From: an uncultured cyanobacterium
GTDB taxonomy: Bacteria; Cyanobacteriota; Cyanobacteriia; Cyanobacteriales; CAWCAG01
Reading direction: 5' to 3'
Assembly: GCA_963793425.1 (NCBI GenBank)
Contig: CAWCAG010000009.1
Span: forward strand, 1,077,805 to 1,141,804
DNA: 64,000 bases
In this document: piece by piece, positions 1 to 64,000 of the stretch
Layout: every line of letters starts with the position of its first letter
Position numbering within the stretch: position 1 is the first letter of the stretch
The notes under the pieces: model-generated
Databases searched by the model: none
Told to the model about the DNA's origin: nothing
What the model saw: the letters and a program-made list of their open reading frames with translations, nothing else
Translations under genes and position numbers: made by a program

Positions 1-298
1 CTTCTCTTAGTCGTGTGAAAAGCTCTTTAACTTGAGGAAAAGGTTCTACTTTCGGCAATAAACTATCTTGATAATATTCCTTGCGGTACTGGGAAATTTT
101 CTCACCTAACTGTTCAAATTCTTCTTGAGAGATAAAATCTTGCATGATATAGTCACCCCCTTTACCAATTTGCTGGCGTATTTCCTCATAAGGAAAATCA
201 TAACCATATTCTTGGAAAGCTTTAACCCAAGCTTGGGCATGGAACTTAACGGAGTCTACTAAGGTTCCATCTACATCAAAAATGACTGCTTTAAGCAT
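1..298 (-). CDS. HAD-family hydrolase (5' part; runs off the window edge)
   Basis: Manual translation from ATG at 298: MLKAVIFDVDGTLVDSVKFHAQAW, containing HAD motif I (DxDGT). Confidence 0.9.
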   Translation of the reverse strand, partial: MLKAVIFDVDGTLVDSVKFHAQAWVKAFQEYGYDFPYEEIRQQIGKGGDYIMQDFISQEEFEQLGEKISQYRKEYYQDSLLPKVEPFPQVKELFTRLRE

Positions 299-460
299 TG
301 ATTATCCTAATCACAACAGACTCCCATTTTGCTATTTTTCGATGATCAAAATCATCATTCTTGAGAACAATTGTTGTTTCCTTTAACACTCTACCTGTAG
401 TTATATGTATTGAAGGAAACATAATTGTTTCCTTGGGGTACAAACCTTACCGAAATTAAT

Positions 461-977
461 GGGTATAAAGCCTCGTCCTCGCAGGACTGCTCTTATTCAT
501 TTTAGTCTGTGTTTATACTCGCCATGGTAGTATAACTTGGGAGGCAAACCTAGACAGATTTTGAGTAAACATCATCTCAAAATAAGTAGGCAATCGTATT
601 GCATCACGCTGTGAAATTAGCGCGGTGCGTAGTTCAGTCTTAAGTCTGACGAATTGATAGCCTATGTTCGGCGAAGCCGTTGCCGAAGGCTAAATCTGAG
701 AATTAAGAATATGGTGAAGAATCATTGTCTAGCTAAGTCTATTAACGAGGCTTCCTGGTATCAGTTCCGTTGCTGGTTTGTGCTATTATTAATTAGGTAG
801 GTGTAACCCAATTAAATGTGTAAATGCAGCCTACATTCAGCCTGGGAAAATTTTCTAAAAACCGGTGCGGATGGGCATCCCGTATCGCAAATAAAGCTCA
901 CTTTTATATCCTAAGCAATAGCCGGAGTTAGTGAGAAGCCCACACTTACAGCAAGCTGAAGTGTGGGAGTATGTCAC
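461..977 (+). mobile_element. tnpB: Decayed IS200/IS605-family element(s): tnpB pseudogene fragments with end hairpins
   Basis: Frameshifted fragments translate as KHHLKISRQ / HAVKLARCVVQS / ELIAY / NLRIKNMVKNHCLAKSINEASWYQFRCW, typical of cyanobacterial TnpB. Left-end-like GGGTATAAAGCCTCGTCC..GGAC at 461. Right-end hairpin GAAGCCCACACTT...AAGTGTGGGAGTATGTCAC ends at 977. Confidence 0.8.
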
Positions 978-1047
978 ACTGGCACTTAATTTATGGGCAG
1001 AATCTCTTACAATCATGGTTTTAGAGTCCTCGGTTAACACTGGCAGA

Positions 1048-2034
1048 ATGGTTCAATTCAATATTCAGCCAGACAGCGAAATACCATCTTCCAAACAACT
1101 GTTTGACCAAATTCAGTTTGCGATCGCCTCTCGACAGTTTCCTCCTGGACATCGCCTACCAAGTACCCGACAGCTAGCGATGATTACGGGACTACACCGC
1201 AATACCATCAGCAAGGTGTATCGCCAATTAGAAGAAACTGGCTTAGTAGAGTCTCAAGCAGGTTCAGGTATTTATGTTAGGGCCCAAGGACATGAAGGGG
1301 GAACTCAGTTAAGTTCTCCGACTCTAGATAAATACCCCCAAGAAGCATATAAATTAGTTCAGCGAAGTTTAGATGAATTGCTAGCTAAAGGTTGTAGCCT
1401 TACCCAAGCCAGGGATTTGTTTTTATCAGAGATTGACTGGCGTTTACGTTGCAGTGCCAGGGTATTAGTCACTATACCGGGAAGAGATTTAGGGGCAGGG
1501 GAATTAATGGTACATGAACTAGAGAAGTCTTTAGGTATTCCTGTACAACTTGTTCCAATGGAAGAGTTAGAAAAGGTCTTAGAACAAACTCACTCCGGGA
1601 CAGTAGTTACTAGTCGTTACTATATTGGTCAAGCAGAAGAAATTGCTGCCCCCAAATCTGTCCGCGTTATTCCGGTGGATATTTATGACTATGGCAAAGA
1701 AATGGATATCATCAAAACTTTGCCCAAGGGCAGTTGTGTCGGCTTAGTTAGTCTTAGTGTTGGTATCCTCAAAATCGCCGAAACAATGGTTTATAGTTTT
1801 AGGGGAGACGAGCTTTTGATTATGAGCGCTCAAGTTACTGATGATTATAAGCTTAAAGCTTTAGTGCGTTCTGCTCAAACTATTATCTGCGATAGTCCTA
1901 GTTATGACTTAGTTAAAAAAGCAATTTTGACTGCTAGAGAAGATTTAATCCGCCATCCTGAGTTGATTTGTAGTGAGAATTACATAGGTTCTAAATCAAT
2001 TAATTTATTGAAGCGAGAATTAGGTTTAGGGTAA
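1048..2034 (+). CDS. plmA: GntR-family transcriptional regulator, PlmA subfamily
   Basis: MVQFNIQPDSEIPSSKQLFDQI...LPSTRQLA...HRNTISKVY GntR HTH followed by the cyanobacterial PlmA C-terminal region. Start moved to ATG 1048 because the upstream ORF extension overlaps the IS end. Confidence 0.88.
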   Translation: MVQFNIQPDSEIPSSKQLFDQIQFAIASRQFPPGHRLPSTRQLAMITGLHRNTISKVYRQLEETGLVESQAGSGIYVRAQGHEGGTQLSSPTLDKYPQEAYKLVQRSLDELLAKGCSLTQARDLFLSEIDWRLRCSARVLVTIPGRDLGAGELMVHELEKSLGIPVQLVPMEELEKVLEQTHSGTVVTSRYYIGQAEEIAAPKSVRVIPVDIYDYGKEMDIIKTLPKGSCVGLVSLSVGILKIAETMVYSFRGDELLIMSAQVTDDYKLKALVRSAQTIICDSPSYDLVKKAILTAREDLIRHPELICSENYIGSKSINLLKRELGLG

Positions 2035-2199
2035 ATAATCTTTCTTTTGAACTAAAAATACTAATTTACTATTGCTAAAATAATTTACTTTTGTTACTTT
2101 GATGAGAGTAAATTAGCTCCTTGCAAATATTAAGCTAGCAATGAAAAATAGTAAAAGCGACCCCAGCATTAACAATCAAACAAGTAAATCTCTACTCAG

Positions 2200-2739
2200 A
2201 TGAGATTGCAGGTTGGAGAAAAGCAAGCAGGATTTACTTTAATTGAGGCAATGATCGTCTTAGTTATCATCTCGATTTTCGCGGCTATTGCTATTCCTAC
2301 TTATTTGCACTTTGCTTCTAAAGCTAAACTTAGGGCTGCTATATTCGAGTTATCCCAATTCTGGAAAGAAACTCGTTTTGATGCTATGGATAGTGGCAGT
2401 ACTCCCTCAACTATCTGCATGGCAGAATCTACTTCAAATCAGGTAGTTTATGCCAAACTGAACGGTAAAGATTGTAACTTAGTCACTGCTTGGCATAGCT
2501 TACCGCGCGGGGTAAGTATTGATGAAGAAAATTCTACTTTGCGTACTGTAAGTGGTGTCGCTGGCAACGATGGCAAAATTTATCGGGTTAGTTGGGCTGA
2601 TACCAAAGCTGGTTACGGGGGATCTTGGGGGCAACTAGGGCGTATTACCCTCCAAGCAGGTACAGCAAAACAATGCCTATTTTTGTTTAGCACCAAGGGA
2701 GATTGGGAAGCAAGGAAGGGAAAGAAATGTTTTAAGTAA
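2200..2739 (+). CDS. Type IV pilin / pseudopilin (prepilin N-terminal cleavage-methylation domain)
   Basis: QAG|FTLIEAMIVLVIISIFAAIAIP class III signal; Cys pairs in the head domain. Confidence 0.88.
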   Translation: MRLQVGEKQAGFTLIEAMIVLVIISIFAAIAIPTYLHFASKAKLRAAIFELSQFWKETRFDAMDSGSTPSTICMAESTSNQVVYAKLNGKDCNLVTAWHSLPRGVSIDEENSTLRTVSGVAGNDGKIYRVSWADTKAGYGGSWGQLGRITLQAGTAKQCLFLFSTKGDWEARKGKKCFK

Positions 2740-2970
2740 GCTAATTGCTAAACTGGACTTCATAAGCAATAGTCAAGAAAGCTTAATAGAGTTGAGATTA
2801 CTTCCTTTCTTCCTTCCTTCCTTGTAGACATTACCGACACAATGTCAAGCAAACGTAAGCGCTTTTTTCTGAGTAATAACTCACCGAGGGGTTCTTCAAA
2901 CAAGCTTTTGTAAGCCCAAATAGGTAATGCCAGATACAATATAGCAAAACAAGAGTCTAGTAAAGAATAA

Positions 2971-3348
2971 CTATTTTCTGGCTAACCAATAGCCAAAGGA
3001 AATGCCAATTAAGCTAGCCACTAAATCCAAAACAGTCAAAGTACGATTAGGAGAGAAGCCTTGTAAAAGTTCTTCAGCAATCGTGAAAATTCCGAATAAA
3101 ACTGGCCATAGAGGCAAAACATAATCCAATAATTTTAGTTTGCGGTGTTTAAAGACTCGATGACCTAAATAGGTTGCGATTGCATAAATAACAAAATGCC
3201 CTATGGTATCGTGATAGGGTATGCGACTTAACCAACCAGGTAGATTTCCTGTATAAGCCACAACTAAAATTGTTAGTAGTGTAGCGCCGTAAATACTCGC
3301 AATAACTTTGACAGAGAGATTATTTGATTTTTGGTTAAGTAATTTCAT
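2971..3348 (-). CDS. VanZ-like membrane protein
   Basis: DTIGHFVIY and EELLQGFSPNRT..DL motifs; several hydrophobic segments. Confidence 0.75.
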   Translation of the reverse strand: MKLLNQKSNNLSVKVIASIYGATLLTILVVAYTGNLPGWLSRIPYHDTIGHFVIYAIATYLGHRVFKHRKLKLLDYVLPLWPVLFGIFTIAEELLQGFSPNRTLTVLDLVASLIGISFGYWLARK

Positions 3349-3424
3349 AAACGAACCAGAACTGTTTTAATTACTTCATACCCAAAGCAGTACTTTTGGG
3401 AAAAGTAAGCAGAAGAAATGACAA

Positions 3425-4435
3425 ATGAGCAATGATAAATCTTTAAAGCAACCAAAAAAGCCAGGTAAATCTCTCCCAGGTAAATTTATTATCAAACTGG
3501 GAAAATTCACTTGGACAACCATGTGGCAAATTATGATGTCACAACTCGCCCCTCGTAACAAATCGGGGGCTTACATTCGCCCAGAAAGTCAGTTCCGTAA
3601 TTCCATTGGTACAGAAGCTTATACCCCCCAGAAAGGGCGCTACCGCCTTTATGCTGGTTTAGGTTGTCCTTGGGCCCATCGTACCTTAGTAACAAGAAGT
3701 CTCAAAGGCTTAGAAGAGGTTGTAGGAGTATCTATTGTTTCTCCTGCTGCTGAAGCGGGAATTTGGGTATTCAATCAAGAAAAAGAAGGTTGTCAAACTG
3801 TTCCTCAATTATATAACTTAGCTAAACCAGGTTATCAGGGACGTTGCACTGTTCCTATATTATGGGACACTGAAACAAAGACGATTGTTAATAACGAGAG
3901 TGCAGAAATTATCATCATGCTGAACTCCCAATTTAACGAATATGCAACAAACCCTAACCTTGACTTATATCCAGAGGAATTGCAGGAGAAAATTGAATGG
4001 TGGAATGAGAAAATTTATCACGCTGTTAACAATGGTGTCTATCGCTGCGGTTTTGCCCAAACCCAAGAAGCATACAACCAAGCTTGTGAGGAACTTTTCA
4101 CTACTTTAGATGAAATTGATACGGCTTTAGCAACTAGTCATTATCTTTGTGGAGAACAATTAACTTTAGCAGATGTGCGTTTATTTACAACCCTGTTCCG
4201 TTTTGATGTAGTCTATTACGGGCTATTCAAATGCAACCGCCGCAGAATTCAAGATTATGCAAACCTCGGCCCTTATTTGCGAGATATTTATCAGTTGCCA
4301 GGGGTTGCTGACACTTGCGATCTCGATAGTGTGAAGCAAGATTATTACGGCAATCTTTTCCCCCTCAATCCAGGAAGTATAATACCTTCGGGGCCAGATA
4401 TTATGCCATTTCTCTCTAAGTCTGCTGAAAGATGA
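3425..4435 (+). CDS. Glutathione S-transferase, omega/Xi class (glutathionyl-hydroquinone reductase)
   Basis: CPWAHR active site; TVPILWD, IVNNESAEI, NNGVYRCGFA motifs. Confidence 0.92.
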   Translation: MSNDKSLKQPKKPGKSLPGKFIIKLGKFTWTTMWQIMMSQLAPRNKSGAYIRPESQFRNSIGTEAYTPQKGRYRLYAGLGCPWAHRTLVTRSLKGLEEVVGVSIVSPAAEAGIWVFNQEKEGCQTVPQLYNLAKPGYQGRCTVPILWDTETKTIVNNESAEIIIMLNSQFNEYATNPNLDLYPEELQEKIEWWNEKIYHAVNNGVYRCGFAQTQEAYNQACEELFTTLDEIDTALATSHYLCGEQLTLADVRLFTTLFRFDVVYYGLFKCNRRRIQDYANLGPYLRDIYQLPGVADTCDLDSVKQDYYGNLFPLNPGSIIPSGPDIMPFLSKSAER

Positions 4436-4489
4436 TCACACTAATTCTCTTTAGTTGTGACAAAAATGTACATATGGGAGAAATAATAA

Positions 4490-5368
4490 ATGTTAAATGA
4501 AAATTGTCTCTATCTCGTCGGTACTCCCATTGGTAACCTAGAAGATATGACCTTTCGGGCAGTACGCATCCTCCAAAGTGTCGATTTAATTGCTGCCGAA
4601 GATACTCGCCATACCGGTAAACTCTTACAACACTTTCAAATTACAACCCCTCAGCTTAGTTATCACCAACACAATTGTCAACAACGCCACCAAGAATTAT
4701 TAAAGCGTTTACAAAAAGGAGAGGCGATCGCCTTAGTAACTGATGCAGGAATGCCTTGTATTTCTGATCCTGGTTACGAACTAGTTAAAGCTTGTGTAGA
4801 AGCTAAAATCTCTGTTGTACCAATCCCTGGTGTAACAGCCGCCATAACCGCTTTGGCAGCCTCTGGATTACCTGGGGAAGGTTTCATCTTTAATGGATTC
4901 TTGCCCTACAAAAATAAACCCCGTCAGGAACAATTAAATAGTATCAAAAAAGAAACTCGTACCCTAATTTTCTACGAAGCCCCCCATCACTTGCTACAAA
5001 CCCTTAAGGATTTAGAAATTACTTTAGGTGAGAATCGTCCCATTGTTCTGGCGAGGGAACTAACTAAACTCCATGAAGAATTTTGGCGAGGTACAATCAA
5101 AGAGGCGATCGCCCTCTATACGAATCTAAGGCAACCCAAGGGAGAATATACTTTAGTGGTAGCTGGGGCAGAAACTGCTGCAACTCTTAATCTTTCGGAA
5201 GCAGAACTTAAAGTTGAATTGCAACAACTATTAAAACAAGGAATGACACGATCGCAAGCTAGTCGCCATCTTGCTGAATTAACTTCTCTGTCTCGGAGGG
5301 AGATTTATCAGTTGTCAATGATACCTAACGGCAACGTAAAGCAGAACAATGATAAATGCTCAACGTAG
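4490..5368 (+). CDS. rsmI: 16S rRNA (cytidine1402-2'-O)-methyltransferase
   Basis: LYLVGTPIGNLED, AEDTRHT, DAGMPCISDPG, ARELTKLHEE motifs. Confidence 0.95.
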   Translation: MLNENCLYLVGTPIGNLEDMTFRAVRILQSVDLIAAEDTRHTGKLLQHFQITTPQLSYHQHNCQQRHQELLKRLQKGEAIALVTDAGMPCISDPGYELVKACVEAKISVVPIPGVTAAITALAASGLPGEGFIFNGFLPYKNKPRQEQLNSIKKETRTLIFYEAPHHLLQTLKDLEITLGENRPIVLARELTKLHEEFWRGTIKEAIALYTNLRQPKGEYTLVVAGAETAATLNLSEAELKVELQQLLKQGMTRSQASRHLAELTSLSRREIYQLSMIPNGNVKQNNDKCST

Positions 5369-5428
5369 GGGCGACCCGTTTTTCCCGTATTATTAATAAA
5401 TCAAAGGTCTATGTTGGGTCGCCCTCTA
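5365..5428. repeat. REP-like inverted repeat pair
   Basis: GTAGGGGCGACCC ... GGGTCGCCCTCTA between convergent genes. Confidence 0.6.
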
Positions 5429-5438
5429 TCAATTATTC

Positions 5439-7133
5439 TCAGTAACTCAACACAGGCAAAGAATCATCAACACGCCATAATAACTCCAACCCCTTAGCAG
5501 GCATAGTTAAAAATAAAATATCTCCTGGTTGGAGGTGAATTTCTAAGAGTTGCCTACCATGGATTGTTTTATTGTTGCTATCTAAATATAAAGGAACAAA
5601 GTCTGCATCCATCGCTGCATCCTTGACAGTTTTGTTGCAAAAAGGATGGGCTGGGGTGATTAGCGTACCTACAGCAATCCAAAGGAGGTCTGCTGTCATA
5701 CCATGACCTAAAACCTTACCACCCAATGCTGCTGCCACAAAGGAAGGTGTGGCCAACTCCGTAGGACAAAGTACGTTATCAAAACCAAATACTTCTTGTA
5801 CAGATTCAGCAAATTGAGGTTCTCGATGACGGGCTACTACTGTTATACCAGAAGTGATTGCTTTGGCACAGAGAGCAATTTCCACATTAGCCATGTCATC
5901 GCTAGTTACGGCTAATAGCGCCGCTGCTTTGGCAATATTAGCTGCTTTGAGAGTATTGGCGATGCGAGAGTCTTCTATAATTACAGGTACTCCCAAAGAA
6001 CGGGCTGTGTGAAGAAAACGATTGTTGTGATCTTTTTCTATTACCACCACCTCTTGCCCTTGTTTAAGGAGTTGATGGACAATTTTCATGCCAATTTCTC
6101 CTAAGCCACAAACTATGTAGTGGTTGCGAGGGGGAATCCTCGCTGCATCCCAAAACTGCTTGAGACGACTACCTAGCACAAAATCATTAATTAGGGCATA
6201 ACAAATACCAATTACTCCAGCCCCCACAATCATCATAATCGCTGTGAAAAGCTTGATACTATCTGGGGCTTGTTCAGCAACTTGTTCTTGCCCCCCTGCC
6301 CCGGTTATCATACCTACAGAGAAGTAGAGAGCATCGATAATAGAGGTATTAAAGTTAACGCTAACATAAGTGACAGTAGCTAGTAAAATTGTTACCAATA
6401 AAGCCAGCATCACAATAGCAATGGGGCGACCATGACGGTTAAACTTACCGAAATTAGTCAAGGCTTTGAGAAAAGTTAAAGGTTTGGGGCGGCGATTTCT
6501 GCTAACTTTCGGTTGAGTACCAATAACTAAATGATCCCCTAACTCTAACTTATCCCCATGTACCACCGCAGAAATTAAGTCTTGTTCGCCTTTCGCCGGT
6601 AAGTAATAGATTAACATCCGCTCTAAGCTAGTCCAAAGCTGGCTTAAAGGCATTCCCAACCAAGGATGGTTAGCATCGATAACCTCTTCGTAGATAGGCC
6701 AAGTTTTGTTAAATAGTTGTAACTGACCAATAGCTTGACTACCAAAAGCTGCAAAGGTAAAAATAGGAGCAGCCCATTCAGAAACGCTCATGGAAAAGTG
6801 ATGGGGCAGAATTTTGTCTAAGCGTTCCCCCAAAGTTTCATTAAAAATACGATTAACAATACGAATGTGGGGATTAATCACCCTTGCTTGGGTGAGAATA
6901 GCTAAATTAAGTCCGTCATCGTCGCTACAAAGAACGAGGGTATTAGCTTCCCGAATACCCGCTGTGATTAAGGTAGAAGCAGCACGCAAATCCCCAACAA
7001 TTAGGTCATCACCACGTTCGCAAGGGAAAGGTCGGTCGCTAATCGCTACAACATTTGCTCCCTGTTGACGCAATAAACAAAAAATTTTATACCCAGTACG
7101 ACCTAAGCCAGAGACAATGATTCGAGGTTTCAT
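5439..7133 (-). CDS. TrkA/RCK-domain potassium-channel-family protein
   Basis: Two TrkA-N Rossmann motifs (IVSGLGRTG, IVCGLGEIG) flanking a 2-TM ion-channel segment. Confidence 0.85.
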   Translation of the reverse strand: MKPRIIVSGLGRTGYKIFCLLRQQGANVVAISDRPFPCERGDDLIVGDLRAASTLITAGIREANTLVLCSDDDGLNLAILTQARVINPHIRIVNRIFNETLGERLDKILPHHFSMSVSEWAAPIFTFAAFGSQAIGQLQLFNKTWPIYEEVIDANHPWLGMPLSQLWTSLERMLIYYLPAKGEQDLISAVVHGDKLELGDHLVIGTQPKVSRNRRPKPLTFLKALTNFGKFNRHGRPIAIVMLALLVTILLATVTYVSVNFNTSIIDALYFSVGMITGAGGQEQVAEQAPDSIKLFTAIMMIVGAGVIGICYALINDFVLGSRLKQFWDAARIPPRNHYIVCGLGEIGMKIVHQLLKQGQEVVVIEKDHNNRFLHTARSLGVPVIIEDSRIANTLKAANIAKAAALLAVTSDDMANVEIALCAKAITSGITVVARHREPQFAESVQEVFGFDNVLCPTELATPSFVAAALGGKVLGHGMTADLLWIAVGTLITPAHPFCNKTVKDAAMDADFVPLYLDSNNKTIHGRQLLEIHLQPGDILFLTMPAKGLELLWRVDDSLPVLSY

Positions 7134-7400
7134 AACTCACCAACATCTACCAATCAAAAAAGCCGCCGTTCATCATACTAATACTAATTCTCAACTTTTC
7201 CGGGAAACATACTTCCATTGTCACTTGTTTGCGACCCGAATAATGTATCCCAGTACACTAACAAACCAATCTTTTTACTTAAAATAAAGCCTGAATTTTA
7301 TACATTCAAAAACAAATTACCTAAGACTGAAAATCTAAAATCCCAAGTAGTTAGCTTTTGCCGTAAACTTTTAAATTGTTTACTAAACTACAAACTAGCA

Positions 7401-7598
7401 ATGGAAATTGGGCAAAAAGTACAAGTCTGCCGTCTTAGAGATCGCGTCGCACCTGGCATCTTAGGCAAACTGGGTAAAGTTGGTGTGATTAAAGACTTCA
7501 AAATGACTGATGGTAGCGGAGTTGGTGCAGTGGTGAAATTTGAAGATAACTCAACTACTTGGTTTTTTGAAGATGAACTCAGAGCCGTAGGATCATAG
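7401..7598 (+). CDS. petP: Cytochrome b6f-associated subunit PetP (DUF2862)
   Basis: MEIGQKVQVCRLRDRV...KMTDGSGVG...TWFFEDEL. True start taken as ATG 7401. Confidence 0.85.
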   Translation: MEIGQKVQVCRLRDRVAPGILGKLGKVGVIKDFKMTDGSGVGAVVKFEDNSTTWFFEDELRAVGS

Positions 7599-7749
7599 AG
7601 TCTGGTAAGACCATTTTTCAAAAATTATGGCATTTGTTAATAAACAAGGGGGGAATGGTACAGGGTAAAAAACTAAAACCTGTCAGCCTCTCCCATTTTG
7701 GGCGCAAGGCTTGCGCCCCTAAAATTATATTCTTTCAACCTACAACAAA

Positions 7750-8847
7750 ATGGCACAAATACTCACTTTTTTAGGGAAAGGCGGTAGTGGTCGTACCACA
7801 GTTGCGATCGCCGCAGCTAAACAGCTTTCTGCCCAAGGTTCTCGTGTTCTTTTGGCAGGACAAGACCCTAGCCCTGGCTTTAGTCTACTCTTGGGAGTTC
7901 CTCTGACCTCTGAACCCCAAGAAATTGCCCCCAACCTCAAAGTTGTCCAACTGCAATCTACCACACTGTTAGAGCAGAGTTGGGATGAGGTTAAAAAACT
8001 AGAGGCTAAATACTTGCGATCGCCGACATTAAAAAATGTTTATGGTCAAGAATTAAGCATTTTACCAGGGATGGATAGCGCCCTCGCTTTAAATGCGATT
8101 CGGGAATACAACCAAAGAGGCGATTATGATGTCATTATTTATGATAGTCCTGGAAACTTAGCAACCTTGAAAATGTTGGGCATTCCTGAAAGTTTAAGCT
8201 GGTATATTCGCCGCTTCCGTCAGGTATTTGTTGATTCTGATGTGGGTAAAGCTATTAGTCCTTTTATTCAACCTGTAAGCGCTGCTATTCTCAATGTAAC
8301 TTGGACAGCAGATAGTTTCGCCAAAGAACCTACCAATGAAGCTAATAACATCCTGGAGGAGGGTAGAGCAGCCTTAGCAGATCCTAACCGAGTAGTTGCT
8401 TATTTAGTCACCAATGATGACCCAGTTGCGATCGCCACAGCTAAGTATCTTTGGGGTAGCGCCCAGCAAGTAGGTTTAACGGTAGGGGGAACTTTACTCA
8501 ATCAAGGGGAAACCACAGATGACATTACCACAGAATTTGCACCTTTAACAGTAACCCCCTTACCAAAACGCCAAGGAAATGATTGGCAAAATTTAATTGA
8601 TGCTTTACCTAATTTAAGAACAGTTCCTCAAGTCCCTAAACCGGTGGAAGTCGATACCGCAGCCCGTGAAGTGCGCCTATTTTTACCGGGATTAAATAAA
8701 AAGCAGGTAAAACTAACTCAATATGGGCCAGAAATCACCATTGAAGCAGGAGATCAAAGACGCAACTTAACTTTACCACCCCAATTAAGTGGTCGTCCTG
8801 TCAAGGGTGCAAAGTTTCAAGATGGCTACTTGATTGTATCTTTTTGA
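7750..8847 (+). CDS. ArsA/Get3-family ATPase with C-terminal alpha-crystallin-like domain (Get3d type)
   Basis: GKGGSGRTT deviant Walker A, LPGMD motif, C-terminal HSP20-like beta region. Confidence 0.85.
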   Translation: MAQILTFLGKGGSGRTTVAIAAAKQLSAQGSRVLLAGQDPSPGFSLLLGVPLTSEPQEIAPNLKVVQLQSTTLLEQSWDEVKKLEAKYLRSPTLKNVYGQELSILPGMDSALALNAIREYNQRGDYDVIIYDSPGNLATLKMLGIPESLSWYIRRFRQVFVDSDVGKAISPFIQPVSAAILNVTWTADSFAKEPTNEANNILEEGRAALADPNRVVAYLVTNDDPVAIATAKYLWGSAQQVGLTVGGTLLNQGETTDDITTEFAPLTVTPLPKRQGNDWQNLIDALPNLRTVPQVPKPVEVDTAAREVRLFLPGLNKKQVKLTQYGPEITIEAGDQRRNLTLPPQLSGRPVKGAKFQDGYLIVSF

Positions 8848-8850
8848 AAG

Positions 8851-8880
8851 ATAGGGAGTAGGGAGTAGGGAGTAGGGAGT
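8851..8880. repeat. STRR-like heptamer tandem repeat (AGGGAGT)n
   Basis: About four copies directly visible. Related tandem arrays at ~13487-13523, 27113-27190, 29330-29357, 29473-29500, 48203-48240, 52687-52810, 56318-56352 and 57546-57572. Confidence 0.9.
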
Positions 8881-8906
8881 AAAGCTTTGAGAAGTTTATC
8901 CTAACC

Positions 8907-11870
8907 TCACCTAATTGCTGGTGGTAAATCCGCCGGAGGAGGGGAATTGCGGCCAGGAGGTATGGGGGGAGAAGCCCCAGGAGGTTCTGGTAAAGGAGGA
9001 GGTGCGCCCTCTCCTTCTTCATTTTCTCCCTCTTTACCCGCAGCCTTATCTCCTCCAGACTCAGAAGAGCCTTCTTCCCCTTCCTTTTCCTTACCTGCTT
9101 CGTCTCCTTCTGCCCCTCCTGGAGATTCCTCCGCCCCTTCTTCTTGCTCTTGATCTCCTTCCCCCTCTACACCATCTGCCCTTTCTGCCCCTTCTTCTAC
9201 TTCCTCCTCCGGCAGAAAACTCTCAATCGTCACAGAACGAGTTTTTTGCTCTCCTTCTGCATTGGTTACTTGTAGGATAATAGTCTCGCTACCCGGTTCC
9301 TTCCCTAAAGGAAAAGCAACCTTTCCCTGTTTATTTACAGTTCCGGGGGAGGGTAGCAACTCAACCTTAATATCTTTGCCCCCCGCAACTTGCCACTCAA
9401 TAATAATCGGCGTTGGTTGTGCTTGGTTGATGGGTACAGAATACTTAGGTTGGGCATCAACCCCATTAATAGTGAACTCAGCAATCTCAAAAGGTACAGG
9501 TTGGGCAATCACTTTAATTATATCGGTTTGGGCTGGTTCGATGGGTTCTTCGGGTTTTTCTTGGGGAACTGGAGTTAATTCAAAAATATAACTCCCGGCT
9601 TTACTGGCCCCGGTAGATACAGACTGGCAGGTTAACTCTAATTTAACAATTACACAAAAACGATCTAACCCCACAGGAATACGGGCATTCTGACACAGTT
9701 GCTGAGTTTGGTTACTTTCGCACAGTTCCACTAACTGCTGAAGATTCTTACCCCGTTTGCAAAGGGCTTGGTTAGCATTCTCTTCCTGGGAACATAACCT
9801 AGCTAACTTCTGGGGATTGACGGTATCAAACTTAAAGGTTCTTTCTTTGCTATTAACGGAACCATCGGGGGCTTTACCCACCAATTTTAACTCCTTGATT
9901 TGATCAGCATCGCCAATTTTCCAATTCAAACGGATGCCGGGGCTAACTCTAACGGGAGGTTGCGGAGTTGCAACCGCAACGGTTTGGGTTTCTTGGTATT
10001 GAGGTTCTGTAGCCGCAAACTCCAACACTTGAGGAACAGGAATACCCGTAATCCGAACTGCACTAGTTTTCGCTGTTTCTACAGCACCTTTTTTACGCCC
10101 TTGAGGAATTAGGGTTAACTCAAAAACATAATCCCCCGCTTTACGGGCATCAGTGGGAACATTCTGACAAACCAATTCCTGTTCCTGTTCGCAAAAACCG
10201 TTTAGTTCTTTAGGTATACCATCCCGGAAATCATAGACAACTGGTTCGCTAGTTAATAAACCATCAGGAGAAACCCCCGATATTTGCAAAGTCTTGATAC
10301 GACGGGGATTATCAACACGCCAACTCAAACTTACCACATCTTCGTTAGCTTCTCGGTAAGTACTGCTATCAGGGACAAATTCCACAATTTCGGGCAAGGG
10401 TTTAGGGCGCAACAACCACCAAATCAAGAAAATCACAGTTGCAATCAGCCCTAAAACAGCTAAAGCAACTAATAAAAAATGCCACCAAGGGCGAGATTGC
10501 CAAACTAAAGTTGCTTGAAAACGGTCGTTAATTAAGGGTAACTGCTGTACATCCTCAACTTCCACACTGAAGTTGATTGTACGGCCATAAAAGGGTCGCC
10601 GCCAGGACTTTTGTGGCTGTACTTCCAATTCAACTTTAGCCGATTCTCCTGGTAACAGGCGCAGTTGTTCTGGGGCTAAAGTGTAACTGCAAACTCCTCC
10701 CCCATCTACTTCCCTAGCATATAATCTTAATTCACGGGGAGTATTGCCCCCATTATGCAAACGCAACTCAAAAACTCCGGACTCATTTCTAATTGTTCCA
10801 ACTACAGTTACTAGTTCAACATCTAATAAATAGATTCCTGACACTTGTAGATAAACAACATCTAAAAGAGCTAAATCGGGGTTGTTGGAAGAATAAAGAC
10901 GCAGAGTGGGGGAGTAAACCCCAGCTAAAGTTCCTAAAGGAGGCTGGAAAAAGATTTCAATTTCCCCTTGTTCCCCTGGATTCAACTCTAACCCTGTATT
11001 CGCTACAATTAAACCCAATTCCTGCAAACCTTCAGGATATTTAACACTGACCCAATCCGAACCAAAATCAGGACAGCTTAAACGGAAACGATCTACCCTG
11101 TCAGTGCGGTTGCGGACAATCGCCTGCATAACCAAAGCTTCGCCAATTTGGACGATTACCGGTTGAACAGAACTTGTGGTGGGTACAATGCTAAAAGTTG
11201 GGTCATTAACAGTTTGGGCTTCCTGAATAAAAGGAATGACCCGCAACCTACCGGGATTAAGGATGGGGGTATGTTCAGGATAATGTTCCTGGGCATCAAT
11301 TTTAAGGAGATATTTGTAAGCATCTGGTAATGCTTCTGGGGGAATATCAAATTGAAAAAATACCTCACTAGTTTGCCCCAAACCAAGGGCTAAGCGTTCA
11401 TAGGGGGAACGACACCATTCATAGACAAATTCTGAAGTTTCGTCAATAGCAAGATCAATTAAAGCACTCTGGTTGCCTTGGTTAGATACTGTCACCCCCA
11501 ACTCCACTGTAGAACCAGAAGTAGCAACCATCTCCCCAGAAGGATTAATAATAATAACTAAGGGTTTACCAGGGGTAAGAGATTGTTCTAGTATCTCCTG
11601 TATTCTTGCCCCTTGTTTAACCCCTAACTTCCGACTATAAAAAGTTTCTCCTTCAACAATATTGGACTGTAAAAAGTTCTCTTGAACGAGAAAGTTAAGT
11701 TCCCCAATAATTACTGCTTCATCTTGTTGCAGATGAGTAGCAACCTCTGTTAAGACTACTTCCCTATTTTCTCGACGTATCCAATTAACAATGTTTCTTT
11801 GACGAGGAGATAGGGCCAAAAGCCCCGCCATTGTTGTTCCTTCCTCAGTATTAAACCCGTCGCCCCTCAT
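8907..11870 (-). CDS. Large single-pass membrane protein: N-terminal wHTH, three Ig-like (COG1470-like) repeats, TM helix, repeated Cys-containing beta-domains, acidic/Pro-rich tail
   Basis: 987-aa ORF; repeated V/L-x-N-x-G/T strands; TM WWHFLLVALAVLGLIATVIFLIWWLL; internal repeats KAGDYVFELTLIP / KAGSYIFELTPVP. Confidence 0.75.
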   Translation of the reverse strand: MRGDGFNTEEGTTMAGLLALSPRQRNIVNWIRRENREVVLTEVATHLQQDEAVIIGELNFLVQENFLQSNIVEGETFYSRKLGVKQGARIQEILEQSLTPGKPLVIIINPSGEMVATSGSTVELGVTVSNQGNQSALIDLAIDETSEFVYEWCRSPYERLALGLGQTSEVFFQFDIPPEALPDAYKYLLKIDAQEHYPEHTPILNPGRLRVIPFIQEAQTVNDPTFSIVPTTSSVQPVIVQIGEALVMQAIVRNRTDRVDRFRLSCPDFGSDWVSVKYPEGLQELGLIVANTGLELNPGEQGEIEIFFQPPLGTLAGVYSPTLRLYSSNNPDLALLDVVYLQVSGIYLLDVELVTVVGTIRNESGVFELRLHNGGNTPRELRLYAREVDGGGVCSYTLAPEQLRLLPGESAKVELEVQPQKSWRRPFYGRTINFSVEVEDVQQLPLINDRFQATLVWQSRPWWHFLLVALAVLGLIATVIFLIWWLLRPKPLPEIVEFVPDSSTYREANEDVVSLSWRVDNPRRIKTLQISGVSPDGLLTSEPVVYDFRDGIPKELNGFCEQEQELVCQNVPTDARKAGDYVFELTLIPQGRKKGAVETAKTSAVRITGIPVPQVLEFAATEPQYQETQTVAVATPQPPVRVSPGIRLNWKIGDADQIKELKLVGKAPDGSVNSKERTFKFDTVNPQKLARLCSQEENANQALCKRGKNLQQLVELCESNQTQQLCQNARIPVGLDRFCVIVKLELTCQSVSTGASKAGSYIFELTPVPQEKPEEPIEPAQTDIIKVIAQPVPFEIAEFTINGVDAQPKYSVPINQAQPTPIIIEWQVAGGKDIKVELLPSPGTVNKQGKVAFPLGKEPGSETIILQVTNAEGEQKTRSVTIESFLPEEEVEEGAERADGVEGEGDQEQEEGAEESPGGAEGDEAGKEKEGEEGSSESGGDKAAGKEGENEEGEGAPPPLPEPPGASPPIPPGRNSPPPADLPPAIR

Positions 11871-11932
11871 TATTTCTTTCTTTTAGGTAGAAGTAATTTG
11901 TTAGTGATCAATTAATAACTGATAACTGTTCA

Positions 11933-12694
11933 TTAACCAAGTTCTTTAGCTACAGAAGCAATAACCTTGCTTAAAGGATGATTAGGCTTGTGTAGATAAA
12001 AGATACCGTTGCTTTGAAGTTGCATCATATCTTCTGAATGGGGTAGAATCCCTGCTAATGGTACGTTGTAGGTTTTTTCAACTTTATTTTTTAAGTCACC
12101 AAAATCAAGATTAGGTAAAGCTTTATTAATCATTAACAATAACTTAGGAACCCCCAAACGACGGGCTACTTCTACGGTGACAGCAGTGCCTTGAAAATCT
12201 TGACTATCAGGGCGCAAAACAATAATCATAATGTCAGAAATGCTGATAGAAAGGAGAGTTTCTTCATTTAAGCCTGGGTGAGTATCAATAAAAAGATAAT
12301 CTAACTCCAACTCATCAATTAACTCGTAAAAACCATCACAAAGCAAGTCAAAATCAAAACCGTCTTTGAGAATTCTGGCAATATCTCCTGTTTTAATGCT
12401 AGAAGGAATGAGAAAAATTTTCCCTGAGTTAGAAGAATTTTGCAGCAACGTACTCACATCGTAGCTAGCATCTTTAATAGAACAATGTCCCCAAAGAAAA
12501 TCATTGAGGGAATTTTGAATTTGTCCTTCTTCAAAACCAAACAAAACATGAATCCCTGGAGATTGAATATCCGTATCGACAACCGCCACTCGCTTGCCAG
12601 TAAGGGCTACACTAACGGCAATATTAGCTGTGGTATTAGATTTTCCGGTTCCTCCCCGAAAGGAATGAATAGAGACGATTTTACTGTTAATCAT
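11933..12694 (-). CDS. MinD/ParA-family ATPase
   Basis: SIHSFRGGTGKSN Walker A, VVDTD, FIDTHPG. No obvious C-terminal amphipathic MinD membrane-targeting helix. Confidence 0.88.
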   Translation of the reverse strand: MINSKIVSIHSFRGGTGKSNTTANIAVSVALTGKRVAVVDTDIQSPGIHVLFGFEEGQIQNSLNDFLWGHCSIKDASYDVSTLLQNSSNSGKIFLIPSSIKTGDIARILKDGFDFDLLCDGFYELIDELELDYLFIDTHPGLNEETLLSISISDIMIIVLRPDSQDFQGTAVTVEVARRLGVPKLLLMINKALPNLDFGDLKNKVEKTYNVPLAGILPHSEDMMQLQSNGIFYLHKPNHPLSKVIASVAKELG

Positions 12695-12739
12695 TGATCA
12701 TTTAAGATTGTTAACTGCTCGTTGTTAACTATTAACTGT

Positions 12740-13078
12740 TTACGGTTCCTCTGTTAACTCTTGGAGAAACTGAGAAGATACTTTACCTTGGTTTTGCTCT
12801 GAAGAAGTAGGAGAATAATAAGTCCCCCCCTCAGCTTGGTTAGTTTGGAGAAATCCTGCTTTAATTAAATCTTCTAAATCTGAGGATACTATTTCTTGTT
12901 CCTTCTCTAAATAATTAGCTACTTCAGCTAAGGTACACTTTTTCTTGCGCCTAATCCAGTTAATTATGCGTCGTTGTTCTGGGGGTAAATGAAGAATTTC
13001 TAAACTAGAACCTGCCCCCCTATTTCTAGATTGCCTACGCTTTTTGCCTAGAAAGTCCTCGAATTGGTCTTTACTCAT
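12740..13078 (-). CDS. Small winged helix-turn-helix protein
   Basis: LPPEQRRIINWIRR...TLAEVANYL...DLEDLIKAGFL HTH pattern. Confidence 0.7.
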   Translation of the reverse strand: MSKDQFEDFLGKKRRQSRNRGAGSSLEILHLPPEQRRIINWIRRKKKCTLAEVANYLEKEQEIVSSDLEDLIKAGFLQTNQAEGGTYYSPTSSEQNQGKVSSQFLQELTEEP

Positions 13079-13251
13079 AGCTACTTTTGTCCTTGCTTAC
13101 CAGTGATTGTGACCTTGATTGTTGTTTTACACTACTAGCAATAAGTCTAAGATGCTCAATAGAGCCAAGAAGTAACAATCAGCTATAATCGTTGACAGCT
13201 AGTTGCTATAACAACTAAAAAGTTTTTCAGTTTAGAAGAGATTTTATTTTC

Positions 13252-13482
13252 ATGACAGTAATTCAACTTGTACAAATTATTTGGGCTGCATCTGCTTTTC
13301 TGTTAATAGTCTTGGTACTATTACATAGCCCCAAGGGAGATGGCATTGGCGGTATTGGTGGCCAAGCTCAATTATTTACTAGCACAAAAAGTGCAGAAAA
13401 AACTCTCAACCGCATTACCTGGGCCCTTAGTATTACTTTTATTGCCTTAACTATTGTTTTGAGTGCAGGCTGGTTAGGGTAG
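13252..13482 (+). CDS. secG: Preprotein translocase subunit SecG
   Basis: LVLLHSPKGDGIGGIGG...KTLNRITW; two TM segments. Confidence 0.95.
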   Translation: MTVIQLVQIIWAASAFLLIVLVLLHSPKGDGIGGIGGQAQLFTSTKSAEKTLNRITWALSITFIALTIVLSAGWLG

Positions 13483-13636
13483 GCTACAGGGAGCAGGGAG
13501 CAGGAAGCAGGAAGCAGAGAGCAAGGTTTGAGAACTTTATTCCTTAGACATCTCCAAAAACTCCAATTTTTGTACGGAATTATAAGGGTTCCAGCATAAT
13601 TATTGGAGCAGTCTCTTGGTTTTATAAAGGTGCTTT

Positions 13637-14395
13637 ATGAACAGGATTTGGTATGACAAATTGCGTTTAGCGATCGCCTCTTGTTTATTTGTCATAATTC
13701 TCGGCTTTGGTGCAAGGGGAAATGCCACTGATCCCATACCTCTACTAGCACAAGTTCATCCTTTACCCACTTCCTTATCACAATGGCAATATGAGGAAGC
13801 AGCAGGAGATTATTTTGCACAAGTTAAACCAATTCCTCACATTGGATACTTGATTTGGTCAGAATTCCCTGTTAAAGTTTATGTTGATAAACCCCAAGGT
13901 TCTCCGGAATTATCCTACGAAACTGTTAACTTTCCTCAATGGCGTAAAGCAGTTTTAGCTGCTGTGTCAGAATGGAATAATTACCTTCCTTTACAAGAAG
14001 TTGAGGAACCTGACCAAGCAGATATTCTGATCCTGCGTCAAGAACTATCTCCCAAGAAAATTTACAATCCCCAAACAGGTGAATTTCAAGGTACTCGCGC
14101 CCGTACAGCCACAACAGAGTATGAATTTTATTTTCGCAAAAGCCATGAAGGATCAGACATTCTAGCCCATCGCCTCAAAATTATCCTGAGTCCTTTTCAA
14201 ACTGAGTTGAACCTCTTACCCGCAGCCCGTCACGAACTTGGCCATGGTTTGGGTATCTGGGGACATAGCTTAGAAGAAACAGACTGTCTCTACTTTTCCC
14301 AAGTCCGTAATCCTCCTCAAATTTCTGCTAGGGATATTAATACCCTCAAAAAGATTTACCAACAACCAACTAGTTTAGGTTGGCCAATTGACTAA
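13637..14395 (+). CDS. Secreted zinc metallopeptidase (matrixin/M10-like)
   Basis: Signal peptide; HELGHGLGIWGH (HExxHxxGxxH-type) motif. Confidence 0.85.
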   Translation: MNRIWYDKLRLAIASCLFVIILGFGARGNATDPIPLLAQVHPLPTSLSQWQYEEAAGDYFAQVKPIPHIGYLIWSEFPVKVYVDKPQGSPELSYETVNFPQWRKAVLAAVSEWNNYLPLQEVEEPDQADILILRQELSPKKIYNPQTGEFQGTRARTATTEYEFYFRKSHEGSDILAHRLKIILSPFQTELNLLPAARHELGHGLGIWGHSLEETDCLYFSQVRNPPQISARDINTLKKIYQQPTSLGWPID

Positions 14396-14408
14396 ACTCA
14401 ACTAAGTA

Positions 14409-14446
14409 ATTGAAGCAGATTTGACTCTAAAAAAATCTGCTTCAAT
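14409..14446. terminator. Inverted repeat, probable terminator
   Basis: ATTGAAGCAGATTT-loop-AAATCTGCTTCAAT immediately after the peptidase stop. Confidence 0.65.
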
Positions 14447-14622
14447 ACTTTTGTAAACGCCTGTATACTTCTTCTTCAATACTTCTTCTTCAGAGAAAAT
14501 CTTGCTAAATTTGTATACGACATTTGGCCGAAGCCGATAGAGAAGTCAATAACTATGCTTAACAAATGCTTTCCTCAGTAAAAAGCGAGAAATCATTTCA
14601 ATCTTAAGGAGCAAATATAGTT

Positions 14623-14832
14623 ATGAACATCGCCTTAACCAATCTGAATGAATTACCCATCTTAACCGTCAACTCTTCTGAGGTTCCCTCCAAAGCACTG
14701 CACTCTCAAGAAGACAATCAAGAGTTATGTCTAAGCGAATATCATAGTAAGCCTGCTAGTAAAGACAAAATCACCGCCTCTAAACCTCAACTTCAGCAAG
14801 TTGTTATTGAGGCAATGTGCGATCTTTTCTAG
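14623..14832 (+). CDS. Small hypothetical protein
   Basis: 69-aa ORF with AAGGAG upstream; no recognised motif. Confidence 0.5.
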   Translation: MNIALTNLNELPILTVNSSEVPSKALHSQEDNQELCLSEYHSKPASKDKITASKPQLQQVVIEAMCDLF

Positions 14833-14975
14833 GAAAATTAGTTGAGTTTTATAGCGACAAAAATCAAAAGTCTCCACGGTCAACAGTTAACTAGATTTTC
14901 GCATCATAGGTTGCATCTTTAACCCAATATTTTAGTTAAGAATTAAGACTGACTTGTTCCCTACATAATTTCCTT

Positions 14976-16586
14976 TTAAATTGTATTACCAACAACTTCT
15001 TCTTGAGAATTTTGTTCTCTTTGCTGCAAAGCACCATAAAGGCGATTCAAAGCACTTACATAAGCCCTAGCAGAAGCAGTGATAATATCTGTATGAGCTG
15101 AATGTCCAGAATAAACTTTACCTTCATGGCGTAGGCGAATAGTCACCTCACCGATGGCATCAATACCCGCCGTAACTGACTTAACAGAAAATTCAATTAA
15201 TTCATTAGGTACATTAACCACGCGGTTAATAGCTTGATAAACTGCATCTACAGGCCCAGTACCAATAGCCGCATCACTTAATTCTTCCCCATCGGGGGTA
15301 CGAAGGGTAACAGTCGCTGTAGGACGGGCATTATCGCCACAGGAAACCTGGACTAATTCTAGACGGAATAGTTCAGGGACTTGTTGAATTTCATCATTAA
15401 CAATTGCTTCCAAATCCCAATCGGTGATTTCTTTTTTCTTATCCGCTACATCTTTAAAACGGAGAAAAGCTTTATTAAGTTCTGTATCTGAAAGTTCAAA
15501 ACCTAACTCTTGCAGGCGAGTACGAAAAGCATTGCGTCCTGAATGTTTGCCCAGGATAATTTGGTTATTATTTAAACCAATGGATTGGGCATCCATAATT
15601 TCGTAGGTTAATTTATTCTTGAGAACCCCATCTTGATGAATACCAGATTCATGGGCGAAAGCATTAGTACCCACAATCGCTTTATTGGGCTGCACCATCA
15701 TCCCAGTTAGATTAGAAACCAAACGGGAGGTTTTGTAAATTTCGGGGGTATTAATTTTGGTTAATGATGCTTCTGATTCTGGTTTCCTGCCGAAGAAAGG
15801 GTTAAAATACTGCCTGCGGACGTGGAGGGCCATCACCAACTCTTCTAAAGCTGCGTTACCAGCCCGTTCACCAATGCCGTTGATAGTACATTCTAATTGC
15901 CGCGCCCCGTTCTTCACAGCTTCTAAAAAGTTCGCCACGGCTAAACCTAAATCATTGTGACCATGAACAGAAATAATCGCTTGGTCAATATTCGGAACGT
16001 TTTCCCTAATGCCGCCAATTAAGGCCCCAAATTCTGTGGGGGTAATGTAACCAACGGTATCAGGAATATTAATAGTTGTGGCCCCGGCTGCGATCGCCGC
16101 TTCAATCACTTCATAAAGAAAGTCTGGATCACTTCGTCCCGCATCTTCCGGGGAAAATTCCACATCATCAACAAAAGATTTAGCGTAAGCAACCATTTCT
16201 GGAGCAATTTCTAATACTTCTTGCCGACTCTTCTTCAATTTATATTCTAAATGGATATCAGAAGTAGCAATAAAGGTATGAATCCGCGAATTGCAAGCAG
16301 GTTCGAGGGACTCAGCCGCTGCCTTAATATCTTGTTTCGTAGCCCTAGCCAAACTACAAATTGTCGGCCCATCCTCTATACCCACAATTTGAGCAATTTG
16401 CTTGATCGCTTGAAAATCTCCCGGACTAGCGTAAGCAAAACCTGCTTCAATAATATCTACCCCTAGACGGGCTAATTGTCTAGCAATCAGTAGCTTTTCA
16501 TCGGCGTTGAGGGTGGCCCCAGGAGACTGTTCTCCGTCCCGAAGTGTAGTATCAAAAATGATGATGCGGTCTGATTTGTTATTCAT
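14976..16586 (-). CDS. leuA: 2-isopropylmalate synthase
   Basis: [29 protein letters not shown] motifs; C-terminal regulatory domain. Confidence 0.97.
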
Positions 16587-16692
16587 AACAATTAGCTAGG
16601 GTAGAGATAAGATATTGTTCTCTAGATATAAAATAAACTATAACAAGTTTCCCTACCGATGAGCGATTAGCGATTAGTCATAAATTCGCTCT

Positions 16693-17211
16693 TTAAAAAT
16701 CATATTTTTCTATACGCTCACGGATATCATTTAAGTCTATGTAAGAATCTGTAACGTTTCTCAACTCCCTAGCGATCATTCCTTCTGTAGATACTACGGT
16801 AATATGAGTATTCTTAGAGCGTAATAGCTCAATTGCTCTTTCAAAATCTCCATCACCACTAAAAAGAACTACACGATTATATTGTTCGCAGGTATTAAAC
16901 ATATCTACAACAATTTCTATATCAAGATTTGCTTTTTGAGAATAACGTCCGGAGTTATCATCGTAATATTCTTTAAGTATTTTTGTTCGTACTGTGTAAC
17001 CTAAACTAATGAGTGCATCTCTAAACCCCCGTTGATCTTGAGAGTCTTTTAAGCCTGTATACCAAAAGGCGTTAACCAAGGTAAGTTCGGGAGGACTTTT
17101 AAAATATTCTAATACGCGCCTGGGGTCAAAAAACCAACCATTTTTTTGCTGCGCGTAGAACATATTGTTCCCGTCCACGAAAATCGAAAGACGGTTCTCA
17201 GTGAAACGCAT
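16693..17211 (-). CDS. labA: LabA/DUF88 NYN-domain protein
   Basis: FVDGNNMFYAQQKNGW, KANLDIEIVVD, LFSGDGDF motifs. Confidence 0.85.
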   Translation of the reverse strand: MRFTENRLSIFVDGNNMFYAQQKNGWFFDPRRVLEYFKSPPELTLVNAFWYTGLKDSQDQRGFRDALISLGYTVRTKILKEYYDDNSGRYSQKANLDIEIVVDMFNTCEQYNRVVLFSGDGDFERAIELLRSKNTHITVVSTEGMIARELRNVTDSYIDLNDIRERIEKYDF

Positions 17212-17677
17212 AAAGTTAATATATACCTAAAATTTACAAATAAAAAGATAGCAACTTACTATAGTAACAAGGTTTGCTCGTTGATTTAATAATAAAAAGT
17301 GCTTAGTAGCCAAAGAAAATTTTTGGTGAAAATTTCCCTCTCTGCTTGGGATTTTTATGGTTAGAGGATAAAAATAAATTTCAAAATCTCAATATTTTTG
17401 AGTAGGTTTGAAAACTATTTTCCTCTTTTATAAATGAGCCAAACACTAAGAAAGTGGGGATTTTCTGACCAGGTAATTTTAGGCTGAATTCCCCACCACT
17501 GAACTATATTTTAATTTAGGCATTATTAAGACAATAGAGATTATTACCTATTAAATAAACTAGAAAGATATTCACAGCAAAAAACGAAACTACTATTTTG
17601 GCCTCCCAACTCTACACTTATATTGAGATTATATGTTATCTAGATGACAAGATTGTCGCAGCTTAATGTTTACTGAA

Positions 17678-17800
17678 TTGACATCCTCCCACCGATAAAT
17701 CGGGGGATTCGGTTGAATCTAGAGGTTCTACATTCAACGACTCACCGTTAGACGACAGGGTAGCCCCAACAGCCCAAGAGGGCAAGTCTCCTGTAGCGTA
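17678..17800 (-). mobile_element. Isolated IS200/IS605 right end (omegaRNA/reRNA-like scaffold) without tnpB
   Basis: Minus strand reads ACGCTACAGGAGACTTGCCCTCTTGGGCTGTTGGGGCTACCCTGTCGTCTAACGGTGAGTCGTTGAA...GAATCCCCCGATTTATCGGTGGGAGGATGTCAA: subterminal hairpin plus terminal TCAA. Confidence 0.7.
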
Positions 17801-17838
17801 AGTGAGGGTCTTCTCTCACAAATTAGATAAATCGTTAA

Positions 17839-18663
17839 TCAATCATAAGAACACCAGTCACTCCATCCTCCTGGATATAATTTCGCGTTATTAATTTGGG
17901 CTATTTCCAAAGAGAGAAGATTAACACAGGCTGTCACTCCTGAACCACAATAAACAACTAAAGGAGAACCAAACTGGTAATTTTGCCATCTTTGGCTTTG
18001 TACCAAGGAAGAGCGGATTTCCTGTGATGGTTTTGTAACTTCTTTCCAGGGCAAATTAATTGCACCCGGAATATGTCCTGCCACAGGATCTATAGGTTCT
18101 ACTTTTCCTAAATAGCGGTTGTGATCGCGGGAATCAACCAAAATCATCTCCGGGCCATTCTGATAATTCTTAACGGTTTCGATACCTACTATCAGATCAG
18201 TTCTAACCTGGGGAATAAAATCACCTTGACTAGCTATACCCAAGGTATCATTAACCGGATATTGCCCTTCTTGCCAAGCTAACCAACCTCCATCTAAAAC
18301 AGCTACTTGGTCGTGACCAAAGTAGCGTAATAGCCACCAGAGACGAGCCGCAAAAGCGAAACGGGAACTATCATAGGCAACTACCAAAGTTTTCCCAAAA
18401 TCAACCCCTAGACTAGCCATCTTACTAGCAAATCTCTCTGGTTCGGGTAGGGGATGGCGACCACCATGGCGTTTAAGAGGAGCAGATAAATCCTGGTCTA
18501 AATGTAAGTAATCGGCCCCCGGAATATGGCTATGGCGATACTGTCCCTCTCCCCATTGAGGGTAAGACAAATCGAAACGACAATCGACAATTACCACCTG
18601 GGGATTATTCAATTGCTCTGCTAACCAAGCACAATTAACAACTGGAAGCTGAACTTTACTCAT
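17839..18663 (-). CDS. Rhodanese-like sulfurtransferase (SseA family)
   Basis: HIPGA twice, GRHPLP, YCGSGVTAC active site, YPGGWSDW. Confidence 0.92.
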   Translation of the reverse strand: MSKVQLPVVNCAWLAEQLNNPQVVIVDCRFDLSYPQWGEGQYRHSHIPGADYLHLDQDLSAPLKRHGGRHPLPEPERFASKMASLGVDFGKTLVVAYDSSRFAFAARLWWLLRYFGHDQVAVLDGGWLAWQEGQYPVNDTLGIASQGDFIPQVRTDLIVGIETVKNYQNGPEMILVDSRDHNRYLGKVEPIDPVAGHIPGAINLPWKEVTKPSQEIRSSLVQSQRWQNYQFGSPLVVYCGSGVTACVNLLSLEIAQINNAKLYPGGWSDWCSYD

Positions 18664-18667
18664 AAGT

Positions 18668-19132
18668 TCAATCCGCTTGTACCCAATCGTAATTTTTTCC
18701 TATCAGCAAGCAATTACGGCTATCATCAATGCGAGTGTAACTCAAACAATCAGAAATTTTTTGCAAAATTTCTAAACCACGGCCGCCCCCTGCCCACTGA
18801 TTATCTTTTTTCTCTAACAAATTGTTGAGGTGGGCAGTTAAATCAAAAGGAGGACCGCAATCCCAAATACGCATTTCTAAGTGATCATTATACAAAGTGA
18901 CCTCAATTTCAATTAATTCGTCTGTCGGTAGCCCTCTATGGGCATGACGAACAGCATTAGTAAATCCTTCAGCCAAAGCCAATTTGCACTCTAGCCAATA
19001 TTTTAGGGATACTGAAGAAGGTTTAAAAGGATCAAACCAGGACAAAACATTGTCTAATAACTTCAGATCCGTAGAAAAGGTTGTCAAAGTTTTTTTGAGA
19101 ACTGTCAACAGCCCAAAGCCCTTTAACGTCAC
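18668..19132 (-). CDS. RsbW-like anti-sigma factor / Ser kinase
   Basis: LALAEGFTNAVRHAH, IWDCGPPFD, GGRGL (HATPase_c_2 motifs). Confidence 0.88.
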   Translation of the reverse strand: MTLKGFGLLTVLKKTLTTFSTDLKLLDNVLSWFDPFKPSSVSLKYWLECKLALAEGFTNAVRHAHRGLPTDELIEIEVTLYNDHLEMRIWDCGPPFDLTAHLNNLLEKKDNQWAGGGRGLEILQKISDCLSYTRIDDSRNCLLIGKNYDWVQAD

Positions 19133-19322
19133 AACAAAGTAGCTATTATTGCCAATTTAACTAACAGTAGTAATAGCAAATCTAGTTTAGCCTGAATTTA
19201 TGGACTTGAGACTTGACTATCGACCGACATTTAATTCTTATGTTTTTCAAATTGATCAAATTAAGTCTAGTCTAGTTGAGGATGGGAGCCAATCAAAGCA
19301 CGAGTTAAATCACTGACCTGTC

Positions 19323-20462
19323 ATGGAGCAAATACTGATTATTGACGATGATCCAGCAATTCAGATGTTGCTGAAAAGAACTTTAGCCAAAAGCGGTTAC
19401 GATGTCACCGTTGCTAGTGATGGTAAGGAGGGTTTAGCTAAGGCCAAGGAGATTGTTCCTGGCATGGTAATTTGCGACTGGATGATGCCTCATCTGAATG
19501 GCATTGATGTTTGTCGCCAAATTAAAGCCACCCCGCAGCTTTCGACCACTTTTTTTATACTACTAACCTCCAGAGATTCTGTAGATGATCGCGTAGAAGG
19601 TTTAGATGCCGGGGCCGATGATTTTGTTTGTAAACCCATTGAGATATTTGAGTTAGATGCCCGTGTTCGTTCTGGCTTAAGGCAACATCAACTAGCCAAT
19701 GACTTACAACAACAAAAGCAGCTTTTAGAAGCAGAATTAGCTGAGGCAGCAGAATATGTCTGTTCAATTTTACCAGAGCCTTTAATTGAGCCAAGAATAT
19801 CTATTAATCTGAAGTTTATTCCTTCTAGCCAGTTAGGGGGGGATAGTTTCGATTACTATTGGCTGGATGAAGACCGTATAGCCATGTATTTATTGGATGT
19901 CTCAGGCCATGGCTTGAGGGCTGCTTTACCTTCTTTGTCGGTAATGAATCTTTTGCGTTCTAAGGGCTTACCTAAAGTTAATTATCATCAACCTAGCGAA
20001 GTTCTCAGGGGGTTGAATGATGCTTTTCAAATGACTCAGCGCAATGACAAGTATTTTACTATTTGGTACGGCGTTTATGATACAAAACAACGTCAACTTG
20101 TTTATGCTAGTGCTGGCCATCCTCCAGGAGTTCTCCTTAGCCCCTTGCCTAAGTCTAGTTTAGAAGTGCAACTCTTAAAAACGCCAGGTTTTCCGGTAGG
20201 GATGTTTCCTGATGCTGAGTATACAGATACTAGCTGTGAGGTGCGACCTGATACTAGTCTTTATCTATTCAGCGATGGTATTTACGAACTTAGTCAAGAA
20301 GACGGTACGCTTTGGGGTTTAGATAATTTCATTGAGCAACTCAAAGACCATCAAAACAATCCTCAGCAGAATTTGGAGTTTTTAATTAAAAAAGTTCAAT
20401 CTTTCAACTCTAAAGATGTCTTAGATGACGATCTTTCCCTAATGCGAATAGATTTCGTCTGA
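19323..20462 (+). CDS. Response regulator receiver + SpoIIE/PP2C phosphatase (RsbU-like)
   Basis: IIDDD / ICDWMMP receiver; GGDSFD, DVSGHG, SDGIYE, DDLS phosphatase motifs. Confidence 0.92.
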   Translation: MEQILIIDDDPAIQMLLKRTLAKSGYDVTVASDGKEGLAKAKEIVPGMVICDWMMPHLNGIDVCRQIKATPQLSTTFFILLTSRDSVDDRVEGLDAGADDFVCKPIEIFELDARVRSGLRQHQLANDLQQQKQLLEAELAEAAEYVCSILPEPLIEPRISINLKFIPSSQLGGDSFDYYWLDEDRIAMYLLDVSGHGLRAALPSLSVMNLLRSKGLPKVNYHQPSEVLRGLNDAFQMTQRNDKYFTIWYGVYDTKQRQLVYASAGHPPGVLLSPLPKSSLEVQLLKTPGFPVGMFPDAEYTDTSCEVRPDTSLYLFSDGIYELSQEDGTLWGLDNFIEQLKDHQNNPQQNLEFLIKKVQSFNSKDVLDDDLSLMRIDFV

Positions 20463-20505
20463 ATTTCTGTGGTCAGAAAGTATTATTAACCAACATGAAG
20501 AAACA

Positions 20506-20557
20506 AGCATCTATCCCACGCCGAATTTTTGAGATTACGAACGTGGGGACGGATGCT
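20506..20557. terminator. Imperfect inverted repeat between convergent genes
   Basis: AGCATCTATCCCACG ... CGTGGGGACGGATGCT. Confidence 0.5.
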
Positions 20558-20589
20558 ACAATTAACCTCCCGGTAAAAACTGGCTATTT

Positions 20590-20916
20590 CTAAGACTTGG
20601 TTAAGACTTTTTCTTGGAAATCTTCATAATTATCAAAGATTTCAAATACTCGATCCATACTGGTAAGCTCAAATAACATTTTAATTTGTTCATTAATGGA
20701 ACATAAAAACAGTTTAGAGCCAGCCGTACGAACAGTTTTGAGGGCTAATACTAACGCTCCTAAACCAGAGCTATCCATAAAAGTTACATCACGAAAATCA
20801 ATGACGATAATTTCCGCCTTATCTTCGACGCATTTTTGAATTTCTTGACGGAATTCACTCGCTTTCGTCCCGTCTAAGATCCCGGAAGGTTTAATTACTT
20901 TAACAGCAGAATTCAT
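20590..20916 (-). CDS. STAS-domain anti-anti-sigma factor (RsbV-like)
   Basis: VTFMDSSGLGAL phosphoserine motif. Confidence 0.92.
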   Translation of the reverse strand: MNSAVKVIKPSGILDGTKASEFRQEIQKCVEDKAEIIVIDFRDVTFMDSSGLGALVLALKTVRTAGSKLFLCSINEQIKMLFELTSMDRVFEIFDNYEDFQEKVLTKS

Positions 20917-21052
20917 AGATGTTGTCGATTTCCTCTGTAAAAATCTGCGGACTTTGCCAGTATAACTGTGAGCTTTGCTTTAAGCCATACTCTTTTCCTA
21001 GGAAGATGATCTTCCCTATTCTTTATTCTATTCTGCCCTCGGAGCATAATTT

Positions 21053-22744
21053 ATGGAAACTTATGATGTAATTATTATCGGTGCAGGTCACAATGGGTTA
21101 GTCTGTGGGGCTTATTTGCTTAAAGCTGGCTATAAAGTTTTGTGGTTAGAAAAGCGCTCTGTACCTGGAGGGGCGGCTACCACAGAAGAAGTAATACCCA
21201 AAGAGGCTCCTGGTTTTAAGTTTAATCTTTGTGCTATTGATCATGAATTTATTTTCCTGAGTCCAGTTATTGAGGAATTACAACTCCACAAATATGGCTT
21301 AGAATATCTTTTTTGTGATCCGGTAGTTTTTTGCCCTCATCCTGATGGTAAGTACTTTTTTGCCCATAAATCTGTTGAGGCAACTTGTGCAGAAATTGCC
21401 CGTTATAGCCAGCGAGATGCGGTTAAGTACGCTGAATTCATTGCTTATTGGCAAGGTTTGATGGGGGCGATCGCGCCTCTTTTTAATGCCCCTCCTAAGT
21501 CTTTATTAGATATTGCTGGTAATTTTGACAAAGGGAAAATTAAAGATTTATTTAAAAGTGTGGGTTCGACAAAAAAGACCCTGGATTTTATCCGCACCAT
21601 GCTTTCTAGCCCCGAAGATTTAATTAATGAGTGGTTTGACAGTGAAATTGTTCGAGCGCCTCTAGCTAGGTTAGCAGCAGAAATTGGCGCTCCTCCTTCT
21701 CAAAAAGGTATTACCGCCGGGGCCATGATGATGGCCATGCGTCACCATCCCGGTATGGCTAGACCTCGCGGTGGGACAGGGGCTTTAACAGAGGCTTTGG
21801 TTAAGCTGGTAAAAGCAGAAGGGGGAACAATTCTTACTGAGCAAGGAGTAGAAAAGGTTTTGGTCAATGATGGTCATGCTGTGGGAGTAAGAGTGTCTGG
21901 AGGGAAGGAATATTTAGCTAAGGCGGGGGTTATTTCCAATATTGATGCTCAACGGCTCTTTTTACAGTTAATGGAGCCAGGGGACGTTGCTGAGGTGGAT
22001 TCGCAATTGCGCGATCGCCTAGAGAGGAAAATTGCTAATAATAATGAAACAATTCTTAAAATAGACTGTGCTTTATCAGAGCCTCCTCGGTTTGTTAATC
22101 ATAATCATCAAGATGAATATTTAATCGGAACAGTACTAATAGCAGATTCTGTTAACCAAGTAGAAAAAGCCCATGCTTTGGCCAATATGGGAGAAATTCC
22201 TGATAGTGATCCATCTATGTACCTTGATGTACCTACTGTCCTTGACCCTTCTATGGCTCCGGAAGGTAAGCATACTTTGTGGATTGAGTTTTTTGCTCCC
22301 TACCAAATTTATGGGGCAGAGGGGACTGGTTTAAATGGGACTGGTTGGACAGATGAGGTTAAGAATAAGGTTGCTGACCGAGTTATGGATAAGTTAGCCG
22401 AATATGCTCCGAATGTTAAGGAAAGTGTGATTGCTAGGCGGGTAGAAAGCCCTGCTGAATTAGCGCAAAGGTTAGGAAGTTATAAGGGTAATTATTATCA
22501 TATGGATATGACCATTGATCAGATGGTTTTCTTGCGTCCTTTACCAGAGATAGCTAATTATAAAACACCCATTGAAGGTTTGTTTTTAACTGGGGCAGGA
22601 ACTCATCCTGGAGGAGCAATTTCGGGAATGCCAGGGAGAAATTGTGCCAGGGTTTTCTTACAGCAACAAAAGCCTTTTGCTAGTCGTTGGCAGGATGCTC
22701 AAGAAACAGTTAAATCGGTTTTTAATTCAGTTTTTGGTAATTAG
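21053..22744 (+). CDS. crtO: Beta-carotene ketolase (CrtI-like FAD oxidoreductase)
   Basis: GAGHNGL, CAIDHEFIFL, LFCDP, GAGTHPGG..SGMPGRNCA characteristic of cyanobacterial CrtO. Confidence 0.85.
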   Translation: METYDVIIIGAGHNGLVCGAYLLKAGYKVLWLEKRSVPGGAATTEEVIPKEAPGFKFNLCAIDHEFIFLSPVIEELQLHKYGLEYLFCDPVVFCPHPDGKYFFAHKSVEATCAEIARYSQRDAVKYAEFIAYWQGLMGAIAPLFNAPPKSLLDIAGNFDKGKIKDLFKSVGSTKKTLDFIRTMLSSPEDLINEWFDSEIVRAPLARLAAEIGAPPSQKGITAGAMMMAMRHHPGMARPRGGTGALTEALVKLVKAEGGTILTEQGVEKVLVNDGHAVGVRVSGGKEYLAKAGVISNIDAQRLFLQLMEPGDVAEVDSQLRDRLERKIANNNETILKIDCALSEPPRFVNHNHQDEYLIGTVLIADSVNQVEKAHALANMGEIPDSDPSMYLDVPTVLDPSMAPEGKHTLWIEFFAPYQIYGAEGTGLNGTGWTDEVKNKVADRVMDKLAEYAPNVKESVIARRVESPAELAQRLGSYKGNYYHMDMTIDQMVFLRPLPEIANYKTPIEGLFLTGAGTHPGGAISGMPGRNCARVFLQQQKPFASRWQDAQETVKSVFNSVFGN

Positions 22745-22756
22745 TTATTTGAGGGT

Positions 22757-23008
22757 TTATTTCTTATTAAAATAAGCTAAACTTTGAGAAATTGCTATGT
22801 CCATTTCTTCTACAGTGGCGGCTTTAATATTAGGACGATACAATTTTCCAGAAAGAGTTTCTACGGAAACATTGAGAGGAATAAGTTTAACTTTGCCTTC
22901 TTGATCTATCACAAAAGCAACTTTACTACCTGTCTGTAGTTTCAGGTAGCTACGAATCTCTAAGGGGATTACTATTTCTCCTTTGCTGGTGACTGTTGCA
23001 TTTATCAT
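22757..23008 (-). CDS. AbrB/MazE/SpoVT-family DNA-binding antitoxin-like protein
   Basis: ATVTSKGEIVIPLEIRSYLKLQTGSKV motif. Confidence 0.85.
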   Translation of the reverse strand: MINATVTSKGEIVIPLEIRSYLKLQTGSKVAFVIDQEGKVKLIPLNVSVETLSGKLYRPNIKAATVEEMDIAISQSLAYFNKK

Positions 23009-23067
23009 TTTGAGAATAATTGTAAAAACTTTAATATTTTGAATTTTTTAAGATAATCGCTATTTTC

Positions 23068-24882
23068 CTATATTTTACAGACTGCAAGCCTCTGTGCAAT
23101 AAAAGGAATATGTACCAGTCCCTTTACATAAAATTCTTTACCAATTCTAATTGGCATGGGTAGATACCCTACAGCTATATTATCTTGCGATTCATAGTCT
23201 ATCTCTTCAAACCATTCATCTTTCTCTCGGTTATACCACTTCACCTTTTCAGCAAATTTTTGATAGGTTTCCCATTCATATTCATCTGCTAGCTGACCAC
23301 CACATTCCAACCAAATATCTCTTTGTACCGTAAAACCTAACTTCCCATTACTATATTTGACCCACAAATTGTTGATTTTGTGTAAGTCCTCACAGGAAAA
23401 CTCTTCTATATTGTCGTCGTTTAGTGAGCTTCTTGATGGGATGAAGAATTCTTCTTCTTTTACTCCAGCCACTATATGCATTATCTTGAGAGTTTCTTCA
23501 TCAGCTTTTTCCCATTGTCCATTTTTAAGATAATTTTCTAAAGGCTGATAAAGTAAAGTAATTAATTTCAACTTTAATTCTTCATACTCTACTTCTAATT
23601 CTGTCTCAAGTTGGCGAGGCGATTCTTGTAAGCAATTAAAAGCCAACAAAATTGCTTCTCTTCTTCCCTCTTTTCCTAGTTCACATAAAGCTTTGACTAA
23701 CTGACTAGGATTAAACTGTGCTGCATAAAGCAAAATTGTTTCCCGCCACCAAGCTTTTTCCCAATTAGCAATTAATAAATCTCCCCTATTAATATGAATT
23801 ATCTCTTTCGCTGCCAAATAACCTTGAAAACTCAAATGAGCAAACTCATAATTTTCATCCCGTTTAACTAATAGTTCACTAATATCAACAATTTCTTTGA
23901 TAAAATCCTTAGCCACCACAGATTTATCAAAACTTTCAATCGGCGCTTTTACTTGCTCCAGCAAAACATCTTCTGCAATAGTTGGCTTATTCTCCCTCAC
24001 CATGTACAAAGCCAAACCCTGCAAAACTTTCTGTGCCTCCTTCAAGGGCAAAACTAAATCAATCTTTCTTGCTAAAGGACGATTACCTAACTGTAAGTTA
24101 ACAATTTCTCGATATAACTCGCTGCGTCTTTTCGGTAACTCTTCTGTGGGATAGCAACGATGTAAATTAGTAATAATGTTTAGCAATAAGGGGTTTTTTG
24201 CTAAATCATTTAACTCCAGGCGTTCATTTAATTGTTGCAACAAATTATGGGCATTATTAACCGCTTCTGCTTTCACATCTGCTGTATCTCTACCACCTCT
24301 AGCCAATCGTTCCTGACACCAATACCAATTATTAATAAATCTCTCTTGCTGATTTCTATTAAAAGGTTTAACAAATAATTGAGCCTGTAATTTATATTCC
24401 GTCAGAAAATGTTCATTATAGGTTAAGCCTGGTTTGTAACCTTCTGTCCTAAAATCCTTGCAGGTGTTTCCTTGTACGTTTAAATATTTATCATCAACCC
24501 CTGCTAATTGCCATTTAATTGTCTCCTTGATAGCTTGATCTGTTTGTTCTATCCAAGCCATCAAAGAATCAACATCTTTTGCTCCCCTTTCCTTGTAAAT
24601 TTCATAAAATCTGGTTAATACACTTTCTGAATAAGCTGCCCAAATAACAGCCAATATCGTCGCGGGAAAAGTAATTAAAACTAATACCCATTGCTGTTGC
24701 AACAGAAAAGAGAAAAAGACAACAATACTCCCACCCACAGGAGCAAATTGTACTAACGACTTCACCGCAGGAACTACGGTAGTTTGAACTAAACCTTGAG
24801 CATTTTTTCTTGCTCGTGCGATCGCAACTTTAGATTCAGCCGGAGTTTTAGTTTCTTTCTTTTCGGGCTTCTCGTCAGTCAT
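23068..24882 (-). CDS. GUN4-domain protein with N-terminal TMs and NACHT-associated helical region; NTPase core appears missing
   Basis: NPLLL, FAHLSFQGYLAA and WWRETILL post-NACHT motifs; GUN4 motifs WEKADEET and LWVKYSNGKLGF; no Walker A seen. Confidence 0.75.
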   Translation of the reverse strand: MTDEKPEKKETKTPAESKVAIARARKNAQGLVQTTVVPAVKSLVQFAPVGGSIVVFFSFLLQQQWVLVLITFPATILAVIWAAYSESVLTRFYEIYKERGAKDVDSLMAWIEQTDQAIKETIKWQLAGVDDKYLNVQGNTCKDFRTEGYKPGLTYNEHFLTEYKLQAQLFVKPFNRNQQERFINNWYWCQERLARGGRDTADVKAEAVNNAHNLLQQLNERLELNDLAKNPLLLNIITNLHRCYPTEELPKRRSELYREIVNLQLGNRPLARKIDLVLPLKEAQKVLQGLALYMVRENKPTIAEDVLLEQVKAPIESFDKSVVAKDFIKEIVDISELLVKRDENYEFAHLSFQGYLAAKEIIHINRGDLLIANWEKAWWRETILLYAAQFNPSQLVKALCELGKEGRREAILLAFNCLQESPRQLETELEVEYEELKLKLITLLYQPLENYLKNGQWEKADEETLKIMHIVAGVKEEEFFIPSRSSLNDDNIEEFSCEDLHKINNLWVKYSNGKLGFTVQRDIWLECGGQLADEYEWETYQKFAEKVKWYNREKDEWFEEIDYESQDNIAVGYLPMPIRIGKEFYVKGLVHIPFIAQRLAVCKI

Positions 24883-25137
24883 AGCAAAGGGTTTGTTGAT
24901 ATTTTGTAAACGAGATAGAGGCAGGAAATTATTTATATTGTAAAGGTTGATTTATTTACATTTCAGAAATAATATAAATTTAGGAAAACTCGTCACCACT
25001 GAAATATCTTTATAATAAATTCAAAAAAATCTGTAGCGATCACCTTACCCAATCAAAAATTTAAAATTATTTGACATTCAAGACAATCACTACTAATGCT
25101 GCATATTATTTTAAGGAGAGACATTTTTAAATAATTA

Positions 25138-25737
25138 TCAATTATCAATTGATAAAGCTTGTCTAAATTCTCGTACCGCCTGAAGATGATTAGGCAACTC
25201 AACATACTTTTTAAACAAATTTATATCTAATCTAGGCAGACATTTACTTGTTTCAAGTCTTCGATAACCAATCTTTGCTTCTACTTTTTCTAAGGCATAA
25301 ATTGATAAACTTCCTGCTTCCCAAAACCAAACTTCGGGAATATTTAACCTTTTGTATGCTTCTAACTTATCAATTCCCCCACTAGTAACCACAACTTCAA
25401 CAACCAAGTCAGGATAATCTCTACCTTCATTTAATTCATAGGATAAATCAGCTTCCCTTTTAACCAATCCTGTTTCACTTTCTAAAGTCATAGAACCAGT
25501 AGGAGTATAGTTAATATTGGCTATTTCTAAATAAATATCTAGTAGACTAGAAATACGCTGTTTAATGACTTCATGTTTTCTTCCTGGCATGAGACGTAAT
25601 TCTAAAATCCCCTTAAGAAAAGATAACCTAACTCCTGGGCGCTCAAGAATTGACTGTACAGTCTTAAATTCTTGCCAAGTCATTTTATCAAATAAAATAG
25701 GTTGTTCAGAAATAGTTTCTGCGATCGCAAATGTCAT
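25138..25737 (-). CDS. Uma2-family (DUF820) PD-(D/E)xK endonuclease-fold protein
   Basis: EADLSY, PDLVVEVV, YKRLNIPEVW motifs. Confidence 0.9.
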   Translation of the reverse strand: MTFAIAETISEQPILFDKMTWQEFKTVQSILERPGVRLSFLKGILELRLMPGRKHEVIKQRISSLLDIYLEIANINYTPTGSMTLESETGLVKREADLSYELNEGRDYPDLVVEVVVTSGGIDKLEAYKRLNIPEVWFWEAGSLSIYALEKVEAKIGYRRLETSKCLPRLDINLFKKYVELPNHLQAVREFRQALSIDN

Positions 25738-25751
25738 AACTTTCTCCTTTA

Positions 25752-26816
25752 TTAACGTCGCATAATAAGCTCTAAATCCTCTCCAAACATTGCCTCTAGT
25801 AACTCTTCAAGTTCTTCTGGAACGACTGGAGAAGCAGAAGCTGGCCCTTTAATAAAGTCTTTAATCGTAATCTTGCGATCGCGGAAATCTTGAACAAAAT
25901 TACGGACTTCTTCTAAAATATCAATTTCCATTTGACCTTCTTCAAGGGTATTACCAACTATATCTATACCCTCTCGTTTAGCACTACGATAAGCTTTTAC
26001 CATTTGACCTTCAGGAGTACTCTTAACTTGATTTAGTTCTGTTTTAAGTTGTTCAAGTTGTTCAGTTAGTAACTCAATTTCTTTTTCTAATTGTCTTTCT
26101 TGTTCATTTTGAGCAGAAGCGCGAAAATCTTCTTTGTTGCTCTGACTTTCAATTTCTAATAATCTGGCATAATCACCATTTTTATAGGCAAGATTAATCT
26201 CTTTCATCACTTCTGTGTGATGATTTTGGGTTTCCTCATCAGCCACTTTATCAGGATGAAACTTATCTGCTAACTTCAAAAAAAGCTTCCTTAAATCCTT
26301 AGAAGCCCTACCCTTAACTTCTGCACCAGTTTCTGCAAATAATTCTTCTTGCTCACCAAAAAAGTTCCGGGGATTTGAAGAATGAAAATCTTCTTCTTCT
26401 GGGGCAAAATCTTCTTCCATTTCCTCATGCTCTGATGGGTCAAGGCGAGAGGAAATACGTCCTGTTAATTGAAGGGTTTTGTATACTTCTTCAATTTGCT
26501 TTTTTGACTGCTTTCCGAAGCGACGTTTAGTTAAAATTTCGTCGAACAAATTATGAATTTCTTGATCAATTTTGAGGAGTTGCTCGTATAAAGAGCTACT
26601 TTTAGCTACCATTTCCATGGCAACCTCCCTTACTTGCCCAGTCAAGTTAGATAATTCTGTTCTTCTGCGCTTGATTTGGGTAAGAAGTTTTTTGTGTTGT
26701 TGCTGAAGAAACTCAAGTCTTCCACTGAGAGAGGCAAAGGAAAGTGTTGACTCATCAGCAGATGGGGAAGCTGTAGATGTGGTTTGGGAGGGGGTTTTTC
26801 TTTTCCTTCTGGCCAT
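25752..26816 (-). CDS. Coiled-coil protein with internal J-domain
   Basis: LRKLFLKLADKFHPDK...MKEINLAY (HPD motif). Confidence 0.82.
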   Translation of the reverse strand: MARRKRKTPSQTTSTASPSADESTLSFASLSGRLEFLQQQHKKLLTQIKRRRTELSNLTGQVREVAMEMVAKSSSLYEQLLKIDQEIHNLFDEILTKRRFGKQSKKQIEEVYKTLQLTGRISSRLDPSEHEEMEEDFAPEEEDFHSSNPRNFFGEQEELFAETGAEVKGRASKDLRKLFLKLADKFHPDKVADEETQNHHTEVMKEINLAYKNGDYARLLEIESQSNKEDFRASAQNEQERQLEKEIELLTEQLEQLKTELNQVKSTPEGQMVKAYRSAKREGIDIVGNTLEEGQMEIDILEEVRNFVQDFRDRKITIKDFIKGPASASPVVPEELEELLEAMFGEDLELIMRR

Positions 26817-26923
26817 GAATCAAAAAAGAGGACGAACATTAAAATCCACTTTAGTTTACCTAACTTTTTGGATTTAACAACGACCCAAGTTTAACTATCC
26901 CATGGCATCACCACTTTTTACCC

Positions 26924-26998
26924 AAAAAGAAAAGGCTTCTGGGAGTCTGGCCGTGTTTCGACCCCAAAAGCCTTTTCTTTAATTTTCGCTCCTCACAC
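26924..26998 (-). ncRNA. yfr2: Yfr2-family cyanobacterial sRNA
   Basis: Minus strand: -10-like TACACT, then 6 nt, then GTGTGAGGAGCG... followed by a long hairpin with loop GAAACACGGC and a U-rich 3' end. Matches the Yfr2 5' motif and loop motif as I recall them. Confidence 0.72.
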
Positions 26999-27186
26999 AA
27001 ATACAGTGTATACCTAACCATTCTGTTTTTATAAGGGAGTAGTGACACTTTTCTAACTGACACTCTTCTATTGGGTTGCTAATTGCTAGTTGCTAGCCGC
27101 TAATAGTTTTCACCCCAGCTCCCCATCTCCCCATCTCCCAATCTCCCAATCTCCCTAGCTCCCTAGCCCCCTAACTCCCTAACTCC

Positions 27187-28500
27187 CTAACCCCGTCTTC
27201 CCGTTTTCATAGGCAGTTTGATAATAAATTCTGTTCCTCTATTTACATGAGAAATACATTTAAGTTGTCCTTGATGTTTTTCTTTAATTATGTGGTAACT
27301 ACAAGCAATAGCTAAATATTTTTCTGTATCAACTCCTGGGGTATTAAACAAATTATCAAATAAATAATCTGGATCTACTTCAGTTATGCCAAAACCATTA
27401 TCCATAATAGAAATTGTGAGATAATTATTATCAATTACTTCTGTATGAATAGTAATTTTTGGTTCTCTATTTTCTTTTTTTCTCCTTTGTTCATCTAATA
27501 CATTGACAGCATTAGTAATAATGACCATAAACACCTGATTAATCTCTCCTAGATAACATTCAATCAAAGGCAAATCACCATATTCTTTAACTACTTTAAT
27601 GATAGGTTCCCCTACTTTTGCCTTCAAACGATGCTGTAAAAGGGTCAAACAGCTATCAAGTCCTTCATGAATATCTACTAATTTGAAATCCGTCATGCCA
27701 AAACTAGAGAAGTTACGCAAAGACTGAACTAACCCATAAATACGTTCCGCCCCTATATCCATTGAGGTAAGTAATTGCAATAGATCAGATTTAAGAAAAT
27801 CTAGATCAATAGCTTCTATTTCTTGAGCGATCGCCGCAGTTGTTTCTGGCAATGCTTCTTGATACATCGTTAAAAGTTTGAGTAAACTTTGGGCATAACT
27901 ACGAGCGTGGGATAAGTTACCGTAAATGAAGTTAATGGGGTTGTTTAGTTCATTAGCAATACTCACTACTAACTGCCCCAAACTAGACATTTTTTCACTT
28001 ACAATTAGATGAGATTGAGCTTTTTGTAGTTGTTGTAAAGTCTGAGCTAGTTGCTGTGATTTAGCTTTTTCTTGTGCTTCGGATTCCTGTAATTGTTCTT
28101 GCAAACGTAGACTATTAATTTGAGTTTCTACCCTCGCAACAACTTCTTCGAGTTGAAACGGTTTAGTAATGTAATCTGCTGCACCAAGCTCAAAAGCTTT
28201 GACTTTATCAAAAACATCGCTCAAAGCGCTAACAAAAATAATGGGGATATGGCGAGTTTCTTCCTCTGCTTTGAGTTTTTGACAAACTTCAAAGCCATCC
28301 ATTTGTGGCATATTTATATCCAACAAAATCAAATCTGGCGGTAGCACTTGGATAGACTTTAAGGCTAAAGCACCAGTGATGGCACTGCGTACGTCATAAT
28401 TCTGAGTCTTCAACATCGCAGAAAGAAGACGGAGATTGTTGGGCATATCATCAACGATGAGAATGTTTCCTTTGAAACCTTCTACTCCATTGCTACTCAT
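27187..28500 (-). CDS. Receiver + HisKA/HATPase hybrid protein, degenerate (probable pseudokinase)
   Basis: Intact receiver (IVDD, LLDINMP, KPF); H-box reads SIANELNNP; G2 box is lost. Confidence 0.82.
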   Translation of the reverse strand: MSSNGVEGFKGNILIVDDMPNNLRLLSAMLKTQNYDVRSAITGALALKSIQVLPPDLILLDINMPQMDGFEVCQKLKAEEETRHIPIIFVSALSDVFDKVKAFELGAADYITKPFQLEEVVARVETQINSLRLQEQLQESEAQEKAKSQQLAQTLQQLQKAQSHLIVSEKMSSLGQLVVSIANELNNPINFIYGNLSHARSYAQSLLKLLTMYQEALPETTAAIAQEIEAIDLDFLKSDLLQLLTSMDIGAERIYGLVQSLRNFSSFGMTDFKLVDIHEGLDSCLTLLQHRLKAKVGEPIIKVVKEYGDLPLIECYLGEINQVFMVIITNAVNVLDEQRRKKENREPKITIHTEVIDNNYLTISIMDNGFGITEVDPDYLFDNLFNTPGVDTEKYLAIACSYHIIKEKHQGQLKCISHVNRGTEFIIKLPMKTGRRG

Positions 28501-28689
28501 GAGATAATAGTGTAGTGGTCAGCAAGCTTAATAGAAGCAAGAATTATTGCTCGCACTAAAAAAGCGAAAGAAAAGAGGGAACAAACATTTATAACTTTAA
28601 AATGCCCCCAATTGTGTAACTCTTCAGTGTTATTTAAGAGCCTCAAGATGAGAAACTGAAATTTGAAGGGAACAAAGAGATACAAAAAA

Positions 28690-29277
28690 ATGGTCAAAAC
28701 TAAAGGTGTTAGCTATTTTGTAGCTGTCAGCGATCTTGCTAAACCTGTTGCGGAACAGGAAGGATTTTTGGTAGAGGTAGATAATCGTAGCGGAGATACA
28801 GAGAAAAATCGGGACAGGGCCCTAGAAATTGTTAACCAGATGTGGGAAGAAGGGAATATAGAATCAGATAAATTTCCCGACGGCGTAACCAAAGAACATA
28901 TTTTCTTCGTCCCCCCAGATAGCCCTCAACTACGTTCTCCCCGAACTTTAAATGAAGAACCTGAACTTCTACCTGTAGTTCAAGGAGCGCAAGAAATCAT
29001 CGAATTAACTAAACTTCAAGTAGAAGTTCAAGAAGCGGCAGAAGAAACTGCCCCCTATGCCCCTATTATTGAAGCAATTTTAGACCGAAGCCGCCCTCTT
29101 AGCCCAGAGGAAAAGGATTTAGCGAAAGAAAAGAAGTACGGCAAAGTAATCAACAGAATGGGTTTTGCCATTGCTAGCCAAGAAGAGTACCAAGCAAATT
29201 GTACTGGTAACGGGCGCTTAATTCTCAATGCGATCGCTTGGCAGTTGAATCAAGAAGATGAGGAAGTAGGGAAGTAG
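28690..29277 (+). CDS. Hypothetical protein
   Basis: About 195-aa ORF from ATG 28690; no recognised motif. Confidence 0.65.
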   Translation: MVKTKGVSYFVAVSDLAKPVAEQEGFLVEVDNRSGDTEKNRDRALEIVNQMWEEGNIESDKFPDGVTKEHIFFVPPDSPQLRSPRTLNEEPELLPVVQGAQEIIELTKLQVEVQEAAEETAPYAPIIEAILDRSRPLSPEEKDLAKEKKYGKVINRMGFAIASQEEYQANCTGNGRLILNAIAWQLNQEDEEVGK

Positions 29278-29512
29278 GGAGATAGGGTGATCTCACAAGT
29301 GTAGGTTTTTTACAATTAGCTACTTTTTTTGCTGGGGAGCTAGGGAGCTAGGGAGCATTTTTTCCTCAATCCTGGTTTATTTTGATACATGAGCTGGAAA
29401 ATTTTCTACTGAAACCAAATCCGGTTAAGATAGACCCGGTATAAAATCTACGGATGAATGTCTCAAACCCTTACCTACTGCCTACTGCCTACTCCCTGCC
29501 TCCACAAATAAC

Positions 29513-30568
29513 CTATGCCACCAAACCGGGTCTGGTATTACTTATTGCCTCAAGCAGTCTTTGATTATCTTCTTGAGATTTCACTGCTACTCGAAAATAG
29601 CGATCACCTAATTCAGGAAAGCTGAGACAGTCTCGGATTAATATCTGGTGATTTAGCAGTAATTCTTTTTGGAGTAAACTACTTGACTGTTTCGTTTCCA
29701 CTAGAAGGAAGTTAGCCGCCCCTTCAAGGGGGGTTAATCCTGGAATAGAGGCTAGACCTTGGAACAGTTTAGTTTTCGCCTTAGCCAGCCATTGCCAGGT
29801 CTTTTTCTGAAATTCTTGATCTTGGAGTACCGCAACTCCTGCTGCTGCTGCTAGAACATTAACTGGCCAGGGATCGCGCCAATTTTGCCAACGCCTTAAC
29901 CTTTCAGGATGGGCAATGGCATAGCCGAGACGCAACCCAGGCAAACTGTAAAACTTAGTCAGCGATCGCAAAATTACTAAGTTAGGATATTCCTCAATCA
30001 TTGATATTAAGCTTTGCTGTTCTAAGGGAGGTAGAAAGTCCATAAAGGCTTCATCTACCACTACTAAGTCAAACTCTTCCAAACAGGGCAGAATCTCTTC
30101 TGAGTGCCACAGCTTGCCCGTAGGATTGTGAGGATTATTTAAAATTAAGCCTCCTCTAACAGAAACTCTTTCTGCTTCCTCCAAAAAAGTTAGAGGACAT
30201 CGACAAACCTTCCCTTCAAAAGTTGCCAATGCCCGCTCATAATCGCGAAAAGCAGGAGTAATTAGATGGGTAACAGCTTGCTGAGAAAGTTCCCAACAAG
30301 CCCAAGTTAATAATTCAGCAGAGCCATTTCCTGGCAAAATCCACTCAGGGGATAAGTCATGAAATTGAGCTAAAGACGATCGCAGTTGACAGTAATGAGG
30401 ATCGGGATAATTGCTCAAAAAGCTCAAATTCTCATGAATTGCTGCGATCGCACTTTGGGGAGGCCCCAAGGGATTGATACTGGCAGAAAAATCCAGGATC
30501 TGAGCAACCGAGCAACCCGCTAATTGGGCTGCCCAAGTCAAATTACCTCCGTGGACTGGTCTTGTCAA
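29513..30568 (-). CDS. cobD: Threonine-phosphate decarboxylase
   Basis: HGGN, DFSASINP, NPHNPTG, RSLTKFYSLPGLRLG (PLP lysine). Confidence 0.9.
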   Translation of the reverse strand: MTRPVHGGNLTWAAQLAGCSVAQILDFSASINPLGPPQSAIAAIHENLSFLSNYPDPHYCQLRSSLAQFHDLSPEWILPGNGSAELLTWACWELSQQAVTHLITPAFRDYERALATFEGKVCRCPLTFLEEAERVSVRGGLILNNPHNPTGKLWHSEEILPCLEEFDLVVVDEAFMDFLPPLEQQSLISMIEEYPNLVILRSLTKFYSLPGLRLGYAIAHPERLRRWQNWRDPWPVNVLAAAAGVAVLQDQEFQKKTWQWLAKAKTKLFQGLASIPGLTPLEGAANFLLVETKQSSSLLQKELLLNHQILIRDCLSFPELGDRYFRVAVKSQEDNQRLLEAISNTRPGLVA

Positions 30569-30582
30569 GATTTCCGTTGCGC

Positions 30583-30867
30583 CTATTTTTTTGAAGCGGC
30601 AACTTTTTCTTTAAACAACTTACCAGCAGAGAAAGCGGGAACTGTAGTTGCCGGAATTTCCATTTTGTCGCCAGTTTTGGGGTTGCGCCCTTCACGAGCT
30701 TTGCGATCGCGAGGTTCAAAGGAACCAAAGCCTACTAAGGTCACTTTATCATCGTTAGAAACTGCTTCCATGATGGTTTCTAATGCAGCAGTCAAAACTG
30801 CATCAGCTTGCTTTTTAGTAACGCTTGCTTTTTGAGCAACCTTATCTACTAAATCACCCTTATTCAT
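30583..30867 (-). CDS. hup: DNA-binding protein HU
   Basis: MNKGDLV...LVGFGSF...REGRNPKTG. Confidence 0.97.
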   Translation of the reverse strand: MNKGDLVDKVAQKASVTKKQADAVLTAALETIMEAVSNDDKVTLVGFGSFEPRDRKAREGRNPKTGDKMEIPATTVPAFSAGKLFKEKVAASKK

Positions 30868-31158
30868 TAAAAATCTCCTTATTTTGGGCTAATTGTTGGC
30901 ATTTTAAGCTAAATGTCTTTTTTGCGCTCTCAAACGATGAGATACGCCTATGAAACTAAAGATGTTGAGTATTTAGCCTTATGAGGTGCTGAAATACTTA
31001 TAGCCTGGAAGTTTCACTGCATTATTCTACGCTCTGCTTGCCTGATCTGGATAGCCAAAAGCTTTGAATTTATGTAGATTTAGCCTTTTCTTTGCAAAAA
31101 TACATCTTTAGTAGCATTTTCAGTCCTACTAAATTAAAGTTTTCGTTACATCTTTAAG

Positions 31159-33093
31159 CTATTGAGGAATATTGGGAATGGCATTTTCCCCCTGCAATCT
31201 TTGCCGCACATCACTATTTGGTATATAGCTGTAGTTGAAGTCGTTATAGGGTTGAGAATCATCCATAATGCGAGGTGTAACCAAAACAATCACCTCAGCC
31301 CTTGTATTATCCCTATCTGTACTTCTAAATAGAGAACCAATAATCGGTAAGTCTCCCAAAATTGGTACTTTACTTGTTACAACCCTTTCTTGTTCTTGGA
31401 TAATTCCAGTAAGTACCAAGGTTTGACCATCTCGCAAGCGCACCAACCCAGAGGAAAGAGAACGTTCACTTAATAAAGCTATAGTATTACTGATACCAGC
31501 CGCTTGGATGTTTTGAGTATCTCCTATGGCCGTAATTTCCGGATTAACGGTAAAACTAACAAAACCGTTATCATCAATGCGATCTACCTCAATACCTAAA
31601 ATCAGTCCTGCTGGTTCTTTTTCTACGGTAATGGTGGTAGTAATAGCTCCCCCAGCAATAGTTTGCTCTGTTCGGATATTAGTAACTACTTCTTGAAAAA
31701 GCCTCACAGCCGCTTGCTGACCTTCTTGGACAATCAAAGTTGGATCTGTAATAATCTTGGCATTATTACTAACTACAGCAGCCTGAAGCTGAGCTAAAAA
31801 TCTTCTTCCCACATCAAATTGGCTCACTCCTGGTATAGTTGCTAGCCCTGTACCTATACCAGTACTGGGGAGATTAGCGCTAGAAGGAGTGGTAGTATCA
31901 GAGCCACCTAAACTGAGGATACCCACACCAAACTGATTGATAAAAGATGTGTCATTAATACCAAAAGAGAAGCTAGTACCGAAAATATCGTTACTAGTTA
32001 AATTAACATCAATAACCTTGACATTAATAGCCACCTGTCGCCGCCGAGCATCTAGTTGAACTAAAAATGAAGTGGCAATTTCCACTTCATTAATAGGCCC
32101 GATGATGGTAATGCTGTTCAAGCGTGGATCTGTTGCTATAGCTAGGCCTCTGAGGAGAAATGTTGTTTCGCCCTCCTCATCTTGTTCTGCTGTTAAGGTT
32201 GTTAACTCAGCAGGTAGGGGTCTTGTTCCAATTACTTCACCAGTTTCCCTGTTAGTAATATCTGCGTCTGTCTGGGTGAGAATCTGTACGGCTGCTCCTT
32301 GGCTAGCTAAGAAGGTTGCTGCATCTCCAGCATTAACCTGGTTAAGACGGAAAGTGCGAGTAACAATATTGCGGGCGCTATCAGGTAAACTTCCTCCCAC
32401 CAAAATAGTTTGATCATTACGAGATGCTTTTAAACCAGAAAGCTGGAGAATATAGTTAAAAGTATCTTGTACCGACTCATTTTGTAGATCCAAAGAAACA
32501 ATGGGAGTAACACTGTCTTCGGCTTCATCGGAGTAAACCAGGTTTAAGCCTGCGGTGCGGGCCAAAAGAGAAAGGACTTCCCTTACCGAAGCTTCTCTCA
32601 ATACTAAGCGAGGTATTCTTGCCCCTGTCCCTAAATCAATAACTTGAGGAACCGGAACAATTGTCGAAATACTAATGTCTCCTACCGGAGGAGCTACTGC
32701 CCTAGGTAAAAGAGGTGGGGCAGGGGCCACTGGTTGAATGGGGCCGCTAGGAGAAGCTGGCTGCCCGTCGATGGTAATATCCGGATTGGGAACCAATACA
32801 TCTGGAGTAGATTCAGGGAGGATTGGTATAGGCTCAGGTGGATCTGGGGTTTGGGCTACAGTGGTTGTTTCTGCTGCGGGAGTTTCATCTACAACAACTT
32901 CTTCATCTACAACAACATCTTCTTCGACTTCTAAAGGTAATGCTGCTAAGTCCTCGTTTTCTGTTGCTAAAACTTCTTGCTCTGAAGATTCTAGCTCCTT
33001 AATTTCGCCATCAACTGCTCTAGCTGGCTGTGCTGCCAGTAGTAACATTGCTACTCCGGCTAAAATTTTGATGGTTTCTGGGTATGTTTTCAC
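31159..33093 (-). CDS. pilQ: Type IV pilus secretin PilQ
   Basis: Secretin C-domain (LRDGQTLVLTG, KVPILGDLPIIGSLFRS, VTPRI); last gene of pilMNOQ. Confidence 0.92.
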   Translation of the reverse strand: MKTYPETIKILAGVAMLLLAAQPARAVDGEIKELESSEQEVLATENEDLAALPLEVEEDVVVDEEVVVDETPAAETTTVAQTPDPPEPIPILPESTPDVLVPNPDITIDGQPASPSGPIQPVAPAPPLLPRAVAPPVGDISISTIVPVPQVIDLGTGARIPRLVLREASVREVLSLLARTAGLNLVYSDEAEDSVTPIVSLDLQNESVQDTFNYILQLSGLKASRNDQTILVGGSLPDSARNIVTRTFRLNQVNAGDAATFLASQGAAVQILTQTDADITNRETGEVIGTRPLPAELTTLTAEQDEEGETTFLLRGLAIATDPRLNSITIIGPINEVEIATSFLVQLDARRRQVAINVKVIDVNLTSNDIFGTSFSFGINDTSFINQFGVGILSLGGSDTTTPSSANLPSTGIGTGLATIPGVSQFDVGRRFLAQLQAAVVSNNAKIITDPTLIVQEGQQAAVRLFQEVVTNIRTEQTIAGGAITTTITVEKEPAGLILGIEVDRIDDNGFVSFTVNPEITAIGDTQNIQAAGISNTIALLSERSLSSGLVRLRDGQTLVLTGIIQEQERVVTSKVPILGDLPIIGSLFRSTDRDNTRAEVIVLVTPRIMDDSQPYNDFNYSYIPNSDVRQRLQGENAIPNIPQ

Positions 33094-33141
33094 GGGGCTT
33101 GACTCCTCTACCTAAAATTAGTGGCATTAGAACAGGTCTTT

Positions 33142-33930
33142 TTACTGTGCTGGTTGAGCTGGTTGAGCTTCTTGGGCTTGCTGTGCTGCTTGAGCTTCTT
33201 GGGCTTGCTGTGCTGCTTCTTCATCGGAGATAGGATAAAGCATATCGAGCCTAAAGGTCGTCTTTAGCTCATTTGTATCTTGGGGAATAAGTTGCCCTTG
33301 TTTAAATTCAAAGGTTTCATTTTCCTTTAGTTCAGAGCGTAAATTGTTAACTACTAAAACCGGTTGAAGTAGCTCAATACTACGCATAATATTCTGAGTT
33401 TGTTGGAAAGTGCCATCTAGTTCCAATGTGATACTTTCCCGCTTCAGCTTACCATCTACTTCTGAGCCCAAAGAGCCATCGTTAATAATGTTGTTATTGG
33501 CTTCACCTGCTTGTGCTTCTTTTTCCACAGGTTGATAACTAACTAACTGCCCCTGTCGGGAGGTTACAAAACGATTAACGTCCAACAACAAGGTATCTAA
33601 GCTTTGTTCATCGGAAAATAAGTTTCTTACTGCCACTTCCCTCTCTTGGGCTTCTACTGCTTGAATTTCCAAGTCAGCTATTTGTCTGTCTAATTCTTCT
33701 ATATTTTCTAGCTGAGCTTTCTTTTCTTCTACTTCAGTATTAGCGTTTTGATATTCTTCTATTTTTGGTTGCACTAACTTAAGGAACATATAAATAGCCC
33801 CTGCCAGACCTAAAACGGCAATAATAATGCCGATAATCGTAGGGGTTAAAGTTATACCAAAGGCTTGGGGATATTGCGGCTCTTCAAGCTCTTCTCCTTG
33901 CCCCGGAACAAATTCTTCTGCAAATGCCAT
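33142..33930 (-). CDS. pilO: Type IV pilus assembly protein PilO
   Basis: Single TM + coiled coil; LDTLLLDVN; position in the pil operon. Confidence 0.85.
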   Translation of the reverse strand: MAFAEEFVPGQGEELEEPQYPQAFGITLTPTIIGIIIAVLGLAGAIYMFLKLVQPKIEEYQNANTEVEEKKAQLENIEELDRQIADLEIQAVEAQEREVAVRNLFSDEQSLDTLLLDVNRFVTSRQGQLVSYQPVEKEAQAGEANNNIINDGSLGSEVDGKLKRESITLELDGTFQQTQNIMRSIELLQPVLVVNNLRSELKENETFEFKQGQLIPQDTNELKTTFRLDMLYPISDEEAAQQAQEAQAAQQAQEAQPAQPAQ

Positions 33931-33937
33931 TATTTAA

Positions 33938-34804
33938 TTACTCCTCAATTACGCCTTGTTCAATTAGGGTTTCAATCCTAGAGGCTAAACCTACTGCACC
34001 TTTACGCTGCAATTCTCCTAATAGTTCTGTGGAAGGAACGTTATTAAGTTGGGTTTGAATAGTGTAAGAGACAACTTCTGGTAATTCTACCGTTACCTGT
34101 TGTTGCTGATTTTGCCCTTGTTGCTCAAACTCGACACTTCCCGGATAGCTAATTAATTTAGCTTCTTTTAATAGGGTTTCTTCGCGGTCAAAGAAGTTAG
34201 ATTGTTGTAGGACTAAAAGGAAATCATTAACTTCATTAAAAGAACGAGCTATACCTGTAATAGTGAGCTGAATGTCAGGAACATTAGCTGTTGTGGCAGC
34301 AGGGGGCTGTCCTTCGGCTGGTGGTTGTCCTTCGGCTGGTGGGGTAGCAGGGGCTGCTGCTGCTGCTTGGGCTGCTGGATCTATTTCAATTTCTGTTTGT
34401 TGAACTGTTTGGACTTGAACTCCTCCAGGAGCGCGATCGCTGATATCTTTAAAGATTGCTGACCAAGGTTTGACAAAGTTAAAAACACTGGCTAAGGAAT
34501 TTACCTCAGCATTAGATTCTTGAATTTCTTGATTCAATTCCTGAATTTGGGCTTCTTTTTCCCTGACGACTACCAATTGCTCTTCGAGTTCGGCACTTTC
34601 TGCCCGTAGTAGACTAGTTTGCCAGTTAAGAAAGAACCAACCTGCTCCTACTAAAGCCGGGAAAAGCAGCCCTACAGCTATTCCTGCATACATGGGCCGC
34701 CTGTCTCCTACTGCCCTGGCCCTACCCCCTGCTGCCGGAGTAGCTATTTCTGAGCCAGTTAATTCTGGCCTATCCTTAAGGAAATTAATATCTAAACTAT
34801 ACAT
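33938..34804 (-). CDS. pilN: Type IV pilus assembly protein PilN
   Basis: N-terminal DINFL PilM-binding motif, TM, coiled coil, PWSA motif. Confidence 0.9.
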   Translation of the reverse strand: MYSLDINFLKDRPELTGSEIATPAAGGRARAVGDRRPMYAGIAVGLLFPALVGAGWFFLNWQTSLLRAESAELEEQLVVVREKEAQIQELNQEIQESNAEVNSLASVFNFVKPWSAIFKDISDRAPGGVQVQTVQQTEIEIDPAAQAAAAAPATPPAEGQPPAEGQPPAATTANVPDIQLTITGIARSFNEVNDFLLVLQQSNFFDREETLLKEAKLISYPGSVEFEQQGQNQQQQVTVELPEVVSYTIQTQLNNVPSTELLGELQRKGAVGLASRIETLIEQGVIEE

Positions 34805-34812
34805 AATCTTTT

Positions 34813-35913
34813 TTACACCTCTCTTAACCCCAAGCCCAGTACAACTCCTAATCCAGGACGTTGTACCATCGGAATATCTTCGTCTGCTTCTATAGCTAAT
34901 TCTGCTAAGGGATCAATTTGGGTGGTGGGTAAACTTAACTTTTGAGTGAAAAACTCGTCAAGTTGCCCAATCCCCCCTCCAGGCCCAGCAAGCAAAAGTT
35001 GAGCAACTTCCAGGTTATCACTAGAGTTTAAATAAAAATCAATAGAACGACGCAACTCATCAGTTAATTCTGTTAATACTCTTAACAAAGCGGCCATACC
35101 TGGGTTAATTCCTGTAGCACCACTACGAATCCCTTCTACAGGAGTGTTGGGGATGGTCATATCCTGAAGCAGTTCAGTATTGCGCTGAATTGGTAAATTC
35201 ATCGCCCGTGAGAGAGCGCTTTGCATTTGGTAAGTACCAATAGGAACAGTACGGGAAAATTGCGGGACGCCATCGACAATAATGGCAATTTCTGTACTAT
35301 CAAATTCTATATCTACTAGTACTGCTGCTTCTCTCGGTCCAAACTGTCGTAATTGTTCTCTAATAGTTCTAATTAAAGAAAAGCTATTAATTTCGATCAC
35401 ATTTAGTTTAAGACCCGCTTGCTCAAAAGTATCTAGATACATATCGGTTACTTCCCTACGGGTAGCAACTAATAGTACTTGTACTTTTTCAATGCCGTCT
35501 TCGTCGTCTATTAAACCTAGTTTTTGGTAATCTAGGTCTACTTCCTCACGAGGATAAGGCAAATACAAGGCTGCTTCTTGGTTGAGAACAACATCTTCTA
35601 ATTCCGCATCATCCAATTCTGCGGGAATCGGAATAATACGGATAATTGCTTCCCGCATTGGTAGAGCGGTAGCAACTTGAGTTACTTTAATTTTGCTTTC
35701 TCTAAGGGCATCTTGAATTAATTCGGCAAGGGCCGGAGAATCAACGATTTGTCCCTCCTCAAATATGCCTTCGGGGACTTCTACAGAAGAAAGGCTAATG
35801 AGCTTATACTTCTGTCCTTGCTTACGGACTTGAGCAATATTAATCCTTTCCGGCGCGATTTCAATGCCGATCCCCTTTGCTTGTTTAGAAAAAAGACCTT
35901 TTAAACCAAACAT
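34813..35913 (-). CDS. pilM: Type IV pilus assembly protein PilM
   Basis: Actin-like fold motifs GIGIEI, LAGPGG, LGLGLR. Confidence 0.93.
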   Translation of the reverse strand: MFGLKGLFSKQAKGIGIEIAPERINIAQVRKQGQKYKLISLSSVEVPEGIFEEGQIVDSPALAELIQDALRESKIKVTQVATALPMREAIIRIIPIPAELDDAELEDVVLNQEAALYLPYPREEVDLDYQKLGLIDDEDGIEKVQVLLVATRREVTDMYLDTFEQAGLKLNVIEINSFSLIRTIREQLRQFGPREAAVLVDIEFDSTEIAIIVDGVPQFSRTVPIGTYQMQSALSRAMNLPIQRNTELLQDMTIPNTPVEGIRSGATGINPGMAALLRVLTELTDELRRSIDFYLNSSDNLEVAQLLLAGPGGGIGQLDEFFTQKLSLPTTQIDPLAELAIEADEDIPMVQRPGLGVVLGLGLREV

Positions 35914-36082
35914 AAGTTTTCGTTCCCTGGGGGAAATTTTTTAATTTAATATAGGGGTTAAGGCGGGAAGATAGCTAATTTCCCATCATGATGGTACTCA
36001 ATCTAGCTTAGAATTAACCATCTTGGTCATTTTTTCACCGAAATTCACTCTTGAGTTTGATCTGAAAACTAGATTATCAATC

Positions 36083-37477
36083 ATGGAATCATCCGAGTCT
36101 CCAAACTTTTCGCCAGAACAATCTTCTACTATTCCTGAAATATCTGAAGCAGAAGTTTCTGATTTTCCTCAAGATTCTACAGAAGACTCTTCTTTTCCTA
36201 ACAAAATTAAGCGATGGTGGCCTTTCTTATTAGGCTTTTTGTTGCTTTTAGGGGGAGGATTTATGGCTTGGCGTTTTTTATTAAACAATAATGCCCCTCC
36301 TAGCGCAGAAGCTGGTCAACCTCAAGTTAATCCGGTGAAACTAGCTCCAGTGGAAACCAAAACCATTGAAGAAAGTTCTGAATTTAACGGTATTCTTGAA
36401 GCCCAAAAAGGTGTAGTGCTTAGGGCAGAATCTCCTGGTCGCGTTACACAAATCTATGCTTCATCAGGGGATAGAGTTACCGCCGGGACTCCTATTCTAC
36501 AATTAAAGCCCGACCGCTCAAGAGCCGAATTGAGTAGCGCGATCGCTAATATAAACGCTAATCGTGCAGCCCGAAATAATGCTCAAGCACAAATTGCTGC
36601 GGTGGAGGCCCAAAGAGCTAGCGCTCAAGCTGAGTTAGAGTTGCAAAATAAAGAGTTAGAGCGTACTTCTTCCCTTGTTTCTGAGGGGGCTTTAGCACGG
36701 CAAGAATTAGATAGAGTCACTACAAATCGTGCCTCTGCTATTGCGGCACGTAATGCGGCAGATGAACAAATTAAAGCAGCTAAAGCTAATTTAGACCAAG
36801 CTGATGCTGATATTACCCAAGCCGAGGCTGATGCGGCTGTTGCCCGTGAAGATTTACAAGATACTACTGTGGTGGCTCCCATTACTGGAGTGGTAGGAGA
36901 TATACCAACTAAACTCGGAGATTATGCTAGCGCCGGCGATGCTCTAACTACGATTACCCAAAATGAAAGTTTAGAGTTAGAAATTGCTGTACCTATTGAA
37001 CAAGAAAATCAACTAAAAGTAGGGCTTCCTGTTGAATTAACAACTTCTTCAGAAGATGATTTCCCGATTAGGGGTCGCATTAGCTTTATTTCTCCCCAGG
37101 CTAGTAGTAATACCCAAGGTGTTTTAGCCAAAGCACGCTTCGATAATGTAGGGGGGATTTTACGCGATCAACAAAAGGTTCGAGCCAGAATTATCTGGGA
37201 GCAACGCCTAGGAGTAATGATTCCCACTACAGCAGTATCTCCCCTGGCTGGACAAGATTTCGTGTTTGTGGCAGTGGAAGAAAAGAATAAACAAGGGGAA
37301 ACACAGTTAATTGCTAAGCAAAAAGCCGTTAAATTAAACAAAAAACAAGTCCAAGAAAACTATTACCCGGTATTAGAGGGCTTGGCTAAAGGGGAAACTT
37401 TAATTGTTTCAGGACTACAAAATCTTAGGGATGGCGCTCCTATCAAGCCCCAGTCCGCTGAAAATGAGTCTAAGTGA
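36083..37477 (+). CDS. Efflux RND transporter periplasmic adaptor (membrane fusion protein)
   Basis: TM, lipoyl halves (GDRVTAG; APITGVVG) and long coiled-coil hairpin. No permease gene adjacent. Confidence 0.88.
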   Translation: MESSESPNFSPEQSSTIPEISEAEVSDFPQDSTEDSSFPNKIKRWWPFLLGFLLLLGGGFMAWRFLLNNNAPPSAEAGQPQVNPVKLAPVETKTIEESSEFNGILEAQKGVVLRAESPGRVTQIYASSGDRVTAGTPILQLKPDRSRAELSSAIANINANRAARNNAQAQIAAVEAQRASAQAELELQNKELERTSSLVSEGALARQELDRVTTNRASAIAARNAADEQIKAAKANLDQADADITQAEADAAVAREDLQDTTVVAPITGVVGDIPTKLGDYASAGDALTTITQNESLELEIAVPIEQENQLKVGLPVELTTSSEDDFPIRGRISFISPQASSNTQGVLAKARFDNVGGILRDQQKVRARIIWEQRLGVMIPTTAVSPLAGQDFVFVAVEEKNKQGETQLIAKQKAVKLNKKQVQENYYPVLEGLAKGETLIVSGLQNLRDGAPIKPQSAENESK

Positions 37478-37582
37478 CATACTCAGCAATAAATTTTCGT
37501 GGTAAGGCGGGCAAAATCTGTAATGGTGGTTTAGTAACCGGATTTTGTATCATACCTCGTACAAAAAAATTGAAGTTTGAGT

Positions 37583-38158
37583 TTACTGGGAATTAATTTC
37601 TAATAATCCATCGGGAGGATTAATTTCTAAGCGACCAGCTTTTAGATCAACCACCGGAACAATTTCTTTAACAAAAGGAATAAAGATTTTTCTTGGTACA
37701 GAAGGTGCAGCTTTTTTATCTAAAGCTTTTGTTTCTTCCTTAAGTTTAACTTCCAATAAATCGTTTCCTGCTGAAAAAATATCTACAACTTTACCAATTA
37801 CTTGGCTACTTTTTTGGTTGTAAACTTCTAAATCAACTAAGTCACGGACATGATACTCATCTTCGGCTAAATCCGGTAAGCTATCTTTGGTAACTAGCAA
37901 TTTATAGCCTCGCAATGCTTCTGCGCGATCGCGTCCTTGAACTTCAGCTAATTGAATAACATAGAGTTTTTTTCCTGGTAAAAAGCGTCCTTTAATAAGT
38001 TCTACTTTTTGAGGAGGATTGCCTTGAAGATCCCTTAACCAACGTTTCCCTGGCTCCTCAAAACGTTCGGGAAAATCAGAGGTGCTAAGAACTCGCATTT
38101 CTCCTTTTAAGCCTTGAGGAGCAACAATTTTACCAATTTCTAACCATTCTTGTTTCAT
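37583..38158 (-). CDS. rimM: Ribosome maturation factor RimM
   Basis: IGKIVAPQGLKGE, DFPERF, IPFVKEIV motifs. Confidence 0.95.
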   Translation of the reverse strand: MKQEWLEIGKIVAPQGLKGEMRVLSTSDFPERFEEPGKRWLRDLQGNPPQKVELIKGRFLPGKKLYVIQLAEVQGRDRAEALRGYKLLVTKDSLPDLAEDEYHVRDLVDLEVYNQKSSQVIGKVVDIFSAGNDLLEVKLKEETKALDKKAAPSVPRKIFIPFVKEIVPVVDLKAGRLEINPPDGLLEINSQ

Positions 38159-38173
38159 GATTAATATAGAATT

Positions 38174-39187
38174 TTAAAAAGCAGTTTGCAAAATATTTTG
38201 GGAACCAGTTTGGTTATTGGTATGATCTGAAGTCTGCGAATAATCCCAGTTTTCAACAGTTTGTCGATAAAACCAAGAGTTGAGTTTTTCCTCTTCTACA
38301 TAGCCTTTCAAAGCAGGATCAACCCAGATATGCAGTTTATGGGAACAACCTAACTCTAAAGCTGCACTTTCTAGATATTGCCATTGCCGAATAAAGCACT
38401 CTGCCCAAGATTTTCTAGTCATAATAGATTCAGCAAAATCAAGTCCTGCTGCTAACATCCTCTTCCCATTAGTACCCCTAGCATTTATAGGTTCCCAAAA
38501 TATAATTTCTGGGTCAACTTCCATAATTTTCTCTAAATGTACTTTGAAATCGTCGTGCTTCATAGAAGGTGGAGTAGGGGCAACGGCAACATACAAGCGG
38601 CAACCAGCTTGATGACCTTGCAATAAGGCTTGGTAACGGGCAGTAGTTGGTGGTGCTTGTGGTTCAATCTTACGACTTAGTTCATCATCTAAATAAGGTA
38701 AACTCATGCCAATTGTGACATTAGGATGATTGAGTATATCGATATCTTTTACCCACAAGGGAGAACGAGTTAAAATCCTGACTCGCTTGTTGTATTTAAT
38801 CAGAACTTCTACAACTTGACGAGTGATATTCGCAGTTGCTTGATTTTGATAAGGATCTGTTCCAGAACATAACAAGACTACGCCTTTTCCTGATGGTGTA
38901 TCTTGCCAATATTTCTCTTTTTTAATAGCAAGAATTTTCTCTAGTTTTTCAGGTATTTCTTCACGAACAAATAGATACTTTCCCCATTCTAATTGGGGAT
39001 TGTTTACACCTTTCTCTTTAAGCTTTTTCTGATTGGTTCTTATGACTGGGGTTGCTGGAACATAACAAAAGCTACAACCATGCAAACATCCGGTTGCTAC
39101 GTTGATAACGTAATCGCATAGACCTTTTTTATTAAGGTTGCTTTTTTGCAGAGGATTAACTATTTCTTCAGTGCCTTGAATAATCAT
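38174..39187 (-). CDS. Radical SAM protein, spore-photoproduct-lyase-like clade
   Basis: NVATGCLHGCSFCY (CxxxCxxC), TDPYQ, ILTRS, IEP motifs. Confidence 0.85.
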   Translation of the reverse strand: MIIQGTEEIVNPLQKSNLNKKGLCDYVINVATGCLHGCSFCYVPATPVIRTNQKKLKEKGVNNPQLEWGKYLFVREEIPEKLEKILAIKKEKYWQDTPSGKGVVLLCSGTDPYQNQATANITRQVVEVLIKYNKRVRILTRSPLWVKDIDILNHPNVTIGMSLPYLDDELSRKIEPQAPPTTARYQALLQGHQAGCRLYVAVAPTPPSMKHDDFKVHLEKIMEVDPEIIFWEPINARGTNGKRMLAAGLDFAESIMTRKSWAECFIRQWQYLESAALELGCSHKLHIWVDPALKGYVEEEKLNSWFYRQTVENWDYSQTSDHTNNQTGSQNILQTAF

Positions 39188-39363
39188 AAGATATTACCTA
39201 AATAGTAAAAATAGTTAAATAACTTTTTATTGCTTATTTATAAAATTTATGAGCTTAATTTCTTTTGTTTGATCGTATTCAAAATTATATCATTGATTAC
39301 AAACAAGTACAAAAATCCATATAATAATTGTCAGAAGCTAATTAGATTAAATTAATACAAAAT

Positions 39364-40254
39364 ATGAGCAAGCAATCCTTTGGTGGAGACTGGACAGAAG
39401 AAAAGTTAGAAAGGATTCGTAAATATCTTTCTGCTTACACAACTATTATGAGAAAGCAGGGATATTTTAAATATGCTTACATAGATGCTTTCGCTGGAAC
39501 AGGATATCGACAATTAAAAGACAAAAAAGAACAGGGTCAATTACTGCTTCCTGAACTTACTGAACAAGAACCACAACAATTGATGGATGGTTCAGTAAGA
39601 ATTGCGCTTCAGGTAGAACCAAGGTTTGATAAATATATTTTTATTGAAAAAGATCCAGACAAGACTTCGGAGTTGGAAAAGCTAAAAGCAGAGTTTACAG
39701 AAAAGAGCGAAGACATAATTATAGTGAATGAGGATGCTAATGCTTACCTACAAAACTTATGTGATACTAAAAATTGGCAGAAACATAGAGCAGTACTATT
39801 TTTAGATCCATTTGGTATGCAAATACCTTGGTCAACAATTGAGTTGATTGCCAAAACAGAGGCGATTGACTTGTGGTATTTATTTCCTTTGGGAGTTGCG
39901 GTTAATCGTTTATTAAAAAGAGATGGAAATATCAAAAAGTCTTGGCGAAAGAGGCTCGATGAGCTTTTTGGTACTGATGATTGGTATGATGCTTTTTATG
40001 CACCGAAAGAGCAACTAAGTTTATTCGATTACAACTCTGAGCAAATTAACGAAGTTAAAAAGATATCAACCTATGAATCGATTAGTAAATATTTTGTCAA
40101 GCGATTAGAGAATATATTCCCAGGAGTAGCAGAAAATCCTCTTGTACTTCATAACTCTTGTAATACTCCTCTGTATTTACTATGTTTTGCCGCCGCTAAT
40201 CCTAAAGGTGCAAAAACAGCAATAAGGATTGCCCAAGATATATTAAAAAAGTAA
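39364..40254 (+). CDS. tcmP: TcmP (three-Cys-motif partner)-type SAM-dependent methyltransferase
   Basis: WTEEKL..KYL.AYT, YIDAFAGTG, FIEKD, DAN, FLDPFG, PLYLLCFA motifs. Confidence 0.85.
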   Translation: MSKQSFGGDWTEEKLERIRKYLSAYTTIMRKQGYFKYAYIDAFAGTGYRQLKDKKEQGQLLLPELTEQEPQQLMDGSVRIALQVEPRFDKYIFIEKDPDKTSELEKLKAEFTEKSEDIIIVNEDANAYLQNLCDTKNWQKHRAVLFLDPFGMQIPWSTIELIAKTEAIDLWYLFPLGVAVNRLLKRDGNIKKSWRKRLDELFGTDDWYDAFYAPKEQLSLFDYNSEQINEVKKISTYESISKYFVKRLENIFPGVAENPLVLHNSCNTPLYLLCFAAANPKGAKTAIRIAQDILKK

Positions 40255-40274
40255 TTATTTCTATTAATCAGCAG

Positions 40275-41426
40275 ATGATAATATTACTCCTAATCCTAAT
40301 TAGCGGTTCCCTGTTTTTCTACTTAGCTTGTGCTTGGTTTACTTGGCGCTTCTTTGCCTCATCATCTCAAAACAATGTTAATTTTACTCCACCTGTAGCT
40401 ATTGCTATATCTGTCTGTGGTTTGGAACCTGGTGCGTGGGAAAATTGGTCATCTTTTTGTCAACAAGATTATCCTGACTATCAAATCCTATTTGGCGTTA
40501 CAGATCCTCAAGATCCGGCTCTACCTTTATTAGAAAAACTAGTAGCAACCTATCCTGAAAAAGTTAAACTTTTCTCTGGATTAGAACCAAAAGGAATTAA
40601 TCATAAAGATAGTAATCTCAACTATCTCCTGCAACAAACTGAACGAGAAATAATCATTTTTGCCGACAGTGATATTAGAGTTAATCCTTACTACATCTCT
40701 ACGATTATTAGTCCCTTAGCTGATACCCAAATTGGTATGGTAACTTGCGCTTTCATTGGCTACAATCCCCAGAGTTTGGGTGCTGGAATCGCCTCTTTTG
40801 GACGCTGTTGTGATTTTATTCCTAGCCTCCTAATTGCCCGCTTCCTTGATGGAGGGCTTAAGTGTGCCATCGGTACAACTATTGCTACTCGCAAATCTGC
40901 CCTAGCTAAATATGGCGGCTTGCATCTCAACCGTATTGGTTCTGATTATAATTTGGGTAAACGAGCCGCAGAAGCTGGATATAGAGTAGAATTGTCTCCC
41001 TATATTTTGGAGTCTGATACTGGGGAAGAAGGGGTTAAACAGGTTTATCAAAGGGAATTACGCTGGGCAAGAACTATTCGCTTCAATCGCGGGCTACAGT
41101 ACTATACAATAGCGTTTTGCTACGGTACGGTTTACTGCCTTCCTTTACTCATTGTTTCTGGTTTCGCTAACTGGGCGATCGCAGTTACTTTAATAGCCTG
41201 GACTATACGCTATGCTCAAGTATTAGTGTCCATTTCAACGATCAAAGCCCCTAACTTAATAATTTGGCTTTGGGCATTACCTCTACGAGACTTACTTAGC
41301 TTTGTAATTTGGCTAATAGGTTGCTTCGGACAAGAAGTTTATTGGCGCGGCCGCAAATTAAGAATTGAAGGAGATGGCATCATCCAAGAATCTCTCCCCG
41401 CCCATGACCTTTCTCCACGATCTTAA
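40275..41426 (+). CDS. GT2/GT21 glycosyltransferase (HpnI / ceramide glucosyltransferase-like)
   Basis: QDYPDY, GINHK, ADSDI (DxD), RELRWART motifs. Confidence 0.85.
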   Translation: MIILLLILISGSLFFYLACAWFTWRFFASSSQNNVNFTPPVAIAISVCGLEPGAWENWSSFCQQDYPDYQILFGVTDPQDPALPLLEKLVATYPEKVKLFSGLEPKGINHKDSNLNYLLQQTEREIIIFADSDIRVNPYYISTIISPLADTQIGMVTCAFIGYNPQSLGAGIASFGRCCDFIPSLLIARFLDGGLKCAIGTTIATRKSALAKYGGLHLNRIGSDYNLGKRAAEAGYRVELSPYILESDTGEEGVKQVYQRELRWARTIRFNRGLQYYTIAFCYGTVYCLPLLIVSGFANWAIAVTLIAWTIRYAQVLVSISTIKAPNLIIWLWALPLRDLLSFVIWLIGCFGQEVYWRGRKLRIEGDGIIQESLPAHDLSPRS

Positions 41427-41622
41427 AGAAGTTATGGTCAATATTTTGCCGCAGATAATAATCAAAACCTAGCCCAATCATAAACAACCTATACAAAAGT
41501 TTCACAGGTACAATTCCTATCATCATTTCATTAGAAAATGCCATGTTTTTAGGAGCAAATTTAAAATCTTGTGAATTTGTTCGGTTAACCTAGAAATAAG
41601 ACACAATACACAATCAAGTTAT

Positions 41623-42042
41623 ATGAAAGCTTCAAAGCTGTGGTTGATTTTGGGGGGAGTTGCTTTTGGAGGTTTAGGGGTTGGTATGGCTTTGACTAAT
41701 CCTAGTCCAGAAGATTATCAAGAATTCGCCGTGGGGCAACTACAAGAGATCATGGAAGAAGAAGGGTGTGATAACTTGCCGAAGGAGTTAACAGGAGGAG
41801 TAGAGATTCCTGAAGGATTAGGTAATATCCTACAAAGCCAGTGTCCTAACCTTATTAAAAGGGCTAGCCCCATCCTGAAAAGGATTATTGGTAGCAGTAC
41901 CCAAAGACAAAATTTTGTAGTTTTGAGTATTTATCGTACTGATTTTTCTCGTAATCCAGTTGCTGGTTATTTGCCTGCGGATCAATTTGCTATTTTGGCT
42001 GTGTTTAACCGTTTTTATATTTACCAAGCAGATAAAATCTAA
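41623..42042 (+). CDS. DUF4359-like protein
   Basis: N-terminal TM, TNPS..Y, two Cys, TQRQNFVVLSIYRT. Confidence 0.75.
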   Translation: MKASKLWLILGGVAFGGLGVGMALTNPSPEDYQEFAVGQLQEIMEEEGCDNLPKELTGGVEIPEGLGNILQSQCPNLIKRASPILKRIIGSSTQRQNFVVLSIYRTDFSRNPVAGYLPADQFAILAVFNRFYIYQADKI

Positions 42043-42153
42043 CTGACAGATGTTGAATAGGTAATTTGTCTAGGTTCTCCCGGTGAGTTATTTTGGGTTT
42101 AGGGTGGCATTTATTCGTGTTTTTACAGAACTTAATTCTAGAACCGCAGACTA

Positions 42154-43575
42154 ATGTCATATTGTCTCAACCCTCAGTGTTTAAGCCCGGAAAACCCTAA
42201 TCAAGAAAACTTTTGTTGTAGTTGCGGTGGTTCTTTATTATTAAGAAAACGCTACCGTGCTATTCAAGCTTTGGGGCAAGGGGGATTCGGTAGAACTTTT
42301 TTAGCTGTTGATCAAGACTTACCTGATCAGCCTCTGTGTGTGATTAAGCAACTTTATTTGCTCAGTCATGATAGCGGAGTCCAACAAAAGGCTATTCAAC
42401 TATTTAAGCAAGAAGCAGTACAGTTAAATCAGTTAGGGCAGCATGAGCAAATTCCTAGTTTACTGGCACATTTTGAAGAACAACAACACCTTTACCTTGT
42501 CCAAGAGTTAATTGAGGGGAAAACTTTGGCCCAAGAAACTTGGCAGGGAGTTAAGGATGTTGAGGGGAAAGTCTGGCAATTTTTTGATGACTTATTACCT
42601 ATATTGCAATATCTCCATACCAGGAAAGTAATTCATCGAGATATTAAACCCGATAACATCATCCGTCGCCACAATACAGCCCAACTAGTCCTCATTGACT
42701 TTGGCATTGCTAGGTTGTTTACTGATACAGCTTTAATGGGAGGGGCAACTATTGTTGGTACGGCAGAATATATGCCCCCGGAACAAACTAAGGGCAAAGT
42801 CTTACCAGCAAGTGATCTTTATAGTTTAGGGGTAACTTGCTTAAATTTGCTAACTAAGGTTTCTCCTTTCGCCATGTTTGATGTGGTAGAAGATAAATGG
42901 CTTTGGCAACAACATTTATCTCCTCAAGTTCGTTTAAGCCCTCACTTAATTAAAATTATTAACAAATTGGTAGAACCTTCCCTACGCAATCGCTATCGTT
43001 GTGTGGAGGAAGTACTGGAGGATCTGCCCAATGCGACTCAACCATCCTTAACTATCAACACAAACCATCCTCCGGTAAATAGCTTGAGTGCTGGGTTGGT
43101 TTCCGTAGGCAGAAAGGGCAATCAAGGCAAACCTGAAGCAGCAGTAGCCATTAACTACTCACATTTACGCAACTTCCTGGCTAAAAAAAAGTGGCTAGAA
43201 GCCGATGAAGAAACCTGGGCTATTTTATGTGATTTAGCCAGTAAACCTACCGGAAGTTATTTATCGCAAAGCGAGATTAAAAAATTCCCTTGCCAACATC
43301 TCCAAAAACTAGATACTTTGTGGTATCGCTACAGTAAAGGACAGTTTGGCTTCGGGGTGCAAAAGCGTATTTATGAAGAAGTAGGGGGAGAATACGATCT
43401 TTTTTGTAATCGCGTTGGTTGGCAAATCCATCGTTCTAAATCTCCCACTGCTAACTTTCAGTTTAACTTGCGATCGCCTGTAGGACATCTCCCTACTCGC
43501 CGTTGGGTAGGAGGCTATTCTTGGTGGAAACACGCTAAAGTATTGGCAAGTAAGCTAGAAGAATGCAGAATTTGA
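42154..43575 (+). CDS. Ser/Thr protein kinase with C-terminal GUN4 domain
   Basis: N-terminal Cys knuckle, LGQGGFG, HRDIKPDN, DFG; GUN4 motifs WLEADEET and YSKGQFGF. Confidence 0.92.
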   Translation: MSYCLNPQCLSPENPNQENFCCSCGGSLLLRKRYRAIQALGQGGFGRTFLAVDQDLPDQPLCVIKQLYLLSHDSGVQQKAIQLFKQEAVQLNQLGQHEQIPSLLAHFEEQQHLYLVQELIEGKTLAQETWQGVKDVEGKVWQFFDDLLPILQYLHTRKVIHRDIKPDNIIRRHNTAQLVLIDFGIARLFTDTALMGGATIVGTAEYMPPEQTKGKVLPASDLYSLGVTCLNLLTKVSPFAMFDVVEDKWLWQQHLSPQVRLSPHLIKIINKLVEPSLRNRYRCVEEVLEDLPNATQPSLTINTNHPPVNSLSAGLVSVGRKGNQGKPEAAVAINYSHLRNFLAKKKWLEADEETWAILCDLASKPTGSYLSQSEIKKFPCQHLQKLDTLWYRYSKGQFGFGVQKRIYEEVGGEYDLFCNRVGWQIHRSKSPTANFQFNLRSPVGHLPTRRWVGGYSWWKHAKVLASKLEECRI

Positions 43576-43606
43576 TTTATTGCTTTTGAATGAAGAAAAG
43601 GGAGTT

Positions 43607-43744
43607 ATGCAAGTTCAACTTAAACAGATTCTTGTACCTCCCGGTCAGCAACTTATCATGACTGATGTTAGTTGGGGAATGTATGAACAGTTGCTAGAGG
43701 AATTAGGGGAGAAAAGGGGTTCACGGATTAAAAATAGCCAATGA
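43607..43744 (+). pseudogene. Truncated Uma2-family gene (45-aa N-terminal stub)
   Basis: AGGGAG RBS then MQVQLKQILVPPGQQLIMTDVSWGMYEQLLEELGEKRGSRI, a typical Uma2 N-terminus, ending at a dispersed repeat. Confidence 0.75.
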
Positions 43745-43805
43745 TGCCTAACGGCAACGGTAAGCCAAACAATGCTCAATGTTAAATTGTGGAGTAAATA
43801 AAATT

Positions 43806-44405
43806 ATGAGTTGGCGCGATCGCCTTAATAGTTTTACTGGTAAAACCCGAATTGTTGTTAGTCGGGTTATGCTTCAACTTAATGGTTCTGAAGTTGCCCC
43901 TCTACTCGGAATCCTCAATAGTGCAGCCAGGAGTGCTGTTGAAGCAGATGGAGATTTAGAGGTTATGGGAGAAGAATTGGCGAATATTTGCCAAAGCCTT
44001 TTACAGCAGCAAATTAACTGGCAGTCTGGAGGCAATGAAGGGGACGTATTTTGGGATGAAGGTGAAGCAGGAGATTATGTCAATGAACTATTTACTGACT
44101 CTGCCCAACGCTACCTCAGTACGCCAGATTATAACGAAATTACAGCCGGAGAAACCTTCTCTTTGCCAGCAACTACAAACTTAGTAGTCATGTTAACCAT
44201 TGCTTGTGAAGGAGAATTACCAGACTTAGAAACAAATCTCGCTGCTAACATAGAAGCAATGGAGGATGGTTTAAAAGCCTTGATTAATTTACACTATCAG
44301 CGCCAACTGCGAGCAGTTCAGTTTCACTTCTCTCCAGCCCGTTTAGGTGATGAATTAACCGATGAACAGGTCTTACTTAATTTTCCTGAACTAGTTCCTC
44401 TTTGA
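43806..44405 (+). CDS. DUF1517-like protein
   Basis: Resembles cyanobacterial DUF1517 proteins (EGDVFW.E.EA, LVVMLT, D.LT..Q.L.NFP.L.PL). Confidence 0.65.
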   Translation: MSWRDRLNSFTGKTRIVVSRVMLQLNGSEVAPLLGILNSAARSAVEADGDLEVMGEELANICQSLLQQQINWQSGGNEGDVFWDEGEAGDYVNELFTDSAQRYLSTPDYNEITAGETFSLPATTNLVVMLTIACEGELPDLETNLAANIEAMEDGLKALINLHYQRQLRAVQFHFSPARLGDELTDEQVLLNFPELVPL

Positions 44406-44442
44406 AAAAAACAGCGAGAAGTTTCTCTTTATCTTTAAACTT

Positions 44443-45351
44443 ATGTTACGCAAATCCCTAATAATCTTGATGTCTCTGTCTTTATCTTGGGCAACCGTTG
44501 CTTGCGGCTCTTCTACAGATAATTACTCTTCCACCCCAAGTACCAACGTTTCTTCCCGCTCCCAAGGACAGGTTAAACAAGGAGAATATCCCGTTCAGCA
44601 AGCAGAATATAACGATGCTACGGGAGAATATAGCGTCATGCTACTCAATACCCCTGCTGGAGTAGCCCCAGTCTTCCGTACCACAGACTTACAAATGGCT
44701 CGTCTTACTGAAGAACAAATCAAGGCAGGAAAAAGCAGTCACTTAAAAGTAAATAACAATCAAGCTGTTTTGAACCTAACAGAAGATTTCAAAATTCAGT
44801 ATGTCCACAATGTTACCGAAAATCAAGTAAATCCTCAAACTGGTCGGCAGGAAGTTGTGGTAGTACGCCAAGAATCTAGCTTTTGGACACCTTTCGCTGG
44901 TGCTATAGCCGGACAAGTTGTCGCTAATGCTTTGTTTACTCCCCAATATTATGTTCCCCCTGTTTATCAGCCAGGAGTTAGTGTGATGAGAGGTTATGGC
45001 GGTTATGGTAACACCTATGATACGGCAGTAAATAGATATCAAACTCGTTATCAAGAACCCCCTGCTTCAGTAAAAAATCGCCAAGTTTTACGAACTACAG
45101 GCAACGTCAGATCAACTTCAACTCCGACAAGTCAACCCAATACAACTAACACTAAAACTAAAACCAAAACTACTACAACGACTAATACTAACCAAAATAA
45201 CAGTCGTTCTACAGGTTCAGGAGTCGGTTCTAGTGATTTGTCTCCTAGCAATAACTCTCGCAAGACAACTGCACCAAAAAAGCGTAATAGTGGTTTTGGT
45301 AGCAGCAAGCCTTCTGGCAGTAAGCCTTCTCGTTCCCGAAAAAGACGTTAA
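44443..45351 (+). CDS. Lipoprotein with low-complexity Ser/Thr/Lys/Arg tail
   Basis: TVA-C lipobox; SSFWTPFAGA motif; basic C-terminus with SGFG. Confidence 0.75.
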   Translation: MLRKSLIILMSLSLSWATVACGSSTDNYSSTPSTNVSSRSQGQVKQGEYPVQQAEYNDATGEYSVMLLNTPAGVAPVFRTTDLQMARLTEEQIKAGKSSHLKVNNNQAVLNLTEDFKIQYVHNVTENQVNPQTGRQEVVVVRQESSFWTPFAGAIAGQVVANALFTPQYYVPPVYQPGVSVMRGYGGYGNTYDTAVNRYQTRYQEPPASVKNRQVLRTTGNVRSTSTPTSQPNTTNTKTKTKTTTTTNTNQNNSRSTGSGVGSSDLSPSNNSRKTTAPKKRNSGFGSSKPSGSKPSRSRKRR

Positions 45352-45357
45352 TTTACC

Positions 45358-45382
45358 AGTAAGGTGGAATACCCACCTTACT
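45358..45382. terminator. Hairpin between convergent genes
   Basis: AGTAAGGTGG-AATAC-CCACCTTACT perfect 10-bp stem. Confidence 0.7.
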
Positions 45383-45425
45383 AAGTTTATTTGCTATTGA
45401 AGAGTCAGAAAAGGGAAAAATTTGT

Positions 45426-45638
45426 CTACGACTCAGACTCGCTTTTTACATTAACTGCTTGTGGCCCACGACGACCCTCCTCAACATCAAACTCAACACG
45501 TTGATCATTTGCCAATGATTGTAAACCGACTAAATCATTAACATGAACGAAAAGGTCTTTACCGCCATCGTCTGGTTTAATAAATCCGAAACCTTTTGTC
45601 TCGTTAAAAAATTTTACTGCGCCTGTTTTTTGCGACAT
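45426..45638 (-). CDS. Cold-shock domain protein (CspA family)
   Basis: GAVKFFN..KGFGFI (RNP1), DLFVH (RNP2), GPQAVNV. Confidence 0.95.
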   Translation of the reverse strand: MSQKTGAVKFFNETKGFGFIKPDDGGKDLFVHVNDLVGLQSLANDQRVEFDVEEGRRGPQAVNVKSESES

Positions 45639-45781
45639 ACTTCTATTCTCTACTTATTCATTTTATATTGAGCCGGTTAACCATGACCAACCGAGCGCTC
45701 ATATAAACATATAATAAGTTGATATGTTCTGCTATGTGTAATTAATTTTTGTCAAATCTTGAATCACTGTTGCCTTAGCTC

Positions 45782-46159
45782 ATGATTCCCTTAGATAGTT
45801 GGGGCAATGTAGAAACCGCAGAAGTTGTACCAGCAACCTTTGGTTATTGTAATGGCGCATCCCAACAAGCAGGAATTTTATATGACGGTACTGTAGTTCC
45901 CTGTTGTAAAGATTATGAAGGGGCAATTCCTTTGGGAAATCTGCAAGAAAAATCTCTACAAGCTATTTTAAGCGATCGCACAGCCTGCGGTTTACGGGAA
46001 GATTTCGATAAATTTAAAGTGACTAATCCCATCTGTCAACGTTGTCTGGGGGCAGATAGCAAGCAAAAAGCGGTGGTAAGGCAATTAGGTTCTATTGCTT
46101 ATTTTAAAGCTTATAGCCCAGTTATGAAGCGTTTACAACCAGGATGGGGAGAAGTTTGA
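45782..46159 (+). pseudogene. Orphan SPASM/Twitch domain (C-terminal remnant of a radical SAM gene)
   Basis: C-x9-DG.V.PCC.D...LGN...CQRC pattern; no CxxxCxxC core; in-frame TAG just upstream of the ATG. Confidence 0.7.
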
Positions 46160-46190
46160 TATTTAATTGTTCAGAGTACAAATATGAATT

Positions 46191-47288
46191 ATGCCAAAAG
46201 CACGAGTAAGCGAACTACCACTAATAGGAACTGCTGAACAATGTCTCTTTGATATTGAAAACTCTCGTGAGCGTGCTGATAAGCTTAAAGAAGTATTAGT
46301 TCCCAAGCTTGAGATGCTTTTAGACTTAGCCTGTGATCTGATTGTTGAAGTCTATGGCATAGATACGCTCTCAATATATAGAAAACCAACTACCCCGGCT
46401 CATCGTTCCGCAGCGAAGAAAACTAAACTTTTTGACATGGCTACTGCTGGTTTAGCTTTAAAGGGCCACAATTGGTTTTTTCAACAGAGGTTTGAATGTA
46501 CTTCAGATAGCTTATATGTGATTTTGTTTGGGTTAAGAGGGAGCGAAGGCAATCCCATCGTCCAAATGATGAAAAAGTATCAGGAAGAAGTTACCCAATT
46601 GCTGGGGCTTGAGGAATATCAAATTATCTCCTCAGCAATTGAATTCTTGGACAAAGATGAAGAATTAGAACTCCGGGAGTTGATCAGTAAACTCAAAATG
46701 GTTACTGAACGAGAATGGGCTAGTACCTACATTAAGGGAAGATGCTTTGCCTTGCCTATTCAAGAAATTGATTCCGCTTGGCCTTTGATCTATGACTTCG
46801 TTAGAATTTTTCCTATTTTCCGTGCTGCGGCAAATTTGCGTCTTGGTAAGGATGATTGTTTTGAGTACTATGCAGGAAGTTTTTGGACTTGGCAAAATCA
46901 GCTTCAGGGATCTTCAACTGCCATTGAAATATTTCCTGATGAAATAGATTCAACAGAAATATTCCGTGAAGGTTGTGTACGGCAGGTTTTAGTTAATACC
47001 TATGAAAGAGATCCTCAAGCTAGGCAAAAATGTATTGACTATTATGGTTCAAGTTGCTCAGTTTGTAATTTCGATTTTGGCAAAGCTTTTGGGAAATTGG
47101 GCAAAGGTTTTATTCATGTACATCATCTACGTCCCATTTCAGAAATTGCAGAGGAGTACGAAATTGATCCTATTGAAGATTTGCGTCCTGTTTGTCCAAA
47201 CTGCCATGCCATGATTCATCGACATTCACCACCATTTAGTATTGAAGAAATGAGGATTTTGTTGAAATCTAATCCTATTCAAGATTAG
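46191..47288 (+). CDS. HNH endonuclease (McrA-like C-terminus) with uncharacterised N-terminal domain
   Basis: EG...YERDP.AR..CI, CSVC, IHVHH..P, PVCPNCH.MIH motifs. Confidence 0.88.
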   Translation: MPKARVSELPLIGTAEQCLFDIENSRERADKLKEVLVPKLEMLLDLACDLIVEVYGIDTLSIYRKPTTPAHRSAAKKTKLFDMATAGLALKGHNWFFQQRFECTSDSLYVILFGLRGSEGNPIVQMMKKYQEEVTQLLGLEEYQIISSAIEFLDKDEELELRELISKLKMVTEREWASTYIKGRCFALPIQEIDSAWPLIYDFVRIFPIFRAAANLRLGKDDCFEYYAGSFWTWQNQLQGSSTAIEIFPDEIDSTEIFREGCVRQVLVNTYERDPQARQKCIDYYGSSCSVCNFDFGKAFGKLGKGFIHVHHLRPISEIAEEYEIDPIEDLRPVCPNCHAMIHRHSPPFSIEEMRILLKSNPIQD

Positions 47289-47315
47289 GGAGGAGAGTTA
47301 TAGTCTTTTTGAATC

Positions 47316-48137
47316 ATGAAAAAATATCAAACATTTTGGATTTATATCTTACTAACCGGAATCGCCTTATTAATGCTTTTTCCTTTAATTTGGCTGGTAA
47401 GTACTTCCTTAAAATCTCCTACAGAAAACATCTTCGGGTTTCCCCCTCAATTATTACCCCAAAAGCCCACCCTACAAAACTTTGCTACAGTTTGGCAAAC
47501 CTATCCTTTTGGACGCTATCTCTGGAATAGTACCTTTGTCGCTGTTTTAACCGTGGGTTTAAACAGCTTATTTTGTTCCCTAGCCGCTTATCCCTTAGCC
47601 AGGATGAACTTTAGGGGTAAAGATTTGGTTTTTGCGGGGATTGTCTCTACCATCATGATTCCTTTTCAAATCGTTATGATACCCTTATATATCCTGACGG
47701 TACGTTTAGGTTTGCTCGATAGTTATTTGGGAGTAATTTTCCCTAGTTTAGCCTCTGCTTTTGGCATCTTTTTATTGCGCCAAGCTTTTCAAGGAGTCCC
47801 TAAAGAATTAGAAGAAGCCGCCCGCATTGATGGCTGTTCAGAATTAGGCATTTGGTGGCACATTATGATTCCGGCAGTACGCCCTGCCTTAGTTACCCTC
47901 GCCATCTTTGTTTTTATTGGTTCCTGGAGTGATTTCCTCTGGCCTTTAATCGTCCTCAATGACCCTAGTTATTACACCCTACCCCGTGGTGTTGCTGACT
48001 TAGCAGGTACTTTTTCCTTAGACTGGCGTATCATCGCGGCTGGTTCAGTAATTTCCATCTTGCCAGTCCTAATTCTATTCGCCTTAGTACAACGTTACAT
48101 AATACCCACCGAAGCAGGAAGCGGAGTTAAAGGGTAA
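47316..48137 (+). CDS. Carbohydrate ABC transporter permease
   Basis: EAA motif ELEEAARIDG; about six TM segments. Confidence 0.92.
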   Translation: MKKYQTFWIYILLTGIALLMLFPLIWLVSTSLKSPTENIFGFPPQLLPQKPTLQNFATVWQTYPFGRYLWNSTFVAVLTVGLNSLFCSLAAYPLARMNFRGKDLVFAGIVSTIMIPFQIVMIPLYILTVRLGLLDSYLGVIFPSLASAFGIFLLRQAFQGVPKELEEAARIDGCSELGIWWHIMIPAVRPALVTLAIFVFIGSWSDFLWPLIVLNDPSYYTLPRGVADLAGTFSLDWRIIAAGSVISILPVLILFALVQRYIIPTEAGSGVKG

Positions 48138-48255
48138 TTGCTAGTAATTGCTAGTCAATCATGTCTACGACAACGGCAAAGCCGAACAATGATTCAGTCT
48201 ATCTCCCCATCTCCCCATCTCCCCATCTCCCCATCTCCCCAAATCCTTAACCCAA

Positions 48256-50706
48256 TCACTTAGCCATTGGTTTCATCTCCAAAGCTGCCTTCGGGTAAGC
48301 AATACGTTGGTGATTAAATTGCTGCCATACTCTCACAAACACCTTAGCAACTCTAGCTAATTCCTCTCTAGTCAAGCCAGAATCGGCTAACTGTCCATCT
48401 TGCCATCTTGCCCTCATAATTTTATTAACCACCATCAGCGCTGCATCAGGGGTAATATCTTTCAGGGAACGTAACGCCGCTTCGCAACCATCTGCTAACA
48501 TCATAATTCCTGTTTCTTTAGATTGCGGAATCGGGCCATTGTAGCGAAAATCTTCTTCTTTAACAGGACACCCTTCCTCTTGCTCCGCTCTTTGTCTAGC
48601 TTGGAAATAAAAATAGGAAATTAATAAAGTTCCTTGGTGTTCAGGGATAAAATCTCGAATAGCTTTCGGCAATCCGTGTTTTTTAGCCAGGACAATACCT
48701 TCAGAAACGTGCTTTTTGATAATAACGGCACTCTTCACCGGATCATTAATTTCATCATGCTTATTAGGGCCACCCATTTGATTTTCAATAAATCCTTGGG
48801 GGTCGTGCATTTTACCAATATCGTGATATAAGGTTCCTGCCCTAACCAGCTCTACATTACATTGCAATTCCCTTGTCCCTGCTTCAGCTAAAGAAGCCAC
48901 AAATAGGGTATGTTGAAACGTTCCTGGAGTTTCTGTAGCTAGACGCTTAAGCAAAGGGCGGTTGGGATTGGATAACTCAACCAGGCGAATCAAAGTAATT
49001 AAATCAAAAACCCGCTCTAGGTAAGGGGAAATTCCTAAAGCAATAATACTCCAAGCAACCCCAAAGAACCCGTAAAGAACTGAGTCTTGCAATACAGGAT
49101 ACCAGATAGTTCCGGCTGTGGCACTGCGGATGAGAATAATGATTAAGCAAACAAACCCTTGAGTTAAACCAACAGCACCTCCTAGGGCTGCCATTTCTTC
49201 ACGAGAGCGCATTCTTCCCGCTACTATCGCTGCAACTATACCTCCTGCAGCTCCTGCAAGTAAGTATTCCCAACTGATGACAGTACCATTAACCCCCATA
49301 ATACTAGAAGCAGAAGCCCCTGTAAGGAGGATAACTTGGGTAACACCTAAAGCAGGGTTATAAAAACTGCTGGTTAGCAAGCCAATAGCAGCCAAGTTGT
49401 TGTAACGAGGACTGAAAAAGATCAGGGTTAAGGGAGTAGTTAGACTTAATAAACAAATTAAAATACCATCGCGACTCCGCAATCTAATATTTGCTTTTTT
49501 TTGAACAAAGACAAAAATTCCTGTTGCCCCAGTCAAAACAACCGCACAACCGATCAATCCCATCCAGTTAGGGCTGCGACGGCTTAAGCCAAAATGATCT
49601 AAAAGAACGAAATCTTCTTGGGTAATTTCTTCCCCCTCTTCGACAATAACTTCTCCCTGACGCACTGGAAAAGGTTTAGATTTTATGTTAAGGACTGCCT
49701 GTTCTGCTTCACGTCTAGTTTGTTCCTCATCCTCAATTAGGTTAGGCTCTAGAGTGTTTATTAGTAGCTCTGTAGCTAAGGGGAGAGTTAAAACAGGAAC
49801 CAAGGGGTCAATTTGCTGGCTGACAGCACTGACAACTAGTTCCTCTGGTAGCCCTGGGGCAATACCTTGAGCAAGTATCCTCTCTGAGACGCGACGAATA
49901 CCACTTTTAGTTTCTCTCCAGGTTTGATCTCCTAACTCAATCAAAGTATCTTCATAGTCTGCAATCAGGTTAATTAACTCTGATTCTCTGTTTTCCAAGA
50001 TTTTTTCTTTACCCTGAGCATAATTTTTCCTTACTTGGGAAATTTTGACCAGTAACTCAGAAAATTCTGCACTAGAAACTTGCTGTTGATAATCTTTTAG
50101 TTCTCTAATACTTTGCCTTAAGGCGGGCTTTAAAACTTGATCTGAAGACCGTTTTGGGGCTGCTTCCCTAACGGCTACTAAGACACTTTGCCATTCCTCT
50201 TCTTTGCTGCTACCAAGGCGGCGTTGCATAGGCAAAGAGAGAATTTCTTCATCTATCAAAGTGAATGAGTCAGTTAGCTGTCTCATTTCATCAATGCTTC
50301 TGAAAGTATTCTCTAAGTCTTGATTAATTTTATTAGTGACTTCTTCATTGATTTTGAGAACAGGAACAACTCCAGTACGGGCGGCTTTACGTTCTTCTTG
50401 GGTGGTTTCTGGATCTTCTACTTGAGCATAAAAAGGAGCTGTGATAGTTTGAGGGGCAATTGTACCCACTGCCAATTCAGGTTGGTTATAGAAGCGTTGC
50501 CCGACTACTCCAGTAAGAGAGATTACTGTCACCACAAAAACTAACGGCCCTTCAGCGCTCAGTTTGCGTTTTTTAACAGAGCTAGATTGGGGCTGAGATA
50601 AAGAAACCTTTCTATTAGTAAATGCTGGCAACAAAAAAGGTACTTTGACTTGGTGTTTTTGTTGCCAATAATGAACTTTTTCTTTTATGGAATGAAATTT
50701 GCCCAT
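48256..50706 (-). CDS. 7TM-HD phosphohydrolase (PgpH-like c-di-AMP phosphodiesterase)
   Basis: Extracellular domain, 7 TM, PGTFQH, YHDIGK, EHQGT, LADGCEAA motifs. Confidence 0.88.
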   Translation of the reverse strand: MGKFHSIKEKVHYWQQKHQVKVPFLLPAFTNRKVSLSQPQSSSVKKRKLSAEGPLVFVVTVISLTGVVGQRFYNQPELAVGTIAPQTITAPFYAQVEDPETTQEERKAARTGVVPVLKINEEVTNKINQDLENTFRSIDEMRQLTDSFTLIDEEILSLPMQRRLGSSKEEEWQSVLVAVREAAPKRSSDQVLKPALRQSIRELKDYQQQVSSAEFSELLVKISQVRKNYAQGKEKILENRESELINLIADYEDTLIELGDQTWRETKSGIRRVSERILAQGIAPGLPEELVVSAVSQQIDPLVPVLTLPLATELLINTLEPNLIEDEEQTRREAEQAVLNIKSKPFPVRQGEVIVEEGEEITQEDFVLLDHFGLSRRSPNWMGLIGCAVVLTGATGIFVFVQKKANIRLRSRDGILICLLSLTTPLTLIFFSPRYNNLAAIGLLTSSFYNPALGVTQVILLTGASASSIMGVNGTVISWEYLLAGAAGGIVAAIVAGRMRSREEMAALGGAVGLTQGFVCLIIILIRSATAGTIWYPVLQDSVLYGFFGVAWSIIALGISPYLERVFDLITLIRLVELSNPNRPLLKRLATETPGTFQHTLFVASLAEAGTRELQCNVELVRAGTLYHDIGKMHDPQGFIENQMGGPNKHDEINDPVKSAVIIKKHVSEGIVLAKKHGLPKAIRDFIPEHQGTLLISYFYFQARQRAEQEEGCPVKEEDFRYNGPIPQSKETGIMMLADGCEAALRSLKDITPDAALMVVNKIMRARWQDGQLADSGLTREELARVAKVFVRVWQQFNHQRIAYPKAALEMKPMAK

Positions 50707-50825
50707 GGTAACGAATAAATATATTTCAAACTAAAGGATTAATTAACTCAAGTTCCGTTAGCTTGTATTTGTAGATTCAGTAATTAGCTCTGCCGCTCTA
50801 GCTTAAACAACTAAGCTGATTATTA

Positions 50826-51767
50826 CTATTCTTCTTGAGAGATAATCCGAAGTTGGGAACGAGATTGGAGGATTTTAGGAGAGGCTACTGCTGCTATGTT
50901 AAGTAATGGTTGATGGTTATTAGGTTGTTCCACTCCAGACCAAACAGCAAAAAGTTTGGTGGCAAGTAAAGCAATTTTTTGGCTTGTTTGATGTTTTTGA
51001 ACATTTGAACGCCATCTACAAGGAATACCATTAAAGCTGTTATAAGCTCCAGCTAAGGCTCCTGTCAAAGCTGCTGTTAGAAGAGGGTTGTAACCAGTTT
51101 GTACTGCCCTGATGACTCCTATGTGGAAGTCTTCTGGGGTCGTAAGAAAACAGTAAAAGGCTAAAGCTATAGGCGTATTGTTTTTTTGACCTTCGCGGCA
51201 TAAGTAAGTTGTTACTTGTTGCAAGGGTACACTTTGAGAGATGAAGATTTCAACCTCTTTTAGCTGCTTAATTAACGGTGTTTCAATTCCTCTACAATAA
51301 CTAATAATTTGGGGAATTAAATTAATGGGGTTGAGCTTTTCTTTAAGGGCAAGATTAAGACTATAGCCCCAAATGCTGATATCTAGGAGATCACAGCTTT
51401 CTTGACCCCAAAGTTTTGCCGCTTCAGTGAGATTTTTGCTCTGTAAACTATTGATTTCATGAAAAAACAAGGCTATTGGTAAGGTTGCAACAGCTAACTC
51501 AGCAGTACTAGCCGTATTTTTTGACTTGAGTAGGGAAGGCTCTGTAAGACTAATTTGGTCTAGCCAATTCTGATTGTCTAATCCCCCTAAATTGACTAAG
51601 CTTTCTAAAGCGCAGATGCTCACTCCGCTCCATCCTGCGGCATTTTCCTGCTGGGATTTTAGCCAATCTTCCCCTAATGGATTATTTATGTAATTTCTAC
51701 CTAGGCTTTCTCCTAAATAGCTACCTAATAAACCTCCTTTAAATCTGCTTAAAAGTGAGTGTTGCAT
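50826..51767 (-). CDS. ADP-ribosylglycohydrolase-fold protein (degenerate)
   Basis: RFKGGLLG..LG, ALAFYCF, AALTGALAGA.....IP..W; the usual acidic metal-binding residues are not evident. Confidence 0.72.
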   Translation of the reverse strand: MQHSLLSRFKGGLLGSYLGESLGRNYINNPLGEDWLKSQQENAAGWSGVSICALESLVNLGGLDNQNWLDQISLTEPSLLKSKNTASTAELAVATLPIALFFHEINSLQSKNLTEAAKLWGQESCDLLDISIWGYSLNLALKEKLNPINLIPQIISYCRGIETPLIKQLKEVEIFISQSVPLQQVTTYLCREGQKNNTPIALAFYCFLTTPEDFHIGVIRAVQTGYNPLLTAALTGALAGAYNSFNGIPCRWRSNVQKHQTSQKIALLATKLFAVWSGVEQPNNHQPLLNIAAVASPKILQSRSQLRIISQEE

Positions 51768-51858
51768 TAGATACTTAAATACTCGGCGAGAAGCATAGTC
51801 AGGAATTACTTTAATTTTATCTTAATTATTTTCTGCTAACAGTTAAATATATTTTTCT

Positions 51859-52329
51859 TCACTGCCTAAGATAACTAACTAAGGCCCTTAAACCTAAGTA
51901 ATAGCTGTTGGCTCCGAAACCGCTGATTTGACCTATGGCGACAGAAGAGATAAAAGAATGATGACGGAAGGCTTCGCGTTGATAAATGTTACTCAGATGT
52001 ACTTCTACTGTGGGAATTTTCACCCCAGATAAAGCATCACGAATGGCAACACTAGTATGGGTGTAAGCACCAGCATTAATCAAAATTCCCTGCTGCTTTT
52101 CCACAGCTTGATGAATGGCATCAACTAAAACGCCTTCATGATTAGATTGCAAACTGGAAACTTGAGCTTGTAAATTTTTTCCTTCTTCTTTTAAGAGAAG
52201 GTCAATTTGCTCTAAAGTCACAGCACCATAAATATCAGGTTCCCTTTGCCCTAGAAGGTTCAAATTAGGGCCGTGTAGAACCAAAATATTTATCTGACGC
52301 AAAGCCTCAAAGTTAATTTCACCGGACAT
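51859..52329 (-). CDS. aroQ: Type II 3-dehydroquinate dehydratase
   Basis: [32 protein letters not shown] at 52329 overlaps the upstream stop (TAATG). Confidence 0.95.
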
Positions 52330-52475
52330 TAGCGCTGTCGCCAACGCTGTTGCGGTTCATCAACAGGAATAGGTATAGGTTCTGCTTCTGGTTGAGGTTC
52401 CGGTCCAAGAAGAGTTTCAATGAGTTCACGCGCCCATTCTTTTAGCTTTTCTAACACCTTCTCGATATAGTCCAT
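52329..52475 (-). CDS. 48-aa small protein (below the ORF-track cutoff)
   Basis: [53 protein letters not shown] upstream; stop overlaps the aroQ start. Confidence 0.75.
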
Positions 52476-52503
52476 TTTTATGAAGACTGCTCCTGCGAGA
52501 CAA

Positions 52504-52519
52504 TGTATTTAATATTACA
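52504..52519. promoter_or_regulatory. NtcA-type box
   Basis: TGTA-TTTAATAT-TACA, an exact GTA-N8-TAC match about 30 nt upstream of the small ORF. Confidence 0.5.
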
Positions 52520-52833
52520 CAATTACAAGCTGTAACTCTCGATAATCATTTTCCAAAGGAAAGATGTAATTTTAAAAGTTAGCTTGCCAAATAACTGAAA
52601 CAACAAGTTTAAAATTTTTGTCTAGTCCAGTTATATTAAGATTAACACAGCCTTCTAGTAAGAGCGCATCCTGCTAAAGTACCCTGTCAATGATCAATGA
52701 TCAATGATGCCTAACGGCAACGGCAAGCCGAACAGTTATCAATGATGCCTAACGGCAACAGCAAGCCGAACAATGACTAATACTGCCTGCTCCCTACTCC
52801 CTACTCCCTACCCTCACCGATAACTTATGCTAT

Positions 52834-54090
52834 TTAAACAGGATTTGGTGTTAGTTTTCTTCTTAGTATGTCTAGGGCTTGGCAGGCGCTGAAATATCTG
52901 ATGGTGTCTCTGGTTTTTTCTGGGGCGAAATGGTGGGGGAAACTTTCTACTTCTCCATTAGGTTGGGCGATCGCAATATAAACTAATCCAACTGGTTTAT
53001 CTTTTGTACTGCCTCCAGGACCTGCTATACCTGTGATACTTAAACTCCAATGGGTATTGAATTGCTTTTTAACCCCCAAGGCCATTTGTTGGGCGACTAC
53101 AGCGCTAACAGCCCCGAACTGTTCTAGGTCAGATTTCTTTACCCTTAAAAGAGATTCTTTAATTTGGTTATCATAGGCAATAACTCCCCCTCGGAAGTAA
53201 TTAGAGCTACCCGCTACAGAGGTGAACATTGCCCCCAAACCTCCTCCCGTACAAGATTCTGCCACGCTAATAGTCTGCTGATTTTTCTGTAAAAGTTCTC
53301 CTACCACTGAAGCAAGGGTATCTTCATCAGCCCCAAAATAATCTAGTCCGGCAATTTCTTTAATTTTGGCTTCTACTGGGGCGATCGCAGCCACAGCAGC
53401 AGTTTGGGATTTAGCTTTAGTGGAGATACGCAATTTTACTTCCCCACCAGAAGCATAGGGGGCAACGGTAGGATCTTTTAAGGAAAAGAAGTCAGCAACT
53501 TTGGTAGCTAAGGCAGATTCTCCTATACCTCGAAACTTAAGTGAGCGGCTATAAATAATTTCTTGCCCCCAACCTTGACTCTTGAGGTAGGGTACGGCGG
53601 TTTCTTGCCACATCCGTTTCATTTCTGAAGGAACCCCAGGAAAGGTGAAAAGGGTTAAATTGGCTTCCGGTTGCCAAATGATGCCTGGTGCAGTTCCTGT
53701 GGGGTTGGATAAGATGGTAGCCCCTTTGGGTAATAAAGCTTGTTTACGGTTGTTAGGAGTCATCTCCCTGCCCCTTTGGGCAAACTTGGCGGTAATGTCC
53801 TCAACAATTTCTGGCTTTTCTACTAAAGGAGTCTTAAAAAACCCAGCAATAGTTTCTGTGGTTAAATCATCAGGAGTTGGCCCCAACCCTCCAGTGAAAA
53901 TTAAAATGGAGGCACGCTGGCTAGCAACGGCGATCGCAGCTTGGAGACGTTGAGGATTATCTCCTACCACAGTTTGGTTGTAATGAGGTATGCCTAAACT
54001 AGCTAGCTGTTGGGCTAAATACTGGGAGTTGGTGTTGACAATGTCTCCTAGCAATAGTTCAGTGCCAACACAAATTATTTCTGCGTTCAT
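52834..54090 (-). CDS. cinA: Competence/damage-inducible protein CinA (with NMN deamidase PncC domain)
   Basis: GTELLLG, GGLGPT.DD.T, AESCTGG, SITGIAGP motifs. Confidence 0.95.
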   Translation of the reverse strand: MNAEIICVGTELLLGDIVNTNSQYLAQQLASLGIPHYNQTVVGDNPQRLQAAIAVASQRASILIFTGGLGPTPDDLTTETIAGFFKTPLVEKPEIVEDITAKFAQRGREMTPNNRKQALLPKGATILSNPTGTAPGIIWQPEANLTLFTFPGVPSEMKRMWQETAVPYLKSQGWGQEIIYSRSLKFRGIGESALATKVADFFSLKDPTVAPYASGGEVKLRISTKAKSQTAAVAAIAPVEAKIKEIAGLDYFGADEDTLASVVGELLQKNQQTISVAESCTGGGLGAMFTSVAGSSNYFRGGVIAYDNQIKESLLRVKKSDLEQFGAVSAVVAQQMALGVKKQFNTHWSLSITGIAGPGGSTKDKPVGLVYIAIAQPNGEVESFPHHFAPEKTRDTIRYFSACQALDILRRKLTPNPV

Positions 54091-54139
54091 GGGGTCAAAT
54101 AACTGGGGAAATTGGTATTAGATCATACCTTAAGTTCCT

Positions 54140-54907
54140 CTATTCTATAGACCAGGAAGTTTCGTAGGGACTTTCTGGTAAAGGAATTTTCTTGAGACTA
54201 TTAGCGGCGATCGCAATTTGACGAGTTTGATTAAATTCTGCGGTGATTATTTCCCCTTCCACCTCTATCCAAGTATTAGGGGGATAATCTTCCCGACGAT
54301 TAGTTCCCAAATTTACAGGTAAAGCAATAGGATAGGTATCAGCAACCCCTGAAGTCATTACTAAACGGGCAAGTAAGATATATTCCTCGTCTAACTGCGG
54401 GGAATGCACCACAAACCCTTCAACCCGAACTTCCTCCCCTGCATAAATATCTGGTTCAGGATTTTGATTTAATATTTCTTGCCAGTCCATAATTGAACGC
54501 TCTACGGGCTTTTTCCCCACATATCCTGAAGGGGGTTGAGAAGGAGTAAGAGTTAAATAGGCTTCTACGCCTTGATTCAGGGCTGTTTCACTGCCCAAGA
54601 TTTGAGGTACAATCCACAAACTTGCGATCGCTCCTACTAAGAAAAAAATACTGCTTAACTGAGCCGGAATCAAACTAACTTGCCTTAGTTGCTCATGCTC
54701 TTCTACCCTTTTACCCAAGCGACTCTGCACCAACCAAACAACTATTTTCAATAGAGGGATTCCGATCAGAAAAAGTCCGCAAATAACTAGGGGTAAAACA
54801 TAATCAGGATGAATTAAATTAGTTATTTGCCCCGTCAGCCAAGACTTAAGTATCAAACTTCCCCAAGTTAGAAAAACTAATATATCTAAAATATTTGATA
54901 ATCCCAT
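54140..54907 (-). CDS. TIGR03943/DUF1980-like membrane protein
   Basis: IHPDY, three TMs, Y.GE.V.VEGFV, W.EVEG, P.P..PY motifs. Confidence 0.75.
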   Translation of the reverse strand: MGLSNILDILVFLTWGSLILKSWLTGQITNLIHPDYVLPLVICGLFLIGIPLLKIVVWLVQSRLGKRVEEHEQLRQVSLIPAQLSSIFFLVGAIASLWIVPQILGSETALNQGVEAYLTLTPSQPPSGYVGKKPVERSIMDWQEILNQNPEPDIYAGEEVRVEGFVVHSPQLDEEYILLARLVMTSGVADTYPIALPVNLGTNRREDYPPNTWIEVEGEIITAEFNQTRQIAIAANSLKKIPLPESPYETSWSIE

Positions 54908-55480
54908 CTAAAACAGCTATAAAGAGCAAAAAAATATTATACTATTTAGCCTGTTTAAGTTTATTATCTGGCAAAATGCAAACCTGGATAGTAAAAAAAC
55001 TCAGTAGATGTACCCTATGACATGGAATTACAAGTTAAATACCGTTATTGACTTTGAGTGGCGTTTGCACCAAAAAGCTCAAGCACTCGCCGAAAAAGAT
55101 ACTTTTGCTTAGTTAAGGAGTTATGGGGGTAGAGCAGTTATTAATTGGAAAAACCAATTTACTCCCTCTGGTCGTTGACAACTCTAACAACATTTTTTGA
55201 AATATGTCAACTCGTCATAAATTATTGTAGTTGTCAAAGCTAAATAAAATTTTTGTTGCAAGTGTAATTACTAGTTATTAACAGTGAAAAAGCTTTATGC
55301 CAATGGTAATTACTGATGCAAAAAGTAATCAATGTAGTAATTTATATTTTTAGCTGGTTAATAGGTGACAAAAACTATAGAAAAAAATCTTTCTACAAAA
55401 TTTGCCAGTAATTGTACATCACATATCTGTAGTAAGTTCTTATATGCTAGAACACATATTTTTCGTGAGGAGACGGATGG

Positions 55481-56302
55481 ATGAGTTTGCATAAAGGAGC
55501 ATTGGAAATATTAAAAGCAACCAGTAGAACTTTTTATATACCAATTAGCCGTTTACCACTGCCCCTACAAAAAGCTGTTGCTTCAGCATACCTTTGTATG
55601 CGAGCTATTGATGAAATTGAAGACCATCCTGGACTAAATAATGCTCTTAAAGCTAAGCTATTACGTACCATCAGCCTAAACTTACAAGGAGCAGTAGAAG
55701 ATTCTCAACAAGAAGATTTCTCTGTTGGTTTACTTGATGAGCAAAATCAATTAGAAGAAGTTACCCTCAGAATAGGGGAGTGGGTTCTTTTAGCCCCAGA
55801 AACCATCGCACCTCGCATTTGGGAAGCTACAGCAACCATGGCAGATAGGATGGCCTATTGGGCTGATTGTAATTGGCAAATTAATACGAAAGCTGATCTA
55901 GACCGCTATACCTTTAGCGTAGCAGGTTCTGTCGGGCTGCTCCTTAGTGACCTTTGGGCTTGGTATGATGGCACTCAAACCAATCGCCTGCAAAGCGTTG
56001 GCTTTGGCAGAGGCTTACAAGCTGTTAATATTTTGCGTAACCACAGCGAAGATATTAAACGTGGCGTAGACTTCTTTCCCGAAGGATGGGAAACTCAGCA
56101 AATACACCAATATGCCCGTCACAATTTGGCCCTAGCAGATGCCTATACTAATGCTTTACCTGCGGGTCCGGCTTGGGATTTTTGTAAAATTCCCCTAACC
56201 TTAGCCCATGGTACTCTTAGTGCCTTAGCGGTTGGTAAAGAGAAACTAAGTAGACGTGATGTGATGTCTTTGATTGAAAAAGTGATGACTGTCAGCAAAT
56301 AG
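55481..56302 (+). CDS. Squalene/phytoene synthase-family protein (squalene synthase type)
   Basis: TSRTF, MRAIDEIED, YTFSVAG.VG, GLQAVNILRN motifs. Confidence 0.87.
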   Translation: MSLHKGALEILKATSRTFYIPISRLPLPLQKAVASAYLCMRAIDEIEDHPGLNNALKAKLLRTISLNLQGAVEDSQQEDFSVGLLDEQNQLEEVTLRIGEWVLLAPETIAPRIWEATATMADRMAYWADCNWQINTKADLDRYTFSVAGSVGLLLSDLWAWYDGTQTNRLQSVGFGRGLQAVNILRNHSEDIKRGVDFFPEGWETQQIHQYARHNLALADAYTNALPAGPAWDFCKIPLTLAHGTLSALAVGKEKLSRRDVMSLIEKVMTVSK

Positions 56303-56367
56303 CCAAACTAAAACAAAATGATCAATGATCATTAATCATTAATCATTGATCATTGATAACTAAAATT

Positions 56368-56865
56368 ATGTTTAAGCCAGAGCCTATTAAACCACAACCA
56401 GGACAAGAATCAGTGTGGGATTATCCTCGTCCTGCGACTTTAGAAGATACCCACAAACAGATTAAAGTGATTTTTAATGATTTAGTTCTGGCCGAAACCC
56501 AAAGAGGGAAAAGAGTCTTAGAAACAAGTCATCCTCCCGTTTACTACATTCCCCCAGAAGATATTCAACAAGAATATCTGCAAGAAACTCCCCGCAAAAC
56601 TTGGTGCGAGTGGAAAGGTTACTGCCGCTACTACCATGTTTCCGTCGGCAAAAAGCACAGCCAATATGCTGCTTGGAGTTATTTTGAACCTACCCCTAAC
56701 TTCGTTTCTATTCAAGGCTATTTCGGCTTTTACGCTCATCTTATGGATGCTTGCTATGTGGAAGGAGAGTTGGTAAAACCTCAACCAGGAAACTTTTATG
56801 GGGGCTGGATCACTAATGATATTGTTGGCCCTTTTAAAGGGAAACCAGGGACAATGGGATGGTAA
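56368..56865 (+). CDS. DUF427 domain protein
   Basis: ESVWDYPRP, ETSHPPVYY, CEWKG, AAWSY, FYGGW motifs. Confidence 0.88.
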   Translation: MFKPEPIKPQPGQESVWDYPRPATLEDTHKQIKVIFNDLVLAETQRGKRVLETSHPPVYYIPPEDIQQEYLQETPRKTWCEWKGYCRYYHVSVGKKHSQYAAWSYFEPTPNFVSIQGYFGFYAHLMDACYVEGELVKPQPGNFYGGWITNDIVGPFKGKPGTMGW

Positions 56866-56916
56866 TTAAGCAATAAGATAAGCTAGAAGAAATTTAGCAT
56901 GAAAAACTAAATCAAT

Positions 56917-57438
56917 ATGTTCAAGCAACTTCTAACTGGCACGGCAACTTTTGCTTTTTTGACTGTAGGTAGTCTGCCCAGTTTTGCCCAAACTCCCGAA
57001 ATTATTGCCCAAACTCAGCTTAAGCAAGTATCTGAAGGAGAGGTTAGTCCTCAAGAAGTACAGCAGTTTTCTAGCGCTATCGTTAAGTTACAACTAATTC
57101 AAAGAGAATCTCAAGGTGCAATAGTTAGTGCTATTGAACAGGAGGGTTTTACTCCAGAACGCTTTGTACAAATTATACGCTCTGAGCAAGAACAAAAACC
57201 CCTTAATCCAGAATTAACCAACGAAGAAAGACAAAATTTGTCTGAAGCGCTAACCCAAATTCAAGCAATTCAGCAAAAGATTCAGGAGTTGGAAGTACAA
57301 GCTGTCCAAGAAGAAGGTTTAGGAGTGGAACGTTTTGAGGAACTTATAGAAGTGATTGAAGGAAGTTCTGAGTTACAGACTAAAGTCAGACAGGAAATTA
57401 AGAGAATTGTAGAAAGTTTTTCTCCCCCAGCAGAGTAG
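56917..57438 (+). CDS. Secreted DUF4168-like protein
   Basis: Signal peptide; two repeats of AI/V..EG...ERF. Confidence 0.75.
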   Translation: MFKQLLTGTATFAFLTVGSLPSFAQTPEIIAQTQLKQVSEGEVSPQEVQQFSSAIVKLQLIQRESQGAIVSAIEQEGFTPERFVQIIRSEQEQKPLNPELTNEERQNLSEALTQIQAIQQKIQELEVQAVQEEGLGVERFEELIEVIEGSSELQTKVRQEIKRIVESFSPPAE

Positions 57439-57443
57439 CTTGG

Positions 57444-57504
57444 TTAGGGCGGGTTTATTGAGTTAAGGTTTGATCCCATAATTTAACTTCAAACCCGCCC
57501 CTAC
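57444..57504. repeat. REP-like inverted repeat (REPIN-like doublet)
   Basis: TAGGGCGGGTTT ... AAACCCGCCCCTAC with an inner imperfect stem. Confidence 0.65.
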
Positions 57505-57576
57505 GGTTGTTTTGTTTTGGTGTCTCATGCCAGTAGAACTATTCGTTACTTATTACTTATTACTTATTACTTAAAA

Positions 57577-59622
57577 ATGTCCAACCGCCTTGCCCAAACC
57601 GATAGTCTCTATCTCCAAAAACACGCTGAAAATCCTATTGATTGGTGGCCTTGGTGTGATGAGGCTTTAGAAACTGCCCAACAAGATGATAAACCGATCT
57701 TCCTTTCTGTCGGTTATTCTAGCTGCCATTGGTGTACGGTTATGGAAGGTGAGGCTTTTTCTGATAGTGCGATCGCCGATTATATGAATGCTAATTTCTT
57801 GCCGATTAAAGTAGATCGTGAAGAGAGGCCGGATCTAGATAGTATTTATATGCAAGCGTTGCAGATGATGACAAGTCAGGGAGGTTGGCCTTTAAATATT
57901 TTCCTGACTCCTGATGAACGCATTCCTTTTTATGGTGGTACTTATTTCCCTGTAGAACCTCGTTATGGTCGTCCTGGCTTCTTGGATGTGTTGCGTTCTA
58001 TACGCCGCTTTTATGATGTAGAGAAGGAGAAGCTAGGCGGGTTTAAGCAAGAAATCATGAAGGGGTTACAGCAAGGAACTGTAATTGTTCCTAATCCCCC
58101 AGATTCCTTAACCAAAGAACTATTGCAACAGGGCATTGAAAATAACACTCGCGTGATTAGTGGACTTAATTATGCTCCTAGTTTCCCGATGATGCCCTAT
58201 ACCCAACTTGCTTTGCAAGGAAGTTGGCTGACTTCCCAAGGAGAAGCAGTTGCCCCTGCTGCTTTGAAAAGAGGTAGTGATTTGGTTAAAGGAGGAATTT
58301 ATGACCATGTGGGAGGGGGGTTTCATCGCTATACTGTAGATGCAACCTGGACAGTACCTCACTTTGAAAAAATGCTCTATGATAATGGGCAGATTGTGGA
58401 ATTTCTGGCTAATCTTTGGAGTGCAGGGGTACAAGAACCGGCTTTTAAAAGAGCGATCGCCGGTACGGTACAATGGTTGAAGCGGGAAATGACAGCCCCG
58501 CAAGGCTACTTTTATGCAGCACAAGATGCTGATAATTTTGTTACTCCAGAAGAAGTGGAACCAGAAGAAGGGGCTTTTTATGTTTGGAGTTATGAAGAGT
58601 TACAGAAATTGCTAACCCCAGAAGAGTTTGCAGCCCTAGAAGCCAAGTTTACGATTTCTGCCCCAGGTAACTTTGAAGGAAAAAATGTTTTGCAGCGCCG
58701 GGATGTAGCTGAACTTCCTGAAGATGTGGAAGAGATTTTGACTAAGTTATTTGCTGTACGATATGGCAAAGAGTTTGCAGCGGGGGAAACTTTCTCTCCG
58801 GCGAGGAATAATCAAGAGGCGAAAAGTAAAAATTGGGCGGGTAGAATTCCTCCTGTCACCGATACGAAGATGATTGTGGCTTGGAATAGTTTAATGATTT
58901 CTGGTTTAGCAAGGGCCTATGGGGTTTTTGGTGAACAGGAATATTTAGATTTAGCTGTTGAGGCAACAAACTTTATTCTGGAAAATCAGTGGGTAAGGGA
59001 ACGTTTTCATCGTCTCAATTATGAAGGGAAAGTTGCAGTTTTGGCACAATCAGAAGATTATGCTTTGTTTATTAAAGCTTTGTTAGATTTACAAACAGTC
59101 TCTCCCCAGAATACAAATTGGTTAGATAAAGCAGTAGAAATACAAGAAGAATTCGATCATCTGCTTTGGTGTCTGGAAATGGGAGGATACTTCAATACTG
59201 CACCGGATGGCAGCAAAGACTTGTTGATTCGGGAACGCAGCTATTTAGATAATGCTACACCCGCAGCAAATGGAGTGGCGATCGCTAATTTAATGCGTTT
59301 AGCTTTACTTAAAGAAGACAAAGATTATCAAGATAGGGCAGAACAAGCTTTACAAGCATTTGGCAGTGTAATGAGTAAATCTCCTACTGCTTGCCCTAGC
59401 TTGTTTTCAGCTTTAGATTGGTTTCGCAATGGCGCTTTGATCCAAGCCAAGCCAGAACAACTGCAAACCCTTATTTCTCAATACTTACCAACCTGTGCTT
59501 ATCAACTGGATGCTAATTTACCAGAAGAGACTTTTGGCTTAGTTTGTCGAGACTTTGTTTGTCTCAAACCAGCGAAGAGTTGGCGAGAGTTGAAGGGGCA
59601 GGTAATAGGCAATGGGCATTAG
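57577..59622 (+). CDS. Thioredoxin-domain / six-hairpin glycosidase-like protein (YyaL/SPATA20 family)
   Basis: NRL...S.YL..HA.NP..W, CHWC, GGWPL, PHFEKMLYDN. Start taken as ATG 57577. Confidence 0.92.
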   Translation: MSNRLAQTDSLYLQKHAENPIDWWPWCDEALETAQQDDKPIFLSVGYSSCHWCTVMEGEAFSDSAIADYMNANFLPIKVDREERPDLDSIYMQALQMMTSQGGWPLNIFLTPDERIPFYGGTYFPVEPRYGRPGFLDVLRSIRRFYDVEKEKLGGFKQEIMKGLQQGTVIVPNPPDSLTKELLQQGIENNTRVISGLNYAPSFPMMPYTQLALQGSWLTSQGEAVAPAALKRGSDLVKGGIYDHVGGGFHRYTVDATWTVPHFEKMLYDNGQIVEFLANLWSAGVQEPAFKRAIAGTVQWLKREMTAPQGYFYAAQDADNFVTPEEVEPEEGAFYVWSYEELQKLLTPEEFAALEAKFTISAPGNFEGKNVLQRRDVAELPEDVEEILTKLFAVRYGKEFAAGETFSPARNNQEAKSKNWAGRIPPVTDTKMIVAWNSLMISGLARAYGVFGEQEYLDLAVEATNFILENQWVRERFHRLNYEGKVAVLAQSEDYALFIKALLDLQTVSPQNTNWLDKAVEIQEEFDHLLWCLEMGGYFNTAPDGSKDLLIRERSYLDNATPAANGVAIANLMRLALLKEDKDYQDRAEQALQAFGSVMSKSPTACPSLFSALDWFRNGALIQAKPEQLQTLISQYLPTCAYQLDANLPEETFGLVCRDFVCLKPAKSWRELKGQVIGNGH

Positions 59623-59709
59623 TCATTGGTAACAAGTTAAGCCAACTAGCCCATAAATGATTACCCATTACTTTGTCTTCAGAGGTAAAACTTATTACTT
59701 ATTACTTAG

Positions 59710-60347
59710 TCATTCTCCCAGCTTAATGGCCTCAATCACACAATCCTCTACCTTAGTAGGTACGATGCGACTTAGTTCAAAGTTAGCTGCTTTAAGTAAT
59801 TCGCGATATTCTTGGGCGGTACGCTCTTTGCCACCACACATTATAAACAGAGTCAAGTCCCAAAACTTAGCAGGGGAAGGTTGATTTTCCGGAAGGACTA
59901 CTTGCTGAACTATTAATAAACGTCCTCCTTCTGGCATAGCTTTGTAACAATTTTGTAAGATGGTAAGGGCTTGGGGATCATCCCAATCGTGCATAATATG
60001 TTTGAGGAAATAAGCATCTCCCCCTGATGGGATTTCCTCAAAGAAATTTCCCGATACTAATTTGGTGCGATCACGGACTCCTTTTTCAGTCAACAGAGGT
60101 GGGGCTTTGTCAATAACTTCAGGGCGCTCCACAAGTATGCCCTGCATTTGAGGATATGCTTGTAAAATAGTAGCTAGCTGAGCGCCACAACCCCCAGCAA
60201 CATCAACCAATGTATTGATACCAAATCATAGGCTTCCGTCACTGCTACTTGTTCCAAAGCTGACATATCAGTCATAGCCTGATTAAATAGCTCTGCTGCT
60301 TGAGGAGGAATTTGAGATGAGGCGGGTGTAAAATTTGAAGAACTCAT
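59710..60347 (-). pseudogene. O-methyltransferase (Methyltransf_2) pseudogene
   Basis: MSSSNF...PPQ|AAELFNQAM...EAYD, then a frameshift into GINTLVDVAGG.G, GNFF, KHIMHDW, GKERT; the dimerisation domain is absent. Confidence 0.8.
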
Positions 60348-60518
60348 AAAACATACCTCACTAATAAACTTTGGTTGAGTGTAATAATTATCACAGTTAC
60401 GATTATATTCAATGATTTACTCAGTTCTCTTTAAAAAGAAGAGATTTTCAACCAAATCCAATAATTATCAATTTAGTCTACGACAATGGCAAAGCCATAA
60501 AATCATCAATTGATAACT

Positions 60519-61553
60519 ATGTTTTCCAAAAATCTAAAAAAATTAGTGAGGCTAGGTTTGATTGCCACTTTAATAGCAATTGTCTTGAACTTATTAACTA
60601 TTGCTCCTCCTCATCAACCCCAACCTAGCAATCTAATCAAAGGAGTTTGGTTAACCCATTCAGGAAATTCTTTTTTAAATTATACAACAACAATTGATAA
60701 TGTATTTCATCGATTGTCACGCCTTAATTTTAATCGAGTTTATATCTCAGTTTATAACAAGGGGACAATTTACCCTAGTCAATATGGTCTGAGAAATCAT
60801 CAAGTATCTTTACCGAAAACAGACCCATTAAACGCAGCAATTAAACAAGGAAAACGTCAAGGGTTGAAAATTTATGCTTGGTATGAATATGGCATGATGC
60901 TCAATAAAAATGAGCTGCTAGGGAAACAACATCCCGATTGGCTTTTAACCACAAATGATGGGACTCAGTTAGTTAATAACAACCTTTGGCTCAATCCTGC
61001 CCATCCAGAAGTAGAAAGATATTGGCTCAATTTATTAACAGAAGTTGCAGCAAAATATCCTGAATTATCTGGGATTCAATTAGATGATCATTGGGGTATT
61101 CCTCAAGCATTTGGAAATCATCAATTAGAAATGAGTAATCTTACTAGAAAAGCCATAGAAGCAGTGAGGAAAGTAAATAGCAATCTCACTATTTCAGTTT
61201 CTCCCAACTCTTATAATTTTGCCCTGAAGAATTATAATCAAGATTGGCTTAGGTGGGTGAAAGAAAAACTAGTAGATGAAATTATTGTTCAGATTTATCG
61301 TCCTACAGCAACGGAAGTAGCCAAACATCTTGCAGCTTCAGGAATAAATATAGCTAGTCAATATGTACCAGTAGCAGTAGGAATTTATACAGGAGATCCT
61401 CGCAAGAGAAAGTCTTTAACAGAAATAGCTGAACAAGTATCAGTAGTAAAAAAATATAATTATGGTTATTCTTTGTTTTGTTGGGAATATTTGTTTACGC
61501 CTTTGCATAATAGTTCAAAGGAAGCAAGAGAAGAAGTTTTTAAGGCAAAATAA
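60519..61553 (+). CDS. Glycoside hydrolase-like 10 (GHL10/DUF187) family protein
   Basis: KGVWL, AWYEYG, WLNPAHPEV, GIQLDDH, QDW..W, QIYR motifs. Confidence 0.87.
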   Translation: MFSKNLKKLVRLGLIATLIAIVLNLLTIAPPHQPQPSNLIKGVWLTHSGNSFLNYTTTIDNVFHRLSRLNFNRVYISVYNKGTIYPSQYGLRNHQVSLPKTDPLNAAIKQGKRQGLKIYAWYEYGMMLNKNELLGKQHPDWLLTTNDGTQLVNNNLWLNPAHPEVERYWLNLLTEVAAKYPELSGIQLDDHWGIPQAFGNHQLEMSNLTRKAIEAVRKVNSNLTISVSPNSYNFALKNYNQDWLRWVKEKLVDEIIVQIYRPTATEVAKHLAASGINIASQYVPVAVGIYTGDPRKRKSLTEIAEQVSVVKKYNYGYSLFCWEYLFTPLHNSSKEAREEVFKAK

Positions 61554-61633
61554 TCAAGATGTTTATCCTTTTTAATGTATGAAAATGCTATTAAAAACTG
61601 TATCAGTTCACTTATAAGCCTATTAGGGTTTTT

Positions 61634-62167
61634 TTAAGCGAAATTAACTCCTCCTGATAAACGGGGTAATACGGCAGCCTGTATCTGCGAATGAGTCATA
61701 CGGGCATTTTCTTTTAAATACTGAGCCGCAACAGACATACCTAAAGATGCAGCCCCAGCAAAAGTTGAAACAGTCGGTTGATTATTTTCAATTCTAGGAA
61801 AAGCAATCGCTGGATTGTTGCCTAAATTTTCTCTGCGGTATGCTCCAAGAACGTAATTATATTGAGGTTGATTAACTTCAGCAACTGCAATATCTTCAAA
61901 TTGTCTACGTAAAAACTCACGTTGAGCTAATTGAGCATCCAAGCGCTTATCAAACCACTGTTGAGTACGTTTATAAAGTCTACCAGAAGCAAAAGCAGCT
62001 AGAGTAAGTCCTCCTAATGCAGTATTTAATAAGCTCAATCCTGGTGCTGATCTGATTAGGAAAATTAGCAAAAATGCGTTTGATTTTCGAGAATTTAAAA
62101 CGCCTAAATTGATAACGAATGAAGCTCCACCTAAAGTAGCATACTGAATGAATTTTCTTCTCTTCAT
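61634..62167 (-). CDS. Hypothetical protein with twin-arginine-like N-terminus
   Basis: MKRRKFIQY followed by a hydrophobic stretch. Confidence 0.6.
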   Translation of the reverse strand: MKRRKFIQYATLGGASFVINLGVLNSRKSNAFLLIFLIRSAPGLSLLNTALGGLTLAAFASGRLYKRTQQWFDKRLDAQLAQREFLRRQFEDIAVAEVNQPQYNYVLGAYRRENLGNNPAIAFPRIENNQPTVSTFAGAASLGMSVAAQYLKENARMTHSQIQAAVLPRLSGGVNFA

Positions 62168-62174
62168 AAATTGG

Positions 62175-62732
62175 TTATTCTAAAATATCTTCAAAAAAGA
62201 AAATAGCAGGACATTCATTGTGGTTAGAGCGAACACACTCTCCTTCTAAAGCGATGCTACGAGTGTTCTTTACATCTATAATCCAAGAAGTTAACTCTCC
62301 TTTTCTCACATCTTTATAGCCAGTAAAATTGCCATCTTTATATACTGATAAACGAGGATAACCCTCCAAGTAAGAACTATCAGGAATTCCTAGCGTAAGA
62401 CTTAATGTTTTCAATTTCGGTTCTTCACTAGGAGCAGCCAATCTACAAGCAACTTGTGTAGAGTACTTTGTTCCAATCGCTGCTGGAGGTCTATGTCTAT
62501 GGCTGCCTCCTCCTAAATAAGCAACAGCCCTCAAGACTTGGAGACTTACTGAAAAATCATCATTGATAACGTTATATTTTCCAGACCCTCTGTTTGCATT
62601 TATTGCTAAACATCCCATCTCACCTAGAGAAGCAACTCCTGAAGGACGGAGACTTTGTGCCTGAACTAAATTACCTGAAGTTACCAATGCTGTAGCCAAT
62701 ACAAAACCTGAGAAAAAGCGGCTCATATTCAT
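62175..62732 (-). CDS. Secreted beta-rich hypothetical protein (NPCBM-like carbohydrate-binding fold possible)
   Basis: Signal peptide ending VQA; four Cys; LSLTLGI.D / LSVY.DG / IDV.....IAL pattern. Confidence 0.55.
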   Translation of the reverse strand: MNMSRFFSGFVLATALVTSGNLVQAQSLRPSGVASLGEMGCLAINANRGSGKYNVINDDFSVSLQVLRAVAYLGGGSHRHRPPAAIGTKYSTQVACRLAAPSEEPKLKTLSLTLGIPDSSYLEGYPRLSVYKDGNFTGYKDVRKGELTSWIIDVKNTRSIALEGECVRSNHNECPAIFFFEDILE

Positions 62733-62998
62733 AAAAAAATATCTCAACTTGATTTGTACGTAAGTTTTTAATTAGAATTTATGATCTTTTTTACTGATTT
62801 ATATATCTATTACTTAAGTATATAACTACAAGCTTCTTTTTACTGCAAGAGTCAAATGGCTTAAGAGAAATGGCTTATACTAAACAGGGAATACAGGAAT
62901 ATTCTTATATACAGAGACTTTATGAAATTGATTTTACTGTTTACGGTCTTTTTCCCATAATTTCTATTATTTTACTACAGAAATTTATTGCAAAAAAG

Positions 62999-63724
62999 AT
63001 GTTTACTCAAGCAGCTAAAGTAAAACTTTCTCCTCAAGTAATTAGTATCTTAAAAGAACTAAAACCATACTTGAAAAATCTTTATCAAGAAGAACTAGCT
63101 AAAATTATTCTCTACGGCTCTCAAGCAAGAGGTGATGCTCAACCAGATTCTGATATAGATGTTTTGATTGTACTTAAATCTGACTTTTCTTTTTATCAAG
63201 AAAGCAAGAGAATCAATAATTTTGTTACCGATTTATGTTTAAAATATGAAGTGCTACTTAGTTGCAGTTTTTCTACCCTCACTCAACTTAAAAGCCAACC
63301 CACTGCTTTTTATCGCAACGTGACTAATGAAGGTATAGAAGTCATGGACTTAGAACAACAAAAGCTTTTAGAAAAAGGGGCAAAAAGTTTAGCTGCTGCT
63401 AGAAAATTAAATCAAGAGAATTTTCCTGAATTTAGTGCTTCTAGGGCTTATTACTGTATGTTTTATATTGCTGAAGCCTTTTTACTTAAAGAGGGTTTAT
63501 CTTTTTCTAAGCATTCTGCTGTTATCGGCGCTTTCGGGCGAGAGTTTGCTAGTAAGAAAAGAATCCCTGTAGAATATCATCGCCACTTAATTGAGGCAGA
63601 AAGAATACGCTTGCAAGGAGATTACAATACTGATACTGAGATAACCAGAGATGATGCTAACACAGTAATAAATCAAGCTGAAATCATGCTCAATTTTGCT
63701 CAAAATAATCTTGACTTGATTTAA
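62999..63724 (+). CDS. Minimal nucleotidyltransferase (MNT) fused in frame to a HEPN domain
   Basis: LYGSQARGD...SDIDVLIV (MNT); SRAYY.MF, SKH..VI..F, R...DY (HEPN). Confidence 0.85.
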   Translation: MFTQAAKVKLSPQVISILKELKPYLKNLYQEELAKIILYGSQARGDAQPDSDIDVLIVLKSDFSFYQESKRINNFVTDLCLKYEVLLSCSFSTLTQLKSQPTAFYRNVTNEGIEVMDLEQQKLLEKGAKSLAAARKLNQENFPEFSASRAYYCMFYIAEAFLLKEGLSFSKHSAVIGAFGREFASKKRIPVEYHRHLIEAERIRLQGDYNTDTEITRDDANTVINQAEIMLNFAQNNLDLI

Positions 63725-63816
63725 TTAAACCAATTTATCGAAATAGCCAAACAGATAAATACAGAAAGTAGCAATAGATTATTTTGAGTATTACTTTAAT
63801 ATGAAATAGGAACAAC

Positions 63817-64000
63817 TTATTTGCGGGCTTTCACATACAAAGTAGTAGAATCTTGCCAAACTCCTTGTTCTGTTACTAATTCTGCGATCGCCTTTTTATA
63901 TTCCTCTTGTAGTCTCGTTTTTTGCTCTGAAGATAAATTGTTTAAAGGATTACCCCTCGGATAAAAATCCCAACCATCCCATGCAGAAACATAATAGACA
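63817..64000 (-). CDS. 3' end of a gene, possibly a class I SAM methyltransferase (partial)
   Basis: Open frame ...GNPLNNLSSEQKTRLQEEYKKAIAELVTEQGVWQDSTTLYVKARK*; family guess rests on the C-terminus only. Confidence 0.55.
   Translation of the reverse strand, partial: VYYVSAWDGWDFYPRGNPLNNLSSEQKTRLQEEYKKAIAELVTEQGVWQDSTTLYVKARK

Follow-up and report, generated by a model that had tools for sequence, protein, structure and literature searches.

A MinD/ParA-type ATPase and a small winged-helix protein encoded beside a proposed membrane adaptor of contractile injection systems in a cyanobacterium

Why is a MinD/ParA-type ATPase encoded between a small winged helix-turn-helix (wHTH) protein and a large Ig-repeat membrane protein that carries the same kind of wHTH domain at its N-terminus? 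The question is raised by three co-oriented minus-strand open reading frames (ORFs) at 8907..13078 of the window, by which we mean the whole 64,000-nucleotide stretch of cyanobacterial DNA that was analysed (Table 1). The gene content of this triad can be read directly from the ORF list, which gives spacers of 45 and 62 nt, as the first-pass annotation of three co-oriented genes 45–62 nt apart had it. Two units that in most cyanobacteria occupy separate loci come together in the triad. The first is a signalling-type module of a MinD/ParA ATPase, with Arg in its deviant Walker A motif, and the small wHTH protein, usually together with a CHASE2 sensor; the second is the Ig-repeat protein, hereafter BIG, a single-pass membrane protein that in relatives closes a CIS-Sc-like baseplate operon of a contractile injection system (CIS). 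We give slightly better than even odds (about 0.55) to the reading that the sensor-coupled MinD-type ATPase module acts on a cytoplasmic CIS of the Streptomyces type by engaging its membrane adaptor.

Table 1. Coordinates of the three genes and of the parts of BIG in the window.
Feature	Coordinates	Strand	Basis
Small soluble wHTH protein, 112 aa	12740..13078	-	ORF; weak Pfam wHTH matches; wHTH family A3
MinD/ParA-type P-loop ATPase, 253 aa, RGGTGKS	11933..12694	-	Pfam AAA_31, ParA, CbiA
BIG (987 aa, Ig-repeat membrane protein), whole ORF	8907..11870	-	ORF list
BIG wHTH head and next helix, residues 14-97	11580..11831	-	BLASTP, AlphaFold2
BIG three Ig-like beta-sandwich domains, residues 104-457	10500..11561	-	AlphaFold2
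BIG single TM helix, residues 462-487	10410..10487	-	AlphaFold2; preceded by invariant R-P-W-W-type motif
BIG predicted part beyond the membrane: Cys-pair beta-sandwiches 494-885, acidic/Pro linker, Pro-rich C-terminal motif	8907..10391	-	AlphaFold2, conservation

An AlphaFold2 model of BIG (mean pLDDT 80.1, 52-row alignment) places the wHTH (residues 14–80) and a helix (87–97) ahead of three beta-sandwich domains (104–457) and the TM helix (462–487), after which follow further beta-sandwich domains (494–885) and a disordered acidic/Pro tail (890–975). This layout agrees with the three Ig-like repeats, single TM helix, Cys beta-repeats and acidic/Pro tail previously described from the sequence. 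The three Ig domains are the best conserved stretch of the family; W457, R460, P461 and W463 are invariant around the start of the TM helix, C560, C568 and C748 are invariant and C693 nearly so, all of them C-terminal to that helix, and P979, P983 and P984 of the C-terminal motif are invariant or nearly so. The Ig domains are probably cytoplasmic and would face the CIS baseplate, while the Cys-rich domains are predicted to lie beyond the membrane. BIG has no above-threshold Pfam or NCBIfam family, its Ig region giving only sub-threshold Pfam matches (NPCBM_assoc and Cep192_D3), and Foldseek returns generic tandem Ig arrays only.

A search for CIS loci beside homologues of the Ig protein, proposed in the first-pass annotation, did find them. 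In 46 of the 54 relatives whose sequence reaches far enough upstream of BIG (8 kb or more), BIG is the last gene of a CIS baseplate operon, scored as at least three of gp25, Baseplate_J, Tail_P2_I, DUF4159 and an Ig+WD40 protein on the same strand upstream; 8 of the 54 loci carry fewer than three of these families. The operon order observed in relatives is gp25, Baseplate_J, Tail_P2_I, DUF4159, sensors, Ig+WD40, BIG, with HAMP-type sensors between DUF4159 and the Ig+WD40 membrane protein, and Pfam confirmed the baseplate-operon families in 9 of 12 context loci scanned. The order from gp25 to Ig+WD40 and BIG is kept in Nostocales, Oscillatoriales-type genera, Acaryochloris and Gloeobacterales MAGs. 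All 79 BIG loci returned are cyanobacterial, none in another kind of genome context. The genome from which the window derives encodes gp25, Baseplate_J, Tail_P2_I, DUF4159, dCache-HAMP and Ig+WD40 proteins at C9:192250-201679 with no BIG after this operon, and sheath, tube and Pvc16_N proteins on C7; the BIG of the window is the sole copy in this genome. Since its baseplate operon lies 890 kb from BIG and lacks one of its own, BIG has been relocated beside the ATPase. The Baseplate_J protein of this genome matches Cis11 of the S. coelicolor CIS (9gtp) with E 9.3e-114, and All3317 of the Anabaena tCIS (7b5h) weakly, with E 1e-4.

The small protein consists of a basic N-terminal stretch, the wHTH and a short C-terminal helix. 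By BLASTP, its residues 28–89 align to BIG residues 17–79 with 27 of 63 positions identical (43%, E 6e-16), which bears out the paralogy first noticed by eye between the 112-aa protein and the N-terminus of BIG; the small protein was grouped in wHTH family A3. The fusion is not unique to this strain and is found in 45 of 79 BIG homologues; the other 34 are headless, so the CIS can do without the head. Among fused-BIG genomes, the small wHTH is present in 11 of 13 examined, with one gene each, and adjoins this ATPase in all 11; a CHASE2 gene lies upstream of the pair in 8 of these, the usual order being CHASE2, wHTH, ATPase. Headless-BIG genomes gave a match to the wHTH family (E <= 1e-6) in just 1 of 16; the two counts are drawn from related genomes and hence overstate independence. 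The soluble and the membrane-tethered form of one wHTH module, as the first reading of the locus had it, accordingly co-occur across genomes. Three genomes (G068, G170 and G038) possess the wHTH–ATPase pair and no BIG, and in G017 a head of the same wHTH family is fused to a TIR, TM and WD40 protein.

The genes also stand together elsewhere, a point on which the proposed system had been made to depend: the ATPase directly adjoins BIG in four further genomes, with three gene orders other than that of the window. The window's order is retained in G211, a genome of the same genus; the others are CHASE2, ATPase, wHTH-BIG in G226, in whose genome the small wHTH was not found, wHTH-BIG, ATPase, small wHTH at L108, within a CIS context, and CHASE2, divergent ATPase, headless BIG in G137. 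In G029 the two units lie 9 kb apart and are divergently transcribed. G211 harbours a second copy of the whole triad, inverted and decayed, and the three genes were therefore duplicated as one unit; the G211 BIG frame is broken into pieces of 261, 334, 127 and 262 aa, reflecting either decay or an assembly error. Adjacency is the exception, with the ATPase found within flanks of up to 10 kb at only 1 of 79 BIG loci, and the link is usually one between separate loci.

The ATPase matches Pfam AAA_31, ParA (PF10609) and CbiA at E 1e-17 to 5e-14, and the closest solved relative of its family profile is A. fulgidus MinD-1 (1hyq, E 1.1e-21). It scores 92.1 bits against NCBIfam minD_arch, under the cut-off of 201.75, and also falls below the NCBIfam cut-off for the KGGVGR variant. 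The Arg that had been noted in place of the signature MinD/ParA Lys in RGGTGKS is a family trait: R13 is invariant in 47 of 47 aligned members, as are G15, T16, G17 and K18. No obvious membrane-targeting helix is visible at the C-terminus in this 47-sequence alignment. The family (E <= 1e-40) occurs in 34 of 201 sampled cyanobacterial genomes, only 7 of which hold a BIG homologue (E <= 1e-78), and it thus reaches wider than the CIS link. A wHTH gene is present at just 7 of 30 ATPase loci, many of which pair the ATPase with CHASE2, dCache-HAMP, Tll0287-HAMP or DUF7005 instead; a membrane sensor (CHASE2, dCache-HAMP or Tll0287-HAMP) most often directly precedes the ATPase gene. The CHASE2 membrane sensors of the module carry short basic helical tail motifs in their C-terminal region. 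A tail profile built solely from ATPase-adjacent sensors of other genomes had as its top match, among the 4,897 ORFs of the window's genome, a 733-aa protein that is CHASE2 by Pfam. The sensor of this genome's CIS operon was not retrieved by the profile among these ORFs; its fit to the tail pattern comes from a regular expression written after seeing that sensor.

BIG residues 1–100 were modelled together with two copies of the ATPase and two ATP, and a wHTH–ATPase interaction, whose prediction the first-pass annotation had called for, was obtained. The fused head spans the ATP-bound dimer with a score of 0.66 (runs 0.66, 0.73 and 0.62), compared with 0.01 for the best of three controls; contacts agree between runs to 59% or more, with a partner pLDDT of 75 or higher. 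Among solved complexes, 116 of 157 attain the mark used for such scores, against 2 of 215 mismatched pairs, a calibration that holds only roughly because we used our own alignments and included ATP. In the model, BIG residues 14–19, 25, 29, 32–33, 35 and 80–97 contact both ATPase copies. The recognition-helix region (residues 51–63) lies outside this interface, and DNA binding hence remains compatible with the model.

The CIS operons, co-occurrence, adjacency and the complex model all support the earlier suggestion that the wHTH may link the ATPase to something anchored. We propose that BIG, probably with the Ig+WD40 protein, would be the membrane adaptor of the CIS, and that its N-terminal wHTH may be the head at which the ATPase dimer docks in its ATP-bound state. 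The soluble paralogue might share the ATPase site of the BIG head, as activator or competitor, while the sensor tails would pass environmental signals to the ATPase cycle and the ATPase would set the place or the time of CIS recruitment to the membrane and of firing. Baseplate binding by BIG is our inference, as are the direction and outcome of the signalling.

An unlikely alternative is ParA-type positioning, in which the dimer would coat the nucleoid or membrane, the wHTH would stimulate the ATPase, and the resulting gradient would space BIG or the CIS evenly, with the sensors accessory. McdA–McdB does this for carboxysomes and PpfA–TlpT for chemoreceptor arrays, and many ParA activators have a basic N-terminal stretch like that of the small wHTH protein. 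The ParA/MinD fold, with MinD proteins as best solved relatives, and a modelled interface that crosses both dimer subunits also fit, and a CIS of a different lineage forms about 18 spaced peripheral foci per Anabaena cell (PMC8894136). However, the usual place of the ATPase gene right after a membrane sensor points to a switch more than to a self-organising gradient, no determinant of DNA or membrane binding was identified, and the signature Lys is replaced in all 47 aligned members.

More doubtful is transcriptional control, whereby both wHTHs would bind DNA, BIG being a membrane-tethered one-component regulator of ToxR/CadC-like logic and the small protein a soluble repressor or activator, with the ATPase modulating them as FleN does FleQ and expression of CIS or other genes as output. 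The small wHTH gives weak Pfam matches to Penicillinase_R (6.3e-5), HTH_27 and MarR_2, with ArsR-type HTH_5 also among the weak wHTH matches, the top solved match of the wHTH profile is AspA (4rs8, 5k1y; E 2.9e-4), MarR/ArsR regulators match as well, and the recognition-helix region stays free. Yet all these family matches are near or under thresholds, headless BIG is common and still a structural-looking closing gene of the baseplate operon, and the G017 fusion looks like recruitment. Three cytoplasmic Ig domains would lie between head and membrane, an uncommon arrangement in tethered regulators. AspA, which belongs to the ParA-ParB-AspA partition system of Sulfolobus pNOB8, is a small wHTH that works with a ParA-type ATPase, as proposed for the one here; its match is weak, MarR/ArsR proteins matching just as well, and AspA binds the centromere and contacts ParB rather than ParA.

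We consider it quite improbable that the pair is an independent ParA–wHTH conflict module that intercepts foreign DNA, its BIG neighbourhood being a by-product of rearrangement. A published counterpart is the ParA-wHTH pair of the ConB2 assemblage, a MinD-side ParA-like ATPase with a fast-evolving wHTH (Li, Burroughs, Aravind, bioRxiv 2026, 10.64898/2026.10.19.760177), which like our pair is predicted computationally only. That study describes pairs of ParA and wHTH genes, and it describes ParA switches in TIR-based systems that are enriched among multicellular bacteria; the TIR fusion in G017 and the CHAT and TPR genes that flank several of our loci fit this picture. The published pairs are mainly archaeal, with an elongated N-terminal wHTH helix absent from the BIG head model and a proposed coating of invader DNA; the words 'contractile', 'CHASE2', 'HAMP' and 'WD40', like any CIS or membrane-protein fusion, are absent from the available text. 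PADLOC was weak for the ATPase and small wHTH, with no match for BIG, and chance adjacency would leave the shared domain, the 11/13 versus 1/16 co-occurrence and the four gene orders unexplained. As a CIS that brings about regulated cell death might count as a conflict system in its own right, this alternative overlaps with our main reading. Least probable of all is a general role of BIG in the envelope or in adhesion, with no part in the CIS and an operon position that is only historical, for which its lack of a family, its generic Ig-array folds, the 8 of 54 loci short of CIS families and its separation from the CIS genes in this genome can be cited, against the conserved baseplate-operon order and the exclusively cyanobacterial context of all 79 loci.

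The ATPase-linked CIS adaptor proposed here differs from known systems in its parts. CisA, a bitopic membrane protein required for CIS firing in Streptomyces, is proposed to bring CIS that is free in the cytoplasm to the membrane ahead of firing, upon a signal that was not identified (eLife 2025, PMC12237407). Both it and BIG are single-pass proteins encoded with CISs that share a lineage, as judged by the Cis11 match; each has its N-terminal part in the cytoplasm and a folded domain on the far side of the membrane, a topology that for BIG is predicted. S. coelicolor CisA is described as a 468-aa protein whose N-terminus is unstructured and whose C-terminal domain resembles periplasmic substrate-binding proteins, whereas BIG has 987 aa, Ig-like sandwiches and a wHTH head; the available part of PMC12237407 reports no ATPase or sensor partner for CisA. 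The Anabaena sp. PCC 7120 CIS is intracellular, thylakoid-anchored and tied to stress-induced cell death (Weiss et al. 2022, PMC8894136). It resembles the BIG type in being cyanobacterial, membrane-attached (for the BIG type, as proposed here) and anchored by extra baseplate parts, which in Anabaena are a Cis12 extension, a TM helix in Cis13 and the Cis19 crown; BIG-type operons instead encode a short Tail_P2_I (~350 aa), DUF4159, Ig+WD40 and BIG, and the Baseplate_J of this genome is only distantly related to All3317.

ParA/MinD ATPases work in partner pairs (MinD–MinE, ParA–ParB, McdA–McdB, PpfA–TlpT) in which a small partner acts on the dimer; the partner module also occurs fused to cargo. 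Our ATPase shares the P-loop fold and a modelled partner site that spans the dimer, but differs in its invariant Arg and sub-cut-off NCBIfam scores, in having a membrane sensor as usual operon partner and in its proposed client. Literature searches found no report of a MinD/ParA-type ATPase with a CIS membrane protein as client. The triad thus suggests an undescribed way in which cyanobacteria may control the place or the time of CIS membrane docking and firing.

The triad comprises three co-oriented ORFs, separated by 45 and 62 nt, that encode a small wHTH protein, a MinD/ParA-type ATPase and the Ig-repeat membrane protein BIG. Scanning of the region 8500–13400 yielded 7 promoter-like sites (8.0 expected) and 11 terminator-like sites (5.4 expected), none of which is placed to define or break an operon. 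The first-pass annotation had proposed that the small wHTH is a paralog of the BIG N-terminus, and the comparison of both confirms this with 27 identities over 63 residues (E 6e-16). BIG itself matches no family of Pfam, NCBIfam or PADLOC above threshold, with Pfam returning sub-threshold Ig-like matches only, and its profile has no match below E 0.45 among PDB sequences. An AlphaFold2 model of BIG (mean pLDDT 80.1) reproduces the layout previously read from the sequence, i.e. a wHTH, Ig-like repeats, a TM helix, beta domains and an acidic/Pro tail; its head starts with a short helix at residues 14–18 and contains no long N-terminal helix. The Foldseek matches of this model in the PDB are all generic tandem Ig arrays (from axonemal central-pair proteins, titin and complement), and a component of a contractile injection system (CIS) is not among them. 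Hence, nothing was gained beyond the fold class. Judging from the cytoplasmic wHTH and ATPase and the conserved cysteines following the TM helix, the N-terminus of BIG appears to face the cytoplasm. At the other end, a proline-rich motif closes all homologues after a low-complexity linker, with P979, P983 and P984 invariant or nearly so in alignments of the BIG family; this end could be a sorting or binding signal.

Features of the triad, of BIG and of further genes discussed in the text (positions refer to the window unless a contig or locus is named; C, contig; L, fetched locus; G, genome; G000, genome of the window)
Feature	Position	Strand	Basis
Small wHTH, 112 aa	13078..12740	minus	ORF listing
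ATPase, 253 aa	12694..11933	minus	ORF listing
BIG, 987 aa	11870..8907	minus	ORF listing
BIG, wHTH	residues 14-80		AlphaFold2 model
BIG, helix after wHTH	residues 87-97		AlphaFold2 model
BIG, three beta-sandwiches	residues 104-457		AlphaFold2 model
BIG, single TM helix	residues 462-487		AlphaFold2 model
BIG, further beta-sandwiches	residues 494-885		AlphaFold2 model
BIG, disordered acidic/Pro tail	after the domains ending at residue 885		AlphaFold2 model
BIG, proline-rich motif	8907-8960		family alignments
'NosAFP' ATPase	7750-8847	plus	NCBIfam, 619 bits (cut-off 325)
ORF from TTG, 126 aa	7218-7598	plus	cytochrome b6f Tsr0524-like domain
Type IV pilus cluster	31162-35913	minus	PilM (E 2.6e-116), PilQ/GspD-type secretin
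Radical SAM protein and TcmP	38177-40251		TcmP, E 4.1e-66
Baseplate operon of G000, gp25 to Ig+WD40	C9:192250-201679
TPR-CHAT ORF of G000, 333 aa	G000:C9:190710-191708 (L078 4710-5708)	plus
CHASE2 protein of G000, 733 aa	G000:C9:66214-68415 (L196 6214-8415)	plus	Pfam
wHTH-TIR-WD40 protein, about 1038 aa	L173 (G017:C1:135507-138770) 1438-3264	plus
Triad copy 1 of G211	L219 (G211:C4) 833-4959	plus
Triad copy 2 of G211	L219 (G211:C4) 8159-12463	minus

Several other genes of the window were annotated alongside. The 'NosAFP' gene, encoding an ATPase of the Get3/ArsA fold that ends in an HSP20-like domain, is convergent to BIG and lies 60 nt from the BIG stop, which places a second SIMIBI-class ATPase near the MinD-like one. 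Since the Tsr0524-like domain of the ORF starting with TTG covers residues 64–121 only, the true start of this gene is probably an internal methionine. Two unassigned ORFs lie between the PilM gene and the secretin gene of the pilus cluster, where pilN and pilO are usually found, and a radical SAM protein is encoded divergently to the three-Cys-motif partner protein TcmP.

Of 201 sampled cyanobacterial genomes, 13 contain a BIG homologue at E <= 1e-78 and 17 at E <= 1e-5. About 18 kb were fetched around 13 of the homologues, and 78 neighbouring ORFs from 12 of the loci were scanned with Pfam. At nine of these 12 loci, BIG follows a series of gp25, Baseplate_J, Tail_P2_I and DUF4159 genes on the same strand, i.e. 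a CIS baseplate operon. DUF4159 is often followed by genes for one or two HAMP-type sensors, which are of the Tll0287 or dCache kind and in some cases include a cNMP-binding domain, the last gene before BIG encodes a protein of about 720–800 aa that combines WD40 repeats with Ig-like domains and a TM helix (Ig+WD40), and TPR or TPR-CHAT genes lie downstream of BIG in the relatives. A wider survey with one genome per species and a 6-row alignment yielded 79 BIG loci, all of them cyanobacterial, in which CIS families were called with HMMs built from the first locus set. At least three baseplate families were located upstream of BIG in 46 of the 54 loci that offered at least 8 kb of upstream DNA; the eight exceptions are five Coleofasciculus/Spirulina loci and three in which Ig+WD40 is the only such neighbour. 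The question raised by the first-pass annotation, whether homologues of the Ig protein lie near CIS loci, is thereby answered positively, and because of these upstream baseplate families we conclude that BIG is a conserved CIS accessory protein. The BIG of the window is 31–54% identical to the operon-encoded members over nearly the full length and has in common with them the Ig domains, an R-P-W-W-type TM motif, the Cys-paired C-terminal domains and the proline-rich end.

The baseplate operon of the window's own genome encodes gp25, Baseplate_J (715 aa), Tail_P2_I (360 aa), DUF4159 (489 aa), a dCache-HAMP sensor (478 aa) and Ig+WD40 (717 aa), where it stops, with no BIG gene following. The BIG gene of the window is the sole copy in this genome and lies about 890 kb from the operon; contig C7 carries the sheath gene, three tube genes and two Pvc16_N genes, and contig C5 another tube gene. 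Thus, CIS genes are dispersed over this genome, and BIG has ended up next to the ATPase gene. Just after the Ig+WD40 gene, on the opposite strand, lies a short TPR-CHAT ORF. In relatives, a TPR-CHAT protein of about 777 aa is encoded on the same strand after BIG; the short ORF resembles a relic of the rearrangement by which BIG was moved. Baseplate_J of this genome is far closer to Streptomyces coelicolor Cis11 (PDB 9gtp, E 9.3e-114) than to All3317 of the thylakoid-anchored CIS of Anabaena (7b5h, E 1e-4), and its CIS therefore belongs, by sequence, with the cytoplasmic Streptomyces type. On the same values, equating it with the Anabaena system was rejected; that system is marked by a Cis12 extension, a Cis13 TM helix and a Cis19 crown; in an indirect comparison, the Tail_P2_I protein shows no long extension.

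The ATPase matches the Pfam families AAA_31, ParA and CbiA (1e-17 to 5e-14), and its profile matches MinD-1 (1hyq, E 1.1e-21) among PDB structures. G17, K18, D40, T41 and D137 are invariant in the family alignment, in line with a GK[ST] P-loop and the aspartates of Walker A' and Walker B. The signature lysine of KGGxxK[ST] is replaced by an arginine (R13) in all 47 aligned members, including a 34%-identical paralogue from genome G137. With 92.1 bits for minD_arch (cut-off 201.75) and 61.7 bits for minD_bact (cut-off 212.9), the protein stays below the NCBIfam models of MinD proper (TIGR01969 and TIGR01968), as it does for the KGGVGR-motif variant AAA ATPase (NF047398; 78.3 bits, cut-off 90), and a conserved basic amphipathic segment at the C-terminus, such as the membrane-targeting helix of MinD, is not evident from the 47-member alignment. 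The closest database sequence is 92% identical and all others 72% or less. At E <= 1e-40, the family is represented in 34 of the 201 genomes, a single genome encoding as many as five copies, and the window's genome encodes further, more distant MinD/ParA-like proteins. CHASE2, dCache-HAMP or Tll0287-HAMP sensor genes frequently lie directly upstream and DUF7005 genes downstream. This shows that the arginine variant of Walker A marks a large, sensor-linked ATPase clade. At five loci (L015, L016, L019, L020 and L027), the gene after the ATPase paralogue encodes a DUF7005 protein (E about 1e-165 to 1e-176) in place of a wHTH, which would give the clade a second type of partner.

A small wHTH of the family lies within 1.5 kb of the ATPase gene at 7 of 30 loci. 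Searching the 201 genomes with the wHTH profile gave 14 strong matches (E below 1e-10), seven of which are small ORFs beside an ATPase gene (G000, G029, G032, G044, G068, G170 and G038) and four of which are the head of BIG (G000, G029, G032 and G044). The remaining three are a small ORF 1.4 kb from an ATPase gene (G140), a stand-alone 140-aa ORF with no ATPase gene within 1.5 kb (G080) and the head of a 1038-aa protein in G017; a weaker match in G053 (E 9.9e-6) directly adjoins an ATPase gene. As read from its sequence, the wHTH of the G017 protein is followed by a TIR-like domain, a coiled coil, a single TM helix and then WD40 repeats; its genome contains five ATPase copies. From these matches, the wHTH is a partner module dedicated to this ATPase clade, and it can be fused to single-pass membrane proteins.

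BIG carries the wHTH head at 45 of the 79 loci. We compared 13 genomes with such a fused BIG, namely G000, G029, G032, G044, G220, G226, G217, five represented by the loci L087, L089, L102, L109 and L165, and G211, for which the locus only was used. One small wHTH gene, in every case adjacent to an ATPase gene, is present in 11 of these 13 genomes, compared to a family match at E <= 1e-6 in 1 of 16 genomes with headless BIG (G080), a contrast that overstates the number of independent events because the genomes are related to each other. A soluble and a membrane-fused form, proposed initially from the window, thus occur together among these related genomes. CHASE2 lies directly upstream in eight of the 11 (G032, G044, the five locus-represented genomes and G220); a small wHTH was not found in G226 and in the 92%-complete G217. 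The gene order is small wHTH, ATPase, BIG in the window and in the sister species G211; CHASE2, ATPase, wHTH-BIG in G226; Ig+WD40, wHTH-BIG, ATPase, small wHTH at the Coleofasciculaceae locus L108; and CHASE2, the 34%-identical ATPase, headless BIG in G137. Chance adjacency of ATPase and BIG was rejected, as it does not account for the shared domain, the co-occurrence or these four different orders. Two separate loci are the usual state, with an ATPase gene in the flanks of BIG at only 1 of the 79 loci, and in G029 the ATPase and BIG units are divergently transcribed and 9 kb apart. G211 contains the entire triad twice in inverted orientation; its three genes were thus duplicated together. One copy has decayed (more than 30 stops, 80–86% DNA identity to the window triad), and in the better one BIG is split over several frames, which may reflect decay or an assembly error.

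The ATPase was further modelled as a pair (47-row alignment) together with two ATP and residues 1–100 of BIG (45-row alignment), the latter being the scored partner. The complex scored 0.66 (runs 0.66, 0.73 and 0.62) against 0.01 for the best of three controls, with a contact agreement of at least 59% and a partner pLDDT of at least 75, so that the check by complex prediction proposed in the first-pass annotation returned an interface between the ATPase dimer and the wHTH of BIG. The mark applied, which 116 of 157 solved complexes and 2 of 215 mismatched pairs attain, is only a rough benchmark here as our own alignments and a ligand were used. In the model, residues 14–35 and 80–97 of BIG contact residues 102–123, 144–152 and 176–181 of both ATPase subunits, indicative of a dimer-dependent site. 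As no solved structure is known to us in which a wHTH is bound to a MinD-like dimer, it seems unlikely that the result merely reproduces a structure from the training of the model. The prediction supports binding of the BIG head to the ATP-bound ATPase dimer.

The sensors encoded next to the ATPase and those of the CIS operons are alike in their C-terminal regions in BLAST, which is weak evidence as the alignments include the generic HAMP region. A short basic motif 17–18 residues from the end is found in four ATPase-adjacent sensors and in the dCache-HAMP sensor of the own CIS operon. A pattern for this tail, written by hand after the sequences had been seen, matched the last 45 residues of 2 of 4,897 ORFs of the own genome compared to 0.05 in shuffles. 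A profile from six ATPase-adjacent tails, all from other genomes, retrieved from the own-genome ORFs as top match a 733-aa protein with four tail copies (within residues 503–663), later identified as CHASE2 by Pfam, and did not retrieve the CIS-operon sensor. The link of CHASE2 to the ATPase is hence supported and that of the CIS-operon sensor kept as a lead; a common tail on CIS-operon sensors is not claimed, as only one of them matches the hand-written pattern and the profile did not retrieve that of the own genome. The 733-aa CHASE2 protein is likely the unlinked sensor partner of the window ATPase.

Taken together, we propose with a probability of about 0.35 that sensors of the CHASE2, dCache or Tll0287 type, sharing a basic tail, pass environmental signals to the Arg-variant ATPase, which in turn acts on the BIG head, and that the ATPase cycle times CIS docking and firing. 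BIG, probably together with the Ig+WD40 protein, would be the membrane adaptor of a cytoplasmic CIS, and its wHTH head would recruit the ATPase as an ATP-bound dimer. The soluble wHTH paralogue might compete for, or share, the site of the BIG head on the ATPase, the membrane sensors would modulate the ATPase, and the output would be control over the place or time of CIS docking and firing. The ATPase, with its ParA match, might also work by a classical ParA-type spacing mechanism, which we regard as unlikely; its neighbouring sensors fit a switch better. The small wHTH has a weak Pfam placement among winged-helix regulators; transcriptional control via DNA-binding wHTH domains is viewed as improbable. 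A preprint by Li, Burroughs and Aravind (10.64898/2026.10.19.760177) describes, in its accessible part, mainly archaeal ParA-wHTH pairs and ParA switches in TIR systems. An ATPase gene adjoining a wHTH gene, in the window and in further genomes, resembles these pairs, whereas the BIG head lacks a long N-terminal helix and all family members found are cyanobacterial; the terms 'contractile', 'CHASE2', 'HAMP' and 'WD40' are absent from that part of the text. That the triad is an independent ParA-wHTH defence module has, in our estimate, very little in its favor. The conserved baseplate genes upstream of BIG make an envelope protein unrelated to CIS barely credible.

Among characterized proteins, Streptomyces CisA (SCO4242) is reported to be bitopic and needed for contraction and stress-induced death, with a trigger described as unknown (PMC12237407). 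BIG, with its single predicted TM helix and putatively cytoplasmic N-terminus, may resemble it in topology and would be an analogue, apparently not a homologue, of CisA, from whose described domain make-up it differs. Literature searches yielded no report of a connection between a ParA/MinD-type ATPase and a CIS or T6SS, and nothing on DUF4159 with contractile injection or on a cyanobacterial CIS with WD40 and baseplate. ParA/MinD ATPases that act with a partner module are a known kind, as are CIS that use a membrane adaptor; their combination in this way is not known to have been described before.

For Streptomyces-type cytoplasmic CIS, the signal and the proteins for membrane recruitment and firing are a published open question (PMC12237407). 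Our analysis names candidates for that route in cyanobacteria: the two bitopic proteins that end the baseplate operon, one of them with a docking head, the ATPase predicted to bind this head, and the membrane sensors encoded with the ATPase. For the ParA/MinD field, a phage-tail-like machine would be an added type of cargo or client. If the proposed pathway is true, it would connect signal transduction to CIS-mediated regulated cell death for the first time and give ParA/MinD ATPases a new output class.

Follow-up and report, generated by a model that had tools for sequence, protein, structure and literature searches.

Proteins of the TcmP family (TIGR04474, three-Cys-motif partner protein) and the three-cysteine-motif proteins encoded beside them form a widespread pair to which no function has been assigned. 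In its usual form the pair joins TcmP to DUF5131 (PF07505, formerly phage Gp37/Gp68) and is catalogued as PDC-M41 and PDC-M30, phage-defence candidates that rest on 'guilt by embedding'; a literature search, part of which was swamped by unrelated 'TCMP' acronyms, found no test of PDC-M41 or PDC-M30 and no paper testing TcmP, DUF5131 or the radical SAM family described below. RadicalSAM.org assigns DUF5131 to Megacluster-5-2, next to spore photoproduct lyase (SPL) in Megacluster-5-3. Other points of comparison are a haloarchaeal arrangement of the 'radical SAM mobile pair' A/B type, in which tcmP is joined to two radical SAM genes, and two kinds of single enzyme: SPL itself (SplB; PDB 4fhc and mutants), and the RNA methyltransferases RlmJ (23S rRNA m6A2030 methyltransferase)/DUF519 and Trm1.

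The locus described here lies in a 64,000-nt stretch of cyanobacterial DNA, hereafter the window, and carries a rarer variant of the TcmP pair in which a related, SPL-like COG1533-type radical SAM protein (rSAM) stands in place of the usual DUF5131. Its assignment to the TcmP/radical SAM pair is very probably correct, and it is an ordinary member of an already catalogued, unexplained kind. On balance, we lean towards seeing the locus as a self-contained two-gene module, intact here and mobile between genomes by horizontal transfer, with a role in DNA-directed modification or defence.

Layout and setting of the locus

The two genes are divergent, and the ORF coordinates agree with the initial annotation, which had described a 176-nt AT-rich spacer and gaps of 15 nt and 20 nt to the flanking genes; the YIDAFAGTG, DPFG and CX3CX2C motifs that it named were likewise found by direct reading of the translations.

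37583-38158, minus strand: rimM, starting 15 nt from the end of the rSAM gene
38174-39187, minus strand: rSAM gene, 337 aa, intact ORF, SPL-like and COG1533-type; the module's conserved core
39065-39088, minus strand: codons of the CX3CX2C [4Fe-4S]/SAM motif, C34-L-H-G-C38-S-F-C41, followed by Y42
39188-39363, no strand: divergent intergenic spacer, 176 nt, GC 0.18; both promoters are presumed to lie here
39296-39325, plus strand: strongest match to a sigma-70-like promoter (score 10/12), lying 38 nt ahead of the TcmP start
39364-40254, plus strand: TcmP gene, 296 aa, short form, intact ORF; class-I Rossmann methyltransferase-fold partner
39478-39504, plus strand: YIDAFAGTG, residues 39-47; motif-I-like loop for SAM binding, right after strand beta-1
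39805-39816, plus strand: DPFG, residues 148-151, at the topological position of amino-methyltransferase motif IV
40275-41426, plus strand: GT21, starting 20 nt from the TcmP gene

Promoter and terminator scans of the region performed no better than on shuffled sequences, and since the regional total of promoter-like sites was no higher than in the shuffles, the match at 39296-39325 is a consensus match only. The spacer is poorly conserved, and an intergenic alignment of 11 divergent loci revealed no conserved operator; on the rSAM strand, the window shares a -10 element resembling ATGATATAAT with two other loci (L003 and L056). The stretch is strongly represented in four DNA datasets, which belong to a single study and three of which may be the source sample; no RNA dataset was listed for it.

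The initial annotation regarded the cassette as an inserted module, which, taken as a recent insertion, does not hold. No HIP1 site occurs within the cassette, as had been noted, yet this is a weak sign of insertion because the HIP1-free gap (37925-41175, 3250 nt) is just the seventh largest of the 33 gaps in the window. Base composition is only mildly low (GC 0.380 for the rSAM gene and 0.350 for TcmP, with rimM at 0.368, against a window ORF mean of 0.405, s.d. 0.031, n = 49), and we accepted neither HIP1 absence nor GC as evidence that the insertion is recent. We also rejected an insertion that split rimM from GT21, since these genes are never neighbours among the 20 relatives searched. No direct repeats or insertion scars bracket the cassette. 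The sister species has a decayed copy, lacking an intact TcmP, beside its GT21 orthologue, which argues that the cassette was not recently inserted here; in the relative G005, the GT21 orthologue comes after hpnH. The neighbours in the window are housekeeping genes (rimM, HlyD-like, GT21 and DUF4359) and do not make up a defence island.

Features of the two proteins

The initial annotation called the partner a canonical CX3CX2C radical SAM protein of SPL-like type, and this description is borne out. Residues C34, C38, C41 and Y42 are invariant among 20 rSAM homologues, as are C24, C196 and C281, with C107 nearly so. The protein scores 32.8 bits on Radical SAM PF04055 (gathering threshold 29.5), adopts the partial TIM-barrel fold of solved radical SAM enzymes and has SPL as its closest solved fold. 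In sequence the likeness is slight: rSAM is 13-15% identical to SplB, reaches 16.4 bits against a cut-off of 27 on the Pfam SPL family PF20903, over residues 21-46 only (26 residues), and gives only a weak HMMER alignment (E = 0.85) between its residues 24-47 and the SPL cluster motif; a PDB sequence search returned nothing significant. Relative to SplB it also has an extra helical segment (approximately residues 45-100) and an obligatory TcmP partner. Y42, directly after the third cysteine, is placed like the tyrosine studied in SPL (Y98F in a PDB entry title). In the solved SPL, the catalytic hydrogen donor is C140. Scores on NCBIfam PA0069 (93.1, cut-off 360), Rv2578c (54.7, cut-off 430) and radical SAM mobile pair B (TIGR04470; 59 bits, cut-off 410) make these families relatives to which the window rSAM does not belong, and no PADLOC model matched it even at E ≤ 1. 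A link to DNA comes from the LAGLIDADG inteins that some homologues carry at the C41 position, COG1533 having been counted among the most intein-rich DNA-metabolism proteins.

Several lower-ranked fold matches of rSAM are RiPP maturases, including SuiB and SkfB. Pairs of a radical SAM protein and a methyltransferase are common in RiPP and other secondary-metabolite clusters, and both observations would suit a pair that tailors a small molecule or peptide and has nothing to do with nucleic acids, although we consider such a role highly improbable.

TcmP is a true TIGR04474 member, as had been claimed (223.6 bits, cut-off 53, spanning profile positions 1-260 of 263), and matches PADLOC PDC-M41 component A (PDLC04635) at 415.2 bits. 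Across 41 TcmPs, which are just 16-25% identical between classes, D41, G45, G47 and D148 are invariant and G151 is conserved in at least 90%; in the structural model, strand 36-41 is present and DPFG comes after strand 141-147. A PDB sequence search was without significant result. The nearest folds are RNA methyltransferases (RlmJ, Trm1 and RsmD-like), and the top 50 fold matches include no DNA methyltransferase. Identity to RlmJ/DUF519 and Trm1 is 11-18%, with no match at the sequence level, and TcmP has DPFG in place of a (D/N)PP(Y/F) motif. TcmP further differs from them in being mobile, in never occurring alone and in having long forms with an added winged-helix domain (PF22560). Among TcmPs of 812-2315 aa, a search for fusions yielded four odd multi-domain records that resemble merged gene calls.

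Pairing, partner exchange and mobility

The pairing is conserved beyond the window, so one of the outcomes that would have spoken against the initial annotation did not occur. From the best 80 of 111 rSAM loci, the nearest upstream ORF was TIGR04474 in 70 of the 77 scanned, and after a custom TcmP profile had added L050, L042, L015, L078 and L081, TcmP adjoined an rSAM homologue in 75 of the 79 assessable loci. All 13 full-length rSAM genes in 401 cyanobacterial genomes adjoin TcmP. Conversely, the 70 TcmP places in these genomes have a DUF5131 neighbour in 53 cases, as expected from the initial statement that this is the usual partner, an rSAM-family neighbour in 14, and neither in 3, all of which are fragments. 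A three-cysteine-motif neighbour is thus present at 67 of 70 places, and the window TcmP has one through C34-x3-C38-x2-C41. Orphan rSAM genes do exist (a second copy in G001, and L032), as do orphan DUF5131 copies, whereas intact TcmP is never alone; TcmP depends on its partner, and the reverse does not hold.

Persistence of the orphans bears on two readings of the pair. It argues against strict restriction-modification logic, and, together with the absence of solitary TcmP, it fits neither a toxic rSAM that needs TcmP nor a stable toxin. The latter point weakens the view of the pair as a selfish, toxin-antitoxin-like addiction module, one product being harmful and the other neutralizing it, that persists without host benefit. 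That view would accommodate a compact two-gene mobile unit in varied contexts, often among toxin-antitoxin genes, and the decay and turnover of pairs, but each protein has an enzyme fold in which the cofactor motifs are conserved, and we judge it very unlikely.

Partner exchange has occurred on both sides. Both the TcmP and the rSAM tree are quick trees with long branches; on the former, at least two partner switches are seen, the short window-type TcmPs clustering with short DUF5131-partnered TcmPs (17 rows, SH-aLRT 100) and the long rSAM-partnered TcmPs falling apart from this short clade. DUF5131 and window-type rSAMs are therefore interchangeable TcmP partners and, given the neighbouring RadicalSAM.org megaclusters of DUF5131 and SPL, not the unlike kinds that the initial annotation had set against each other. 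Alignment of DUF5131 with rSAM by hhalign brings the cysteine motifs into register with a 3-residue insertion, although weakly (E = 0.0013, probability 18%). Along the rSAM tree there are 16 changes of TcmP class, where the minimum is 4, and sister rSAMs have different TcmP classes (L014/L020, support 100; L047/L048, support 96). As near-identical rSAMs stand beside unrelated TcmP classes, it is TcmP that is swapped next to a conserved rSAM.

The window pair and the TcmP + DUF5131 pair share a TcmP family (415 bits on PDC-M41A), with short TcmPs in one clade, a two-gene logic, a patchy mobile distribution and TcmP exchange, and partners of both kinds are placed in one radical SAM branch. They differ in the cysteine motif, CX3CX2C in rSAM and CX6CX2C in DUF5131, and in length, rSAM being ~80 aa longer. 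DUF5131 proteins score 345-365 bits on PDC-M41 component B, whereas rSAM matches neither PDC-M41B nor PDC-M30B at E ≤ 1; as the window's own genome (G000) also lacks a PF07505 match, PADLOC as built would not call the cassette. The haloarchaeal arrangement, found on nine plasmids with tcmP annotated immediately upstream in RefSeq, has rSAMs 37-40% identical to that of the window over ~90% of the length, but comprises three genes, two of them for rSAM, instead of two.

Mobility is evident from the settings of the pair. Flanks are unrelated from locus to locus; on a conjugative Nostoc plasmid the pair lies beside BREX-1, TcmP is present in Synechococcus phages, and archaea, phages and plasmids carry homologues of at least one of the two genes. 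The haloarchaeal plasmids and the decayed copy of the sister species also speak for mobility. Of 74 downstream neighbours, 16 belong to restriction, methylase, toxin-antitoxin or nuclease families, a count made without a control and a further link to DNA. Among the 401 cyanobacterial genomes the rSAM family occurs in 13, TcmP in 66 and DUF5131 in 78. Judging from record titles, filamentous cyanobacteria that form mats or crusts make up many of the carriers.

This distribution is difficult to reconcile with housekeeping functions. One such function is DNA repair, in which the rSAM lyase would directly reverse a DNA lesion of UV or desiccation type (for instance a thymine dimer resembling the spore photoproduct), with TcmP as a lesion-recognition or accessory subunit. 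The SPL fold, the placement of Y42 and the mat- and crust-forming habit of carriers are consistent with repair, as is the distant relative Rv2578c of Mycobacterium tuberculosis, for which a published table lists a LexA site and RecA-dependent induction. However, the SPL profile score is below its cut-off, it is not obvious why a repair lyase would require a methyltransferase-like partner, and patchy occurrence, plasmid carriage beside BREX, decay in the sister species and TcmP class swaps would all be atypical of a housekeeping repair gene; we therefore regard repair as unlikely.

Hypermodification of a tRNA or rRNA base, with an RlmJ- or Trm1-like TcmP acting on an exocyclic amine and rSAM supplying a radical step, appears similarly unlikely. 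It is in line with the top fold matches of TcmP, every one an RNA methyltransferase, and with the distance of just 15 nt in the window between the end of the rSAM gene and rimM, a ribosome maturation gene, but rimM adjoins rSAM in 0 of 20 relatives and is absent from the 74 downstream neighbours scanned. Core RNA-modification enzymes, moreover, are not expected to be patchy, mobile, plasmid- or phage-borne and quick to exchange, and the winged-helix domain of long TcmPs and the fusions of distant relatives to AAA_25, DUF123 or ParB_N point towards DNA. So does one locus, known from a single MAG record, in which Dcm and Dam domains replace TcmP in frame with rSAM.

A possible activity and its implications

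We thus return to DNA-directed modification or defence as our preferred reading, within which the parts differ in strength: that the nucleic-acid target is DNA is about an even call, and an anti-phage role is a tentative proposal. The pair may carry out two-step base chemistry, anti-phage or epigenetic, as the initial annotation suggested. It would act on nucleic acid, most likely DNA, with the [4Fe-4S] cluster of rSAM and SAM generating a 5'-deoxyadenosyl radical that could take hydrogen from a flipped-out nucleotide, as in SPL. TcmP, predicted to hold SAM through DxFxGxG, the acidic residue ending beta-2 and DPFG, might either choose the target or methylate an exocyclic amine of the rSAM product, and is the variable, exchanged component, whose long forms have a winged-helix domain. 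The outcome could be a mark by which own and foreign DNA are told apart, or damage inflicted on the latter. A more specific and fairly unlikely version would make the module a radical-chemistry counterpart of restriction-modification or DNA hypermodification, in which a swappable TcmP picks sites and methylates, an SPL-like rSAM flipping the same nucleotide builds an undescribed base modification or lesions unmarked foreign DNA, and DUF5131 and COG1533-type enzymes serve as interchangeable engines.

The window variant offers an easier route to the function of the pair: TcmP stands there beside a canonical radical SAM protein with a DNA-acting enzyme as its nearest solved relative, and the sister species, in which the copy at this place has decayed, supplies a natural control. 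If the DNA-directed reading is wrong, the pair stays an ordinary accessory module; if it is right, whether through a new DNA mark or through radical damage to foreign DNA, it would represent a new enzymatic principle in bacterial self/non-self discrimination.

The two genes and their families

The initial annotation described two divergent genes and three sequence motifs; both ORFs are intact, and the motifs are all present, read directly in the sequence of the window:

38174–39187, − strand: radical SAM (rSAM) gene, intact ORF, 337 aa
39065–39088, − strand: rSAM cysteine motif C34-x3-C38-x2-C41
39364–40254, + strand: TcmP gene, intact ORF, 296 aa
39478–39504, + strand: TcmP motif YIDAFAGTG
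39805–39816, + strand: TcmP motif DPFG

The divergent ORFs are separated by 176 nt with a GC content of 0.18, while 15 nt separate the rSAM stop from the start of rimM and 20 nt the TcmP stop from the start of a family-21 glycosyltransferase gene (GT21). Each neighbour (37583–38173 and 40255–41426, the short gaps included) follows its cassette gene without a change of strand, and no terminator-like site intervenes, so transcripts from the divergent promoters of the cassette may read through into them. The window is cyanobacterial in character, since it holds 34 HIP1 sites against 0.17 expected. HIP1 is indeed missing from the cassette, as had been noted, but this is uninformative because the HIP1-free gap is only the seventh largest of 33. 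GC content is mildly low in the rSAM (0.380) and TcmP (0.350) genes compared with 0.405 ± 0.031 for 49 window ORFs, and no repeats bracketing the pair were found at the locus. A 14-nt perfect inverted repeat (ATATTTTGGGAACC / GGTTCCCAAAATAT; 38193–38206 and 38490–38503, 283 nt between arms) lies within the rSAM gene, towards its 3′ end. Two runs of ORFs with GC below that of the cassette (25138–28500 and 60510–63724; GC 0.33–0.38, GC3 0.21–0.27) may be other acquired segments.

Judged by profile scores, the + strand protein is clearly a TcmP (‘three-Cys-motif partner protein’; 223.6 bits on TIGR04474, cut-off 53; 415 bits on PADLOC PDC-M41A). The score of the − strand protein clears the threshold of Pfam Radical_SAM (32.8 versus 29.5) but not that of Pfam SPL (spore photoproduct lyase; 16.4 versus 27); the protein also falls far short of the thresholds set for NCBIfam PA0069, Rv2578c and mobile-pair-B, and no PADLOC model matches it even at E ≤ 1. 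Sequence searches of solved structures returned no relative for either protein. SPL entries hold Foldseek ranks 1–6 for the rSAM model (pLDDT 77.7; E 3e-7 to 3e-6, next entry 8e-5), so the label ‘SPL-like’ is justified where it denotes resemblance; membership of SPL proper is unsupported. K14, D41, G45, G47, G76, S77, F93, L104, D148 and R182 are invariant in 41 TcmPs whose between-class identity is only 16–25%. The TcmP model (pLDDT 86.9) places D41, G45 and G47 after β-1 and D148 after β-4, the positions of motifs I and IV, which define amino-methyltransferases. The pair is a member of the TcmP/three-Cys-motif family, which is named in NCBIfam and for which RefSeq annotates TcmP beside a ‘radical SAM protein’; PADLOC lists the pair only in the form partnered by DUF5131 (PF07505), whereas that of the window is the rSAM form. 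No experimental test of a TcmP pair was found in the literature searched.

Conservation of the pairing and exchange of partners

The rSAM has 366 homologues at E ≤ 1e-5; those among the 120 matches listed are 62–73% identical, and their source-given names are all cyanobacterial, with ‘SPL family radical SAM protein’ frequent among them. Among the best 80 of 111 genomic loci found, 77 have an upstream ORF, and in 70 of these the closest one matches TIGR04474 (five below the 53-bit cut-off), and a purpose-built profile recovered TcmP in five more (intact in L050 and L042, frameshifted in L015 and L078, at a contig edge in L081). TcmP thus lies beside rSAM in 75 of 79 assessable loci, L029 being left out because it begins at a contig end. 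Of the four exceptions, L032 has rSAM without TcmP, the rSAM gene itself is broken in L049, and a TIGR00027 methyltransferase takes the place of TcmP in L058. In the fourth, from a Hormoscilla MAG (L069:3321–6857), one 1178-aa ORF comprises a C5-cytosine methylase (Dcm), a Dam-like domain and rSAM, without TcmP; the rSAM’s own Met is retained in frame, and the fusion, seen in one record only (P0124), may reflect a lost stop codon.

The count proposed in the initial annotation, of SPL-like rSAM versus DUF5131 within 2 kb of TcmP, was run on 401 cyanobacterial genomes and favours DUF5131 by about 4:1 (53 versus 14). TcmP occurs in 66 genomes (70 places), DUF5131 in 78 (90 places) and a full-length rSAM family member in 13. 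TcmP adjoins DUF5131 in 53 places, rSAM in 14 (one a decayed remnant) and neither in three, all of them fragments. Every full-length rSAM gene adjoins TcmP (13/13), and DUF5131 is found with TcmP in 53 of its 90 places and without it in 37. TcmP is always accompanied by one of two alternative partners; no intact solitary TcmP was seen in these genomes, whereas partners without TcmP occur.

RadicalSAM.org places DUF5131 in radical-SAM Megacluster-5-2, adjoining spore photoproduct lyase (5-3). The rSAM alignment and 20 DUF5131 proteins, compared profile to profile, match weakly (probability 18%, E 0.0013); 192 columns are nevertheless aligned, and the cysteine motifs line up but for an insertion of three residues. 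In a quick TcmP tree with long branches, 11 window-type short TcmPs and six short DUF5131-partnered ones form one clade (SH-aLRT 100), apart from 25 long rSAM-partnered and five Pseudanabaena-type TcmPs, and its well-supported branches require a minimum of two changes of partner. DUF5131 and rSAM are related, exchangeable partners of TcmP. TcmP class is scattered on the rSAM tree (16 changes versus a minimum of 4), and sister rSAMs (L014/L020 and L047/L048; branch lengths 0.03–0.08) have TcmPs from different classes, with just ~20% identity between them. The conserved engine is therefore rSAM, and TcmP is the component that is exchanged.

History and mobility of the cassette

The cassette, which its close spacing to rimM and GT21 had suggested to be an inserted module, is not a recent insertion between the two genes. 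In a sister species of the same genus (G001), a decayed cassette precedes the GT21 orthologue (86% identical; L094:4420–5579, G001:C11), its rSAM remnant lacking residues 1–68, the cysteine motif among them, and its TcmP remnant residues 66–236; rimM is located elsewhere in that genome, and rimM and GT21 are adjacent in 0 of 20 relatives searched. The cassette was therefore present before the two species diverged. No other TcmP, and hence no intact one, occurs in G001, and its second rSAM copy is an orphan (291 aa, 73% identical) beside a STAND-type ATPase (L095:4197–6234). In another relative, G005, hpnH (adenosyl-hopene transferase, 546 bits) lies immediately before the GT21 orthologue (L097:3645–5994), so the GT21 of the window may belong to hopanoid modification.

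Across 74 loci, the gene downstream of rSAM varies from locus to locus. Housekeeping genes account for many of these neighbours (AcrB, aldehyde dehydrogenase, HisF, TypA and, in seven loci of Nostocales, PntB), and 16 of 74, a raw count without control, are classed as restriction, methylase, toxin–antitoxin or nuclease:

Dcm (two), HindVP, EcoEI R, GmrSD, SNF2, HNH (two), PIN
BrnT, Gp49, HTH_37, NTase_sub_bind, DUF3368, PLDc_2, dynamin/TerB

No third gene is conserved beside the pair, and the module is therefore self-contained. It lies between phnE and phnC in Coleofasciculus. Nostoc sp. C052 carries a pair, with tcmP and rSAM again divergent (rSAM 72.6% identical), next to BREX-1 genes on its conjugative plasmid pC052_C. 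Nine haloarchaeal plasmids carry rSAMs 37–40% identical, in Haladaptatus a DEAD-box helicase adjoins an arrangement of tcmP with two rSAM genes, two Synechococcus phages encode TcmP homologues (32.5% identical) near recT, and Acidianus two-tailed virus has rSAM homologues (31% identical). In Synechococcus phage Yong-M2-251 (L124:3501–5119), the TcmP homologue is full length, the record’s gene call covering only part of it, and is followed, a few genes from recT, by a convergent 249-aa gene of DUF5131 size.

Insertions immediately ahead of C41, the last cysteine of CX3CX2C, occur in several cyanobacterial rSAM homologues (L067:3151–5124, L070:3861–5819 and L073:4995–6452; also P0121–P0123). In L067 and L070 the insertion is an intein of 340 aa that includes a LAGLIDADG homing-endonuclease domain, and in L073, from Prochloron, it is ~160 aa long with no endonuclease match. 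A 2016 intein survey lists inteins of COG1533, the COG in which these insertions sit, for Actinobacteria only; few DNA-metabolism proteins are as rich in inteins as this COG.

Proposed function

These data define a conserved mobile enzyme pair of interchangeable radical-SAM engines and a swappable methyltransferase-fold partner, TcmP, that depends on a partner. We infer that the target is nucleic acid, most likely DNA, because of the SPL-like rSAM fold, the winged-helix domain (PF22560) carried by long TcmPs, the replacement of TcmP by Dcm and Dam domains in L069 (a single MAG record), the fusion of distant relatives to AAA_25, DUF123 or ParB_N, the LAGLIDADG inteins before C41 in a COG intein-rich among DNA-metabolism proteins, and the SOS regulation of a relative, Rv2578c. 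Against a DNA target, the closest TcmP folds are RNA methyltransferases; a less likely reading is that the pair acts on RNA. Partner asymmetry (partners without TcmP, never an intact TcmP alone) would suit TcmP as a targeting subunit, or as a second-step enzyme acting on the rSAM product. The same asymmetry argues against classical restriction–modification logic.

A possible role in defence is suggested by the PADLOC candidates, which were proposed by ‘guilt by embedding’, by the BREX adjacency, and by Sinorhizobium meliloti, where a table of co-regulated genes, grouped into putative transcriptional units, places a TcmP gene directly after hna. The cassette is a good experimental target, though no surprise.
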